Assembly: GCA_043809425.1 (NCBI GenBank)
Contig: JAZDDV010000014.1
Coordinates: forward strand, 1 to 51,077
Origin: Candidatus Micrarchaeota archaeon
GTDB lineage: Archaea > Micrarchaeota > Micrarchaeia > Anstonellales > Bilamarchaeaceae
Direction of reading: 5' to 3'
Length of the DNA stretch: 51,077 nt
Position numbers and translations under genes: made by a program. The notes beneath the pieces are model-generated. The model searched no databases. It saw only the letters and a program-made list of their open reading frames with translations, and was not told where the DNA came from. Positions 1 to 51,077 of the stretch are shown here, piece by piece; position 1 is the first letter of the stretch, and every line of letters begins with the position of its first letter.

Positions 1-432
1 TTTAATCTTAATCTTGGCTGCTCCTCTCCTTCATTTTTACGGCAGGGCATTGGCGCAGCCATGGTAAAGCGCGTATCCCGCGTAAAAGAGGTTGTCAAGC
101 TTATCAATGACGCTGGCTTTTCTTGCTCTTTGAAACTTCGCCTTGGAGTGAATGCCTACGAGAAGGAGAAAGGGGCTTACCTTAATCTGATTAATGCTGT
201 GGACGCGAGCTTCTTTGTAGTCCATGCAAGAACTGCTGAAGAGACTCTTGACGACCCGGCAGATTTTTCTGTTTATGCAAAGTGCGTGGCAACAGGCAAG
301 AAGATTGTTGCAAACGGAGATATTAAAACGAAAAAACAGATTGCAGAGCTGAAAGAATTAGGCCTTTACGGAGCGATGATCGGGCGCGCTGCAGTTGCCA
401 ATCCGAAAATATTTTCAGAACTCAGAGTATAA
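1..432 (+). CDS. tRNA-dihydrouridine synthase family protein (5'-truncated by window edge)
   Basis: Frame is open from position 1 (FNLNLGCSS...). Dus motifs NLGC, VHART, ANGDI and MIGRAA are present. Confidence 0.85.
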   Translation, partial: FNLNLGCSSPSFLRQGIGAAMVKRVSRVKEVVKLINDAGFSCSLKLRLGVNAYEKEKGAYLNLINAVDASFFVVHARTAEETLDDPADFSVYAKCVATGKKIVANGDIKTKKQIAELKELGLYGAMIGRAAVANPKIFSELRV

Positions 433-464
433 CCAAGATATTTAATAACAGTTTGAACAAAATA
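429..464 (+). repeat. 36-bp direct repeat copy 1 (promoter-like, ATAACCAAGATATTTAATAACAGTTTGAACAAAATA)
   Basis: Identical to 3528-3563. Contains TATA-like TTTAATA and ends 5 nt before the ATG at 470. Confidence 0.9.
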
Positions 465-469
465 GGTTT

Positions 470-1960
470 ATGGAGCACGGCACTTTTCTTGAAGAGAAAG
501 AAAAGATCATTCCTAACAAGCCAAAGGTTATTCCGGCCAAGACAGAGAAAAGAGTAAGCCTTAGGACTGAAACTGTGATTGCCGGGCTGGTAGAACGGCT
601 TGGCAACGACAAAACTGCAAAGAACGCAGAAACCAGGCTGCTGAAGCTAGGCACCAAGGCATTGCCTGCTCTTTTTGAAGCCTCGCTTGACAGTGAGAAT
701 GCCACCAGGTCTGAGAACTCAGCGAAGACCATAATTAAAATTGGCAATGCCGGATTGCCATTTCTTATCTCCCAGCTCAAAGATGAAGACGGCAGGACAA
801 ACGCCGCCTACTTGCTGGGAAGCATAATAGAAAAAAATGAATTTCCGCTTGATAAAGTGAAGGGGGGAACGGAAATACTCAAGAGCCTGAGGGAAAACGC
901 CGTTAGCAAAGACGCCACTGAATCGGTTCTTGCGATATCTGTACTTGGAAAGACAAGATCAGCAGGTGCAACCGAGCTCCTTGTGAGGACTTTGCTGAAT
1001 AAGAATGAGGTAGTAGGCCAGGCTGCTGAGAATGCGCTAGTTGAGCTTGGTGAGCATGCGGTGGATGCGATTGTGGGCGGCCTTTGGGGATCGGATGAGA
1101 AACTCAGCAAAAAATGCGAGAAAATACTTGTAAAAATAGGGTCGCGGGGGATTAAACGCGCCTTTGAAAGAGGTTCTGAAGAGTGTAATAACGCCCTCAC
1201 CAAAATAGGAAATCTTGCAAAGCCGGGCTCCTATAGGGTAGAACTTACTGCCGAATTCAGGACACTGGAGCTATTAAAAACAGCAATAAAGGATTTGCAG
1301 AATAATGCGGAAATTGACAAGAAAGAAATTCAGGACCTGAAGGATTTTGGAAAAAGAATGGACCTGTTGGGTGCAGCATTGGCAAAAATACCAGGATTTG
1401 AAGATTTCTATTTTAAAGAGCTCTTGGCTATTGTCAAGGAACTTAAATATGCCGCTGATCGAAACCTACCTTACGACCAAATGATGAATATTGCACTAAA
1501 GGCGATTGGAAAACGGGCGATGGCGGATGCTATCTTCATACACGCAGGGGAAGAAACCCTTGGAATACTTGAAAAAGAGAATGACAAGATAACTAAACAA
1601 ATACATAACAACACAGAGGACCTGAGACATGATATCGCGGTCATCCAAGAAAAATATGAAAAAAAATTTGCTGCATCCAAAAATCGCGTTGATGAAGCAC
1701 ATACCAGGTACCTTAAGGAAAACAGTAGCGAAAGATTAGTAGAAATTGAAAAAAGATATAAGGAAGAAGCAGCCAGGCATGACGAATACTCTGTTTGGAT
1801 AGGAGAGTACGTCCAAAAAAACCTTAGCCGCCAAAAGGATGAGGTAACGATTTTAGTTACATATCAAACATTGATTAGCAGCTGCATCCAAATTGTTTCA
1901 GACAACCTGGGAAAGAGAAATAGGGAACTGGAGCAAAGCGGTTTTGGCGGCAATGAGTAA
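470..1960 (+). CDS. HEAT/PBS-repeat protein with C-terminal coiled coil
   Basis: Repeated helical motifs (LKLGTKALPAL, IKIGNAGLPFL, VELGEHAVDAI) followed by a charged helical tail; 496 aa. Confidence 0.7.
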   Translation: MEHGTFLEEKEKIIPNKPKVIPAKTEKRVSLRTETVIAGLVERLGNDKTAKNAETRLLKLGTKALPALFEASLDSENATRSENSAKTIIKIGNAGLPFLISQLKDEDGRTNAAYLLGSIIEKNEFPLDKVKGGTEILKSLRENAVSKDATESVLAISVLGKTRSAGATELLVRTLLNKNEVVGQAAENALVELGEHAVDAIVGGLWGSDEKLSKKCEKILVKIGSRGIKRAFERGSEECNNALTKIGNLAKPGSYRVELTAEFRTLELLKTAIKDLQNNAEIDKKEIQDLKDFGKRMDLLGAALAKIPGFEDFYFKELLAIVKELKYAADRNLPYDQMMNIALKAIGKRAMADAIFIHAGEETLGILEKENDKITKQIHNNTEDLRHDIAVIQEKYEKKFAASKNRVDEAHTRYLKENSSERLVEIEKRYKEEAARHDEYSVWIGEYVQKNLSRQKDEVTILVTYQTLISSCIQIVSDNLGKRNRELEQSGFGGNE

Positions 1961-1968
1961 TAGGGCCT

Positions 1969-2133
1969 TCAAAAAGCTAAAGCTCCAGCGTTCCGCCGCT
2001 CTGATAATTTCTTATTGCTGCTATCTAGAGAAGCCTCGAAAAGATCTGGCAGTGCTTTTACCCCCATCTTGGCTAGTTTCATCTGCTTCAACAGCATTAC
2101 TTTTTGAGGTTCTACCAATTCAGCCAGGGTCAT
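1969..2133 (-). pseudogene. 54-codon remnant paralogous to the N-terminal HEAT repeat of 470..1960
   Basis: Manual translation MTLAELVEPQKVMLLKQMKLAKMGVKALPDLFEASLDSSNKKLSE... aligns with AGLVE...LKLGTKALPALFEASLDSENATRSE of the neighbouring gene. Confidence 0.65.
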
Positions 2134-2330
2134 GAGTTACTTAGAGTGGAAAAGCTAAAAAGGATATTGCACGTCTGCTTTCGCCGGTTTGTTTATTTCC
2201 AACTCAGAAAGCAAACAATTAATAATCTGGCGTGTATAATTTAGTTATAAAATAAGAAAAACTCTGGTTTTTTTATCCTCCAGTCAAGAAGATAAGCAAA
2301 ATCGATTTTTCAAATACAGGTGAAAATTGA

Positions 2331-3512
2331 ATGAAATTTAATGAGATGAGCATAAGTGCTAGGACCCTGGCCGCGCTGACAGAGATAGGATATTTGGAAG
2401 CAACAGAGGTCCAGGCAAAGACCATACCGCTGATTCTCCAGGGCGATGACGTCATAGTCCGGAGCCAGACAGGGACGGGCAAAACTGCAGCATTCGGAAT
2501 CGGCTTCCTGGAAATAATTATGAAAGACAGGACCAGGAAAGGGCTGGTTCTTGCACCCACCAGAGAACTGGCAGTCCAGATAACAAGGGAGATCCGTTCA
2601 ATAGCTAAGAACACCAACCTGCACGTATTCGCAATCTACGGCGGGCAGGGTATGGGAGGCCAGATAGCCCTCCTTAGGAAAGGCTTTGATATTATTGTAG
2701 CAACACCCGGCCGCCTTCTGGACCACGTCCATCAGGGCACCCTGCGCCTCGAGCATATAAATTGCGTAGTCCTCGATGAGGCAGACCGCATGCTGGATAT
2801 CGGATTCAAGCCTGATATTGACAGGATAATGCGGATGGTGGATAGGGATAGCCAGGTCGTCCTCTCTTCCGCAACCATAGACTCGGCCATAAAGCAGATG
2901 GCGAAAAATTACATGGAATCTCCGAAGATTATAGAAGTAGGTCCAGTTGGCCAGGTTCAAAAGATAGAGGAAGAATTCATTACCCTCAACAGGGCTGAGA
3001 AGATGCAACACCTGAAGGAAATCCTTAGGCGTGAACCGAATTCCAGGACACTAATTTTCGTTGCCTCGAAAAGGGGCGTCGAATATGTCTGCGACAAGCT
3101 CAATGACAATCAGATAGAAGCAGGATACCTGCATGGTGGCAAAACGCAAGGTCAAAGAGAACGTGTGCTGCGCGATTTCCAGGAAGGTAGAATCATGGTG
3201 CTGGTAGCCACTGATATCGCAGCCCGTGGAATCCATGTGGAAGATATTTCCCACGTCATAAGCTACGACCGTGCTGATACGAAGGATACGCACACGCACC
3301 GCATAGGCAGGACCGGGAGGATGGGCAAGGCGGGAAAAGCGATAACATTCGTAGAAACCGACCCGATTGCGCGTGGAAGAGGCGGCGGAGGCGGACGAAA
3401 TCAAAGGGGAGGCCAGCGCAGCGGGCCACGCGGGAACTACGGCCGCGGCAAACCACAGCCTCAGCAGGGGCGCGGGCACTACAGCCGCCGGCCCACAAGG
3501 CGCAGGCATTGA
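2331..3512 (+). CDS. DEAD-box RNA helicase
   Basis: Motifs SQTGTGKT, PTRELA, TPGRL, DEAD, SAT, ARGI and HRIGRTGR; RGG-rich tail; upstream GGTGA RBS. Confidence 0.96.
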   Translation: MKFNEMSISARTLAALTEIGYLEATEVQAKTIPLILQGDDVIVRSQTGTGKTAAFGIGFLEIIMKDRTRKGLVLAPTRELAVQITREIRSIAKNTNLHVFAIYGGQGMGGQIALLRKGFDIIVATPGRLLDHVHQGTLRLEHINCVVLDEADRMLDIGFKPDIDRIMRMVDRDSQVVLSSATIDSAIKQMAKNYMESPKIIEVGPVGQVQKIEEEFITLNRAEKMQHLKEILRREPNSRTLIFVASKRGVEYVCDKLNDNQIEAGYLHGGKTQGQRERVLRDFQEGRIMVLVATDIAARGIHVEDISHVISYDRADTKDTHTHRIGRTGRMGKAGKAITFVETDPIARGRGGGGGRNQRGGQRSGPRGNYGRGKPQPQQGRGHYSRRPTRRRH

Positions 3513-3527
3513 AAAGATGGAAAACCC

Positions 3528-3563
3528 ATAACCAAGATATTTAATAACAGTTTGAACAAAATA
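3528..3563 (+). repeat. 36-bp direct repeat copy 2 (promoter-like)
   Basis: Identical to 429-464; ends 5 nt before the ATG at 3569. Confidence 0.9.
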
Positions 3564-3568
3564 AATAC

Positions 3569-4381
3569 ATGCCTCCAGAATTAAAGGTTCCAAACAGGGA
3601 AGAAATCGTTCAAGAACGGCAAAGGCGAACCGAAATAGTCCAGATACTGATAAAAGACGTGATGGATCTGAAAACTGAGATCCTAATGGTAATGGACCGG
3701 CTTAGTGGAAAATTAAAAGAAGACGATGACCCCAAAATAAGAAAGATGTTCAGAGGTGTGACTGACCTGCATGCTTCGCTAAATTCGCTTACCAACAAAC
3801 TCATCATTAATGAGAAAGATGCAGCTGCCAAATACAGCTTAACTTCAAATGACAGCCTGGAGGACTTTGACGGCAGGATGAACAAATATATTGACACAAT
3901 CAGCCAGGCCCGCAGGGAGCTTAAAAAGCTAACAGAAACCACGGATAGTGCCCTTGGCGTGGTGCCTGTCAAGACCAGGGAAACGCGCAGCCCTCAGGAA
4001 ATCTATGACCAGACTCTGGACAGGACCAGGAAACTGGCAAATAAGGCCGGAACCGTATTGGATAAAATCAATGAACTCATAGTTGACATTGAGAAGAAGC
4101 TGGCTACTGCCAAAAAGAAAAAGGATAGTGGGGAAGTGGAAAATCTGGAAGGTGAGATTGCCAACTACAGAAAAGCCAGGGATTTCCTTGATAAGAATAC
4201 TACTGCCATCATGCGCTTTGCATTCGGCGAGGCGGAAGATGGTAGAGGATTGCTTGACGTTATAACGAAACGGCTGCGTAATAGGGATGCGGCAATGCTA
4301 GTAATCGCAAATGAACAGAACAAAAAGCTTGACAATTTTGAGGCTATCCTGAAGGGCGTTGCCAAGAATTATATGAACTAA
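3569..4381 (+). CDS. hypothetical coiled-coil protein
   Basis: 270-aa highly charged helical ORF; no motif recognised. Confidence 0.7.
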   Translation: MPPELKVPNREEIVQERQRRTEIVQILIKDVMDLKTEILMVMDRLSGKLKEDDDPKIRKMFRGVTDLHASLNSLTNKLIINEKDAAAKYSLTSNDSLEDFDGRMNKYIDTISQARRELKKLTETTDSALGVVPVKTRETRSPQEIYDQTLDRTRKLANKAGTVLDKINELIVDIEKKLATAKKKKDSGEVENLEGEIANYRKARDFLDKNTTAIMRFAFGEAEDGRGLLDVITKRLRNRDAAMLVIANEQNKKLDNFEAILKGVAKNYMN

Positions 4382-4445
4382 CGCTCGGGCTTTTTTAACT
4401 AGGTGAAAGTATACTTTCATTAAAGGGATAAGCAAAGAATAGTTC

Positions 4446-5126
4446 TCAGGATGCAAGAGAAAGCAGCAGCTTCTTGTGTTTCTGGAAAACGGCTTCATCC
4501 AGATAGCCATAAACCCCCTGCAGGTTGTCCTTGAACCTGGCAGACGAAACTTCAGCCTCTATTTTCCTGAAAGCAGCTGCAAAGTCCGTATGTTTGGCTA
4601 TTTCCTGCTTCATCCAGGCAAAATCTTCAACCTTGCCTGCCATCATGAATACGTCTCTGATGTCTGTTTTTCTTGCGCAGACGAACTTCATCACAAAAAG
4701 GGCGTCTGCGTTTATCACGCGCAGGCCAAGCCTTTCTGTTATCGTCTTGCCTGTAAAATTCATTTTCCTGGAATTCCTGAAAATCCAGTCAGCTGTGAAA
4801 GTGGCGCCGGATTGCCGGTCGTAAACACCATCGATCAGCAGATCAACGCTTGTTTCAATATCTTTTTCCAGGATCTTTACATATCTTTTGAACTTTCCGC
4901 CGTAGGGAAGGCCTACTGCATACTTTGCCTCCGAATAGCCGGCTTTCTGCAATGCAGCGCTTATGCTTGTTACTTTATTCGCATAGGCAACAATATCGCA
5001 GTCAACTGAAAACCCGGGCAGGGCATAGGCATTGACGGCGTAGCCGCCTATGAGCACAAAGTCTACTCCGTGCAGCATTTTCAGGGTTTCAAAAATCTCC
5101 TTCTCACGCAGCTGAAGTCTTTCCAT
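4446..5126 (-). CDS. nucleotidyltransferase (AbiEii-like / DNA pol-beta superfamily), putative type IV TA toxin
   Basis: LIGGYAV...SVDCD motif and C-terminal K...R.TD.RD motif; overlaps the upstream regulator gene. Confidence 0.75.
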   Translation of the reverse strand: MERLQLREKEIFETLKMLHGVDFVLIGGYAVNAYALPGFSVDCDIVAYANKVTSISAALQKAGYSEAKYAVGLPYGGKFKRYVKILEKDIETSVDLLIDGVYDRQSGATFTADWIFRNSRKMNFTGKTITERLGLRVINADALFVMKFVCARKTDIRDVFMMAGKVEDFAWMKQEIAKHTDFAAAFRKIEAEVSSARFKDNLQGVYGYLDEAVFQKHKKLLLSLAS

Positions 5127-5709
5127 ACTTATCCCTCATGTAATTGTAGGCATAGCGGTACAAGTCATTCTGCCTGGCTTCGGCCATGGCATCTGCCAAA
5201 TGCTCCACCCGCAACCCATCTTTTTCCTCTGAGCGGATACGTGCAGCGGGCAACAAAATCACGAATTCGCCTATGTTCGTTCCCTTTCCCACATAGACGG
5301 GAACTGAACTTGCCGAGAAAAATGCTTTCCAGCTGCGCAAGTCCTTTTTCAAAACCCTTATGAAATAGGGCGAGCGTTTCATGTCCCTTTGCACGTAAGA
5401 GTAATCGCTCCATATCTCTATGGCTGACAAGCCGGTGAAGCAATACGGCATTTTGGCCTTCTTCATCATCTCCGGCACCCGAAATTCCAACAAATGGGAG
5501 AATATCTCGTCAGGTTCATTGCACAAATACTCTGCCTTTGATTTTTTCCTTATCCAGTTTGCCCTTAACAAAATGGAGAATATCTTCTTTTTCATAGATT
5601 GGGAAACCACCCAGTCCAATTCCGACTGGGTAAAGGGCCGGTTAGTGCTATACTTGGCGAAGAACAAGGCGAATGCCCTCATGCACTGCTGCGGAATCTC
5701 CAAATACAT
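5104..5709 (-). CDS. putative AbiEi-like antitoxin / transcriptional regulator
   Basis: N-terminal wHTH-like segment and YCFTGLSAIEIW motif; paired with the NTase; palindrome at its start. Confidence 0.55.
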   Translation of the reverse strand: MYLEIPQQCMRAFALFFAKYSTNRPFTQSELDWVVSQSMKKKIFSILLRANWIRKKSKAEYLCNEPDEIFSHLLEFRVPEMMKKAKMPYCFTGLSAIEIWSDYSYVQRDMKRSPYFIRVLKKDLRSWKAFFSASSVPVYVGKGTNIGEFVILLPAARIRSEEKDGLRVEHLADAMAEARQNDLYRYAYNYMRDKYGKTSAA

Positions 5710-5729
5710 AGTTACCTATTAGGTAACTA
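5709..5729. promoter_or_regulatory. palindromic operator TAGTTACCT-att-AGGTAACTA
   Basis: Perfect 9-bp inverted repeat between TATA-like TTTTAAAA (5733-5740) and the start codon at 5709. Confidence 0.7.
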
Positions 5730-5784
5730 ACATTTTAAAAGCTTTTGCCTTTAGCTAGAGATTGTTGAGAACAATTACGCGAAC

Positions 5785-6828
5785 CTATTTTTTATGGCAC
5801 AGGCAATCAGTGCCAAGATAATATCCTTCACGACAAGTGTAGCATTGGTTATTGCAACTATCAGAGCCTTCTGGGCAAGGTGCGCAGGTATAATCCGTTA
5901 CATTAACTGTTCCCGAAGGACAGGTAGAGTAACATTTATCGTTGAAAGTGTATTGCATGGGCGGCTGCTGGTGTGCGCAATCCAAACAGCTTGTAACAAA
6001 ATAAACTGACCGGTTTCCGCTGCATTCCGGTAGCGTGTTGCCAGGATAAGACGCACCGGCCGGATCAAAGATTACCCACGTGCTATTATCAGCCGTAAAG
6101 TGGCTTACGCGAACATCTGGGCCGTAATGCTCTTTGACTGCAGCTTTGAATGAGCTCATATCCATTCCTGCCTGGCCAAGATATACTATTGCATAGCCAT
6201 GTTCGCAATAGGGATCTACTACAACCTGGCTGGTTCCGCCTATTGCTTTCACCATTGATGCGATTAGCACTGCCTGACTCTTGCAGTCTCCAACTTTTGT
6301 TTTAAGAGTTCCTGAAGGATGATAGGGAATTCCTTTTAGGTGAACACGCTGGTAAGTGATATTGTTTTTTACCCAGTCATAGATGTCAAAAAGCTGGTTA
6401 ATGCTGTAGGAACCTGAATGGTTTTTGATTGCGTCGGCAGCAGCTTCGCTGACGCTCAGGTCATAGGCGTCTATTTTATCGCAATAGCCGCGGTAGTAGG
6501 CACTGTTATTTTTCTCAACTGTGAAATCATAGGTCCGGTCTACCGTACATGTATTATTTGCGCAGACATAGCCTTCGTCACATCTTGGGTTATAATATTG
6601 GCAGCCTTCTTTCAATAGGCAGGTGTTATTGATGCAATTGAACATGGAAGGCGGGCAGGATGGACGGCCGTAATCGCAGCCCATTTTCAGAACGCAGGTA
6701 TTGCCGATGCAATCCTCGTTGCTTGCGCAAGGCGAATTATTGTAATAGCAGCCTTTCTGCACCGGCGGCGAAGGAATGATGCAACCGAAGACAAACAGAG
6801 CCAAAAACAGCAATACGTAAATCCGCAT
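5785..6828 (-). CDS. secreted/lipoprotein transglutaminase-like protein with Cys-rich repeats
   Basis: Signal peptide ending FVFGC; three GC..N/P.C....C.NNTC repeats; core GDC...H(GY)...FDP triad; C-terminal CxxC-rich tail. Confidence 0.75.
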   Translation of the reverse strand: MRIYVLLFLALFVFGCIIPSPPVQKGCYYNNSPCASNEDCIGNTCVLKMGCDYGRPSCPPSMFNCINNTCLLKEGCQYYNPRCDEGYVCANNTCTVDRTYDFTVEKNNSAYYRGYCDKIDAYDLSVSEAAADAIKNHSGSYSINQLFDIYDWVKNNITYQRVHLKGIPYHPSGTLKTKVGDCKSQAVLIASMVKAIGGTSQVVVDPYCEHGYAIVYLGQAGMDMSSFKAAVKEHYGPDVRVSHFTADNSTWVIFDPAGASYPGNTLPECSGNRSVYFVTSCLDCAHQQPPMQYTFNDKCYSTCPSGTVNVTDYTCAPCPEGSDSCNNQCYTCREGYYLGTDCLCHKK

Positions 6829-6887
6829 GGAAATGATTCTTTATCAAAGATTATAATTGCTTTCAATTGTTCTTCCGAATTATTTTT

Positions 6888-7535
6888 TCACCGTGGAGCG
6901 AAAATCATTGCAGGATTTGATCTTGTATCAAAGGAGAACGTATCCAAAATTCGGTCTATCTCATCCGCGGATAAAACAGGTTTTGATCTTTTACCCAATT
7001 GAAGAACGCGCAAAATCGAACGTTCTGCTGCAATGCGTAAAACAGCTTCTTCGCCTTCAGATAATTTCTCTTCCATTAGACTCTCGTAGGGAACATAACT
7101 GAGTTGATTTTTGGCCTGAAAAACAACCATGTGCAATTCCTTAGATCGCATATTTATTGGGACTACAATACCTATACAGCCAATGTTGCAAATGGCTTTT
7201 ACATCATCTGAGCTTGGGATTTCGAAGGCCGCTTCAATTAAATTTGGATGAGTATGAAAGCTGAGAATTGAAAGAAGATAGTCACCAGTAGAATAAGAAT
7301 CACGTACATTGAAATTGGACTCGGACGTGTCAGGGGAGGCGCCGCCGCCCATCGCGGTGTTTTTGATTGTGATGCGATTGTTTTCAAAGAATAGTCTTAC
7401 CTCAAATTCATGTTCGCATCCGTTATTGAGGGTCCTTTTAACCATGCTTTCGAATGCTTTTTGAAAAGTCCTTGAATTAAGGTGCGTCCTTAATTTTTGT
7501 TTTAAGTCGCAGACTGGAATAATACTTTGCTTCAT
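6888..7535 (-). CDS. hypothetical protein with JAB/MPN-like metal-binding motif
   Basis: E...FHTHP-x-PSSDD pattern matches the JAMM consensus E-HxH-SxxD; AT-rich. Confidence 0.55.
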   Translation of the reverse strand: MKQSIIPVCDLKQKLRTHLNSRTFQKAFESMVKRTLNNGCEHEFEVRLFFENNRITIKNTAMGGGASPDTSESNFNVRDSYSTGDYLLSILSFHTHPNLIEAAFEIPSSDDVKAICNIGCIGIVVPINMRSKELHMVVFQAKNQLSYVPYESLMEEKLSEGEEAVLRIAAERSILRVLQLGKRSKPVLSADEIDRILDTFSFDTRSNPAMIFAPR

Positions 7536-7661
7536 GATTTTATATTGAATATAACAGTTTAAAATATGTACGCTTCGCCGGTTGCATTAATAGCTCGTTC
7601 TCGTTTATCGAATTGTTACCTCCGTGTGATAATACTGCACAACTGATAGATTTTTATATGT

Positions 7662-7685
7662 TTTGTTATCATAATTGATAACAAA
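7662..7685. promoter_or_regulatory. palindromic operator TTTGTTATCA-taat-TGATAACAAA
   Basis: Perfect 10-bp inverted repeat between TATA-like TTTTATA (~7652) and the GTG start at 7686. Confidence 0.75.
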
Positions 7686-8258
7686 GTGAGCAAAATGGAT
7701 GCGATATTAGCTTCGTTAAGAAAATCTGACCGCGCTGCCTTTAGGACAAGGGAGTATGCCGGCCTCCTGGGAAAGCGCAGCTATGCCCGCCTAGTCCTGC
7801 ACCGGTTAAAGAAGAAAGGAGAGATAATGCGCGTACGAAACGGCTGGTGGGCGTTCAGCGATTCAATTCCGGAAGCCATAGCATGCGAAATATCAGCTCC
7901 TGCTTACGTATCATTCCATTCTGCGCTCTTTCTTCATGGCCTTACGACTCAGACTCCTAGAAATGTCCAGCTTGCAGTCACAAGAAATGCAAGAAAATAT
8001 AGGATTTCAGGGATTGAAGTCAGGGAATACAAAATAGGGAAAATGCAATTCGGGGATTTCTACCGCAAGGATTCAGTACTGCTTGCCAATCCTGAGAAGG
8101 CATTTGCCGACTGCCTGGAACTGCCCAGGTCCTGTCCGGACATCATCCTTCAGGAAGCTGCAGGAAGCGTTAATCTCGGAAAGGTGAAAACTTTTCTTGT
8201 TTCAAAAGCAGCCCTGAAGAGGCTGCAAAAGGTGATGGCGTATGTTAAACAGAAATGA
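7686..8258 (+). CDS. AbiEi-family antitoxin / transcriptional regulator
   Basis: wHTH N-terminus (LHRLKKKGEIMRVRNGW), PAYVSFHSALFLHGL and ANPEKAFADCL motifs. Confidence 0.85.
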   Translation: MSKMDAILASLRKSDRAAFRTREYAGLLGKRSYARLVLHRLKKKGEIMRVRNGWWAFSDSIPEAIACEISAPAYVSFHSALFLHGLTTQTPRNVQLAVTRNARKYRISGIEVREYKIGKMQFGDFYRKDSVLLANPEKAFADCLELPRSCPDIILQEAAGSVNLGKVKTFLVSKAALKRLQKVMAYVKQK

Positions 8259-8997
8259 GCTGGTGCGCTACGGCCCACCCGGGTTCCATGATGCACAAAA
8301 GGAAAAGGACTATGCGCAGCACTGGATGCTTTCTTTCCTGTCCCGTGCAGGCTTTGGTGCAGTATTCAAGGGCGGGACAGCACTTCAGAAAGTATACGGG
8401 CTGCCGAGGTATTCAGAAGACCTGGATTTTACGCTTAACGACGCAACTGAGCCGGACTATGAGGCCCTGGCAGCTTTCCTTGATTCAGGCGGTTTTTCCG
8501 GGCTAAACTGGAAAAAGGAAACTGATGAACGTGCTGTAAAAGCCAGGCTGCGTTTCCGCGGCCCTCTTTACAACGGCTCGGCCATAAGTGAGGGCGTGAT
8601 CAGACTGAAAATGAGCAGACGGGAGAAAACCATCCTTGAGCCGGCAGTGGCGATGATAACGCCGCCTTACCCGGACCTGCTGCCCTACCAATTCAGGGTC
8701 ATGGACAAAAATGAGATGGCTACAGAGAAAGTAAGAGCAATCATGACAAGGACTTCGGCAAGGGATTTGTTTGATCTTTATTTCCTCTTCCATCAGAAAG
8801 CCGGGTTGAAGATGGATGTGGTCACTGCAAAACTTGGGTACTACGGCCTTTCCTTCGATTACAGGACATTTGAGAAAAAGGTTGAAGAGCTGAAGGCCGT
8901 GTGGAAAAAGGAGATGACGGCCCTTACGTCCAATCCGGTTGAATACGAAACGGCAGCTAAAGCAGCCCTGGCAGCAGTTAAGAAAGACCTTTCGTGA
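8242..8997 (+). CDS. AbiEii/AbiGii-family nucleotidyltransferase toxin
   Basis: EKDY, FKGGTAL, RYSEDLDF, EKVRA and RDLFDL motifs. Confidence 0.9.
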   Translation: MLNRNELVRYGPPGFHDAQKEKDYAQHWMLSFLSRAGFGAVFKGGTALQKVYGLPRYSEDLDFTLNDATEPDYEALAAFLDSGGFSGLNWKKETDERAVKARLRFRGPLYNGSAISEGVIRLKMSRREKTILEPAVAMITPPYPDLLPYQFRVMDKNEMATEKVRAIMTRTSARDLFDLYFLFHQKAGLKMDVVTAKLGYYGLSFDYRTFEKKVEELKAVWKKEMTALTSNPVEYETAAKAALAAVKKDLS

Positions 8998-9194
8998 ATT
9001 TATTCAGGAGTGAGCCAGGTTGCGCACCTGCTTTCGTTGAATGCCGCTCAACGAATTAAAGCAATAAACCTTACTAAAGTTAAACTCTAGTTTAGGATTA
9101 GTAAGGATTCGACGGAGTGTCTTTTCGCCTCTAACTTTCCGCGTTTCTTGATAATCCGAACGTTTTGTGGGATATATAGAAAGCATCCCTTGTA

Positions 9195-9225
9195 CAACTA
9201 CTAATTTGACATTCATTAGTAGTTG
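9195..9225. promoter_or_regulatory. palindrome CAACTACTAAT-9nt-ATTAGTAGTTG, related to the two elements upstream of fic
   Basis: Perfect 11-bp inverted repeat; 9181-9221 is near-identical to 10812-10852. Confidence 0.7.
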
Positions 9226-9267
9226 CCAAAAGAGAATAGCTGATGCTAATCTTTAATTTAAAAAAAC

Positions 9268-9299
9268 AAAATTAGAAGAAATGAAAGAGAAATGCAGCG
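9268..9299 (-). repeat. duplicate of the 23S rRNA trailer (32 bp exact)
   Basis: AAAATTAGAAGAAATGAAAGAGAAATGCAGCG is identical to 10975-11006. Confidence 0.9.
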
Positions 9300-9302
9300 A
9301 AT

Positions 9303-9405
9303 GTTGAGCCATCGGCTCAACTGATGAGCTTGCCTTTTGAGCAAGCTCACGATGTTGGAGCCGCTTCAGGCGACTCAACAGTTGAGCTTGTTCCGCAAGC
9401 TCAGC
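9303..9405. repeat. cluster of four related hairpins (TGAGC...GCTCA core)
   Basis: Stems at 9303-9321, 9325-9349, 9353-9380 (imperfect) and 9381-9405. Confidence 0.8.
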
Positions 9406-9475
9406 ATGGTGAGAGCGAGTTTGGAATAAACCTTTAGTGACTGCAGACTGAACAGCTCGCTTGTGCTTACTGCTT
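9406..9475 (-). repeat. 70-bp duplicate of the 23S rRNA 3' end and processing-stem arm
   Basis: 68/70 identical to 11008-11077; supplies the fic stop codon. Confidence 0.93.
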
Positions 9476-10810
9476 TGGGCTGTTAAACGCACCGGCGTGC
9501 ATGCATTTGTCCTTATCCAACCTGAAGATAAACTGTTTTCCTTTAGAGAAGGTTTGTAGATAACCCTGTTTTACCAAGCCCAAAAGGTCTGTTCTTGCAG
9601 TTTCATAGGTAATATGGTAACGTTCTTGCATTTCTAGTATAGTCATAGGCCGTTCGTCTTTGCTCATGCTGATAAGTATGTCAGCCTGACGGAAATTCAA
9701 TTTGGGGTTTTGCTGTATAATCTCAAACATCTTCCTATTTTCAGCCTTGGTTTTAGAGATGTAGTTTTCGAATGACGTCACGGCAATGTCAAGCGCGCGT
9801 AAATTAAATTTTACAAAATAGGTAACATCGTTATTGTCTGTTTCAGAGTAGAGATACGCGCGTGCATACTGGGCAGACGCATTTTTTATAGCTGTGGATA
9901 CCGCGACATATTCGAGATAATCATACTTTTGCGCCATCAGGTACCAGTAGAACAGTGCTCTCGCGGTCCGCCCGTTTCCATCATTGAAGGGATGGATATA
10001 ACCAATCATATAGTGGAGTACAATTGCCTTGACAAAGGGATGTAGGTAATAGCTGTCAGAGTCGGCGTTATTCACGAAATTACAAACTTGTTCCAGTAAC
10101 TGATTGATTTTTTTGTAGTCAGGCGGATCATAAACGATCTGATCTTCACCTTTGGCGTATACCTTCACCTCATTATCCGTTCTAAACGTTCCTTCGTATT
10201 CTTTATTTTCAAGGGTATCTTTAGTGATTTTCCTGTGAATTTCCTTAATGAAACCTAATGTTAATTTCTGGTTCGTCACCACATTCTCTTTGACATACAT
10301 CATGGTAACGTAGTTATTCACTATCATCTGCTCCGAATGATTGCGCGGCTTCCTGTTTTCCCTTAGCATTTTTTTGGCAGCTACCCGGCTTGTAGCTGCG
10401 CCCTCCAATTGACTGGAGGCGATTGCTTCCTCCATCAATGAATTTACAAGGTATTTTTTCTGCAGTTCTGGCCCCGGCATCTGGGCTTCCAGACCGATTT
10501 TACCACCTACACGTATATCCAAATCATGAAGCGCTTTCTCAATTTGAGGCGTCTGAACGTATTGTAGTGTTACTCCGTTGAGTTTAATTGGCCTATTGCT
10601 GAATCCTCTAAAAAATTTAATATAGCTCCACAACAGTTTAAGATCGACTCCCTTGAACCTATCGTCGACTTGTAATTCATCCCAGTGCAGATAATTGGTA
10701 TTAACTATGCTAAAATAATGTTTAAGCCCATCAAGAGCATTAATATCTGGATTTTGTATGAATAACTGTCTGATTTCCTCTTCGGAAGGGGGTTTTTTAG
10801 GAATTCTCAT
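9467..10810 (-). CDS. Fic-domain protein with inhibitory helix and C-terminal wHTH
   Basis: Canonical HPFNDGNGRTAR motif; SSQLEG inhibitory motif; C-terminal ITYETARTDLLGLVKQGYL wHTH. ATG at 10810 preferred over TTG at 10828. Confidence 0.92.
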   Translation of the reverse strand: MRIPKKPPSEEEIRQLFIQNPDINALDGLKHYFSIVNTNYLHWDELQVDDRFKGVDLKLLWSYIKFFRGFSNRPIKLNGVTLQYVQTPQIEKALHDLDIRVGGKIGLEAQMPGPELQKKYLVNSLMEEAIASSQLEGAATSRVAAKKMLRENRKPRNHSEQMIVNNYVTMMYVKENVVTNQKLTLGFIKEIHRKITKDTLENKEYEGTFRTDNEVKVYAKGEDQIVYDPPDYKKINQLLEQVCNFVNNADSDSYYLHPFVKAIVLHYMIGYIHPFNDGNGRTARALFYWYLMAQKYDYLEYVAVSTAIKNASAQYARAYLYSETDNNDVTYFVKFNLRALDIAVTSFENYISKTKAENRKMFEIIQQNPKLNFRQADILISMSKDERPMTILEMQERYHITYETARTDLLGLVKQGYLQTFSKGKQFIFRLDKDKCMHAGAFNSPKQ

Positions 10811-10825
10811 GAAGCATGCCTCGAA

Positions 10826-10931
10826 CAACTACTAATTTGGCATTCATTAGTATTCATTAGTAGTTACTTGGGATATTCTATTTATAAACCTATCTACTAA
10901 TTTAGCATTCATTAGTATTCATTAGTAGTTG
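10826..10931. promoter_or_regulatory. fic promoter: TATA (TTTATAAA 10881-10888) flanked by two CTACTAAT...ATTAGTAG palindromic elements
   Basis: Two copies of CTACTAATTTrGCATTCATTAGTATTCATTAGTAGTT at ~10829-10865 and ~10895-10930. Confidence 0.7.
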
Positions 10932-11029
10932 CTAACAAACAATATGGCTCGCGCTAATTATAATTAAAAAAAATAAAATTAGAAGAAATGAAAGAGAAAT
11001 GCAGCGGATGGTGAGAGCGAGTTTGGAAT

Positions 11030-13920
11030 AAACCTTTAGTGACTGCAGGCTGAACAGCTCGCTTGCGCTTACTGCTTACACCCCAGTTCTATCAAACGGA
11101 TCTGCTATCCGCGGCTCATGCCTCCTCGTCTTGAGAATCGCTTCGACCTTAGATGCTTTCAGGTCTTATCGATGTGGCGCGTGGCTGCCCGGCAATGCAA
11201 TTCACAACCGGTAGACTAGAGGCGCCGGATCTCCGTTCCTCTCGTACTCAAAGATCCTTCCTCTCAAGAGGCAATCGCTCCCAGAAGATACTACCGTACT
11301 GTCTCGCGACGTACTGAACCCAGCTCATGTGGGATTTTAATGGATGAACAACCCAACCCTTGGTGGCTCCTGCACCACCAGGATATCCCAAGCCGACAGC
11401 GATGTACCAAACCGCGGGGTCGATGTGTACTCTCGCCCGCGACGAGCCTGTTACCTCCAGGGTAGCTTGTCTGACAGATAGAACCCTCATCAATAAGGTA
11501 TCTATGTTCGCTAAGCCCGAGTTTCCTCTCTGCATCCCACGCTTTTAGGGATACAGTCAGCCATGCATTTGTCTTTCACCCTCTACTCCGGATTTCTGAC
11601 CCGGATGAGCATAGCATTGGGCGCCCTTGTTTCCTTATCGAGGGCGTACCGCCCCAGCCGAACCGCCCACCAGACGCTGTTCCCTTGCGGGTAAGCAATA
11701 CAGATCATACAAAGTGGTGTTACACTTTCGCCTATTCACTGCCCGAAAGCAATGACATAACGGCTCCCACTTACGCTAGGTAGCACAATACGTATTACAA
11801 CATCTGACTGCGGTAAAGCTCCATGGAGTCTTCGTTTCCCTCTGGGAGTCTCCGGCATCTTCACCGGATAGTGAGTTCACCAGGTCCCAGGTAGGGACAG
11901 TGGGAAAGTCGTTACGCCATTCATGCAAGCCGCCAATTAAGCGGCGAGGTATTACGCTACCTTAAGAGGGTCAGAGTTACCCCCGCTCTTTACCAGCCCT
12001 TCTCCCGGTTGAAACCGATTTTCAGGTACTGGCAGTGGGCAGGCGTCAGCCACTATACTAAGCCTTTCGACTTTGCAGTGACTTGTGTTTTTGATAAACA
12101 GTCGCTATCCCCTTGTTACTGAGACCTCCGCATTACTCATGCGAAGGCACCCCTTATACCTAAGATACAGGGCTAACTTGCCGAGTTCCCTTACCCGAGT
12201 TCTCCTGACACATCTTAGCCTTTTCAGCTAGAGCACCTGTACTGGTTCTTGGTACGAACACACAGGATCGTTCCACGCTTCTTTTCATGGGCCCCTGGAT
12301 TTAATGGAATTATCCATTGGATTTTCGTCTGCTTCTCCTCATAATGAGACTCCACAGATCTACTATCCTCCGACGGCCGCAGCCGCTCCACCTATCCGAA
12401 GGCGCAAAGACGTGGCATGCCTTTCGGCAGCCTACCTATGTGGGGCCGGAATGTTAACCGGCTTCCCTGATTTCGCGGAGAAAGAATTACTTCTCCACTT
12501 AGGATCGCCTAACCCTCGGCTGACAAACGTTGCCGAGGAAACCTTGCTCCATAAGATGTCTAGGATTCTCACCTAGATATTGCTGTTACTGACACCAGGA
12601 TATTCATAACAGGCAGCTCCATAGGACTTCACAGCCCTACTTCTGCGCAACCCGTTCGCCCCCCTAACCCACAAGCTTTCGCTTGGGTTGGGTATCGGAA
12701 GCTAGCTTAGCCCCGGAAATCTTCAGAATCTGCACTCTCGGCCGGTCCGCTATTACGCGTTGTTTAAAGGATGGCTGCTTCTGAGCCTACCTCCCGACTG
12801 TCTTTGAATAGAGACGCTTTTGCAGTTCACACTTAGCTAGCATTTAGGGTCCTTAACCCAACGTGCGGTCAATCCCGCATAGGTGTACAAGCTTACCCCG
12901 TACACCCAACTGCCCTCTTCTACGCGGATAAAGAATTCGGAGTTTGAAAAAACGGTGATCCCTTTCGGAACCGCTCCGTCTAATCAGTGCTCTACCTCTT
13001 TATCACGCTCCAAGGACGCTGTGCTGAGACACATTTTGAGGGGAACTCGCTATTGCCGTGTTCGACAGGACTATCACCCCTACACCCAAGTCACCTAAAG
13101 GGAATATACCACCAATAGTTTCGGGCCTCCACTGACCGTCAAGCCAGCTTCGCCCTGCTCGGGAGTAGATCACAACGGCTTCGGGTCTTACAGGAGTGAC
13201 TGATCGCGAATAACCACGACGTCCCTGACACCTTGCGGTGCTGCGGACACTTGGTTTCCCTTCGGCTTTCGCCTCGCCACGCCTATAAACTCCCTGGCTC
13301 TTGCTTCGAGAAGAAAGATAAGACACCGGTTAAGCCAGGTCGTTCCATCCGTTTCCAGACTTAACTTCCCTGGCCCTATCCTTTCGTGCCTTATCCTAAT
13401 GTAACCGTCTAGTTTCAGGTCTTTTCACACTGCTTCCGCAGTTCTTTTCACCCTTTGCTCGCGCTACTAAATACACTATCGGTCTTATGCCGCATGTTTA
13501 GACTTGGAGGTTGATACCCCCATATTCATGCCCCCAATCAAGAGGACACTACTCATCAGGTTCCCTCCTTTCACCTTAATCTACGGGACTGTCACCCGCT
13601 ATGGTACGGCATTCCAGCCGACTTCGACTCAATGAAAGGATAGTACTAACCCCACCACATCTACTGTCACATTACTGCAACAGCATTCGGGACGGTCTAA
13701 CCGGCTTTCACTCGTGTTACTCGCCGGATCTCAATTGATTTCTCTTCCTTCCCCTACTAAGACGCTTCATTTCGGGGAGTTTTTGCGCTTTCCAGTTGCC
13801 CGGAAAGTGCACAGCCAATCCCTCGGATCACAACCTACATGCGGTTACCCGAGGATTATCGCAGCTTGTCGCGTGGCCGTGAGGGCATAAGCCTAGGCAT
13901 CCACTAGACGGTATAAAATA
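11030..13920 (-). rRNA. rrl: 23S ribosomal RNA (archaeal type, unlinked from 16S/5S); ends approximate
   Basis: Sarcin-ricin loop AGTACGAGAGGAAC (11235-11248, minus), peptidyl-transferase segment TGAGCTGGGTTCAGTACGTCGCGAGACAG, 5' GTGGATGCCTAGGC; ~2.9 kb. Confidence 0.97.
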
Positions 13921-13941
13921 TCTAGAATTACTCTCTAGAAC

Positions 13942-14027
13942 CCAAACTCACTTTGGAAGACTCACCATTAGAAACTAAACTCGTAGTATTAACTAAGTTT
14001 AATTTCTATAATATCTTCCGCTGCATT
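13942..14027 (-). other. 5' arm of the pre-23S processing stem
   Basis: 13961-13968 is the reverse complement of 11008-11015; 13942-13951 pairs with 11017-11026; 14017-14027 is the reverse complement of 10998-11008. Confidence 0.75.
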
Positions 14028-14156
14028 CTCTTCCACTCGACTTACTCCCCGCAAAGCGGTGAGAGAACAAGCCATCTGATGGTCTTTTCCTCAACGCGCA
14101 TGAAGCGCGCTCATTGGAATAAGCAGACGTTTGTAGCCATTATTAGGAGCATACGT

Positions 14157-14175
14157 CTTTATAAAGGTTTTCAAG
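14157..14175 (-). promoter_or_regulatory. putative rRNA promoter (BRE/TATA: GAAAACCTTTATAAAG)
   Basis: TATA consensus ~240 nt upstream of the 23S 5' end, on the correct strand. Confidence 0.5.
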
Positions 14176-14243
14176 ACTTGAGCTGGTAAAAAACCGATAA
14201 AAGCGAAAAAGACGGAAAACGACGGAAAAAAACAGGAAAATGT

Positions 14244-15725
14244 TTACTGGTCAAGCAGCAATTCAGCCCTATCCATATCAGCCATCATCTTGGTTACTAT
14301 CTTTTCCGCATCAGCCGTATCTGCAACAGACACGGAAATCTTCTTTTTTTGATTGGCTTTGACTTTCCTTGGTGCGTTGCCTGAAGCTTCAGTCCAGGCG
14401 CCTATATAAGTATCTATATTCTCCAGCAGCGACTCAAGCTCTTTTTTCACATTTTGCGATTTTGCATCTTTCTTGCCTTTCAGCTCTGCTATTCTGTCTT
14501 CCAGCCTTTTGCTCAGGTTGCTGCCCCGCATATTCTTGACCAGTTCTTTTACCTTTACAACAAGCGAATGCACTTTCTCTGCATCTGCTTCTTTCTGCTC
14601 TTTTTTGACCGGAGGGGTTGCTTTGCCAGGCTGCTCAAGCGATTCAAGAACTTTTTCCGCGTCTATGATGGCTTGTTTCATTTTTTTCGCCATCTCTTTG
14701 GCCATAAGAAGAAACTGAATGTGGTATGCCTGGGTATTAAAGGTTTCATCTACGTTACTCTCAGCTATCCGAAGAGAGTCCTTTAGCATGGTTTCAGTGT
14801 CGGAAAACGAAGCAACATAGTGGGCTATGCCGTTTTCGATTTTTTCTGCCTTGGTTTGATCGGTTTTTCTTAATTTTTCTAGCGCCTTGCTAAACCTTCC
14901 TGCATAATCATTTTTGTTTATAACGGATTCAAGATTGTGGATTTCGTCCAGCACATTTTTCAGATTGTTCCTGAACTCTTTATCTTCTTTTGTCGTCTCA
15001 GGAGCTTTTCCAGGTTGCTCAAGCGCTTCAAGTATTTTTTCTGCTTTGGCAATGGCGTCTTTCATGTCTTTCTCTATGTCATTGGCTGAATTAAGCTCCT
15101 TAAGATTGGATTCCTGCTGGACGAAGTTGCTGCCTATACCACTGTCAGCAATTCGAAGCCATCCATTTATTGCGTCGTCCATGAATAAAAAGATGGTGAT
15201 TTTATAGGATAGGTTACTGACCTCGATGGCCCTATCTAATTGCCCGCTTGCTCTTAATTGTTCTATAATATCATCAATTCTTTTATTAAGATTCTTTGCC
15301 TTGATTTCTGCTATCAGGCTGCGGACCTTTAAAATTGTGATTTTCATATCTGATTTGAACTCGCGATCGCGTTTTTTCCTTTCCTTGACAAGCGTCTCTT
15401 TCTCCGGATCAGGAAACAGGTGGATTTTGTCGACGGGTTTGGCGTCCACCGCGATTACTTCTGCCTTCTTAACGTCGCCTGCCAATGAGCCGCCTTTTTG
15501 GGTTTCTGCAGCAACAGGCGTTTCAATCGGCTTGGTAGCGCCTTTTGTGGAAGCGCAGCCGGTAAGAGCCAAAGCGACAGCAAAAACAGTGCAGCCTGCA
15601 GCAAGTGCAAACCTGCGCTTTGCCTTTAGCGCCATCTGAACTATCTTGTTGCGCTTGGTATCTTCAGACTTGGCAAAATTCTTCTGACGAACGTCAGCAT
15701 TTTCTCTGCAATAGCGTAATTTCAT
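14244..15725 (-). CDS. putative lipoprotein with three internal helical repeats
   Basis: Hydrophobic stretch ending in lipobox-like LTGC; repeats AEKILEALEQPGKA / AEKVLESLEQPGKA / AELLLDQ; GGTGA RBS. Confidence 0.7.
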   Translation of the reverse strand: MKLRYCRENADVRQKNFAKSEDTKRNKIVQMALKAKRRFALAAGCTVFAVALALTGCASTKGATKPIETPVAAETQKGGSLAGDVKKAEVIAVDAKPVDKIHLFPDPEKETLVKERKKRDREFKSDMKITILKVRSLIAEIKAKNLNKRIDDIIEQLRASGQLDRAIEVSNLSYKITIFLFMDDAINGWLRIADSGIGSNFVQQESNLKELNSANDIEKDMKDAIAKAEKILEALEQPGKAPETTKEDKEFRNNLKNVLDEIHNLESVINKNDYAGRFSKALEKLRKTDQTKAEKIENGIAHYVASFSDTETMLKDSLRIAESNVDETFNTQAYHIQFLLMAKEMAKKMKQAIIDAEKVLESLEQPGKATPPVKKEQKEADAEKVHSLVVKVKELVKNMRGSNLSKRLEDRIAELKGKKDAKSQNVKKELESLLENIDTYIGAWTEASGNAPRKVKANQKKKISVSVADTADAEKIVTKMMADMDRAELLLDQ

Positions 15726-15817
15726 TATGTTTTCACCTGTTATAATATATGCAAAGAAAGGTATTTAAACTGAAGTGTCAGCAGAAGAATGAAAAGATAA
15801 CTATGATAATATTATAG

Positions 15818-16480
15818 CTATTTCATGTACGCTTTCTGGATTACAACGTCCTGCACTGGCCAGTCATCGTAATTTCCGCGGCTTGCTGTCTGCACTGCTT
15901 CTATTTTCTTGACAACGTCCATGCCGCTTGTCACTTTGCCGAAGACTGCGTAGCCCGGGTTGCTCGGCGTGTAGTCAAGGAAGCTATTATCAGCAACGTT
16001 GATGAAGAACTGTGATGTTGCACTGTTCGGATCGTTTGTTCGCGCCATGGCAACTGTGCCTGCAGTATTCTTCAGGCCGTTATTCGACTCCAGCTTTATT
16101 GGCGCTTGCACCGGCTTTTCCTTGCCGCCTGCGAAGCCACCACCTTGAATCATGAATCCTTTTATCACCCTGTGGAAAACAGTGCCGTCGTACTGCCCTG
16201 CCTTCACGTAGGTGACGAAGTTTTCCACAGTAACCGGCGCTTTTGCCCTGTTAAGCTCTATTTCTATATTTCCCATGCTTGTTTCAAGAACTACTGTTTC
16301 TGCCATGTTTTCACCTGTTGACTGATTTTGGCTTGTTTGATTTGCGGACTGATTTACTGGAACGTTTGCTGCCTGTGCTGCGTTATTTCCGTTTTTCTGC
16401 AGCGAATTAATGAGAAGAAAAACCCCTGCAAGCACCAGCACTGCGACTACTGCAAAAATAATCGTTTTCTTGTAATCCAA
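15818..16480 (-). CDS. cyclophilin-type peptidyl-prolyl isomerase with N-terminal membrane anchor
   Basis: [28 protein letters not shown] and YAVFGKV motifs; N-terminal hydrophobic helix and N/Q linker. Confidence 0.95.
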
Positions 16481-16583
16481 TTACTCACCTCTTGCAGATG
16501 GAAACGAAAGGATTAAAATCAGAAGGCAAATACAAGCTTTTTAAAACACTTCCTAACACTAATTATCTTGATAAGGTGCACTA

Positions 16584-17303
16584 ATGGAAAGCGAGAACGA
16601 TCTGATAAACCGACTGCGCAGTAATGATTCTTACCAACAGGCAGCGGCAGCTCAGGATATCAGGTTTATCGCCATGGGCGGGACAGTACTGAACAATGTC
16701 ATCGTACTCAAGCTTGAAGAGATAGTGATGAATTACGAGACGCATGTATTTGCAAAAGCAAACGGGGCAGAAGCGCTTGCCTACCATTATTTCAACAGAG
16801 GAGTTCCTGAAGAGGTTGAAAACCTGCTGAATAACAAGGACCCGTTTGTAAGGGAAGGCGCGATCCACGCAGTAAGGACTCATTTTGACAAGGGCTTTGA
16901 CATCAGTTATGTTGTTGTGACGCTTTGCAGCAGGCTCAGGGACTTAAGGAAGGAAAACAGGGCCAACATAGCCAAGATCGTGAATGATTTTGTTGATGGA
17001 TGCGAAGACCAGCCACTGCTTGATAGAATACAGGATGTGGTGGATGAAATAGACGCTGGAAATCTTGAAGCAAAGTTCACGGCAATTGAGATTTCTGAAA
17101 GAAGGGCCCACCTGAGAATAGAAAAAGGAGTGACGGACCCAAGGGCAGAACCGCGACTGGCAGCTCCTGCAAAACCTTCTGTAAGGCCAGCTGCATCTGG
17201 CGTTAAATCAATTGTCAGGCCAACAATAAAGCCGCCGGAAAAAAACGAAGACCAAACAGGTTCCCGCACCTGGCAGGCAGTAAAGAAAATCTTCAGCGGC
17301 TGA
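16584..17303 (+). CDS. hypothetical protein with a HEAT-like segment and Pro/Lys-rich tail
   Basis: LLNNKDPFVREGAIHA resembles a HEAT repeat; upstream AAGGTG RBS. Confidence 0.65.
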   Translation: MESENDLINRLRSNDSYQQAAAAQDIRFIAMGGTVLNNVIVLKLEEIVMNYETHVFAKANGAEALAYHYFNRGVPEEVENLLNNKDPFVREGAIHAVRTHFDKGFDISYVVVTLCSRLRDLRKENRANIAKIVNDFVDGCEDQPLLDRIQDVVDEIDAGNLEAKFTAIEISERRAHLRIEKGVTDPRAEPRLAAPAKPSVRPAASGVKSIVRPTIKPPEKNEDQTGSRTWQAVKKIFSG

Positions 17304-17320
17304 AAAAAGCGTTTTCCTAG

Positions 17321-17947
17321 CTACTGTCTGCCAGTAGTGCCAAGCGGCGCGGGAACTTTTATTTTCTCCGCAGGCTTAAGCACGTATTTCGCATACGTCT
17401 TAACTGCTTTAGGCATAGCCGCATCTTCACAGATCTTCACTATGAATTCCTTGTCATTCCTGCGGCCTTCTGCAATGCTGTTTTTGTAGATTCTCACTGC
17501 CTTGACGCCTGCGCTGACGCGCACCTTCATCGGCACGTCCTTGTTCCTTGCCAGGCATTCCAGCGCAAGCGTGTCGCCGTTCTTTGCATAGAGCTTAATG
17601 GCTTCGGTGCCGGCTTCAATCTGCAGTATATCTGGAAAAAGTTCGTTGCTTGCAATCTGCATAAGGCAAAGTGCGTCTTTTTTCTCAACCGCTGAGGAGA
17701 TAGTTACCCGGACGATAACCAATGCGTTCTCATCCTCACCAAGTTCGCGGAATTTGCTTGCCAATTGGCCGCAGGCCACCGGCTCTGCCTGAGCTGGTCG
17801 AGCAGGAATGTCTCTTGCCAGGGCTGGCTTCAATGTGAAAACGCCTTCCAGCAGCAATGCGGCGGCAAATGTAAATGCGAGTAATTTTTTCTTCAATGGG
17901 TGCACGCCGTGGCTAACCCGCTCCGGCCTTCTTGCAAGAACCTTCAC
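17321..17947 (-). CDS. hypothetical exported protein with short helical repeats
   Basis: GTG at 17947 follows GGAGGTGG; hydrophobic segment ending PALA; repeated AG..A...Y motif. Confidence 0.6.
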   Translation of the reverse strand: MKVLARRPERVSHGVHPLKKKLLAFTFAAALLLEGVFTLKPALARDIPARPAQAEPVACGQLASKFRELGEDENALVIVRVTISSAVEKKDALCLMQIASNELFPDILQIEAGTEAIKLYAKNGDTLALECLARNKDVPMKVRVSAGVKAVRIYKNSIAEGRRNDKEFIVKICEDAAMPKAVKTYAKYVLKPAEKIKVPAPLGTTGRQ

Positions 17948-18049
17948 AGCTACCACCTCCCTATAAGGTGATAGTATGTAATAAAATGTTTTTAAATGTT
18001 TGTTAGTGGTCAAAATCAGTGTAAATTAGTGTTTTTTATTGCAGTGTAT

Positions 18050-18700
18050 TTACACTGCGGACAAAATTTTGCAATTTTGTCCTTGCACGACGTAAAGTTT
18101 CTCGTTTTTTTCAAGCTGCAGCTCGACAAGCGGCGGTAGCAGACGCGGCTTCGGCAATTCCTGCTTTACCCGCGTAGCGCCAAATATGAATCGAGCGTAA
18201 TCCAGGAATTTGCTGTTAAGAGCAGCCGGCTCATTCTCAAACGGCAGGCCAAACGTCGGCGCAGTCACTGCACTAGCTAGCCACAAACCGGCTACGCCGT
18301 CGCTGCGCATACGGTCAAGAATGGCTGCGCGCCACCTGAACGAATCATAGCTCCAGCCAGCAGGCGCCTGCATGCTTACTACTATATCTATAATGCTGCC
18401 AGTCAGCGCTGCCTTCACATAGGGCGAAAGCTGGTCGTACACGCCGAACTCGTTTACAGGCAGCTCTACTTTCAGTATGAGCTGCACGCCTACGGCATTC
18501 TCCAGCGATTTTACTGCATAACCAAGCTGCTGCGGAGTGACATTCTGCTTTTTGCCGTTGCGCGGAAGCACGATAGCTGCGCTAAGCGTGCCGCTGGCAA
18601 CTTTTTGCAGCGGCTCAAGCAACGGCCTTGCCACGCGCACTGGAAACGGAATTCTTACGGTTTGTGTATTTCTTACGGCTTGCAACTGCACTGATTTCAC
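18050..18700 (-). CDS. hypothetical protein
   Basis: 216-aa ORF filling the gap; no motif recognised. Confidence 0.55.
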   Translation of the reverse strand: MKSVQLQAVRNTQTVRIPFPVRVARPLLEPLQKVASGTLSAAIVLPRNGKKQNVTPQQLGYAVKSLENAVGVQLILKVELPVNEFGVYDQLSPYVKAALTGSIIDIVVSMQAPAGWSYDSFRWRAAILDRMRSDGVAGLWLASAVTAPTFGLPFENEPAALNSKFLDYARFIFGATRVKQELPKPRLLPPLVELQLEKNEKLYVVQGQNCKILSAV

Positions 18701-18860
18701 CCGGTTGATTATTATTTTTGGAATAAATAAACCATCTAAAATAGTTAAAGAAGGTAACGTTATATAAATCTACGTCGATAATTTTAATATTCCTAAAAGA
18801 ATAAAACGTCGCAGAAAACTGGCCATGAAGGTTTTTAGATTTTCCCCCTGTTAACAAGGC

Positions 18861-19301
18861 ATGCGTATAACGAAGATCGGGAAGAATGCTTACAAAAGAT
18901 TCGTGGACAGTGAGATGAAGGACTTTTTCATTGATTTCTTCGGTAAGAGCGTGGGCAGCGACTACTATAAAACATATTCATTCAAGGAAAAGAAATTCTT
19001 GTTTGCAGCAAAGGAAAAAGGAAAGACAATCGGCGTAATCCTCCTGCGGGTTGGTCACCGGGTGGCCAGCATAGGCGCATTTGCCGTGACAAAAGGTTAC
19101 AGGAAAAAAGGCGTCGGCTCAAAGCTGCTGGAAAAATGCGAAGCTGTCGCAAGGAAGAACAGATGCAAGAAGATCTGGCTATGGACAGTTCCCGCAATGC
19201 CCGCCTATAAATTCTACAAAGAGAATGGTTACAAAGAAGAGGCCCGGCTGAAAAAACACTTTGGCGGCAGGGATCTTTGCGTCCTGAGCAAGTTTTTCTA
19301 G
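18861..19301 (+). CDS. GNAT family N-acetyltransferase
   Basis: Motif A VTKGYRKKGVGSKLL and AYKFYKENGY. Confidence 0.9.
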   Translation: MRITKIGKNAYKRFVDSEMKDFFIDFFGKSVGSDYYKTYSFKEKKFLFAAKEKGKTIGVILLRVGHRVASIGAFAVTKGYRKKGVGSKLLEKCEAVARKNRCKKIWLWTVPAMPAYKFYKENGYKEEARLKKHFGGRDLCVLSKFF

Positions 19302-19367
19302 CCCCCTAAAACCATTATAAAGTTATCTTCGAAAGGTAGTAAAATTCCAGTTGAGCGGGTGGACTAT

Positions 19368-21770
19368 ATGAAAAACATAATGTGGTTTAAAGAACTCAGA
19401 AGGACCAGCCTGGCAGAGGCCGGAGGAAAGGGCGCGAACCTCGGTGAAATGTACGAAGCGGGATTTCCAATCCCCAACGGATTCGTCACTACCAGCGGTG
19501 CGTACTTCAGGTTCCTTGATGCAAATAACCTGCGCCAAAAGATAACTGACATGCTTAAGCTCGACACAGATGATACGGAAAAACTGCAGCGAGTGGCAGA
19601 AGAAATAAAGCAGCTCGTAATCGCAGGCACAGTGCCTGACGACATCCGCACTGACATCATCCGCAGCTACAAGCAGATGTGCGAAACTGCAGGCAGGGAA
19701 GTCTACGTAGCAGTCAGAAGCTCGGCCACTGCAGAAGACTTGCCTACTGCATCGTTTGCCGGGCAGCAGGCAACATTCCTCAACGTGCATGGGGCAGAAG
19801 ACACGGTGCTGGCAGTAAAAAAGTGTTGGGCATCGCTATTCGAGCCAAGAGCAATTTTCTATAGGGTGGAAAATAAATTTGACCATATGAAGGTAGGCTT
19901 GGCAGCAGTAGTGCAGCAGATGGTGCAAAGTGAAAAGTCAGGCGTAGTATTTACAGTGGACCCGATGACGCAGGACAAAAATGTCATCTCAATAGAAACA
20001 GCATTCGGCCTGGGCGAAGTGGTTGTCGGCGGATTGGTAACTCCTGACACCTACCAGGTGGACAAGCGCGATTTCAAGATAAAAGACAAGAAGATTGCCA
20101 AGCAGACCTGGATGATTGTTAAAATCGGCAATGAAAACAAAAACGTTGACATAAAGCCGGAAGCGCAGGGGCTGCAGAAGCTCAGCGATTTGGAAATAAG
20201 AGACTTGGCGAAAATCTCTGCGAAGATAGAGGATCATTACAACTTCCCGCAGGATATTGAATACGCATTTGAAAAGGGCAATCTGTACATCGTGCAGTCA
20301 AGGCCCATCACTACGCTGAAAAAAGAGGGTGAAAAAATGATTCAGGATGCATCGGCAAAAGCAACGGCAGGCGCAGCAGTTGAGCAGGCAAGCGCGCCGC
20401 AGGAGCAGAAAGTGACGACGGAATTGAAAGTGCTGGTGCAGGGCCTGGGCTCATCGCCAGGCGTAGGCGTCGGCCCGGTGAAGATAATCAGATCTCCTTC
20501 GGAAATCAAGCGCATAGTGCGCGGAGATGTGCTGGTAACTGAAATGACAACGCCAGACTACGTACCTGGCATGAAACGGGCAGCGGCCATAGTCACTGAC
20601 ATGGGCGGCATGACATCGCACGCGGCAATAGTAAGCCGCGAACTCGGCGTTCCGTGCATCGTAGGAACAGGCGATGCGACCAAAAAGCTCAAGGACGGCG
20701 AAATGGTAAGCGTTGACGGCAGCCGAGGCATTGTCTATGCAGGCATGATCGAGGCAAAGAAAGAGGAGACGAAGCAGATGGGTGGAGCAGCCGGCATGGT
20801 AGTTGAAAACACCCCGGTAACAGGCACAAAGATTTATGTCAATCTGGCAGACGTGGACCAGGCAGAGCGTGTGGCCAAGCTACCAGCTGATGGAGTTGGC
20901 CTGCTGCGCGCGGAATTCATGATAGCGGAAATAGGCGTACACCCGAAAAAAATGATTGCAGATGGCAAGGCGCAGGAATACGTGGATAAGCTAGCAAGCG
21001 GCATGATGCGGTTCGCAGCTGCATTCTATCCAAGGCCCGTAGTCTATCGCGCTACGGATTTCAAGACCAACGAATACCGCAGCCTGGACGGCGGCGACAA
21101 GTACGAACCGAAGGAAGAGAACCCGATGATGGGCTACCGGGGCGCGTCAAGATACATCGAAGAACCTGAAGTGTTCGAGCTGGAGCTTCTTGCATTGAAG
21201 AAAGTGCGCGACGAGCATCATCTGAAGAATTTATGGCTGATGATTCCGTTTGTCCGGAGAATCGGCGAGCTGCGAGCGATAAAAGAGCAGCTGCACAAGG
21301 TCGGCATCTACCGAACACGGGACTTCAAGCTGTGGATCATGGTGGAAGTGCCTAGCACAGTGGTCCTCATCGACCAGTTCTGCCAGGAAGGCATTGACGG
21401 CGTTTCCATAGGCAGCAACGATTTGACGCAGCTCACACTAGGCATCGACCGGGACAATACTACTTTGGCAAAAGGCTTTGACGAGCGGAACGAAGCTGTA
21501 TTGCGTTCCATCAAGCACGTGGTGGATAACTGCAACAAGTATCACGTCACCTGTTCGCTTTGCGGCCAGGCGCCAAGCGTCTATCCGGACTTTGCCGAGA
21601 AGCTGGTGGAATTCGGCATTACCAGCATGTCTGTCAATCCGGATGCCATAGAACGCACCAGGCGCATAGTGGCAAGCGCCGAGCAGAAGGTCATGATGAA
21701 GCGGCTGCGCCTGCTCACCGAGAAAGTGGGCGAGGAAGACCGCCTCGGTGACCTGACGTTGCGCGACTAG
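19368..21770 (+). CDS. ppsA: phosphoenolpyruvate synthase
   Basis: GGKGANLGE, VRSSATAEDLPTASFAGQQ, TSHAAIVSRE (phospho-His), GVGLLRAE and SIGSNDLTQ motifs. Start may be GTG at 19359. Confidence 0.96.
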   Translation: MKNIMWFKELRRTSLAEAGGKGANLGEMYEAGFPIPNGFVTTSGAYFRFLDANNLRQKITDMLKLDTDDTEKLQRVAEEIKQLVIAGTVPDDIRTDIIRSYKQMCETAGREVYVAVRSSATAEDLPTASFAGQQATFLNVHGAEDTVLAVKKCWASLFEPRAIFYRVENKFDHMKVGLAAVVQQMVQSEKSGVVFTVDPMTQDKNVISIETAFGLGEVVVGGLVTPDTYQVDKRDFKIKDKKIAKQTWMIVKIGNENKNVDIKPEAQGLQKLSDLEIRDLAKISAKIEDHYNFPQDIEYAFEKGNLYIVQSRPITTLKKEGEKMIQDASAKATAGAAVEQASAPQEQKVTTELKVLVQGLGSSPGVGVGPVKIIRSPSEIKRIVRGDVLVTEMTTPDYVPGMKRAAAIVTDMGGMTSHAAIVSRELGVPCIVGTGDATKKLKDGEMVSVDGSRGIVYAGMIEAKKEETKQMGGAAGMVVENTPVTGTKIYVNLADVDQAERVAKLPADGVGLLRAEFMIAEIGVHPKKMIADGKAQEYVDKLASGMMRFAAAFYPRPVVYRATDFKTNEYRSLDGGDKYEPKEENPMMGYRGASRYIEEPEVFELELLALKKVRDEHHLKNLWLMIPFVRRIGELRAIKEQLHKVGIYRTRDFKLWIMVEVPSTVVLIDQFCQEGIDGVSIGSNDLTQLTLGIDRDNTTLAKGFDERNEAVLRSIKHVVDNCNKYHVTCSLCGQAPSVYPDFAEKLVEFGITSMSVNPDAIERTRRIVASAEQKVMMKRLRLLTEKVGEEDRLGDLTLRD

Positions 21771-21867
21771 GCACAAAGTATTAAATACCCGATGTACGTA
21801 ATATGACTACTTCGCCCTAGCGGCAAGACTGCTGGGTTGAAGAAAAAACAAAAAAAAGAGTGAAAAA

Positions 21868-22035
21868 ATGGACAGAGACAGAAATAGAGGCGGTGGCGGT
21901 GGATTTGGCGGCGACAGGAAAATGTACGACGCGACTTGTTCCGATTGTGGACAGGCATGCCAAGTTCCATTTGAACCGAAAGAAGGCAGACCGGTTTATT
22001 GCCGCGACTGCTACAAGAAACACAGCAAATTCTAG
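21868..22035 (+). CDS. CxxC-x17-CxxC zinc-ribbon protein (55 aa; absent from the ORF track)
   Basis: Manual translation MDRDRNRGGGGGFGGDRKMYDATCSDCGQACQVPFEPKEGRPVYCRDCYKKHSKF; GAGTGA RBS. Confidence 0.9.
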   Translation: MDRDRNRGGGGGFGGDRKMYDATCSDCGQACQVPFEPKEGRPVYCRDCYKKHSKF

Positions 22036-22070
22036 TTCTAGATTAGCTAGCTAGTAGAATCTTGCTTTTT

Positions 22071-22763
22071 TTATTTTTTTGTATTTTTTAATTTTAACCG
22101 ATTTTTTACCGCAGAACTTTCCAACTCACGGATAGCGTCAGCTGCAATCCAGCGCGCTGCTTTTGAGTCGATCTTTTGAATCGCTCGAGCTGTAGCCAGC
22201 GCCTTGGCATTAAGAGCGATATTGCGCTTGCCTATCTGCCTTAATGCCCAATTGACTGCCTTCCGAACGAAATTCCGCTCGTCTGTTGACGCCTTCTTTA
22301 GGAGCGGCAAAAGCCGAATAAAAGCTGCGTCATCTGCTTCCTTATCATGCACTGCCAAGGCAGCTGTTAGTGCGAATGCAGTCCGCTTAACAAATTCTTT
22401 TTCACTGCGGCCGTATTCCACTACTTTGCTGAATGCGAATGGGGTCTTGTCAAAAAGATTGCTGCATACCTGGTCGCAAACGTCCCAGGAATCAAAATCA
22501 GCTGCCCACCTATCCATCTGCGCTTCAGTAACTGCAGCAGGCTCATCAATAAGTCCTGCGAGAATTCTTGCCTCGTGGATTTCCGTAACCCAGAGCTGCT
22601 GCGCAAGCGTATGGTTCTTGCCAATCTGCTTGGCCATCTTTCTCAGGACAGGAATATTCACTCCGTAGGTGTTTTTCGCACTGATGCCAAAGCGGATCAT
22701 GCCTTCCATATTTGCCTTATTCGCATTCTGCTTGATGATTTTTACTATCTCAGTGCAATTCAA
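22071..22763 (-). CDS. DNA alkylation repair protein (AlkD family)
   Basis: DFDSWDVCDQ, EFVKR and DERNFVRKAVNWALRQIGKR motifs. Confidence 0.88.
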   Translation of the reverse strand: MNCTEIVKIIKQNANKANMEGMIRFGISAKNTYGVNIPVLRKMAKQIGKNHTLAQQLWVTEIHEARILAGLIDEPAAVTEAQMDRWAADFDSWDVCDQVCSNLFDKTPFAFSKVVEYGRSEKEFVKRTAFALTAALAVHDKEADDAAFIRLLPLLKKASTDERNFVRKAVNWALRQIGKRNIALNAKALATARAIQKIDSKAARWIAADAIRELESSAVKNRLKLKNTKK

Positions 22764-24538
22764 CGGGCACCGCCTCCACCGCCGCCTCCGCCGCCACCAA
22801 AGCCGCCACCGCCGCTGAAACCGCCACCGCTACTACTGCTGTGCGGGCTATAGGTGGGCGTCATGCTGCTGGCAAATGCCATGTAGGCAAAGCCGCCTGC
22901 GTAGATGTGCGAAGAACGAGTTTGTTCAACCCAGGTTGGTGCTATCTTCTTCATGGCCTGAATTGTCTTGTCTGCAACGCCTAATGCAACTGCGTAGGTC
23001 ATGTAGTGGTCCCAGAGCTTAACGCTTGCAGGCGGATGCTCTTCCAAAGCAGTGAAGTCAGATAGATACTTCTTGAAATTCGTCCATTTCAGGTTAAGCA
23101 CCCTGCCTTCTTTCGTCCATCTGCCAAGAATTGTTTTCTTTACTGCGAACAGGCCTATGAGGATCATGTCCACGAATATCATGCAGAACAGGCAGAACGG
23201 AAGGAAGTCGTAGGTATCAAAGAAGCCTAATGCAGCACCTGCGAACATGCCGAAGAAGATCCCCATGGTATGAAGGCCGACCAGGCCGATGAAAAGGTTG
23301 CTTCCAGTCATATCAGCATACTTCTTTTCGTCTATGTTCTTCGTAATAAGCTTCTGCCAAGTCTGGGTGAAGTCATAGAAACCCTTGGATGGCGCAACGC
23401 TTGTTTTGAATGAGTTCATGCTAAGCTGGCCGTTAACTGCCTTGTCTTTCATGTAATCATAGAGCGATTGCTCATAGTCCCTGAGCTGCTCTTTCGGCTG
23501 CCTGAATGTGAATATTACATCGCTATCACTTTTCTTCTCCTCGACGTCAAAAGCACCTTTGTTGACTAGAGACATCATGGTTGCAGAAATGGCCTTTGCC
23601 AAATCGCTAGGTTGATACGTCTTGCTCATGGTCAAAAAGAAAATGCATTCTGCTGGCCCATGCTCGCTGGGCGGGTCATGCTCGTAGGGCCAGATGTAAT
23701 CTACGGCAGCAGGCGAAAGCTCAGTGCCGAAAAGCAAATACAATGCAGGTATCAAAATGAATGGCGCCGCGATAAACGCGATGAAAACGTAAAACATTAT
23801 ATTATCCCGGAATCTCTTGGCTTCCAGGTCTTTTACGGTTTTTTCCTCCAATGACACGAGCCCGGCCTGGTTCAGCTTGTCGTTATAATAGAAGCTGCCG
23901 TTTTCCGTGAACCAGGATAGGGGCATCAACACGTTTATCTCCAGCAGCTGTTTTGGCGGCTGATTTGGAACGAAAATGGAAATCTGCTGGCCTGCCTGAG
24001 TCATAACCGGCGGCTTATCGGCGTAATAGCCATAATGCAAATAGCTTTTCGCATCTTTCACATCGCCGGGAAAATCTATGTTAACTGTGAACTGCGTTGA
24101 CTTTTCCCACTGGTCTCCCCACAGCTTGTAGTAGAACTGCGCTCCATCCTGGTATTTTACGATTATCTTGATGTCGTACTCGAACACTGCAGTGACGTCA
24201 CCGCAGCGCTTGTCCGTAAGTTCAAGAATAAGCTCCCGGTCGTGTGAGATAGACGCAGCAGGCTCATCAATTCTGAATTTGCACGTCGTGCCAACGCAAT
24301 GTCCGGTTGCATTGCTTAGCTCAAGCGACGGCGGCTTCTGCAAATACAGCTCACTAAACGGATCGTCGCTGCAGTCATACAGATTATAATTTATGGTCTC
24401 AACAACGTGCACGCTGCCATCATCATGAATGGTGTAATCGGCAGTAGCCGAAGACATGCTGAAATCCTTCGCAAATGCAGCACAGACCAGAACTGCAAAA
24501 ATCAGAAGTAGTAGATATCTTCTCATAAAATAATTCAA
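22760..24538 (-). CDS. DUF2207-type membrane protein
   Basis: Signal peptide, DGSVHVVE, TM helices, W..FKKYL, LWDHYMTYAVALG and Gly-rich C-terminus. Start may be at 24526. Confidence 0.85.
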   Translation of the reverse strand: MNYFMRRYLLLLIFAVLVCAAFAKDFSMSSATADYTIHDDGSVHVVETINYNLYDCSDDPFSELYLQKPPSLELSNATGHCVGTTCKFRIDEPAASISHDRELILELTDKRCGDVTAVFEYDIKIIVKYQDGAQFYYKLWGDQWEKSTQFTVNIDFPGDVKDAKSYLHYGYYADKPPVMTQAGQQISIFVPNQPPKQLLEINVLMPLSWFTENGSFYYNDKLNQAGLVSLEEKTVKDLEAKRFRDNIMFYVFIAFIAAPFILIPALYLLFGTELSPAAVDYIWPYEHDPPSEHGPAECIFFLTMSKTYQPSDLAKAISATMMSLVNKGAFDVEEKKSDSDVIFTFRQPKEQLRDYEQSLYDYMKDKAVNGQLSMNSFKTSVAPSKGFYDFTQTWQKLITKNIDEKKYADMTGSNLFIGLVGLHTMGIFFGMFAGAALGFFDTYDFLPFCLFCMIFVDMILIGLFAVKKTILGRWTKEGRVLNLKWTNFKKYLSDFTALEEHPPASVKLWDHYMTYAVALGVADKTIQAMKKIAPTWVEQTRSSHIYAGGFAYMAFASSMTPTYSPHSSSSGGGFSGGGGFGGGGGGGGGGAR

Positions 24539-24579
24539 AACGGTAACCTTAATAAACGATTTCGGCCTAAGTTTTCCTG

Positions 24580-25821
24580 ATGGAAAGGCCGATTTTGATA
24601 CTGTGCATAGACCGGGACGACGACCTCCACGAAAAAGGCAAGGTTAACGGGCCGTTTATCGGGAGGGAGAAGAACCTAGCAGCAGCCATAAAGCTCGGCC
24701 TGGCAGACCCGGAAGACAGCGATGTCAACGCTATTTTATCGGCGATAAAGCTGTACGACAAGATGAAAGGCGAAGGCAAGAACGTAGAAGTGATAACGCT
24801 CACAGGCGACAGGAAACTGGGCTATGAGGCAGATAAGAAAATAGGCAACCAGCTGGAGCGGATAATCACCGAGCTGAATGCCGAATCGGCAGTACTCGTA
24901 TCAGACGGTGCATCAGACGCGGAAGTATTACCCATCATCAAATCACGCATAAGAATCGACTCCAGCAAGATAGTTACAGTCAAGCAGTCAAAGGAGCTGG
25001 AAAAAACCTATTTCATTCTTCTTGAAAAACTCCGGGACCCGTACTACGCAAGAATAATCATTGGCATCCCGGCAGTAATAATTCTTCTATTCTCAGTGGC
25101 AGCCTATCTTGGCTGGGGCTGGGAGCCGGTCGGCATAGTGATCGGCGTCTACATGCTGATAAGGATGTTCGGCATAGACGAAACGGTAATGACATTCATC
25201 AAGGACTTCAGATTTTCAATCGAAAAAACCAGCTGGATCGGCTATCTGGCAGGGTTTGTGCTTCTGCTGATAGCCGCGATTACCGGCTACCAGAACTTTA
25301 CCAAGGCGCTTACCCTGGGCCTGGCAGGAGAAAAACTCTTTGCCTATATAGTGCAGGGTGTGCTGTGGCCGGCGCTGGCTGCATTCTTCTTCATAATCAT
25401 CGGCAAGATTATGGATGCGAAAACGGAAAAGAAAAGCTACAGGCTCACCAAGTACGCGCTCTACGCAATCGGCATCATACTGGCAACAATGCTGCTGCAG
25501 ATAGGTACCAACTGGATACTGAATATTACTCCGCCCTATGTGAGCTTCGGCGATTTCCTGCTTGCGATAATCGCAGCCATCATTATGGGTTATATTGGCA
25601 CTTTGGCAGTGGGCTGGATCCGCTCAGACATGATAATGAAGATGAAGCTGGAAGGCAAAGAGGCCATAGGCCAGGATGGCAGCCTCATAGGCAAAATAGC
25701 AGGCATAGATGTGAAAAACGAGAAGCTGATAATCCAGACGATACTGGAGAAGAAGTTCACCTATCCATTCACCACAATCGTATCAATAGACGACAAAGTA
25801 GTACTGAAGATAGAAGGTTAG
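24580..25821 (+). CDS. DUF373 family archaeal membrane protein with C-terminal PRC-barrel-like domain
   Basis: LCIDRDDDL, DPEDSDVN, VSDGASD and VKQS motifs; multiple TM helices. Confidence 0.85.
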   Translation: MERPILILCIDRDDDLHEKGKVNGPFIGREKNLAAAIKLGLADPEDSDVNAILSAIKLYDKMKGEGKNVEVITLTGDRKLGYEADKKIGNQLERIITELNAESAVLVSDGASDAEVLPIIKSRIRIDSSKIVTVKQSKELEKTYFILLEKLRDPYYARIIIGIPAVIILLFSVAAYLGWGWEPVGIVIGVYMLIRMFGIDETVMTFIKDFRFSIEKTSWIGYLAGFVLLLIAAITGYQNFTKALTLGLAGEKLFAYIVQGVLWPALAAFFFIIIGKIMDAKTEKKSYRLTKYALYAIGIILATMLLQIGTNWILNITPPYVSFGDFLLAIIAAIIMGYIGTLAVGWIRSDMIMKMKLEGKEAIGQDGSLIGKIAGIDVKNEKLIIQTILEKKFTYPFTTIVSIDDKVVLKIEG

Positions 25822-25861
25822 AGCCGGGATTGCAACTTGTTGGCATCTACTGCTTTGACAT

Positions 25862-28800
25862 TTACTGTTTTTTCATCTTGGAAATAAGTTTGTCCTTTTC
25901 TTTTGAATCCTTAAGCGCAGCCTTAAGCACTTCCACTATGCCCTTGACCGGAATGAGCTGTATTTTGTCTTTCAGTTCCGCAGACAGGTAAACGTCGTGC
26001 TTGTTGGAATCAGGTATGATGGCGCGCTTCATACCGTTTTCAATCGCAGCTTCTATCTTCGCAGTAACGCCGCCTACAGGCAGCACGCTGCCGCGGATAT
26101 CCAGCGAGCCAGTCATGGCGCAATCCTGCAGCACCGGAATGTTTGTAATCGCAGATATGACTGCTACGGCAGTTGCTATTGATGCACTGTCACCCTCAAC
26201 GCCCTCATAGGTCTGCAGAAACTGGATGTGAATGTCTTTTCGCGAAATGTCTGCACCGACGTATTTCTTGATGATGGCTGAGACATTTTCAACTGCTTCC
26301 TTTGCTATTGTCCCCAACTTACCCGTAGCAATGATCTTTCCCTCGCTCTTGGACGCAGGTGGAGTGACTTCTGCCACCATGGGCAGCAGCAATCCGGCGC
26401 GGCTGTCGCCCAACACTGCCAGGCCATTGACCCGGCCTACTTCGCTTCCGCTTGTGAGCACTATCTGATATTCGCGCCTCTGCTCTATTATCCTTGATGC
26501 GAGCTGGCTCTCAACTGGCCTGAATACTGTTTTTGCCTCAAGCACTTCTTTCTTTGTTACTACCTGCAATCCTTTGCTGCGGGCAGTGTCGCCTGCTGCG
26601 CGGACCAGGCCGCCCAGTTCTCTAAGATTAAGCGTGAATTTCTTCCTGCGGCCAGACATGCGTCTTGCCTCTTCAACTATTTCGTCCACTGCATCCATCA
26701 AAAAGTGCGGAATTTTGCCGTCTTTCTTCACTTCCTGCGCTATGAACTGAATAAGCTTTGCCTCATTTGCCGGCGTGTCGTCCATGCTGTCTTCGACGTA
26801 AATCTCATAGCCGGCGCCTCTAATGCGCGAACGGAGAGCAGGATGAATCTTCTGCATGTCTGGCAGATTGCCCGCAGCAACTAGCACGAAATCAGAAGGC
26901 ACTGCCTGGGATTTTACCAGCGCGCCTGAACTCATTTCACTCTGGCCCGTAATGGTATATTTCTTTTCCTGCATTGCCGTAAGCAGCTCCTGCTGCCAAT
27001 TAAGCTTTAGCGATGCGATTTCATCTATGAATAGCACGCCCTTGTTTGCCCGATGGATTGCTCCTGCTTCAACACGCAGATGGGCCGGCGTACCGAGTCC
27101 TCCCGAATTATGGGTGAGGACATTATTGACAAGATAGTTGCCTGTTTCGGTGGTGAGATTATAGACATAACCGGAATAGTTTTTCTTTTTTATGCTCGTT
27201 ATCTTATCGAAAGAATACGAACCATCTGAAATATTCTTCAATCTGAAGAGGTCTGGACAATTCGTATGGGTCAGCAGCTTAAGACAGATAGAAGAGAGAA
27301 ATTGTCTGGTAAGGTTTTGAGACGAGCTCAAGCCAGGTTTGAGGGCATAGTAGGCATCATGCACCTTTGTCTGGCTTAGACCGGTTTTTCCGCGAATTTG
27401 TTCAAGAAATTCAAATGAAATTGGGACCTCATCATCAAATGCAACATGCGTATTCTTTGTTGATTCTAGATATCCCTTAAGATTATTTTTATGGTATGGA
27501 TTGATCGTTTTCTCATAATATTTTGAAGCAAATTCATAATTATTAAACAGCACAAATTTCTGAAGAGTCTTTTTTTCTTTTCCAAAGCCCGGGTCAATTC
27601 TTCCCTTAATCTTTGCTCTCACGCCTACTTTCAAAAATAAGGGAACAAAATCGTCAATAAGCTCTTTTGAAAAGAGCTCAAACTGGCCTTGCTTATTGAC
27701 ATAACCATCTAGGGACATGTAACTAGAGATGAAATGCGATATCTTTTCCTTATCAAGATCAAAGATGAAAGGCGGTATAGACTTGCGGTTATTTTTCTTA
27801 ACGCCCATCTCGATTAGTTTTTTTACTAGGCTTGATGAATTAACATTTAGTATCGTCGCACCGCGGTACACTCTTTTTTTGTAATTGAAATTGTTCGCTT
27901 TAAGGCAGCGTTCGATTTCATCGATTTTGAATTGTCTCTTTAACTTAAAACCTACCGTTCTTGGCCCAAAATAGCCATCCGCAAGAAGATAAGCGACAAA
28001 CGTTATGAAATTCAGATCACTACTGGTTGTCTTACAAATGGGTAATCTATAGGGTAAAACCAAAGATGCATCTTGGTCTATTCTTTCAGCTTCCATATAC
28101 CCAATCGTCCCATCCGGTTTTATGATAGCTAATGGATGGTTCGGAGTAACACGGATTTTATGACCTCTCCGAGTTTCTATTTCGTATATTTGCCCTTCAA
28201 ATTTTCTTTTATATACTTTAGATACCTCTGAAGAGGTATAACAATATCGATCATCGTATCCACCGAGAATTTCAAATCTCTCTTCAGGTTTAAGTTCCTT
28301 TTCGCCTTCGCTTAAAAATTGGTCAACAAGCTCGCTTATTCTCACTGGTTTCCCATTTTTCAGATTAATAATTTCGTCTCCTGGAATACATTGTAACGGA
28401 TCATGTTTAACATCACCGAGCAAAGCGCCTGCGCGCGTGCCTGTTGCATCAACAAACGGTGCGGCATGCTTGCCCGTATTGTCCACCAGCAGCTTCGGGT
28501 CTTTTGTTTCAACAGGCATGAGCCGCCTGCCGATGCCTGCCGTTGCATTGGAAATAAGATAAAGAAAACCAAGGCCAATCACACTGGCAACTACGAACCA
28601 TTTTGCATTGTCTGAAATATTAAGCATGAAAACCACTGCATAGAGAATTACCCCGAGCAGCAGCACGATTAAAATCGGATTAAGCCCCTTGGTAACTGAT
28701 TCTGCCTCGCCTTTGAAGGACACTATTCTCCGGCCAAGGCCAGTGCCGCCGGCCAATCTGCCGCCTGGCAGCGTCTTCATCCGCTTTGCGTCTTCCTTGG

Positions 28801-29143
28801 AATAATATTTCTGCAAATCCTTGTTCTTTGAAACATAATCGTGAGTCGGATAGGTAGGCACTATGCGCACCTGCGGCTGGTTTTCATCATTCGGATTAGG
28901 ATAAACAAGCACGTCTTCCAGGTCCTCTGCAGGCATAAGCTCTGCCATGGCCTGGGCCATCATTGATTTGCCTGTACCCGGCGTGCCGATAAGCAGCACG
29001 TTTCTTTTCTGCTTTGCCGCTTTCTTCACGATTTCCACTGCCGAGTCCTGGCCGATTATCTGGTCTATGAGCTTTTCCGGGACTTTTACGTCTGCCGTGC
29101 TGGTTATGCTTGTGATTCTTGCCTTGTCCATTAATCCCACCAA
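25862..29143 (-). CDS. lonB: archaeal Lon protease (LonB) precursor containing an intein
   Basis: Walker A GTPGTGKS, two TM helices, FIDEI, catalytic GDSASI and GGVTAK. Confidence 0.95.
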   Translation of the reverse strand: MVGLMDKARITSITSTADVKVPEKLIDQIIGQDSAVEIVKKAAKQKRNVLLIGTPGTGKSMMAQAMAELMPAEDLEDVLVYPNPNDENQPQVRIVPTYPTHDYVSKNKDLQKYYSKEDAKRMKTLPGGRLAGGTGLGRRIVSFKGEAESVTKGLNPILIVLLLGVILYAVVFMLNISDNAKWFVVASVIGLGFLYLISNATAGIGRRLMPVETKDPKLLVDNTGKHAAPFVDATGTRAGALLGDVKHDPLQCIPGDEIINLKNGKPVRISELVDQFLSEGEKELKPEERFEILGGYDDRYCYTSSEVSKVYKRKFEGQIYEIETRRGHKIRVTPNHPLAIIKPDGTIGYMEAERIDQDASLVLPYRLPICKTTSSDLNFITFVAYLLADGYFGPRTVGFKLKRQFKIDEIERCLKANNFNYKKRVYRGATILNVNSSSLVKKLIEMGVKKNNRKSIPPFIFDLDKEKISHFISSYMSLDGYVNKQGQFELFSKELIDDFVPLFLKVGVRAKIKGRIDPGFGKEKKTLQKFVLFNNYEFASKYYEKTINPYHKNNLKGYLESTKNTHVAFDDEVPISFEFLEQIRGKTGLSQTKVHDAYYALKPGLSSSQNLTRQFLSSICLKLLTHTNCPDLFRLKNISDGSYSFDKITSIKKKNYSGYVYNLTTETGNYLVNNVLTHNSGGLGTPAHLRVEAGAIHRANKGVLFIDEIASLKLNWQQELLTAMQEKKYTITGQSEMSSGALVKSQAVPSDFVLVAAGNLPDMQKIHPALRSRIRGAGYEIYVEDSMDDTPANEAKLIQFIAQEVKKDGKIPHFLMDAVDEIVEEARRMSGRRKKFTLNLRELGGLVRAAGDTARSKGLQVVTKKEVLEAKTVFRPVESQLASRIIEQRREYQIVLTSGSEVGRVNGLAVLGDSRAGLLLPMVAEVTPPASKSEGKIIATGKLGTIAKEAVENVSAIIKKYVGADISRKDIHIQFLQTYEGVEGDSASIATAVAVISAITNIPVLQDCAMTGSLDIRGSVLPVGGVTAKIEAAIENGMKRAIIPDSNKHDVYLSAELKDKIQLIPVKGIVEVLKAALKDSKEKDKLISKMKKQ
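27107..28390 (-). mobile_element. intein with LAGLIDADG homing endonuclease (428 aa)
   Basis: Inserted at HDPLQ|C...THN|SGG; block B VTPNHP; AYLLADG and SYMSLDG motifs; AT-rich relative to the exteins. Confidence 0.95.
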
Positions 29144-29155
29144 TTTGTCATTTGC

Positions 29156-30388
29156 TTACCCTACTAGTTGAACATCAGAGAACGCGATTCGCGGAGCTAT
29201 AAAACCGCCAAGGTTCTTCTGCTTCTTTCCTATGCCATATATGTTGCTAAAAAGGTTAAATATGTTTCCTGTCAGCATGAAGCCGCGCACCGGCTCTTGT
29301 TTTCCGTTTTTTGTGAGAAATGCGGCGTTAACTTCCACTCCGAAATCGCCTGTTGTAGTATTAGCCGTGTGCGAACCGTGGAACGAACGGATGAGCACGT
29401 CGCCCTCTTCTTCGCCCAGGTTGCCTGGCTTGATTACGATGTTGGAAAATCCGATTGCCGGCTGGCCGGCATAGCCAGCGCGATTGCAATTGCCACGTGC
29501 CGACACTCCTTCAAGCGATGCTATTTCCAGATTGTAGGTGAAGTTTTTGACAATGCCGTTTTCCACTAGCGGCATTTTTGCTGATGGCACGCCTTCGTCG
29601 TCAAACGGTCTGGAGTTAACTGCTGTAGCAACAAACGGGTCATCCAGAATGCTTAGCTTGCTGCTGAACATTTGCTTGCCGACTTTATCATGCAGCAGAC
29701 TTATCTTTCTCTTTTTCCATTCGCCGCTGAAAGACGGCGCAAGAATTTCGAACAGACTTCCAAATGTCTCGGGCTCAAATGCCACAAGATATTTTCCGCT
29801 TTCGATTTTCTTCGGCGATTTCATACGGCGCGCCATTTCCGCAGCCTCTTCGCCAGCTGCATAGAATTGCTTTGCAGTGGGCAGCTGCTGGAATGCATTT
29901 GCAAATAAACCAAAACCGTCTCCGTCCATCACTTCAACAAAGAATTGCACTGCTGTGGAATCGTATTCGCCTGCAAAGCCAGCAGAATTTTCCAGTTTTG
30001 TTTTTGCAGCAGATGTCTCCATCATCAGCTGCGCATTGCCGCCGTATTTTTCCGCACCGTCGCGCACCTGCTCAAACATTTCCCTAAGCTCGCCAATCTC
30101 CAGCTGCTGGATTTTTTTATCTGCCAGCTGCATTTTCCTGAACTTGGCAGCTGGAGGAAATTCAAAGCGAGGACGTGGCGAATATTTTGCAGCCTCTGCA
30201 GCGCGGACTTCTGCCTTTGCTAGGTCTTTCTCATCCTCTGCATAGGAAAAGCCAAGCCCGCCTGACTTAAGCACGCGGATGCCGTAGCCAGCTGCCTCGG
30301 ACTGGGACCGGACTTTGAGATATTTTGCCGAATAGGAAAGGGAAATCGAGCGATCGCTGATAAAAAATAGCTCTTTGCCATCAACCAT
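29156..30388 (-). CDS. TldD/PmbA family protein
   Basis: GYGIRVL...GFSY, PFDDEGVP, ANTTTGDF and PVRGFMLTGN motifs. Confidence 0.9.
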   Translation of the reverse strand: MVDGKELFFISDRSISLSYSAKYLKVRSQSEAAGYGIRVLKSGGLGFSYAEDEKDLAKAEVRAAEAAKYSPRPRFEFPPAAKFRKMQLADKKIQQLEIGELREMFEQVRDGAEKYGGNAQLMMETSAAKTKLENSAGFAGEYDSTAVQFFVEVMDGDGFGLFANAFQQLPTAKQFYAAGEEAAEMARRMKSPKKIESGKYLVAFEPETFGSLFEILAPSFSGEWKKRKISLLHDKVGKQMFSSKLSILDDPFVATAVNSRPFDDEGVPSAKMPLVENGIVKNFTYNLEIASLEGVSARGNCNRAGYAGQPAIGFSNIVIKPGNLGEEEGDVLIRSFHGSHTANTTTGDFGVEVNAAFLTKNGKQEPVRGFMLTGNIFNLFSNIYGIGKKQKNLGGFIAPRIAFSDVQLVG

Positions 30389-30421
30389 AGCTTTTAATTT
30401 CTATTCTGACTTTTTAAACCT

Positions 30422-30958
30422 ATGGAAACGAAAAGGCTTTTTGTTGCCGTTGAGCTGCCTGCTGAGCTGCGGAAAGAGCTGCATAAATTCAGCGCAGCTT
30501 TGGACCAGGAGGGCATAAAACGCGTAGCAGAAGACAATCTGCACCTGACGCTGCGCTTCATCGGCGAAGTGCCTATTACCGTCGTACCGGAAATAATTGG
30601 AAAGCTGCAGCACGTGGAATTCACCAGCTTCACTGCAACAATCAAAACAGTTGGCGCCTTCCCAAATATTAATCATGTTAATATAGTCTGGGTCGGCCTG
30701 GAAAGTGAACAGATGCCAGCGCTGGCTACAGCAGTAGTAAGCCGGCTAAAAGGCATAGGCAAGGAAGACGAACGGCCGTTCTCTGCGCACCTGACAATTG
30801 CACGCCTTAAGCACAAAATGGATTTGCGCAAATTCATAGAAGACAACCGCAGCAAAGAATTCGGCAGCTTCACAGTCAGCAGCTTCACGCTGTTTGAAAG
30901 CAGGCTTACGCCGCAGGGCCCGGTTTACACTAGAGTAGCAGAATTCAAGGCGCAGTGA
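30422..30958 (+). CDS. thpR: RNA 2',3'-cyclic phosphodiesterase (2H family)
   Basis: RLFVAV, two HxT motifs (HLTL, HLTI) and FESRLTPQGPVY. Confidence 0.93.
   Translation: METKRLFVAVELPAELRKELHKFSAALDQEGIKRVAEDNLHLTLRFIGEVPITVVPEIIGKLQHVEFTSFTATIKTVGAFPNINHVNIVWVGLESEQMPALATAVVSRLKGIGKEDERPFSAHLTIARLKHKMDLRKFIEDNRSKEFGSFTVSSFTLFESRLTPQGPVYTRVAEFKAQ
30935..30956 (+). repeat. 22-bp direct repeat copy 1 (thpR 3' end)
   Basis: GTAGCAGAATTCAAGGCGCAGT, identical to 31724-31745. Confidence 0.9.
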
Positions 30959-31057
30959 AGAAACCCCAGGCACCACCTGAGTGCAGGTCCATGCCTTCTA
31001 CGCAGTGGGACCTTCTGCGTAGAGGTCTTTTTAAAGGCTGCATTGAAAAATTAAATC

Positions 31058-31660
31058 ATGATCACAACAATCATCTTCGATCTTTCAGAAGTATATTTAC
31101 AAGGACTTGCGGGCGTAGAACATTATCTGGAACCGATAATCAATATTAAAGCAAATGAAATTAAATCAGGAATCAGGGGACCGGAATTAATTGCTCTTTT
31201 TCATGGGGAACTTTCAGAAGAAGAATATTGGTTAAAAATTATCGAAAAAAACAACTGGAAAGTTGATGTTAATACGTTTAAGAAAGCAGTTCGTGACAAC
31301 TTTAAAGAAATCAAAGGAACAAGAGAAATTATAGAACAATTAAATGAAAATGGATTCAAACTGGGCTTATTGTCTGTACATACAAAGGAATGGATAGATC
31401 ATTGCCTTCAAAAATATGATTACCATAAATTATTCCACACCACATTATATTCTTTTGAGGTTGCAGCTTCAAAACCAGATAAAAAAGTCTATCACTTAAT
31501 CCTTCAAAGGCTAGGAGCAACACCCGAAGAATGTCTTTTCATTGATGATAATCCTAAGAATCTTGTTCCGGCTCAAGAGCTGGGCATAGCGACTATTCTT
31601 TTCAAGAACCCAGAACAGCTAAAAAAGGAATTGACTTCTTTGGGGATCAAGATTCACTAG
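31058..31660 (+). CDS. HAD-superfamily hydrolase
   Basis: IIFDLSEV, LLS, KPD and FIDDNPKN motifs; markedly AT-rich compared with its neighbours. Confidence 0.88.
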   Translation: MITTIIFDLSEVYLQGLAGVEHYLEPIINIKANEIKSGIRGPELIALFHGELSEEEYWLKIIEKNNWKVDVNTFKKAVRDNFKEIKGTREIIEQLNENGFKLGLLSVHTKEWIDHCLQKYDYHKLFHTTLYSFEVAASKPDKKVYHLILQRLGATPEECLFIDDNPKNLVPAQELGIATILFKNPEQLKKELTSLGIKIH

Positions 31661-31723
31661 ACGCGCCCATTGGGCAGAAATTTGCTCCAATCGGGAAGAC
31701 CTGAAGTTGAGCAGGATTGCAGG

Positions 31724-31745
31724 GTAGCAGAATTCAAGGCGCAGT
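31724..31745 (+). repeat. 22-bp direct repeat copy 2 (duplicated thpR 3' end; its last T begins a TAA)
   Basis: Identical to 30935-30956. Confidence 0.9.
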
Positions 31746-31747
31746 AA

Positions 31748-32410
31748 CTACTGATTCTGCAGATTGGCCAGCTTCTGTGCCTCGAGTTTGCGCTTGATTG
31801 ACTTGAGCGATACGAAGCTGTCTCTTTCCATTTCGTCAAGGCGGAATGAAATCATGTTCTTCTGCTCGTCCAGCCGAGGAATAAGCACAAACTCAAGCGC
31901 ATTAACACGCCTTTTCGTCTTCTCAATCTCAACAATAAGCCGCTTGATGGCAGTCTCGGTCTCCGCGAGCTTTATCACCATGTACAGCACTTCTTCGTAG
32001 TCCTGCACTGCCTGGTCGATTTTAGCGCTGGTCGCAGGCACCGAGTAGCTTGGCGCGCGGATAAAGTCCCGCTTTTCTAGTTTCGTCTCAATAGTCGGAA
32101 TCTTAACGCCCATGACGTTCTTCACTTCAACGTCCACTTCAATGGTCTTTCTCAGGTCCAGTGAAACTTTTTCCAGCTGGTGCACCGGATGATACAGCTG
32201 CGCGTAGCCAAGGGATTTGTAGGCAGCAGCCATCTGCTTGGCAAGCTGGCCGCGGAGGTCCTGCGCCTTCTTAAGGATTTTGAAAAACTCGAGGATAAGT
32301 GCATCACGCTTCTGCTTCAGGAGCTTGTGCCCCTTCCTGGCCAGCACTATCCGCTCCTTGGTCTTTATCAGTTCCATCCTCGTCGGATTCACATCAGTTG
32401 CCGCAGCCAT
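31748..32410 (-). CDS. atpD: A/V-type ATP synthase subunit D
   Basis: NPTRMEL, GHKLLKQKRDAL and TKRRVNALE motifs. Start ATG at 32410 or GTG at 32416. Confidence 0.95.
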   Translation of the reverse strand: MAAATDVNPTRMELIKTKERIVLARKGHKLLKQKRDALILEFFKILKKAQDLRGQLAKQMAAAYKSLGYAQLYHPVHQLEKVSLDLRKTIEVDVEVKNVMGVKIPTIETKLEKRDFIRAPSYSVPATSAKIDQAVQDYEEVLYMVIKLAETETAIKRLIVEIEKTKRRVNALEFVLIPRLDEQKNMISFRLDEMERDSFVSLKSIKRKLEAQKLANLQNQ

Positions 32411-32412
32411 TT

Positions 32413-33792
32413 TCACTCCTCTTTTTTCTTCGGAAGATATTTCGTAATGAACTCGCGCTTCACTCTCTTCAGCTCCTCTTCAGGAAGCAATGAAAGCAAA
32501 TCCCAGGCGATGGCCAGCGTCTTGTCAATGTCGCGGTCCTCATAGGCGCCTTGCTGCACGAATTTCTTTTCGAATTCATCAGCTACTTTCAGGTACTTCC
32601 TGTCAATGGCAGTAAGCGCTTCTTCGCCGACAACTGCGCTCAGGCTTCTCAAATCCCTGCCGTTTGCGTAGGACGCATACAGCTGGTCTGAAACGCCCTT
32701 GTGGTCTTCCCTTGTCTTGCCCGGACCAATACCCTGATTCATCAGTCGGGAAAGCGAAGGCAATACGTCCACAGGCGGATAGATATTCTTCCTGTGCAGA
32801 TCCCTGTTAAGTATAATTTGCCCTTCGGTAATGTAGCCGGTCAAATCTGGAATCGGATGGGTTTTATCATCGCCAGGCATAGTAAGGATAGGCAGCTGCG
32901 TCACCGAACCTTTTGAGCCCTTCACCCTTCCTGCCCTTTCGTAGATAGTTGACAAGTCAGTGTACATGTAACCCGGATAGCCACGTCGGCCAGGCACTTC
33001 GTTACGGGCAGAGGAAATCTCACGCAAAGCTTCTGCGTAGTTAGTCATGTCTGTGATAATGACCAGCACGTGCATGTCGTTCTCGTAAGCTAAATACTCT
33101 GCAGTAGTCAGCGCAAGCCTTGGCGTAATGATACGCTCAACTGAAGGATCGTCTGCCAGGTTAAGGAATAGCACGGCATTTTCCAATGCGCCTGTTTTCT
33201 CAAAGTCCCGGATGAAGAATGATGCCTCTTCGTGCGTAATGCCGACTGCTGCGAACACGACTGCGAACTTCTCGCCGCTGCCCCGCACCTTTGCCTGTCT
33301 TGCAATCTGCACGGCAAGCTGATTGTGTGGCAAACCTGCACCGGAGAAAATCGGCAGCTTCTGGCCGCGCACCAGCGTGTTCATCGCATCGATTGTGGAT
33401 ATACCAGTCTGGATGAATTCCGAAGGCATTTCACGCGAGTACGGATTAATAGGCAGACCGTTGATGTCAAGCTTCTCTTTTGGAATGACCTTCGGGCCCT
33501 TGTCCCTTGGCTCGCCAAGGCCAGTAAACGCCCGGCCAAGCATGTCTGTGCTCAGGCCGATTCGCATGGTTTCTCCAAGGAATCTTACTGACGTATCTTT
33601 CGTGTTGATGCCAGTTGTCTGGCCGAACACCTGGATGACTGCAATGCTCTCGCTTATGTCCAGCACCTGCCCTTTGCGCTTCTCGCCGTCAGGCATCATG
33701 ATTTCCACGATTTCGCCGTAGGCAACGCCGCTGATGTCTGAAACGAAAACAAGCGGACCTGCAATCTGATTAATTGTTTTGTATTCTTTCAT
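32413..33792 (-). CDS. atpB: A/V-type ATP synthase subunit B
   Basis: [23 protein letters not shown] and [15 protein letters not shown] motifs. Confidence 0.97.
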
Positions 33793-33798
33793 GTCTTA

Positions 33799-35568
33799 TC
33801 ACCTTGATTTTATGACGTTCTCAAATTCATCGTCCATCTGCTTGGCCAATGCGTCGAACTCCTCGAGCTTGTTCTCGGGAATCTCCTTCATTCTGCCAAT
33901 TTTAGTCTTGGAAGGCAGCTCGTGAATCTTCTTCAGCTGCACGCCCAAATCAAGCGCAGCCACAGTGCGCTCGTCGTATTTGAGAATCGTCTTAAGCATC
34001 AGGTACTGTTTTTTCATAGAGCAGCGCGCGTCCACATCGCTGAAAGCGTTCTGCTGCAGATAATCTTCCCTGAGCATTTTAGTTACGAGCAATACGGCCT
34101 GCTCTTTTTCCGGCAAAGCGTCCGGACCGACCAGCTGCACCACTTCCTGCAGCTCTGATTCCTTCTGCAGCAGCACCATCGACTGCTTTACCATCTTCGG
34201 GAAGTCAGAAGAGATGTTCTCCAGGAACCACTCCTCCAGGCTGCCTGAATAAAGCGAATAGCTCTTCAGCCAGTTGAATGCCGGGAAGTGCCTTCTGTAG
34301 GCAAGCGATGAGTCCAGCGCAAGGAAAACTTTTGTAACACGCAACGTGTTCTGAGATACTGGCTCGGAGATATCGCCGCCAGGCGGTGAAACCGCTCCGA
34401 TAATTGTAACTGAGCCGTAGCGCTCATCAGTGCCCAGGCAGTGCACGCGGCCTGCGCGTTCATAGAACTCGGCAAGCTTTCTTGCCAAGTAGGCCGGATA
34501 TCCTTCTTCGCCAGGCATTTCTTCCAAACGACCGCCGATTTCACGCATAGCCTCTGCCCACCTGCTTGTCGAATCAGCCATCAAAGCAACGTCATACCCC
34601 ATGTCCCTGAAGTATTCTGCGATTGTAACGCCGGTGTAAACAGACGCTTCACGGGCTGCGACAGGCATGTTTGACGTATTTGCAATCAGCACTGTCCGTT
34701 CCATTAACGGCTTGTTGGTGTTCGGGTCAATAAGGTGCGGGAATTCCTTAAGCACCTCTGTCATTTCATTGCCGCGTTCTCCGCAGCCGATGTAAACCAC
34801 AATCTTCGTGTCTGAGTACTTGGCTAGACTGTGCTGCGTAACCGTCTTGCCTGAACCGAAGGGTCCTGGCACGCAGGCTGTTCCGCCTTTTGCAATCGGG
34901 AAGAACGTATCAATGACACGCTGCCCTGTGACCAGCGGAATTACCGGCGGCAGTTTCTCAATCACCGGCCGGGATTTTCTTACTGGCCACTTGTGCGAAA
35001 GCATGATTGGGAATTTCTTGCCTTCAGCTGCAATCACGCCGACTTTCTCATCAAGATTGAACTTGCCTGCGGAAATGCTTTCGATTTTGCCGTCATACAT
35101 GGAAAGTATGCGGTGCTCTATGACTTCGGTTTCCTGCACCGTGCCAAGTATGTCGCCTACTTTCACTCTCTGGTCTTTCTTGACCTTGGGCACAAAGTCC
35201 CATTTCTTTTTCCTGTCCAGCGGTGGCGCTTCAACTCCTCGTTTAATGAATGCGCCGCCGGAATTCTCTTCGATGATTTTCAGCGGCCTTTGGATGCCGT
35301 CGTAAATGCTTTTGAGAATGCCTGGGCCCAATTCCACTGAAAGCGGCTCGCCTGTGGAAGCAACTGGTTCGCCTGGCTTAAGGCCTGATGTGTCTTCGTA
35401 AACCTGAATGACTGCGATGTCGCCAACGATTTTGATGATTTCGCCGATAAGGCCCTCGTCGCCTACGCGCACCAAGTCGTATAACCGTGCGCCTGGCAAC
35501 CTGCCTTCGACGACCGGACCTGAAATTCTTCGTATTGTTCCTGAAACCTTCTTTATTTCTGCCATCAT
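33799..35568 (-). CDS. atpA: A/V-type ATP synthase subunit A
   Basis: [17 protein letters not shown] and [12 protein letters not shown] motifs; start chosen after GAGGTG RBS. Confidence 0.97.
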
Positions 35569-35584
35569 AACACCTCGATAAATA

Positions 35585-35905
35585 TCATTTCTTTCCCAGG
35601 TCAAAGCCCAGTGCACGCTTAATCATGCCGCGGATTTCGTCGCCCTCTGCGCTCGTGCCCGAATAGTCAGGCATCGGAATGAGCACCGGATAGGCAATGG
35701 AATCAAGCTTTTTCCTAAGCCTCCAATCTATCTTATTCAATAAATATTCGTTAACGACGAGGATGCCGAATTCAGTGCGGCCAAGCGCCTCTTCCAGGCG
35801 GCCCTGGAACCCAGTATTATCAGTGGCCCAGCAGTCTTCTATGCCTGCCAGTCGCATGCCCGTTACAAGAGGCATATCCCCGATCACAAGTATTTTTGCC
35901 TTCAT
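35585..35905 (-). CDS. atpF: A/V-type ATP synthase subunit F
   Basis: VIGD...GMRLAGI and IKRALGFD motifs; operon position. Confidence 0.9.
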
Positions 35906-35913
35906 GAAGCCAC

Positions 35914-36999
35914 CTACAGAGTAACGAGCATCTTCTTGACCTCGTCCTCCGGTATGTTGAATTCCTTTGACTTTGCTATTTTCCTCAAATTATGCATTTC
36001 CTCTTCCTTGACCAGCAGGAAACCCATCACCACGCCGATGGAAAGAATGCTGCGGTGGAATGAAGCCAGCTTGTCTTTTGCCAATGCTTTTTCAAATGCG
36101 ATTTCCAAATCAGACAGCGTGTAATCTTCTGCCAGCTCCACTTTCCTGAATTTGGATTTTATTATGGTGAGAGAACTTTTCCTGTCTTTTGCATCTGCCA
36201 GTCGATCGATGAAGCTGGTACGCAGCGTACCGCCTTTGAGCAGGTACTTGTCAATCTCGCTTTTCTGGAAATTGTGCGCCTTAAGCCTTTCCACTATCAT
36301 GACGTTGCGCGTATCAATTTCCCGCTGCAGTATGGTGCGTATTGCGCTTATCTCCTTGCCGCCCACTGTCGCCAGTCCTTTATCCATAAATAGATACGTA
36401 TACGCATCAAGGATGCTTTCCAGCTGCAGAAACGTGTCCATGTTCTTCAGCGCATTGTTGAAAACGTCTCGCATGTGCTTGCTGAATGCTGCTGTACTGA
36501 CAGAAAGCATTTCCTTTCCGATTGCCGTGTGCTTTATTTCGCTGAACACATTGTCGCTGTCTGCCTTAAGCAAACGGTCGATGTCCGACTCAGTCAAACC
36601 GCCTACGGCAAACAAATACGGCCGTATGCGCTCGGATTTAACGCCTGCGGATTTCGCATGTATTATGGTCTTGATATTAAGCAAATCCCATTTCCTGAGA
36701 AGCGCCTGCACTGCCGGCAAATCATCCTTCGGAGCAAAGCGCAGTATTTTCTGCACTGTTCTTGAGAAGTTTCTCGCCGAGGCAATCTCCAGCATGTCCG
36801 AGCCGCCGTAGCCGGACAGCCCTTCGAAATCTTTCTTGTAGCCGGTGCGCTGAAGCAACTCGATCATCGCGGCAACGGATTTGACTTTTATCATCTCCTC
36901 GAACTCCTGATTCTTGATCAGCAGCCCTTTCATTGCCTTGACGCGTGAATTCGCGTAGCCGTACTTAAGCGCACGCGATTCTATCTTCGGAAGTTTCAT
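35914..36999 (-). CDS. atpC: A/V-type ATP synthase subunit C
   Basis: YGYANSRVKAM, WDLLNIKT and KEEEMHNLRKI motifs. Confidence 0.9.
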   Translation of the reverse strand: MKLPKIESRALKYGYANSRVKAMKGLLIKNQEFEEMIKVKSVAAMIELLQRTGYKKDFEGLSGYGGSDMLEIASARNFSRTVQKILRFAPKDDLPAVQALLRKWDLLNIKTIIHAKSAGVKSERIRPYLFAVGGLTESDIDRLLKADSDNVFSEIKHTAIGKEMLSVSTAAFSKHMRDVFNNALKNMDTFLQLESILDAYTYLFMDKGLATVGGKEISAIRTILQREIDTRNVMIVERLKAHNFQKSEIDKYLLKGGTLRTSFIDRLADAKDRKSSLTIIKSKFRKVELAEDYTLSDLEIAFEKALAKDKLASFHRSILSIGVVMGFLLVKEEEMHNLRKIAKSKEFNIPEDEVKKMLVTL

Positions 37000-37015
37000 C
37001 GCACCATCTGCCTCT

Positions 37016-37582
37016 TCACTTCTTGCCGAACATCTCGTCGGATATCTCCCTTCTCAGCTCGTCCGCCCTGGTTTCAAAGAGCGTTTCAAGCCTCAGGTCA
37101 ACGCGCATTTTGCCGTCGTTGCTCTCCACGATCGCTCCGCCCATTGCATCCAGGTCCTCGCTTAGCGGGACCTTGATTTTTGGGAACAGCTTCTTCTCGC
37201 CCTTGAGCACGTGCACCGTCGCGTTTCCGCCCAGCTCGTCCACTGCCGCGGCAACTGCCTTGGAAATGTAGCTGGCGTACTCCTTGGATTTGCGCACGTC
37301 CGGCGCCATCTCGTAGAGTTCGTCCAGTGCCACCTTTATCGCGTCTTCGCGCGCTTCCGCGTGGACTCGCTTGGCCTCGAGGCGTGCCCAGGCAAGCCGC
37401 TCGTTGCGCTGCTCTCCGAGGACTTTCTTCACGTCCTCTTCTGCGCGCAGCTTCAGCTCACCCTCTTTCTTGCGCTCCTCTTTGACCATCTCGTCCACGT
37501 GCCATTTGGCACTAGCGACGATCTTAACCGCCTCGTCCTCCGCTTCCTTGAGCAGGGAAGAGGTCAGCTTTTCGATTCCCAT
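37016..37582 (-). CDS. atpE: A/V-type ATP synthase subunit E
   Basis: MGIEKL start, charged helix, MGGAIVES.DG motif; operon position. Confidence 0.88.
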   Translation of the reverse strand: MGIEKLTSSLLKEAEDEAVKIVASAKWHVDEMVKEERKKEGELKLRAEEDVKKVLGEQRNERLAWARLEAKRVHAEAREDAIKVALDELYEMAPDVRKSKEYASYISKAVAAAVDELGGNATVHVLKGEKKLFPKIKVPLSEDLDAMGGAIVESNDGKMRVDLRLETLFETRADELRREISDEMFGKK

Positions 37583-37638
37583 CGTTTCACCCTGCGGTGA
37601 AATGCCAATGGCACCTCACCGGCTGCGAGCAACTGTCT

Positions 37639-37881
37639 TTACTTGACAGCGCCGATCAGCAGGAATGCGACGATGAAACCGAATAACGCCAGGATTTCCG
37701 GCAGGACGATGTAAATTAACACGTTCTTCTCGAACTCAGGCCTTTCGGCGACTACGCCCATGGCTGCTGAACCCAGAGAACCCTGGGACCAGGCTGCTGC
37801 GAGAGCGCTAAGACCCATTGCCAATCCTGCACCGAGTGCCGCACCGGCACCAACCGGCAAACTCGAAATTGTATCTACCAT
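37639..37881 (-). CDS. atpK: A-type ATP synthase proteolipid subunit K (c), single hairpin
   Basis: Two hydrophobic helices with AERPE loop and essential Glu in LPEIL. Confidence 0.93.
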   Translation of the reverse strand: MVDTISSLPVGAGAALGAGLAMGLSALAAAWSQGSLGSAAMGVVAERPEFEKNVLIYIVLPEILALFGFIVAFLLIGAVK

Positions 37882-37892
37882 ATATTTTCACC

Positions 37893-39803
37893 TCAATATT
37901 TTTTTGAGCGTAAACTGAACGGGGCAAAGGGCATTCCTCCGCCGTCCACGAACTTTGACTTGAATTCGATTACATTAAGCCTGCCGCCCTGAATTAATGC
38001 TTCGAACATGGCGATGAAAGCATTCACGCCATGCAATGCAAGCAGCACAGGCAGCAGGAGCAGACCCATCAGCAGGCCGTTGGCCGCAGTAGGCATGAAA
38101 AACTCGTTGATTATTTCCGCAAGGACAACGCCGACTACGCCGACAGCTGCAATTCTCGCGTAGGAAAGGACATTGCCTGCCAATCCTGGCAGCTCAAGAG
38201 CGCCGATTATGCCTTCGGTAAGCACCAGCCCGATTATTGAAATGATAAGCACTGCCACGGCAGGCATCAAGAACGCAGCAGGCAGCACCGGAATTACGGT
38301 GCAGCAAACAGCCGCAGTGCCGCTTAGCAGCACGCCAAGCCAGGCAAGCTTTGCATAGGCATGCTTGCGGTGATGATTCCAGTTCTTTAGCGCGCCAAGC
38401 GCAAAGCCCAGTGAAAGATGCAGGAATCCTGCAAGCAATGTGACGCCAAGCACCAGCGGGAACTGTTCCAGCCTGCTCAGGCCTTCGTAAGCCAGGAAGC
38501 CGTATTCAGGTATGTGCAGACCCCACTCGCCCAGGAATTTAACCCAGTGCTCAAGCGTGAAGCCACCCCATTCGTTGAAGATAATGCCGAAAATGATCGT
38601 CGGTATGGCTGAATAGAGCCATAGTTTGCTGACACTCTGCATGGTCTCGCTGTTCTTGAATTTCTTCATGAACCATTGCGCAATGAATATGGATAGTATA
38701 CCGTAGAGCACGTCGCCGACAATCATGCCGTAGAGAATCGGCAGCGTTATGAAATAAATCATGGTCGGATCAAATTCAAAGTAATTGGGAAGCGAATAGC
38801 TTTTTGTCACGAACTCCAGTGGCCCGGCAATCGGCGGGTTGTCAAGGATTACCGGCGGACTTTCCGTATGCTCGTCGATTTCAGCCTCCTGCAGCACCAC
38901 CGCATCTTCAAAGCGGCTTAGCGAACCTTCCAGCTTTCCATAGTCCGCGTCCTTCAGCCATCCTTCTATGATCAGCACTTTCTTGGATTTTCCGAATTTG
39001 GATGCGATTTCCGCGCGGTCTGATTCGATGGAAAGCGCCGCGTACAGCGCAAGCAGCTTCTTGCCGTCTTTTGCCGCGATTTCTGCAAACTCTTTTTCGA
39101 TGGCAGCTATCTTCAGCCTGCTGTCAGCCATCTGCTTTGAGATTGCTGCAACAGTAGCTGCTGCGTGAGTAGTTAATTCAGGAATCTGCAACTGGGAAAA
39201 GCCGAACTCGGTGAAAAGGCCTTCAAGCGCCTCGCCCCTTGGATAGACGAGCAAGGCAAGGCTGTTGCTGCCTTTCTGCTTATCCGGCATTATTATATTA
39301 TAGTATTTTAGCTGCGCCTCAAGCTTTGATTTGAATGCAGGCAATTTTGCTGCGGATATTTCACCTACGGCATAATCCAGCATCCGGGTTTTCAGCTTGC
39401 TGAAATCAATGTCCTTGAAGATTGCCAGCCTTTCTGCAATCGCCTGCTGCGTAATGAGCTGTTTTATCTGCTCTTCCAGGTCGCCGCGCTCGTTGAGCAG
39501 CGAATTTATCCTGCTGCCTTCCCCATCGCTTACTTTTTTTGCCTCTGAAATAAGCATGTCAACGCTTTCTGCTTTCGGCTCCTCGCTTCCTGTTAGCTTA
39601 AGTGCGGAAATCATGCCACGCAATCGAAGCAGTGCTTCGGAAACGCTTTCAAATGCGGGAAGCGGCCGCCCTTCACCCAGGCCTGGCGCGTCAAACTTCT
39701 TTATTTCCACTGTGCCCAGTTCGTGAAGCAGCCTTATCACTCCCGGACCTACTGAATGTAGTGCGAATATTCTGACTTTCTTCATCCTCGCCGGTTTGAA
39801 CAT
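37893..39803 (-). CDS. atpI: A/V-type ATP synthase subunit I (a)
   Basis: MFKPARM start, DPT, GDVLYG and LSYARIAA (essential Arg) motifs. Confidence 0.94.
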   Translation of the reverse strand: MFKPARMKKVRIFALHSVGPGVIRLLHELGTVEIKKFDAPGLGEGRPLPAFESVSEALLRLRGMISALKLTGSEEPKAESVDMLISEAKKVSDGEGSRINSLLNERGDLEEQIKQLITQQAIAERLAIFKDIDFSKLKTRMLDYAVGEISAAKLPAFKSKLEAQLKYYNIIMPDKQKGSNSLALLVYPRGEALEGLFTEFGFSQLQIPELTTHAAATVAAISKQMADSRLKIAAIEKEFAEIAAKDGKKLLALYAALSIESDRAEIASKFGKSKKVLIIEGWLKDADYGKLEGSLSRFEDAVVLQEAEIDEHTESPPVILDNPPIAGPLEFVTKSYSLPNYFEFDPTMIYFITLPILYGMIVGDVLYGILSIFIAQWFMKKFKNSETMQSVSKLWLYSAIPTIIFGIIFNEWGGFTLEHWVKFLGEWGLHIPEYGFLAYEGLSRLEQFPLVLGVTLLAGFLHLSLGFALGALKNWNHHRKHAYAKLAWLGVLLSGTAAVCCTVIPVLPAAFLMPAVAVLIISIIGLVLTEGIIGALELPGLAGNVLSYARIAAVGVVGVVLAEIINEFFMPTAANGLLMGLLLLPVLLALHGVNAFIAMFEALIQGGRLNVIEFKSKFVDGGGMPFAPFSLRSKKY

Positions 39804-39813
39804 GTTGCTCACT

Positions 39814-40143
39814 TTACTTAAGAAGAGAGACTCCAGCAGCCAGCAGCTCTTTCTTGGCAAGTTTCTTCTTTTTCAGCGACTCGCCTTCCTTCTTTGCCTT
39901 TTCCAGCAAGTTGCTTACGTCTCTTTCTATGGACTCGCGGCCCTCGGCCAGCTTTTTGTTCTTGAATTCCGTCGCTTCTTCGCCCATTTTTGACTTCTCT
40001 TCGGAAATTTTCTCGCGCGCATTGCGCAGGATTTTTTCGGCTTTTTCTTTCGCTTCTGCAATTAGACGGTCATGCTTCTCTTCCGTCGACCGTATTTCAT
40101 CAACGGTCTTCATTAAAACTGACTGACCCGGATTTTTTTCCAT
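39814..40143 (-). CDS. atpH: A-type ATP synthase subunit H (G-like peripheral stalk)
   Basis: Charged helix IAEAKEKAEKIL; first gene of the operon; start uncertain. Confidence 0.75.
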   Translation of the reverse strand: MEKNPGQSVLMKTVDEIRSTEEKHDRLIAEAKEKAEKILRNAREKISEEKSKMGEEATEFKNKKLAEGRESIERDVSNLLEKAKKEGESLKKKKLAKKELLAAGVSLLK

Positions 40144-40260
40144 GCTAACACCAGAACAAGTTGACTGATTCTTATACAATATGAAATGGTTTAAAAAGCT
40201 TATGCCTGCTGCCTGTTCTACGGCGTTGAGAATGCAGGATTACTGGAAAAAGATGACTGA

Positions 40261-40354
40261 AGATAGGGAAAATAAATCAGATGAAAAAGGAAAAATAATT
40301 AGAAATAAAAAATAGGAAAAAAAGGTAGAAAAGAAAAAGAAATAAAAAGAAAAA
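40261..40354 (-). terminator. oligo-T terminator tract downstream of the array (similar tracts follow each paralog and rpl15e)
   Basis: Long T-rich runs on the minus strand directly after the stop; also 42290-42339, 44210-44240, 46175-46196, 48165-48200 and 50145-50203. Confidence 0.6.
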
Positions 40355-42229
40355 TCAGCTGACCTGCACCTTCACGAATGCACCTGCATTGTACAGCGAC
40401 GGGTCATCGAAAGTCTGCAACACTTTCACCTTGCACGTGCCAAACACCGGGTCAGTGTAAGACGCTGTTGAGCCAGTCGTAATCTTGTCCTGAATCAATA
40501 TCAGGCCGTCCCAAGTGTTTTCGCGCACCGAGAAGATTGCTTTGTGCGTATCAGTCTCGAAACCTTCAATTCGCACAAACCAGATTGGACCGACCGGACA
40601 CTGTATAGCAGGGTAGAACCGGAAGTCAAGCATAGTAGGTTGTGCAGGAGGTGTCGCCGTAGTAGGCGTGATGTTTATTTTCGCCCACGAATTGCCAGCT
40701 GGATTATAGTAAGCCGGCATGGTCTCGTACACCTTTATCTGGTAGCGGTTGCCAGTGGAAATATTCCTGACTGCAGACCCGCCCTGCTTTATCTTTTCGT
40801 TGTTAAGCATTTGTGCTGCAACCTCATCTGCCAAATGCAGGCTCAAGTCATGGCTTGGAGTTTCGATACCATCATAAACCGCACTAATGTTTCCGTCACC
40901 CGAAAAGACAACTCCTCCGCCCGAATAGAGAACCTCTGCTGGCGGCAGTGCAGGGCTTATTGCGGCTGTCGGCACAGCGGGCTGCACCACGACCTTGGCC
41001 CAGGCGGCATTCGGATCTCCGTGCCCCAGGTATGAGTAACCGGTAGCGGTCTGCACCACTTTTATGCTGTATTTGCCGCCAGATGCATCTGGCAGGACAT
41101 TCCTTACGAAAGTCTGCCCTTCTCCGATTTTTTCCGTATAGATCGAATCACTTGTATTTCCGATTATAAGGTAGGCCTTGCGCGTATCTTTCTCAAAGTC
41201 GCGCAGGAGCATGACCAGCTCCGCACTCCCATAGAAGCTATTTAAGTAAACCAGGTCGTAGCTTGGGCTCTCGGTCGTTGCCACGTTCGGCACTATGTCA
41301 AACTTCGCCCAGGCGCCTTGGTAGTTCCCACTTAGAGCTGCTGCGCCTGCAGCCATCTTGATTAATTTTATTTGGTAGCGGTAGCCGCCGTTGCCTGAGC
41401 GCACCAGCGTCTGCCCTTCTTTTATCTTGTCATTTGCAAGCACATTACCGAGGCCATCTGTCAATGTGACGATGGCGCTGCGAGTTTCTGTTTCCAGGTC
41501 TGAAAGATATACGCGGGTGATAGCACCCCCAATATCATATTCTGTATAGTCCTGTACATAGACAACTTCGTAGTCATCGAAGTTCTGGCCGGAATTCGCC
41601 GGTTCAATCTTTATCTTAACTTTTCCCTGCGACCAGTCGTAGATTGGAAGGGAAGTCTGCATGACTGTTACCTTATAGAATTTTCCACTGAAGTTGCGGA
41701 CAACATTTGCTCCTTCCTTGACTTTTTCAATGCCATACGGCGTGCTGATTATCGCATCACGTGTTCCGACTTCAATGTCGTCAACGCTCACACCAACATT
41801 CCTGTCATTAATATAATAAATGAATAAATTTCGCGTAGTGAGCGACACGGTCACGGCGCTAACCTTAAGAGTTATGTTCGCCCAGCGGACGCCGCTTGCC
41901 GAGCTTGCCGCGGTTTCATGGACAGTTATGGAAATGTCACGGCCTGCAACGGTTTTCGTGACGGTCTTTCCCTCGGGAATCTCATCGAATGAAAGCATGT
42001 TGCCGTTATAAGACACGAGCGTTATCAGCGCGTTGTGCGTTGTCTGCTCAATATCATTCAGCACCAGCGTCAACGGCTCCACGTTATCATAGGGAAAGGT
42101 GGTGAAATTTTCACTCACGTTGACAATCTGGTTCATGCTGCCAGTGTAATAATAATCAGTTGGTGCTGCCGATGTAATCGAAACAGCCAAAATCCCAAAT
42201 ACCAAAACTAAGAATAGGTTTACTTTCAT
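40355..42229 (-). CDS. secreted six-repeat surface (S-layer-like) protein, paralog 1
   Basis: Signal peptide; six ~95-aa repeats D.E..T..A...KI.EG...Y.IKV.QT...WAK; many NxS/T sequons. Confidence 0.75.
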   Translation of the reverse strand: MKVNLFLVLVFGILAVSITSAAPTDYYYTGSMNQIVNVSENFTTFPYDNVEPLTLVLNDIEQTTHNALITLVSYNGNMLSFDEIPEGKTVTKTVAGRDISITVHETAASSASGVRWANITLKVSAVTVSLTTRNLFIYYINDRNVGVSVDDIEVGTRDAIISTPYGIEKVKEGANVVRNFSGKFYKVTVMQTSLPIYDWSQGKVKIKIEPANSGQNFDDYEVVYVQDYTEYDIGGAITRVYLSDLETETRSAIVTLTDGLGNVLANDKIKEGQTLVRSGNGGYRYQIKLIKMAAGAAALSGNYQGAWAKFDIVPNVATTESPSYDLVYLNSFYGSAELVMLLRDFEKDTRKAYLIIGNTSDSIYTEKIGEGQTFVRNVLPDASGGKYSIKVVQTATGYSYLGHGDPNAAWAKVVVQPAVPTAAISPALPPAEVLYSGGGVVFSGDGNISAVYDGIETPSHDLSLHLADEVAAQMLNNEKIKQGGSAVRNISTGNRYQIKVYETMPAYYNPAGNSWAKINITPTTATPPAQPTMLDFRFYPAIQCPVGPIWFVRIEGFETDTHKAIFSVRENTWDGLILIQDKITTGSTASYTDPVFGTCKVKVLQTFDDPSLYNAGAFVKVQVS

Positions 42230-42339
42230 ATAATCTCCCCTCTGGATTCAGCTAAGAAGAGGAGATTTAAAAGTCTTTCCGGCTGCGGAAAACAAGAGAA
42301 AAAAACAACAACGGAAAATAAAAATAAGAAAAAGAAAAA

Positions 42340-44160
42340 TCAGCTGACCTGCAGCCTTGCCCAGATGCTCTCTGCCGCGTAGGTGTAGCCGCCGGTTGTT
42401 TCCATGACCTTTATCCTGCACAGCGTGCCGCCAGCAGGAGAGATCGTAAATGTCTGGCCAACAGGAATCTTTGCCCTTTCATAAATGCTGCCACCCGGGT
42501 CAAGCACTGAAATGGCTGCTGCACCGTCTGCTTCTTCCATATCGTCCAGCCGGACATTGTATCCGGTCACAGGACAGGTAAGATACCGCTCATTTACAAG
42601 AGTAAGATTTCCCTGAACTGGTGTGACTCCGGAAGTTACCGGCTTTACGTTAAGCCTTGCCCACTTTGCGCCGAAGGTGTAGCCTGCTCCGGTCTGCAGC
42701 ACGCTTATCTGGTATTTGTTACCGTTGACATTGCGGACTACTGAACTGCCTTCCTTGACAAGGTCGCGGGACACTACCGAACCGTTTCCGGTATCGTAAA
42801 CTACAATTATTGCACCGCGAGTTTTGCTGTCCAAATCAATCAACCTTACGTTCTTGCTGCCATCAACTGGATAGAACTCGCCCTGGTTAAGCACGAAAGA
42901 GGTGTTGATAATCGGCGTAGCAGCTGCATTCGTAGGCGTTACAAGAACCTTTGCCCACTTTGCAGCGTAGGTGTAGCCTGCTGCTGTCTGCACTATCTTA
43001 ATAGAGTATTTTGTGCCGCTGACGTTGCGGACTACGCTTTGGCTTTCTGCGATCTTGTCCTTGTAGATAATGTTATCCGCTGGGTCAAGTATGGAAACCA
43101 ACGCCTTTCCTGTGCCTGATTCAAGATCATCAAGTTTCACCTTGAATCCATTGCTGAGAATATAGGATTCTCCCTGATTGAGCGTTGCGTTGATTGGGAT
43201 GACTGGAGCTGCTGTGGTTGTCGGGTCAACAGCAAACTTCACCCACTTCGCACCGAAAGTATAACCAGGCGCTGTCTGATAAACAGTTATTTTGAATTTC
43301 TGGCCGCCTATGTCTTTTATGATTGGTTTTCCTTCTGACACCTTTACCTTGAGAAGAACGTTGTCGTTTGCGTCAAGCACGCTGAAAACAGCGCTCTTGG
43401 TTCTTGGCTCCAGGTCGTCAAGCTTCAACTTGTAGGTACTGAACGGATAATTTTCCCCTTGATTGAGAACGTTATACAAGGCAGCAGGAGAGCCTGAATT
43501 AAGCTTTTCTATGCTGAGTTTTACGCGCTTTGCTCCGAACTGATAGCCTGCAGATGTCTGCAGAACCTTTATCCTATAAAGAGAACCGCTTACGTTGCGG
43601 ACTACATTCTGGCCTTCAGCGAGTTTATCTTTGGAAAGTACCGCGCCAAAGCAGTCTTCGGTACTTAGAATTGCGCTTCTTGTGCCGACTTCCAGGTCGT
43701 TAACGCGCACACACGCTGTAGAACCTGGTACGTTATAAACTGCAATTGAGTCGACATCAACAACAACAGAAACTACCTGTACGCTGATAGTCGCCCAGGA
43801 AGCGTTCTCGGCGAATTCATAGCCTGCCGCAGTCTTGCCGACAGTTATTTTATATTCTGTCGAACCCACTGTGCGGGTAATGCTTTTCCCTTCTGCGATT
43901 TCTTCCTGCAGAGGAACAAGGCTGCCAGGCGCTATAATAGAAATAAGCGCGCTGTGCGATGTCGCTTCCACATCGTCAAGCCGTAGGACTGTATTACATG
44001 GGTCGCATGGAACACTTCCGACATAGTGGTCATCCAGCGTCAGGTTTCCGCCTATATTCACCTGCTCGGTCTTATTACCGACCCATGGCTCGTAGTCCTG
44101 TGCGCAGACCATGCCAAACAGCAATCCCAATACTAATGTAAAGATTATGTTGCCTCTCAT
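42340..44160 (-). CDS. secreted six-repeat surface (S-layer-like) protein, paralog 2
   Basis: Signal peptide; six repeats, mostly ending T(A/S/G)(A/P)GY.(F/Y)..KW. Confidence 0.75.
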   Translation of the reverse strand: MRGNIIFTLVLGLLFGMVCAQDYEPWVGNKTEQVNIGGNLTLDDHYVGSVPCDPCNTVLRLDDVEATSHSALISIIAPGSLVPLQEEIAEGKSITRTVGSTEYKITVGKTAAGYEFAENASWATISVQVVSVVVDVDSIAVYNVPGSTACVRVNDLEVGTRSAILSTEDCFGAVLSKDKLAEGQNVVRNVSGSLYRIKVLQTSAGYQFGAKRVKLSIEKLNSGSPAALYNVLNQGENYPFSTYKLKLDDLEPRTKSAVFSVLDANDNVLLKVKVSEGKPIIKDIGGQKFKITVYQTAPGYTFGAKWVKFAVDPTTTAAPVIPINATLNQGESYILSNGFKVKLDDLESGTGKALVSILDPADNIIYKDKIAESQSVVRNVSGTKYSIKIVQTAAGYTYAAKWAKVLVTPTNAAATPIINTSFVLNQGEFYPVDGSKNVRLIDLDSKTRGAIIVVYDTGNGSVVSRDLVKEGSSVVRNVNGNKYQISVLQTGAGYTFGAKWARLNVKPVTSGVTPVQGNLTLVNERYLTCPVTGYNVRLDDMEEADGAAAISVLDPGGSIYERAKIPVGQTFTISPAGGTLCRIKVMETTGGYTYAAESIWARLQVS

Positions 44161-44240
44161 GGTTAGAATTAGGTGTGAAAACGTTTAAAAAGCCTTCTGA
44201 AATGTGGATGAAAGAGAAAAAATAAGAAAAAAGAAAAAAA

Positions 44241-46130
44241 CTAGTTGACTACCATCTTCGCCCATACGCCAACTATGTAAAATGGTTCATCGGCAGTCTG
44301 GACCACCTTGACAGTGCAGTTTCCGTTCACCGGATCGCGGTATGTCACAGTGCCTCCTACTGCAACCTTATCCTGGAATAGCGTGGTAAAGCCAAAATCG
44401 CGCAGCGATATTATCGCCTTGTGCGATATTGGTTCAACGCCGTCCAGAAAGACAAGCATGCTGGCGTTCTGGCATGATATGGGAGTTGGATAAGATATTG
44501 GCCACATGGTAGTCACAGAATAGTTGACGCTCTCGGCAGCGGTGGTATTCACGAATGTTACCTTCGCCCAGCCCAGGTAAACGTTCTTATAATAGCCAGG
44601 CGCGCTTTCCAGCAGCTTTAGCGCGTATTTGTTGCCGGCGATTTTTCTTACCACCGTACTGCCCACTTTCACTTTGTCGACAGATACGCGCGGTGATGGT
44701 ATGGACTGCACATAGAATGTGGCGTCATGGCTTACTGGCTCTATGCCCTCAAAATATGCCCATACATTGAGATCGGGTGAAAGGACGCGCGTATCAAAAT
44801 TGAGCACAGTGGCGTTGAGAGGCGCCGGGCTGACTGCTGCGCTAGTTGGCGCTATGACCATTTTTGCCCAGGCAGCAGAGGGATTACTGGTAAGGTCATA
44901 CGAATAACCTGCAGCTGTCTGCATTACTTTTATGCTGTATTTCGTTCCGCTTACATTGCGCACAATAGTCTGGCCTTCGCCGATTTTTTCATAGTAAAGC
45001 GTATCAGTCGAATTTGAGATATTGACCAATGCTTTTCTTGTATCCTGTTCCAGGTTCAGCAGTTGGACATATATGCCACCCGTATTAGCCACACTGCCTA
45101 TCGAAGTAGCATTATAGTACGGGCTTTCCGCTGCTGTCACGTTCGGTACAATGTCAAGCTTGGCCCATGAACCAATCTCGAAGCCCACTGCCGGCATGCC
45201 TGCACCTGCTGCCGTTTTAATAACCTTTATCTGGTAGCGGTAGTTGCCTACGCCTTTGCGCACGAGTATCTGATTTTCCTTGACTTTGTCCAGTGCAAGG
45301 ACAGAGCCGTTCTCATCTGACACCTCGATTATCGCACTCTTGGTTTCTGTTTCCAAATCTATCAGGCGTATGTATGTTACCGCACCGCTAAGGTTAGCCA
45401 TCATAGTCGGCGAACCGCCGTTAAGAAGAAGAGAATAGTTGTCAAAACCAGTTCCGCCAGATGAAACACGCTCTACCTTCAGCTTAGTATTACTCGAAGA
45501 CCAGTAGTTTGGCGAAGCCAAGCTAGTCTGCATGACGGTTATCTTGTAGGACTGGTTATTTATTTTTCTCACTATATTGCCCCCTTCCTTGATCTTATCA
45601 GGGCGCTCACTGCTGTCAGTAAGTATCCAGATAACCGCATCACGGCTGCCTACTTCGATATCCACGGGACACACATAAAAGTCAGGTGGAACTGTAGGAT
45701 AGCCCGGATTTGGATAGTTCACAACATAGATAAAACAAGAGCTTTGGTTTACGTTTCTGGTGAGCGCTAGCGTCTTGAGCGTGATATTGGCCCAGCGGTT
45801 CGTGCCAGTAGAAACGCTGCTATCAGCAACCTTGTTAACAGTTATGCTGATGTCGTTGCCTGCGATGGTCCGGGTTATTGTCCTGCCTTCTGCGATTTCC
45901 TCCTTTGCCAAAATTGCACCGGTTGCGCCGTCAGATAGCGTAATCAACGCATTGTGCGTTGTCGGCTCCAGATCAGTAAGGTACAGGTCCAAGCTGCCGT
46001 CGTCCAACGTTAGTGACAAACCGTCAACAGCCACTATGCCATTCGCTGTCTCGAAAACCGGCGAAGCTGCTGCGCACAATGAAATCGCTAAAATCCCAAA
46101 TACCAGAATTAAGAACAGGTTGCTTCTCAT
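44241..46130 (-). CDS. secreted six-repeat surface (S-layer-like) protein, paralog 3
   Basis: Same repeat scaffold and signal peptide. Confidence 0.75.
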   Translation of the reverse strand: MRSNLFLILVFGILAISLCAAASPVFETANGIVAVDGLSLTLDDGSLDLYLTDLEPTTHNALITLSDGATGAILAKEEIAEGRTITRTIAGNDISITVNKVADSSVSTGTNRWANITLKTLALTRNVNQSSCFIYVVNYPNPGYPTVPPDFYVCPVDIEVGSRDAVIWILTDSSERPDKIKEGGNIVRKINNQSYKITVMQTSLASPNYWSSSNTKLKVERVSSGGTGFDNYSLLLNGGSPTMMANLSGAVTYIRLIDLETETKSAIIEVSDENGSVLALDKVKENQILVRKGVGNYRYQIKVIKTAAGAGMPAVGFEIGSWAKLDIVPNVTAAESPYYNATSIGSVANTGGIYVQLLNLEQDTRKALVNISNSTDTLYYEKIGEGQTIVRNVSGTKYSIKVMQTAAGYSYDLTSNPSAAWAKMVIAPTSAAVSPAPLNATVLNFDTRVLSPDLNVWAYFEGIEPVSHDATFYVQSIPSPRVSVDKVKVGSTVVRKIAGNKYALKLLESAPGYYKNVYLGWAKVTFVNTTAAESVNYSVTTMWPISYPTPISCQNASMLVFLDGVEPISHKAIISLRDFGFTTLFQDKVAVGGTVTYRDPVNGNCTVKVVQTADEPFYIVGVWAKMVVN

Positions 46131-46196
46131 GGATTTGCCTATGAAGACGATATTTAAAAGTCTTTCGAGAAAGCTAAAAAAGAAGAAAAGAAAAAA

Positions 46197-48119
46197 CTAG
46201 CTGACGACAAGCTTGGCCCACGCGCCGGCGGGGAAGTAGGTGTAGTCGTCAAAAGTCTGCACTACCTTCACTGTGCAGTTGGCGAAGCCAGGGAAATTGT
46301 ATTTTTTCGTGCTGCCTATGGCGAGCTTGTCCTGGTATATCAAGCCACCGCCGAAAGAGGAATTGTACACATTGATTATCGGCTTATGCGTTCCGGTTTC
46401 AAGGCCGAAGAACACAATCACCAGATCTCCGCTGGGACAGTACGCTGGAGTACCCATAAAGCCAATCGTGGTATAGTTGACTGCCGCCGCAGCAGTTGAG
46501 TTTTGCATTCCTATCTTTGCCCAGCCAAGAACCGGCACGCCGGCCCCGTTGGTATAATAACCAGGCGCAGTCTGATACACGCTTATTTTGTATCTGTTGC
46601 CAACTATCCCTCTCACCACTGAGCTTCCGGCCTTCACAGAATCAAAAAACGCCGGGGGCCCAGCCATCAGATCAAGTGTTTCGATCGAGGCTTCGTGGCT
46701 TACTGGCGCAAGACCATAGACGTACGCGACCATGGTAGGAGTAAACGGGTCGTTAACTATGTAATCGCCCAACGGAACCGCAGTGTAGTTTATAACCGGC
46801 GGACTGATTGCAGCTGTTGGCAACGCCGGAGCCAGAATGAACTTTGCCCAGGCCTTATACGCAAAGGGGGCAACATCGTACGAGTAACCGGTTGCAACCT
46901 GCGCAACTTTTATGCTGTACTTCGTGCCGCTTACGTTGCGAACCATGGTCTGCCCTTCTGCGATGGTCTCGTTGTAAAGCAGTAGCGGACCAGCTGTTGT
47001 ATAAATCTCCACCATCGCCTTGCGCGTGTCCCGCTCGAAATTGACAAGCTTCACACGCATGGAGCCTATCGATGCGCTGTCGTAGATAAATGTTACCGGG
47101 GAAGTCGCGGTCAGCGGATTGCTGCTTGGCGCAGTCACGTTTAATTTAGCCCACACGCCAACCGGGTAGCCAACTGAAGACGCGCCGCCGCCGGCAGCTA
47201 CCTGGATATTCTTTATGGTATAGAGATAACCGCCAACGCCTACCACCACGATTGTCTGTCCTTCTTTTACTTTCTCATTGGCGATTACGGTGCCGTTTTC
47301 ATCGAGCATGAAAAATATCGCGCTGCGCGTTTCCTTTTCGATGTCTGCTAAACGGATGGTAGTGTAGGCGCCGCTTATGTTATATTCCAACAGATCAAAC
47401 CAGGATAAGAAGTTATAGTTATTCGGGTTTGTGCCAGACGTCGCAGGCTCTATTTTTATTTTGGCGCGCCCGTTCATCCAGTTGGTCGAAGTATAGAAGG
47501 GCACTGCTGCTGGATAAGTCTGCATTACGGTTATCTTGTAGTACTTGCCACTTATGTTCCGCGTTATGCTCCCGCCGGATTTTATCTTCTCGTGATAGGC
47601 AGGAGGGTTGAAAGGATCAAGAATCTGAATGATTGCATCATTGGTGCCGGCTTCGATATCATCAAGATATACCCAGAAAACAGCAGGACTGGCGCTATCA
47701 TTGTAATAAAAATTCGGCGATACCGAAATAGGCACTGTGATTGCGTTTATGCTGAGGGTGACATTCGCCCACGGCGGCAGGGCAGTAAACGAAGGCTCTG
47801 CAGTCTTGTGCACCGTAATGGAGATATCTGCTCCGGATAGGGCCTTGGTGAGCGTCTGCCCTTCTTTTACCTCATCCATGGAAAGGATGGTATCGCAGGA
47901 ATCTTTTATTGTCATAAGCGCGCTGTGCGTAGTCGGATTGATGCCATTCAGATAGACTACGAAATTACCGTCAGCGCTTGCAATGGAAGTTCCGCCCGTA
48001 TCTATGATGCCGTTGACTTTTTCGATTGAATTCGGCGACGGCAACGGACAGCTAATTGCATAGCATGCAGAAATCGCTAAAATCCCAAATATCAGAATCA
48101 AGAATAGGTTGCTTCTCAT
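46197..48119 (-). CDS. secreted six-repeat surface (S-layer-like) protein, paralog 4
   Basis: Same repeat scaffold and signal peptide. Confidence 0.75.
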   Translation of the reverse strand: MRSNLFLILIFGILAISACYAISCPLPSPNSIEKVNGIIDTGGTSIASADGNFVVYLNGINPTTHSALMTIKDSCDTILSMDEVKEGQTLTKALSGADISITVHKTAEPSFTALPPWANVTLSINAITVPISVSPNFYYNDSASPAVFWVYLDDIEAGTNDAIIQILDPFNPPAYHEKIKSGGSITRNISGKYYKITVMQTYPAAVPFYTSTNWMNGRAKIKIEPATSGTNPNNYNFLSWFDLLEYNISGAYTTIRLADIEKETRSAIFFMLDENGTVIANEKVKEGQTIVVVGVGGYLYTIKNIQVAAGGGASSVGYPVGVWAKLNVTAPSSNPLTATSPVTFIYDSASIGSMRVKLVNFERDTRKAMVEIYTTAGPLLLYNETIAEGQTMVRNVSGTKYSIKVAQVATGYSYDVAPFAYKAWAKFILAPALPTAAISPPVINYTAVPLGDYIVNDPFTPTMVAYVYGLAPVSHEASIETLDLMAGPPAFFDSVKAGSSVVRGIVGNRYKISVYQTAPGYYTNGAGVPVLGWAKIGMQNSTAAAAVNYTTIGFMGTPAYCPSGDLVIVFFGLETGTHKPIINVYNSSFGGGLIYQDKLAIGSTKKYNFPGFANCTVKVVQTFDDYTYFPAGAWAKLVVS

Positions 48120-48200
48120 GGATTTGCATAAGAAGACGATATTTAAAAGTCTTTCTGGAACGGTTGAAAAATAAGTAAAAAAATAAGAAAAAAGAAAAAA

Positions 48201-50081
48201 CTAGTTGACTACCATCTTTGCCCAGATGCCTGGCGGGAAAAACGGATCGTCTGCGGTCTGTACGACTTTTACGCTGCAGTTCCCGTAGTCCTCAATGCGG
48301 TAAAGCGTAGTGGCGCCAACTGCAACCTTGTCATACCGCAGGATATCTCCGCTTGAGGCATTGCGCAGCGAAATCAGCGGCTTGCGCGTAACCGTCTCAA
48401 GACCATCAAGCGAAACGTTCATCTCCCCGTTTGCGCATGTGATCTGCGGCATTCCAGCTGGACCGGTTGCCGTATAGTTAACCGTCTGTGCCGCAGTAGT
48501 GGTCTGTATGCTCATCTTTGCCCAGCTACTCGGGCCAGAGTAGTAAGGCGGAGCAGTAGATTGCACCTTTATCAGGTAATTCTGGCTTCCAACGCGCCTT
48601 ACAACAGAACCGCCTGCCTTGACCTTGTCGATGGATATCAACATTGGCGGACCACTTGTGTCATAGACATACAGTGTCGCGTCATGGGACACCGGCTCCA
48701 TACCGTAAAGCAATATTGCCAGATTAAAGTCATCTGAGTACAGTACCCCAGGGAAGAAAACAGTAGTGTAGTTCGCAGTCGACGTTATTGCGGCAGTCGA
48801 CGGCTTCAACTCGAACTTTGCCCAGGTTGCATTTTCATTCCCAGTATAGCTATACGAATAGCCGGTAGCAGCACTAACCAGCTTTATGCTGTATTTGCCG
48901 GTGCTTGTGTTTCTGACAATCGTCTGGCCTTCTGCGATGGTCTCATTGCCGATGTTGTCCATGCCGTCATACAGGATGACCAGCGCTTTGCGCGTGTCCT
49001 TTTCGAAATTAGCCAGGACAACAGTCAACGAACCGCGACTGACACCGCCGTCAAGTTGTGCAAGCTGGCAATCCGGAAGAACACACACCGGACTTTCTGC
49101 GGCCGTGGTACCAGGCACAATTTGAAATTTAGCCCACGCACCTTGGTTGTTCCCCTGGGCAGGCATGCCTGAGCCAGCGCCTATCTTTATTGTCTTTATC
49201 TGGAATTTATAGCCGCCTGCGCCTGTGCGCACCAGCGTCTGCCCTTCTTTTATTTTCTCCTGCGCGATGATGTTATCGCTGCTATCAAGCAATGAGATTA
49301 TCGCACTTCTTGTTTCTGTTTCCAAATCATCAAGTCTGATCTTGGTTATCGCACCGCCGCCCATATCATACTCGAGCGGAGAGTAGTTAACCCACGTTAG
49401 ATTGTAGATATTGGTATCAAAATCCGTGCCTGAATTGACCCGCTCTATTTTTAGCTTTGCCCTGTTCCTATTCCATAGGGATAGTGAAACTGGAGAAACC
49501 TGCATCACGGTTATTTTATAGGCATTGCCGCAGATATTTCTCGTAATGCTTCCGCCTTCTTTAACTTTCTCATAACCCCAATCGCCGCACATGGAATCTA
49601 TAGCGAGCAATGCATCGCCTGTTGTAACTTCAACGTCCTTAAACATCACAATAACCGGTACTATGCTATAGTCGTAAACACCAAGGTCGTCTACGGTTTT
49701 TGTAGAAGAAAGTACTGCAAGCGTTATGTTAGCCCACGGAACAGGACCTGTTTCCCAGCTTGGCTGCGCAGTCTTATGCACAGTAATAGTAATATCAGCA
49801 CCGGAAAGTGTCCTGGAAAGCGACTTGCCTTCTGCGATGTCCTCCACGGCAATTAAATCCCCGTTATAGCTGTAGACGCTGACAAGTGCACTGTGCGTCT
49901 TCGGGTCTATCCCATCCAAAGCAAGCGTGAAGATGTTATCCGTTGTCGTCAACCCAGAACCGACTTGCAATACCGAATTAATCTTCTCTATATAACTCGG
50001 CGTAGTAGGCGGTGGAGCTGCTGCGCATAATGAAATCGCTAAAATCCCAAATACCAGAACTAAGAATAGGTTTACTTTCAT
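48201..50081 (-). CDS. secreted six-repeat surface (S-layer-like) protein, paralog 5
   Basis: Same repeat scaffold and signal peptide. Confidence 0.75.
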   Translation of the reverse strand: MKVNLFLVLVFGILAISLCAAAPPPTTPSYIEKINSVLQVGSGLTTTDNIFTLALDGIDPKTHSALVSVYSYNGDLIAVEDIAEGKSLSRTLSGADITITVHKTAQPSWETGPVPWANITLAVLSSTKTVDDLGVYDYSIVPVIVMFKDVEVTTGDALLAIDSMCGDWGYEKVKEGGSITRNICGNAYKITVMQVSPVSLSLWNRNRAKLKIERVNSGTDFDTNIYNLTWVNYSPLEYDMGGGAITKIRLDDLETETRSAIISLLDSSDNIIAQEKIKEGQTLVRTGAGGYKFQIKTIKIGAGSGMPAQGNNQGAWAKFQIVPGTTAAESPVCVLPDCQLAQLDGGVSRGSLTVVLANFEKDTRKALVILYDGMDNIGNETIAEGQTIVRNTSTGKYSIKLVSAATGYSYSYTGNENATWAKFELKPSTAAITSTANYTTVFFPGVLYSDDFNLAILLYGMEPVSHDATLYVYDTSGPPMLISIDKVKAGGSVVRRVGSQNYLIKVQSTAPPYYSGPSSWAKMSIQTTTAAQTVNYTATGPAGMPQITCANGEMNVSLDGLETVTRKPLISLRNASSGDILRYDKVAVGATTLYRIEDYGNCSVKVVQTADDPFFPPGIWAKMVVN

Positions 50082-50203
50082 ATTATCTCCTCTCTAATTC
50101 CAGCTAAGAAGAGGAGGTTTAAAATAGTTTCTTTAAAGCTACACGAAAAAACAGCAAAAAACAACTACGAAAGAAATAGAAAAATAAGAAAGAAAAAGAA
50201 AAA

Positions 50204-50788
50204 TTAAAGCAGCGCCCGTGCTGCAGCAGCGCGCCGACCGTGAACTTTGGCAAGCCTGGCATTGTGCAGCTTGTTGCGCCTTTGCTTGTTCATGGTCTTG
50301 CTGTGTGACGGTCTGCCCTTTTGGCCAGCAGACGTTAAACCGCGGAATGCCCTGCCGCGCCTCTTAAGCGAGCTAAGCTCAAGCTTGGTCGGGTCTGCGA
50401 GAATCACTTCGTAATAAGTGTTGTTGCCATCGTCTCCCGCCCAGTAGCTGTTAAGCACTTCCAGGTTCGGGTAGTTGTGATTAACGCGCTGCTCTGCGAT
50501 GCGCTGGTAGGACAGGCCCGGAGGAGTGAATCTGTAATTAGATTTTGCCTTTCTCCCGCCCATGGGCTTCGGCCTTTTGCGGCTGCCGCGCTTAACCCGC
50601 GAACGAACTACGACGTAGCCTATCTTTGCCTTGTAGCCGAGCGTTCTTGCGCGGGTAATGTTCGTTGGCCTTTCTACGCGTTCCACCGGCGGGCTTTTTC
50701 TCCACACGGTTATTCTGCTCCTGTAAACAGGACTCCTTTCTGCATATTCCTTCTGCAGAGTTTCAGCAATGTATTTGTATGCTCCCAT
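50204..50788 (-). CDS. rpl15e: 50S ribosomal protein L15e
   Basis: MGAYKY, RARTLGYKAK, NLEVLNSYW and GRAFRGLTSAG motifs. Confidence 0.96.
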   Translation of the reverse strand: MGAYKYIAETLQKEYAERSPVYRSRITVWRKSPPVERVERPTNITRARTLGYKAKIGYVVVRSRVKRGSRKRPKPMGGRKAKSNYRFTPPGLSYQRIAEQRVNHNYPNLEVLNSYWAGDDGNNTYYEVILADPTKLELSSLKRRGRAFRGLTSAGQKGRPSHSKTMNKQRRNKLHNARLAKVHGRRAAAARALL

Positions 50789-51077
50789 AATGACACCTGA
50801 CTGTATAAAAGTCGTATTAGTAGTTCTATCGCTTATGTTTTTAAATCTTTTTGAGTTCGTGGCCCAGGCGCCGGCCGATAAGCAGTTGCCCTCTTATTGC
50901 CAAAATAGACTTGAAACACGCCTCCTGTAGCATCAGATCAAAAGTCTGAGGAGCAGAGCTTCAAAAGGCTGACGAGAAGGTCGCATAGCCGTTTGCTACA
51001 AACAGCTCCCAACGCAATGTTTAAATATATTACTCTAGAGTAATATACTCGGTGGTAATATGGTATTTGTTGACCGG

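What the first reader, a model, noticed from the sequence alone, without database searches (positions are those of the whole stretch)
9181..11077. fic cassette bracketed by a duplicated 23S rRNA 3' end, with no integrase
Seen: the end of the 23S gene plus its stem arm (11008-11077) recurs at 9406-9475 (68/70), along with the trailer (10975-11006 = 9268-9299) and the operator. The AT-rich fic gene lies between the copies and takes its last codons and TAA from the rRNA copy. Inference: a ~1.6-kb unit that uses the conserved 23S 3' end as its recombination site and rebuilds the processing stem so the host rRNA stays functional. rRNA-targeted, recombinase-free gene cassettes would be unusual.
Basis: partly seen in the sequence, partly recalled or inferred. 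Interest (0 to 1): 0.8.

Follow-up and report, generated by a model that had tools for sequence, protein, structure and literature searches.

The report
Spare 23S rRNA tail behind fic gene
A horizontally acquired fic toxin-type gene sits directly behind the only 23S ribosomal RNA gene of a tiny archaeon and is followed by a second, spare copy of the rRNA gene's tail, a layout that recurs with other genes in a few related genomes and marks the rRNA gene end as a gene-insertion hotspot.

Summary
The last 59 nt of the single 23S gene plus its trailer (11008-11077) recur at 9406-9475 (68/70). The trailer stem arm and a palindromic operator recur too. fic (9467-10810, minus strand) takes its last two codons and TAA from the copy.

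The fic unit itself is not rRNA-directed. The same cassette (two operators, TATA, ORF) lies in about 30 other archaeal genomes at other sites with no rRNA tail, and empty sites show a plain 1.47-kb insertion. The distal repeat also carries a relic of the cassette's own operator and leader, so the structure is unit-unit, not a simple att pair.

The 23S tail, however, is a recurrent duplication and insertion point. Searching each relative's own tail found downstream spare copies in 5 of 78 genomes. These include a three-cassette array and one clean filled/empty pair. Of 189 control pieces one had a copy, and that piece was itself a spare tail.

No integrase lies in the 51-kb window. I favour recombination through the tail (host homologous recombination). 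This is not shown.

Earlier notes of this scan describe the same layout in Asgard archaea; I tested it here only in this order.

The parts
11019..13929 (-). Single 23S rRNA gene
   Evidence: Rfam RF02540, 2395.5 bits, model 1-2987; only copy in the assembly
13941..14038 (-). 5' leader arm of the pre-23S processing stem
   Evidence: Cofold with the trailer gains -38.1 kcal/mol and forms three helices
11008..11077 (-). Proximal (working) tail R1: last 59 nt of 23S plus 11 nt of trailer
   Evidence: Continuous with the 23S; has the base shared with G001/G005 at both positions where R1 and R2 differ
10934..11007 (-). Proximal trailer T1: 3' stem arm, T-run, conserved YAGCGNRAGCC-type motif
   Evidence: Conserved to window 10974/5 in G001 and G005; pairs with the leader; the motif is also in the trailers of G130, G110, G049, G052, G048
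10811..10933 (-). fic control region: operator O1 (10894-10933), TATA-like spacer (10869-10893), operator O2 (10829-10868), leader (10811-10828)
   Evidence: two or more operator motifs upstream of fic in 24 of 25 homologous loci with at least 300 nt upstream; the motif occurs nowhere else in the genome
9467..10810 (-). fic gene, 447 aa, SoFic-like class II Fic protein
   Evidence: Pfam Fic 74 bits; profile matches SoFic chains over residues 127-432; catalytic and inhibitory motifs invariant in 6 homologues
9406..9475 (-). Distal spare tail R2; supplies the last two fic codons and the TAA
   Evidence: 68/70 to R1; two derived substitutions
9301..9405 (-). 105-nt insert of four hairpins (two ~54-nt units) between tail and trailer arm
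   Evidence: Absent from the proximal copy and from G001/G005; DNA fold z -4.7 and -5.7
9238..9300 (-). Distal trailer T2: stem arm 32/33 identical, T-run and motif region about 67% identical
   Evidence: still pairs with the leader (gain -36.8 kcal/mol)
9181..9237 (-). Relic of a fic 5' end: single fused operator O3 plus leader, no TATA spacer, no ORF
   Evidence: Upstream flank like O1, downstream leader like O2; homology stops 1 nt before the ATG position; no fic remnant in 8990-9180

Best explanation
The tail and trailer of the single 23S gene act as a recombination-prone insertion point in these small archaea, and the fic gene is cargo that landed there. fic is a self-contained, horizontally spreading cassette: two palindromic operators around a TATA box, a leader, and a SoFic-like class II Fic gene with a DNA-binding C-terminal part that probably represses its own promoter. 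In this lineage DNA carrying '23S end - trailer - fic cassette' recombined with the resident locus through the shared 23S end and trailer. This could have been a single crossover of a circular copy, unequal crossing-over, or a homologous anchor in the 23S plus an illegitimate join 59 nt before its end. Any of these routes leaves two same-direction copies of the tail. The proximal copy stays joined to the 23S and works as its processing arm. The distal copy is spare. Because the distal copy also carries one fused fic operator and the leader, there were at least two rounds, or a duplication followed by loss of the second ORF. The spare copy now gives fic its last two codons, its stop codon and a T-run terminator. 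Shown: the anatomy, the working status of the proximal copy, the independent mobility of the cassette, and the recurrence of spare tails in relatives. Inferred: the recombination route and the view that host homologous recombination suffices.
For: Anatomy. The proximal copy is native: the trailer is conserved in G001 and G005, where TruD follows directly, and it pairs with the leader. The cassette is independent of rRNA: DNA homology to 7 relatives runs only over about 9500-10930, with no tail or trailer. G101 and others have a 42-94-nt spacer where G092 has the 1468-nt cassette, with no flanking repeat. Homologues of 64-76% identity lie in loci whose titles name Micrarchaeota, Iainarchaeum and Methanosarcinales MAGs. 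The site is special: own-tail searches found same-strand copies (at least 41 nt, at least 90%) behind the 23S in 5 of 78 relatives (G049, G051, G122, G130, G110 with three copies). Of 189 control pieces one had such a copy, and it was itself a spare tail. G049 differs from sister G052 by about 640 nt, which equals one orphan ORF plus one trailer copy. No recombinase family was found in 39 window ORFs or 11 cargo ORFs. The junction exists in a second sample.
Against: No reads hold the locus, so no empty site, circle or excision could be looked for in this species. The spare copy is unevenly conserved: 3 differences in 103 nt of tail plus stem arm against 19 in 64 nt of T-run, motif region and leader (Fisher p 1e-6). 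Simple decay of a duplicate does not predict this. It fits two diverged alleles, gene conversion, or a function of the spare copy. The left edges of spare tails all fall between -59 and +43 of the 23S end, which could mean a defined cut site. Three tyrosine-recombinase genes lie elsewhere in the genome. In G110 the copies also carry the promoter and ribosome-binding site of the next gene, and three cargo ORFs are old paralogues, so part of the pattern may be gene-family duplication with conserved upstream regions. All data are metagenome assemblies, and related genomes are not independent.
Confidence: 0.5

Rival explanations
1. Site-specific capture. A recombinase encoded elsewhere recognises a core site in the 23S trailer and inserts circular cassettes there, as integrases do at tRNA gene ends or integron integrases at attI/attC. 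The spare tails are then att sites.
For: Spare-tail edges cluster within about 100 nt of the 23S end in six genomes. Tails stay 91-97% identical while cargo is unrelated or only 26-31% identical. Cargo stop codons abut or overlap the next tail in G000 and G110. Three PF00589 genes lie on other contigs.
Against: No recombinase lies beside any of the six loci. The repeat edges differ from genome to genome (-59, -23, -9, -8, +11, +43). The G000 repeat includes cassette-specific operator and leader. The same fic cassette inserts elsewhere without any repeat. No shared core site was defined.
Confidence: 0.2
2. Purely local tandem duplication of '23S end to end of fic' by slippage or unequal crossing-over, unrelated to gene acquisition, followed by loss of the second ORF. 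The scar has no function.
For: The unit-unit layout, with the distal copy holding operator plus leader. The single fused operator is what a deletion between O1 and O2 would give. In G051 the trailer is duplicated 200 nt apart with no ORF between.
Against: The tail and stem arm are far better kept than the rest of the distal copy. G049 versus G052 shows a foreign ORF gained together with a trailer copy. The two G049 copies continue like two different sister alleles. The ORF loss ends 1 nt from the ATG.
Confidence: 0.15
3. The spare tail is kept because it works in RNA. It would act as an alternative 3' arm for the 23S leader when transcription reads through fic, or as a 3' end or terminator module for fic mRNA.
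For: The distal copy pairs with the leader almost as well as the proximal one (-36.8 against -38.1 kcal/mol), with the hairpins as a side branch. Its stem arm is 32/33 identical. In G110 the copies hold a terminator, TATA and ribosome-binding site.
Against: The copy of the distal tail in run X1 differs at 6 of 70 positions including three 1-nt gaps, so it drifts. R2 has two derived changes. No RNA data are available.
Confidence: 0.07
4. Assembly artefact that strings two strains' 23S flanks together.
For: The genome is a 76-contig metagenome assembly with 2.1% contamination. The two copies look like diverged alleles.
Against: An assembler joins only at shared words, and the fic 3' end shares none with the 23S interior. 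The longest exact run between the copies is 41 nt. An independent 174-nt contig of another sample spans insert / tail / fic.
Confidence: 0.04

Closest known systems
Genomic islands at the 3' ends of tRNA/tmRNA genes, including tandem or 'additive' islands (recalled; only the listing of PMC10872708 was seen)
   Same: An insert lies behind a stable-RNA gene. Same-direction repeats are made of the gene's 3' end. The gene stays intact. Repeated events can stack cassettes, as in G110.
   Different: The target is the 23S rRNA tail and processing trailer. No integrase is in or beside the insert. Repeat edges vary. The G000 repeat also contains cargo sequence.
Repeat-mediated circular intermediates that re-integrate by homologous recombination, e.g. 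the pcp-flanked cfr(C) unit of Campylobacter coli (PMC10770853, passages read)
   Same: Cargo is bracketed by two same-direction copies of a host sequence. No dedicated recombinase is needed. The predicted circle is cargo plus one repeat.
   Different: That system is bacterial with repeats of a protein gene, and its circles and transfer were shown by experiment. Here nothing is shown beyond the static layout.
Homology-facilitated illegitimate recombination (de Vries and Wackernagel 2002; recalled, not read; one search gave listings only)
   Same: A conserved anchor (the 23S) on one side and an illegitimate join on the other would leave the resident tail as a spare copy. It would also explain two diverged alleles lying in tandem.
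   Different: It was described for natural transformation of bacteria. No microhomology could be checked here, because the donor flank is unknown.
Integron cassettes and CALIN arrays, including archaeal integrons (Ghaly et al. 2022; recalled, not read)
   Same: Single promoter-bearing or promoterless ORFs are each followed by a conserved repeat. Toxin-type cargo is common. Arrays sit at one site.
   Different: The repeat here is an rRNA tail, not a folded attC. No IntI was found. The hairpin insert forms four separate hairpins, not one imperfect hairpin.
SoFic, Shewanella oneidensis Fic protein (PDB 3eqx, 3zcn, 9tc4)
   Same: A profile of the fic family matches SoFic over residues 127-432, covering the Fic core and the C-terminal part. 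Catalytic and inhibitory motifs are present.
   Different: E is only about 1e-13. NCBIfam SoFic scores 65.8 bits against a cut-off of 550. There is an extra N-terminal region of about 120 residues. The family is archaeal and has its own operators.

Membership tests
Integrase-borne island at a stable-RNA gene end | Same-direction repeats made of the target gene's 3' end flank the insert | tested here: met
   68/70 tail repeat plus trailer
Integrase-borne island at a stable-RNA gene end | Target gene remains complete | tested here: met
   Rfam model matched 1-2987 in full; leader-trailer stem forms
Integrase-borne island at a stable-RNA gene end | Integrase gene inside or beside the insert | tested here: not met
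   No recombinase family in 39 ORFs of the 51-kb window; PF00589 genes only on contigs C68, C62, C22
Integrase-borne island at a stable-RNA gene end | Repeat consists of target (att) sequence only | tested here: not met
   The distal copy continues into the fic operator and leader
Integron cassette / CALIN | attC: one imperfect hairpin with paired core sites behind each ORF | tested here: not met
   The repeat is the rRNA tail. The 105-nt insert folds as four separate hairpins. No attC model was on hand, so the test was by fold only.
Integron cassette / CALIN | IntI-type integrase at the head of the array | tested here: not met
   None in the window
Repeat-mediated circular unit (homologous recombination) | Two same-direction repeats long enough for homologous recombination | tested here: met
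   70 + 63 nt at 97%, longest exact run 41 nt
Repeat-mediated circular unit (homologous recombination) | Circular junction or empty site seen in reads | not testable with these tools
   No run holds the stretch (shares at most 0.08); only short contigs were laid
Fic/Fido class II adenylyltransferase | Pfam Fic domain above cut-off and the catalytic H-P-F-x-D-G-N-G-R motif | tested here: met
   74 bits against a cut-off of 24; H273 to R281 invariant in 6 homologues
Fic/Fido class II adenylyltransferase | Inhibitory (S/T)xxxE(G/N) motif N-terminal of the core in the same chain (motif recalled) | tested here: met
   S132 to G137 invariant
Fic/Fido class II adenylyltransferase | AMP transfer to a target protein | not testable with these tools
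   No assay was possible
Archaeal pre-rRNA processing stem | Leader and trailer pair around the mature rRNA | tested here: met
   Cofold gain -38.1 kcal/mol, three helices
Archaeal pre-rRNA processing stem | Canonical bulge-helix-bulge cut site | not tested
   A 3-nt bulge lies on the 3' side and 11 nt on the 5' side; no motif search was run
rRNA intron or intervening sequence with ORF | Insert lies inside the mature rRNA sequence | tested here: not met
   fic lies 208 nt beyond the 23S end

The most novel reading that the evidence does not exclude
The end of the 23S rRNA gene is the docking site of a gene-capture system that works without a resident integrase in distant archaeal phyla: here DPANN Micrarchaeota, and Asgard archaea according to earlier unchecked notes of this scan. 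Each captured gene is closed by a fresh copy of the rRNA tail. That copy is kept because it serves both as a recombination site and as a terminator/promoter module. The catalyst is either a trans-acting recombinase or breakage and repair tied to the heavily transcribed rRNA gene end.
Probability: 0.2. Interest if true: 0.8.

Novelty: new variant of a known kind. Interest (0 to 1): 0.55.

Why it matters
Insertion hotspots at tRNA gene ends are textbook and depend on integrases. An rRNA gene end that plays the same part, with no integrase in sight and in genomes with a single rRNA gene, would be a further route by which very small archaeal genomes gain and swap accessory genes. It puts an essential gene's processing signal at stake each time. 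My literature searches listed no paper that describes spare 23S tails bounding inserted genes; these were word searches of open-access text only. The case also shows one autoregulated Fic cassette shared between DPANN and methane-cycling Methanosarcinales. This bears on gene flow between symbiont-type and free-living archaea.

Tried and rejected
1. Reads. No public run holds the stretch. Laying four runs gave only short contigs, mostly 23S of other organisms. The RNA 'joint' 9459 to 11140 in run X5 is a 23S contig whose end aligned to the distal instead of the proximal tail. It is not a splice.

2. A second tail copy sought with the G000 tail as query. None of the 81 other genomes of the order with a 23S-end match had one. 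This search was blind to copies made mainly of lineage-specific trailer, and it was replaced by the own-tail survey.

3. Synteny behind the 23S with same-genus genomes. None was found. There TruD follows the trailer. In G000, truD lies on contig C66 behind other genes.

4. Remnant of a second fic ORF in 8990-9180. None was found.

5. G130, whose fic contig ends 239 nt after fic. The end is unrelated to its 23S tail.

6. Direct repeats bracketing fic elsewhere (6 of 24 loci). In L101 the repeat is a dispersed family lying between small ORF pairs, and it does not fold. In L098 there is a third copy elsewhere; my guess that it is a cobQ fragment was not borne out. In L114 the close relative G186 is not a clean empty site. 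I draw no mechanism from these.

7. Viral contigs hold no relative of fic. Metagenome contigs hold one.

8. The hairpin arms match the degenerate integron core-site consensus. I judged this to be chance, because the arms are each other's reverse complement.

9. Literature. PMC12271512 proved irrelevant.


Full report
WHAT IS THERE. The window is contig C14 of a 1.18-Mb, 76-contig assembly that is 92% complete. It holds the genome's only 23S rRNA gene at 11019-13929 on the minus strand. The 16S gene lies on another contig. The following order is read in the direction of the 23S:

- 23S body.
- R1: the last 59 nt of the 23S plus 11 nt (11077 to 11008).
- Trailer T1 (11007 to 10934): a stem arm, a T-run and a short conserved motif of the type YAGCGNRAGCC.
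- Operator O1, a 25-nt spacer with a TATA-like box, operator O2, and an 18-nt leader.
- fic (10810 to 9467).
- R2 (9475 to 9406).
- A 105-nt insert of four hairpins.
- Trailer T2.
- One operator O3 plus leader (to 9181).
- About 180 nt without a gene, then the converging AbiEii/AbiEi pair.

Identities between the two copies are as follows (the 31/46 is my hand count on the sequences):

- R1 against R2: 68/70.
- Stem arms: 32/33.
- T-run plus motif region: about 31/46.
- Leaders: 14/18.

fic ends K-Q-stop inside R2.

IS IT REAL. The 70-mer match has E 4.9e-27 in the whole genome. The longest exact run shared by the copies is 41 nt. The fic 3' end shares no word with the 23S interior, so a word-based assembler could not have made the fic/R2 joint. 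Run X1, from another sample, holds a 174-nt contig across 9379-9555. It spans hairpin insert, R2 and the fic end, with 10 substitutions and 3 gaps. No run holds the whole stretch, so read-level proof for this assembly is missing.

WHICH COPY WORKS. The 5' leader pairs with R1-T1 in three helices, with a gain of -38.1 kcal/mol. Same-genus genomes G001 and G005 share the tail and trailer up to window position 10974/5 and then run straight into truD. At both R1/R2 differences, R1 has the base seen in G001 and G005. So R1-T1 is the native, working end and R2 is a spare copy. R2-T2 can still pair with the leader (-36.8 kcal/mol), with the hairpins as a side branch.

THE CARGO. The protein has a Pfam Fic domain. 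Its family profile matches SoFic chains over residues 127-432. The catalytic motif and an upstream inhibitory motif are invariant in six homologues (the motif definitions are recalled).

Close homologues of 64-76% identity occur in 7 of 175 other genomes of the order and in one metagenome contig. In a scan of one genome per species, 29 of the 66 loci returned have 53-76% identity over the best segment. Their titles name Micrarchaeota, Iainarchaeum, Methanoperedens, ANME and other Methanosarcinales MAGs.

DNA homology with the order's homologues covers only about 9500-10930, that is ORF, leader and both operators. Two or more operator motifs stand upstream in 24 of 25 loci that have at least 300 nt upstream. 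In G000 the motif occurs only at the three sites named.

The contexts differ:

- between gyrB and a 761-aa gene;
- beside an ORF that I take, from recall of its N-terminal sequence and not from a test, to be L7Ae;
- between tRNA-Tyr and the 16S 5' side;
- others.

In the genus of G092, relatives such as G101 have a 42-nt spacer where G092 has the 1468-nt cassette. There is no target duplication there. Hence fic is a self-contained, horizontally moving cassette that does not need an rRNA gene. The C-terminal tails of the homologues vary. The G000 protein runs 10 residues past the last conserved residue, and only the last two lie in R2.

WHY THE REPEAT IS NOT A SIMPLE ATT PAIR. O3 has the upstream flank of O1 and the downstream leader of O2, but lacks the TATA spacer. 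It is therefore a collapsed copy of the cassette's own control region, sitting behind the spare trailer. Homology stops 1 nt before the place of the ATG, and nothing of the ORF remains. The structure is thus two units of the form tail - trailer - control region - ORF, and the second unit has lost its ORF.

The distal copy is unevenly kept. There are 3 differences in 103 nt of tail plus stem arm, against 19 in 64 nt of the rest (Fisher p 1e-6). This fits two diverged alleles of one locus brought into tandem. It also fits gene conversion, or a function of the spare copy. It fits plain decay of a duplicate less well.

A third copy lies on contig C1, away from any rRNA gene. It consists of one hairpin unit, the trailer and the motif, but has no tail and no operator. 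It is intermediate between T1 and T2.

THE LEAD FROM EARLIER NOTES, AND MY TEST. After I had judged the structure a one-off scar, the scan's notebook showed unchecked AI notes on other genomes (Asgard archaea and a soil archaeon). They describe accessory genes stacked behind the 23S, each bounded by a spare copy of its tail, without an integrase.

My first survey used the G000 tail as query and found no second copy in the 81 other genomes of the order that matched. That search could not see copies made mostly of lineage-specific trailer. I therefore fetched up to 10 kb behind the 23S of 83 relatives (two loci came). I then searched each with its own tail, from -60 to +200.

Of the 83 loci, 78 had at least 1.5 kb downstream, and eight of these gave a hit at E 1e-3. 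I count five as same-strand copies of at least 41 nt and 90% identity:

- G049: -9..51 recurs at 648-709, 95%.
- G051: -8..49 recurs at 192-249, 100%, with no ORF between.
- G122: 43..83 recurs at 988-1028, 97.6%.
- G130: 11..64 recurs at 3687-3739, 90.7%.
- G110: three copies at 882, 2548 and 4244, 91-95%.

I dropped three hits: a tandem repeat inside the G020 trailer, a 36-nt 86% match abutting the query in G035, and a 27-nt inverted match in G033.

As a control I took 189 pieces of 260 nt from 2.5, 5 and 7.5 kb behind the same 23S genes. One had such a copy, and that piece is itself a G110 spare tail. By my hand calculation the chance that all five hits fall among the 78 tails is about 0.002. 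Related genomes are not independent, so this overstates the case.

G049 against its sister G052 is a clean filled/empty pair. Downstream synteny is shifted by about 640 nt, which equals a 111-aa orphan ORF plus one trailer copy. The two G049 copies continue like the alleles of two different sisters.

In G110 the cargo is four lipoprotein-like ORFs, three of them 26-31% identical. Two cargo stop codons (ORFs 157-888 and 1070-2551) overlap the next tail by 7 and 4 nt. Each copy carries a T-run, the motif, a TATA box and a ribosome-binding site for the next gene. None of 11 cargo ORFs hits a recombinase family.

READING. The site, not the fic unit, is what recurs. I favour recombination through the tail and trailer as the cause, at 0.5. 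The rivals are a trans-acting site-specific enzyme (0.2), plain tandem duplication (0.15), an RNA-level function as the reason the copy is kept (0.07), and an assembly artefact (0.04). No step of the recombination itself is shown.

LIMITS. All genomes are metagenome bins. The survey covers one order. The earlier notes were not checked on their own DNA. Papers on tRNA islands, illegitimate recombination, Fic classes, archaeal integrons and circular pre-rRNA are cited from recall, except PMC10770853 (passages). No supplements were opened.

Noticed in passing
window 7686-8997 (+): An AbiEi-like antitoxin (NCBIfam 2e-05, below cut-off) and an AbiEii toxin (Pfam 1.4e-24) converge on the spare tail. 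The region behind the 23S is accessory DNA with no synteny to same-genus genomes.
   Followed up: partly
window 9301-9405; G000:C1:32191-32246 (L003 about 3160-3260): A 105-nt insert of four hairpins (two ~54-nt units, fold z about -5) sits in the spare tail. One such unit plus the trailer recurs on contig C1, between an HNH-like ORF and a long secreted-type ORF, far from any rRNA gene.
   Followed up: partly
trailers: window 10934-10960 and 9238-9260; L230, L248, L177, L204, L205: A short motif of the type YAGCGNRAGCC follows the T-run in the 23S trailers of several genera and in their spare copies. Its function is unknown; it could form a small tetraloop hairpin.
   Followed up: no
L024, L027, L028, L029 (relatives' 23S genes): Relatives carry insertions inside the 23S: about 700 nt in G001 and G022 at the place matching window about 11960, and several smaller ones in G004 and G006. 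They look like introns.
   Followed up: no
L095-L119: The same fic cassette with its operators is shared at 64-70% identity between DPANN MAGs and many Methanoperedens, ANME and GoM-Arc1 MAGs. This suggests gene flow between phyla.
   Followed up: partly
L101, L160-L162 (genome G176): In a Methanosarcinaceae MAG, fic is bracketed by two copies (83 nt, 93%) of a dispersed repeat. The repeat occurs at 8 or more places, between small toxin-antitoxin-like ORF pairs, and does not fold into a hairpin.
   Followed up: partly
L114 645-751 and 4791-4897: A 107-nt direct repeat (94%) starts at the 3' end of tRNA-Ser and recurs just upstream of the fic operators. It encloses a 4.1-kb segment. A close relative (G186) lacks the second copy and lacks fic.
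   Followed up: partly
L090 196-274, 428-454, 2901-2956, 3976-4055: Four copies of a 50-80-nt intergenic repeat surround fic and its neighbour on a metagenome contig.
   Followed up: no
window 25862-29143 (-): An archaeal LonB protease gene is interrupted by an intein (Pfam Intein_splicing 2.4e-20).
   Followed up: no
window 40355-50081 (-): Five adjacent ORFs of 606-640 aa have no Pfam family. They look like a paralogue array.
   Followed up: no

Follow-up and report, generated by a model that had tools for sequence, protein, structure and literature searches.

Five ORFs on the minus strand in the genome of a tiny symbiotic archaeon (Candidatus Micrarchaeota), at positions 40355-50081 of the window (the whole stretch of DNA that was analysed, 51,077 nucleotides), encode secreted proteins of six modules each, g1 to g5, and raise the questions of what the module is, what its loops may bind and whether these loops are still being diversified. 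Host recognition by DPANN symbionts and the placement of unanchored proteins on the archaeal S-layer are both open questions, and a module of 90 residues whose ten-residue loop varies together with the S-layer protein (SLP) of the lineage would be a small, swappable and expressible handle on both, while the array offers natural candidate retargeted variants next to a self-type control, g2. The reading that we prefer, and hold tentatively, is that g1-g5 form a fixed family of long standing, made up of exported hexavalent binders, with g2 aimed at self and the four others retargeted.

Layout of the array

All five genes encode a putative signal peptide followed by six S-layer modules: g1 (40355..42229, minus strand as are all features given below, 624 amino acids), g2 (42340..44160, 606), g3 (44241..46130, 629), g4 (46197..48119, 640) and g5 (48201..50081, 626). 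The SLP-type loop is kept in g2 and rewritten in the others. The array is flanked by the gene for ribosomal protein L15e (50204..50788) and by the gene that opens the A-type ATP synthase operon (39814..40179; subunit H-like, its name inferred from position), and rpl15e and the ATPase operon are found head-to-head in six out of six congeners. As an earlier note on this DNA had proposed, every gene has its own predicted promoter and terminator: a TTTTAAA box lies 29-43 nt upstream (putative TATA-like boxes at 42266..42272, 44184..44190, 46153..46159, 48142..48148 and 50118..50124 for g1 to g5) and 17 of the 20 nucleotides past the stop are T (T-rich, terminator-like runs at 40335..40354, 42320-42339, 44221-44240, 46177-46196 and 48181-48200). 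Of 860 crude gene calls, 14 have both the box and the T-run.

The 30 copies of a β-rich domain of ~95 amino acids described in the same note were all recovered by a profile built here (six modules per gene, domain E ≤8e-12), and the AF2 model of g2 (pLDDT 79.7, pTM 0.69) shows each module as eight strands. The mature chains consist of the six modules and short linkers, and an MSTP-like SLP core is absent from them. The Cys pair in repeat 6 is present in all five proteins, and the C-termini do lack an anchor, since none carries a hydrophobic segment. Sequons number 8, 9, 16, 13 and 11 in g1 to g5; their supposed abundance holds for g3-g5, which exceed shuffled composition (p≤0.006), and is unclear in g1 (p of 0.19) and g2 (0.05). 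The array proteins are probably N-glycosylated. Cys19 is present in g2-g5 and absent from g1; among g2-g5, only that of g4 fits what we take to be the lipobox pattern.

An S-layer domain in six copies

The link to the S-layer proved stronger than had been guessed: when the repeat profile was compared with archaeal S-layer proteins, the repeat itself turned out to be an SLP domain, homologous to the domain inserted in the Micrarchaeota SLP, whose core is DUF1608/MSTP-like. SLPs with PF05124, of ~900-1040 amino acids, carry a single module at residues ~315-405, and the array matches to SLP are confined to residues ~315-401, the best g2 repeat reaching 41-52% identity; hhalign of the module profile against the diverged paralogs gave 97.8% and an E of 1e-12. 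With the Micrarchaeota SLP (SLP_Mh-type; PF05123/PF05124, TIGR01564, the last passed by a congener SLP) the array shares the module, the signal peptide and many sequons, and SLP_Mh is described as a glycosylated protein with a signal peptide and many sequons (10.1101/2021.04.28.441871). In contrast to it, the array proteins have neither S_layer_N/S_layer_C nor the core, contain six copies instead of one and are 606-640 residues long. PF05123, PF05124 and TIGR01564, which represent the N- and C-terminal S-layer anchor halves, were unmatched in all five proteins, and Pfam and NCBIfam searches of g1-g5 gave nothing above cut-off.

At the structural level, the only Foldseek matches of the SLP core model at E≤1e-3 were two DUF1608 entries (Foldseek E of 2.7e-5; VIA Z of 7.0, rmsd 5.6, 205 aligned residues). 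A g2 repeat aligns with residues 398-499 of 3u2h (Z of 6.5, rmsd 3.6, 80 aligned) and there ranks under class II fusion protein domain I and CcmF (Z of 7-8.4); from these models, the DUF1608 relation appears firmer through the SLP core than through the repeat alone. The array proteins gave no sequence match to PF07752, the search of solved structures by sequence found none with g2 and chance-level rows only with the module profile, and the SLP gave a weak row (E of 0.11) with 9FSA, a dimeric anchor (PMC11410804). The whole-g2 model searched by Foldseek against PDB and viral libraries produced only rows of TM ~0.1, and the closest structural-feature rows for the array were S-layer clusters, below threshold. 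The apparent fold relation is with the Methanosarcina DUF1608/MSTP protein MA0829 (PDB 3U2G/3U2H) and its paralog families. Methanosarcina is reported to have some ten SLP paralogs, of which one is highly expressed and several lack a membrane helix (PMC3361143); these consist of one or two whole DUF1608 units, whereas the array repeats one excised subdomain six times.

The module is also found in 3-7 copies in other Micrarchaeota surface proteins (P0002, P0049, P0051, P0052, P0055-P0059, P0006 and P0053), for which the literature searched contained no description. P0002 resembles g2 in its six-repeat layout and repeat-6 Cys pair (36% identity). Unlike the array, these proteins are encoded by single genes at the loci inspected and keep the loop at standard length; isolated diverged loops do exist among them, also at standard length (P0049, 0/6 strict). 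Leaving out the five array genes, 21 proteins carry three copies, seven carry four, two carry five, six carry six, four carry seven and one carries nine; a rule of three copies finds little support in this tally and was rejected. Several module-bearing proteins have lipoprotein-type N-termini. The four diverged genes g1, g3, g4 and g5 were found in this genome alone, and no relative turned up among 18 candidate stretches of viral contigs.

Loops inside and outside the array

The variable loops quoted in the earlier note were located in repeat 1 of g5 and in repeats 2, 4 and 5 of g4. Its description of the g2 loop as near-uniform stood in general, with four of the six loops at standard length, and not in its strict form, which fits three only; repeat 3 (43243..43272, residues 297-306) carries the exact SLP-type motif APGYTFGAKW in its β7-β8 loop. 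In g1, g3, g4 and g5, 19 of the 21 scored loops are longer than standard (11-16 residues) and none is canonical, while outside these genes 267 of 294 modules keep the standard length and the longest loop has 13 residues; among the modules retrieved, lengthening of the β7-β8 loop is confined to these four genes. The loop Lys is kept in 0/21 of the scored loops and the core residues are retained; further conserved residues at the same end as the loop were lost, in a joint decay. Loop lengths are held by position across the four genes (16, 16, 16, 16 in repeat 4; 15, 16, 16, 16 in repeat 3), fixed stems flank variable centres, as in the 16-residue loop of g4 repeat 4 (46848..46895), and likeness between loops follows repeat position rather than gene (score of 29 versus 5). 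Aromatic residues (FWY) make up 18% of the loops, terminal Trp included, versus 9.6% overall, and 2 of 57 sequons fall inside the β7-β8 loop.

Variation among the four diverged genes is uneven and clustered in regions. The loop flagged by the earlier note is indeed variable, yet neither the sole nor the most variable element: its mean pairwise identity is 0.37, against 0.17 for the β4-β5 hairpin and 0.21 for the β1-β2 region, to which only 13 columns are assigned. Strand parity, which is also the basis for a putative single variable face, places the β4-β5 hairpin at the pole opposite to the loop. The β3-β4 loop, the β5-β6 turn and β7 are conserved at 0.67-0.69.

Outside the array, the loop follows the SLP. 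Among 29 SLPs selected by whole-protein similarity, the loop window ranks third of the 10-residue windows (0.80 versus a mean of 0.45), while most of a set of 20 more distant SLPs have a different loop. A further comparison covered 41 old accessory modules of 17 genomes; these include kin that are not independent and were retrieved with profiles containing SLP loops, so that canonical loops are favoured. Here identity to the own-genome SLP is 0.565 in the loop versus 0.357 after shuffling, and the body also tracks weakly (0.279 versus 0.234). When each of the 10 families was represented by a single genome, the loop gave 0.558 against 0.329 after shuffling, and the eight columns with the best tracking were all loop columns. 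The g2 loops are 0.52-0.98 identical to family SLP loops, with 0.29-0.38 in the body. Because the loop differs between lineages, yet accessory modules keep that of their own genome's SLP, it appears to be under lineage-specific selection elsewhere and behaves as a 'self key'. Part of this tracking may stem from codon bias or from short gene-conversion patches donated by the SLP gene, since codons at shared residues are identical more often in the loop (48/104) than in the body (83/274).

What the array may bind

In the reading that we prefer, one inserted β-sandwich module would have been excised from the SLP and then repeated six times. The loop would dock as a self key into the cell's own S-layer lattice, and g2 would therefore be a six-valent lattice clip. 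A six-repeat ancestor may have given each repeat position its own longer loop before it was duplicated to four genes, g1, g3, g4 and g5, which probably rewrote the loop for binding a target that is not their own coat; their present targets would be non-self, such as host or neighbour surfaces or foreign S-layers. Diversity would have arisen as genes duplicated and diverged, and no diversifying machinery would be at work today. Besides the caveats on tracking given above, several points speak against this reading: the opposite pole is as variable as the loop, lipoprotein-type carriers need no lattice clip for anchoring, isolated diverged loops also exist outside the array, a protein with six keyless modules has no evident means to stay on the cell, and the four diverged genes were seen in a single genome. 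A further proposal, rather unlikely in our estimate, sees one SLP loop as a lineage-specific address code, by which an exported protein whose module has the matching loop would clip onto the cell's own lattice. The array would then comprise one six-valent self clip, g2, and four further six-valent clips with 24 rewritten loops that key foreign coats (e.g., host MSTP-type S-layers), in a host recognition by S-layer mimicry.

Reuse of a surface-addressing module on many exported proteins is familiar from the bacterial SLH and CWB2 triple-repeat wall-binding modules and from the C. difficile Cwp paralogs. Such modules are helical and anchor proteins from below, by attachment to wall polysaccharide. 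The array module differs from them as a β-domain from a lattice-forming part with a lineage-tracked loop, and we know of no homology between them. Binding modules typically occur as tandem copies attached to varied cargo, which adds avidity, and this leads to a possible though less likely alternative: the loop would recognise a ligand outside the lattice, namely a glycan carried by the cell's own coat or by the host, the SLP module would be lectin-like and the diverged paralogs would be lectins with new specificities. The 2-9 tandem copies on varied cargo, the aromatic-rich loops and the lipoprotein-type carriers would fit, tracking of the own SLP would be expected equally, and lectin-like surface proteins have been proposed in DPANN host recognition (10.1101/2023.10.27.564410). 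However, one loop type spans the whole order and several other families, which is broad for a host-specific ligand. Fold searches, of little weight here, showed no lectin near the top.

It is quite unlikely that the diverged paralogs lost the loop function and persist as glycosylated decoration of the coat, as spacers or as decoys that are shed, with loop growth under relaxed selection. The joint decay at the loop end, the hairpins of the other pole that vary beyond the loop and the sequon enrichment of g3-g5 point in that direction, but loop length and stems are kept per position in four old genes and sequons are almost absent from the loop. If the loop had no binding role, the array would be of modest interest, as a set of S-layer-derived glycoproteins expanded in one genome.

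A role of the array as substitute for, or co-builder of, the main coat, after loss of the canonical SLP in this lineage, is improbable. The canonical N- and C-terminal SLP anchor regions were indeed not found in this genome, where the sole SLP-like gene seen is a re-anchored derivative (C64:7957-10239), in one congener the SLP gene adjoins rpl15e, and six repeats match the six-fold S-layer lattice reported for a Micrarchaeon (PMC11329633). Yet the assembly has real gaps (aglB is truncated where a contig stops, and the gene beyond its neighbour is missing), SLP genes break contigs in several relatives, the array proteins lack the SLP core and anchor, the codon adaptation of their genes is ordinary (28th-47th percentile), and two congeners (G003 and G004) are likewise without a canonical SLP N-terminus and have no array. 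A loss of AglB was itself dismissed, as the 3' end of aglB lies at the contig edge.

Finally, diversity-generating retroelements and antigenic-variation cassettes also place variable loops on a kept scaffold, and the earlier note's term 'antibody-like', taken as active diversification by retroelement, cassette recombination or gene conversion, was not borne out: this origin of the loop variants is highly improbable, despite the tandem array, the fixed stems with variable loop centres and a signal-peptide DNA more alike among g1, g3, g4 and g5 (65-89%) than the remaining sequence (51-56%). Unlike such systems, the array showed no reverse transcriptase (no RVT_1, PF00078, match in this genome's assembly, 92% complete with gaps), no template/variable repeat pair with differences at adenines within 40100-50300, where the longest repeats are paralog segments 60-85% alike, and no recent conversion tracts. 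There was no recombinase among 33 window proteins scanned, no long inverted repeat at the array and no additional copy by tblastn. The longest exact shared run, of 31 nt, lies in the signal peptide. Every repeat position of the four diverged genes forms its own clade, with no shuffling between positions, and the paralogs are old: their four-fold sites are 31-46% identical, against 25% expected at saturation, and all five reading frames are intact although synonymous sites are near-saturated.

The array genes and their repeat

All five minus-strand genes of the array, g1 to g5 (40355-42229, 42340-44160, 44241-46130, 46197-48119 and 48201-50081), are present as the earlier note had them, and a profile built in this analysis recovered the 30 domain copies claimed (30/30), six per gene. 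Each protein has a signal peptide, and pairwise identity among the five is 32-48%. The repeat-6 Cys pair, the N-glycosylation sequons and the lack of a C-terminal anchor (no hydrophobic C-terminal segment) were likewise confirmed in 5/5, and each gene has its own predicted promoter and terminator, a TATA-like box and a T-run past the stop; 14 of 860 crude gene calls show this combination. GC and GC3 of the array are the same as in the flanks. Judged by where its homologues come from, the organism belongs to Micrarchaeota and probably to Bilamarchaeaceae. In 6/6 members of the same genus, rpl15e and the A-type ATPase operon are adjacent and head-to-head; here the array separates them, so it arrived with a local rearrangement. 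The regions of promoter and signal peptide are 81-85% identical between g1 and g5 (42161-42279 versus 50013-50131) and between g3 and g4 (46081-46194 versus 48070-48183), unlike the mature parts of both pairs, which are near saturation. The leader of g1 and g5 is longer and contains a purine-rich site, and g2 to g4 appear to be near leaderless.

g2 has matches in 53 of 61 related genomes, mainly via a single stretch of about 85 residues within a frame of 900-1000 aa. The matched proteins bear PF05124, one carries the name S-layer protein, and TIGR01564 was passed by a congener's copy of this Micrarchaeota S-layer protein (SLP). In the AF2 model of the congener's SLP core (pLDDT 83.5), the repeat is an inserted eight-stranded domain, or module, whose first and last strands continue into the core. 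Strand parity would group the module termini with the beta2-3, beta4-5 and beta6-7 hairpins at one pole; the opposite pole would hold the loops beta1-2, beta3-4, beta5-6 and beta7-8. With Foldseek, the core model reached E<=1e-3 only for two Methanosarcina DUF1608 entries (with VIA, Z 7.0, rmsd 5.6, 205 aligned). A review (PMC5744192) notes a resemblance between the DUF1608 fold and viral envelope proteins, which explains the class II fusion proteins returned by fold searches with the g2 repeat and the SLP core. According to Johnston et al. (10.1101/2024.05.28.596244), Micrarchaeota SLPs are hexagonal and MSTP-like, and Gfrerer et al. (10.1101/2021.04.28.441871) showed that SLP_Mh is abundant and glycosylated. 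A GC-rich hairpin (CCGCC...GGCGG-like) lies directly 5' of the ribosome-binding site at canonical SLP genes (loci L004, L006, L007, L012, L013, L014 and L018); the array genes do not have it.

Reuse of S-layer parts and tracking of the loop

Between one and nine module copies occur in 166 of 170 retrieved proteins, including SLPs, lipoprotein-type proteins, a thioredoxin-like fusion (P0038, with two modules) and giant exoproteins of 1200-3700 aa with 4-9 interspersed modules (P0050, P0066, P0083, P0053). One six-repeat protein, P0002, has the layout of g2. G000, the genome carrying the array, has three more module-bearing genes, together with a secreted tandem pair (L096, G000:C7:15604-18374) built of repeats of the Cys-stapled stalk adjoining the SLP anchor, so that SLP parts serve again as building blocks. 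A membrane protein of G000 weakly matching the anchor-type S_layer_C (L097, G000:C72:9150-10490) is a possible membrane partner of that anchor. An SLP derivative of 736-805 aa with core and module (L194, L195; G000:C64:7957-10239, G003:C146, G004:C14) has a lipoprotein-like, DAG-repeat N-terminus where the dimeric anchor would stand. It occurs in the genus members in which no canonical SLP N-terminus was found; no full-length copy was seen in G001, G002 and G005, all with the canonical start, in a search without G006. Either re-anchoring of an S-layer protein or an effect of the assembly may account for it.

The beta7-beta8 loop is the main source of the array's interest. It is the third most conserved 10-mer in 29 SLPs selected by whole-protein similarity and mostly different in 20 more distant ones, so the fold requires no single loop sequence. 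In accessory proteins the loop equals that of the genome's own SLP exactly in G066 and G119, and nearly so in G099, G103, G171, G053 and G016. In a set of 65 modules (22 genomes), the loop is 0.63 identical to the own SLP versus 0.35 to other families, and the body 0.36 versus 0.24; some accessory loops do not track, several being at 0.2-0.3. After dropping 24 modules with body identity >35%, the remaining 41 (17 genomes) gave 0.565 against 0.357 shuffled for the loop and 0.279 against 0.234 for the body, and the best non-loop window had an excess of 0.073 versus 0.195. A single genome per family (10 families) gave the same outcome, the eight best-tracking columns being loop columns. Four-fold codons are shared at 48/104 loop and 83/274 body sites, and patch conversion or codon bias may therefore add to the tracking, against a reading by selection alone. 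For the tracking as a whole, related genomes are not independent samples and the search profiles favour SLP-like loops.

The four diverged paralogs

g2 retains the lineage-type loop. Of the 24 loops in g1, g3, g4 and g5, 21 were scored; 19 of these have 11-16 residues, and none of the 21 keeps the loop Lys. Modules elsewhere have the standard ten residues in 267/294, the longest being 13. Conserved Asp and Gly residues at the loop pole become rarer and core residues are kept, as far as the uncertain alignment of long loops allows. Sequons fall inside the loop in 2/57. The loop varies more than two neighbouring loops (identity 0.37 versus 0.67-0.69), but variation extends beyond it: the beta4-5 hairpin of the opposite pole is at 0.17.

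Among these four genes, loop likeness follows repeat position, and each position forms its own clade (support 98-100). Four-fold sites are 31-46% identical, saturation being 25%, and signal peptides alone are closer than the rest. Together, the clades and near-saturated sites suggest that a single six-repeat ancestor gained six different loops and was duplicated into four genes long ago. Full-length relatives of the four were found neither in the 175 further genomes searched from this order, nor among 1.84 billion representatives (P0002 being the sole full-length alignment), nor among 8000 and 5298 word-sharing candidates, nor among 106 pattern hits (species genomes); a metagenome scan gave two P0002-type loci out of 81 stretches. 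The four diverged genes are a one-genome observation.

Possible roles of the array

The most economical reading of these sequences, plausible and held tentatively, is that the loop acts as a self key, most probably by contacting the lattice, and has been redeployed to position proteins on the coat: g2 would be a six-valent self clip and g1, g3, g4 and g5 retargeted binders. The g2 AF2 model (pTM 0.69 from six sequences) hints that its modules pack in an ordered way. If the loop instead bound an outside ligand specific to the lineage, the tracking would be explained equally well; we consider this possible, if rather unlikely. Both explain the data better than the remaining proposals. Decay of the diverged paralogs into glycosylated decoration seems improbable. 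Replacement of the SLP by the array is quite doubtful; the canonical SLP is missing from G000, but with gaps in that assembly its absence says nothing either way. Active diversification, one sense of the antibody-like repertoire in the earlier note, is very improbable given the near-saturated sites, the position clades and the absence of an RVT_1 match in a profile search of the gapped G000 assembly.

The SLP itself is already known. SLP paralog families also are (PMC3361143), and no description of the module, its loop or such arrays was found in the main texts of the mostly open-access literature on Micrarchaeota/DPANN S-layers and DUF1608. The array is a real, new form of S-layer-derived accessory proteins.

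Elsewhere in the window, GC falls to 0.37 at 10-11 kb and long ORFs are scarce at 10.8-14.2 kb. Positions 7686-10828 hold an AbiEii-type nucleotidyltransferase with a partner upstream and a Fic-domain gene, and positions 25862-29143 an intein-bearing archaeal LonB protease.
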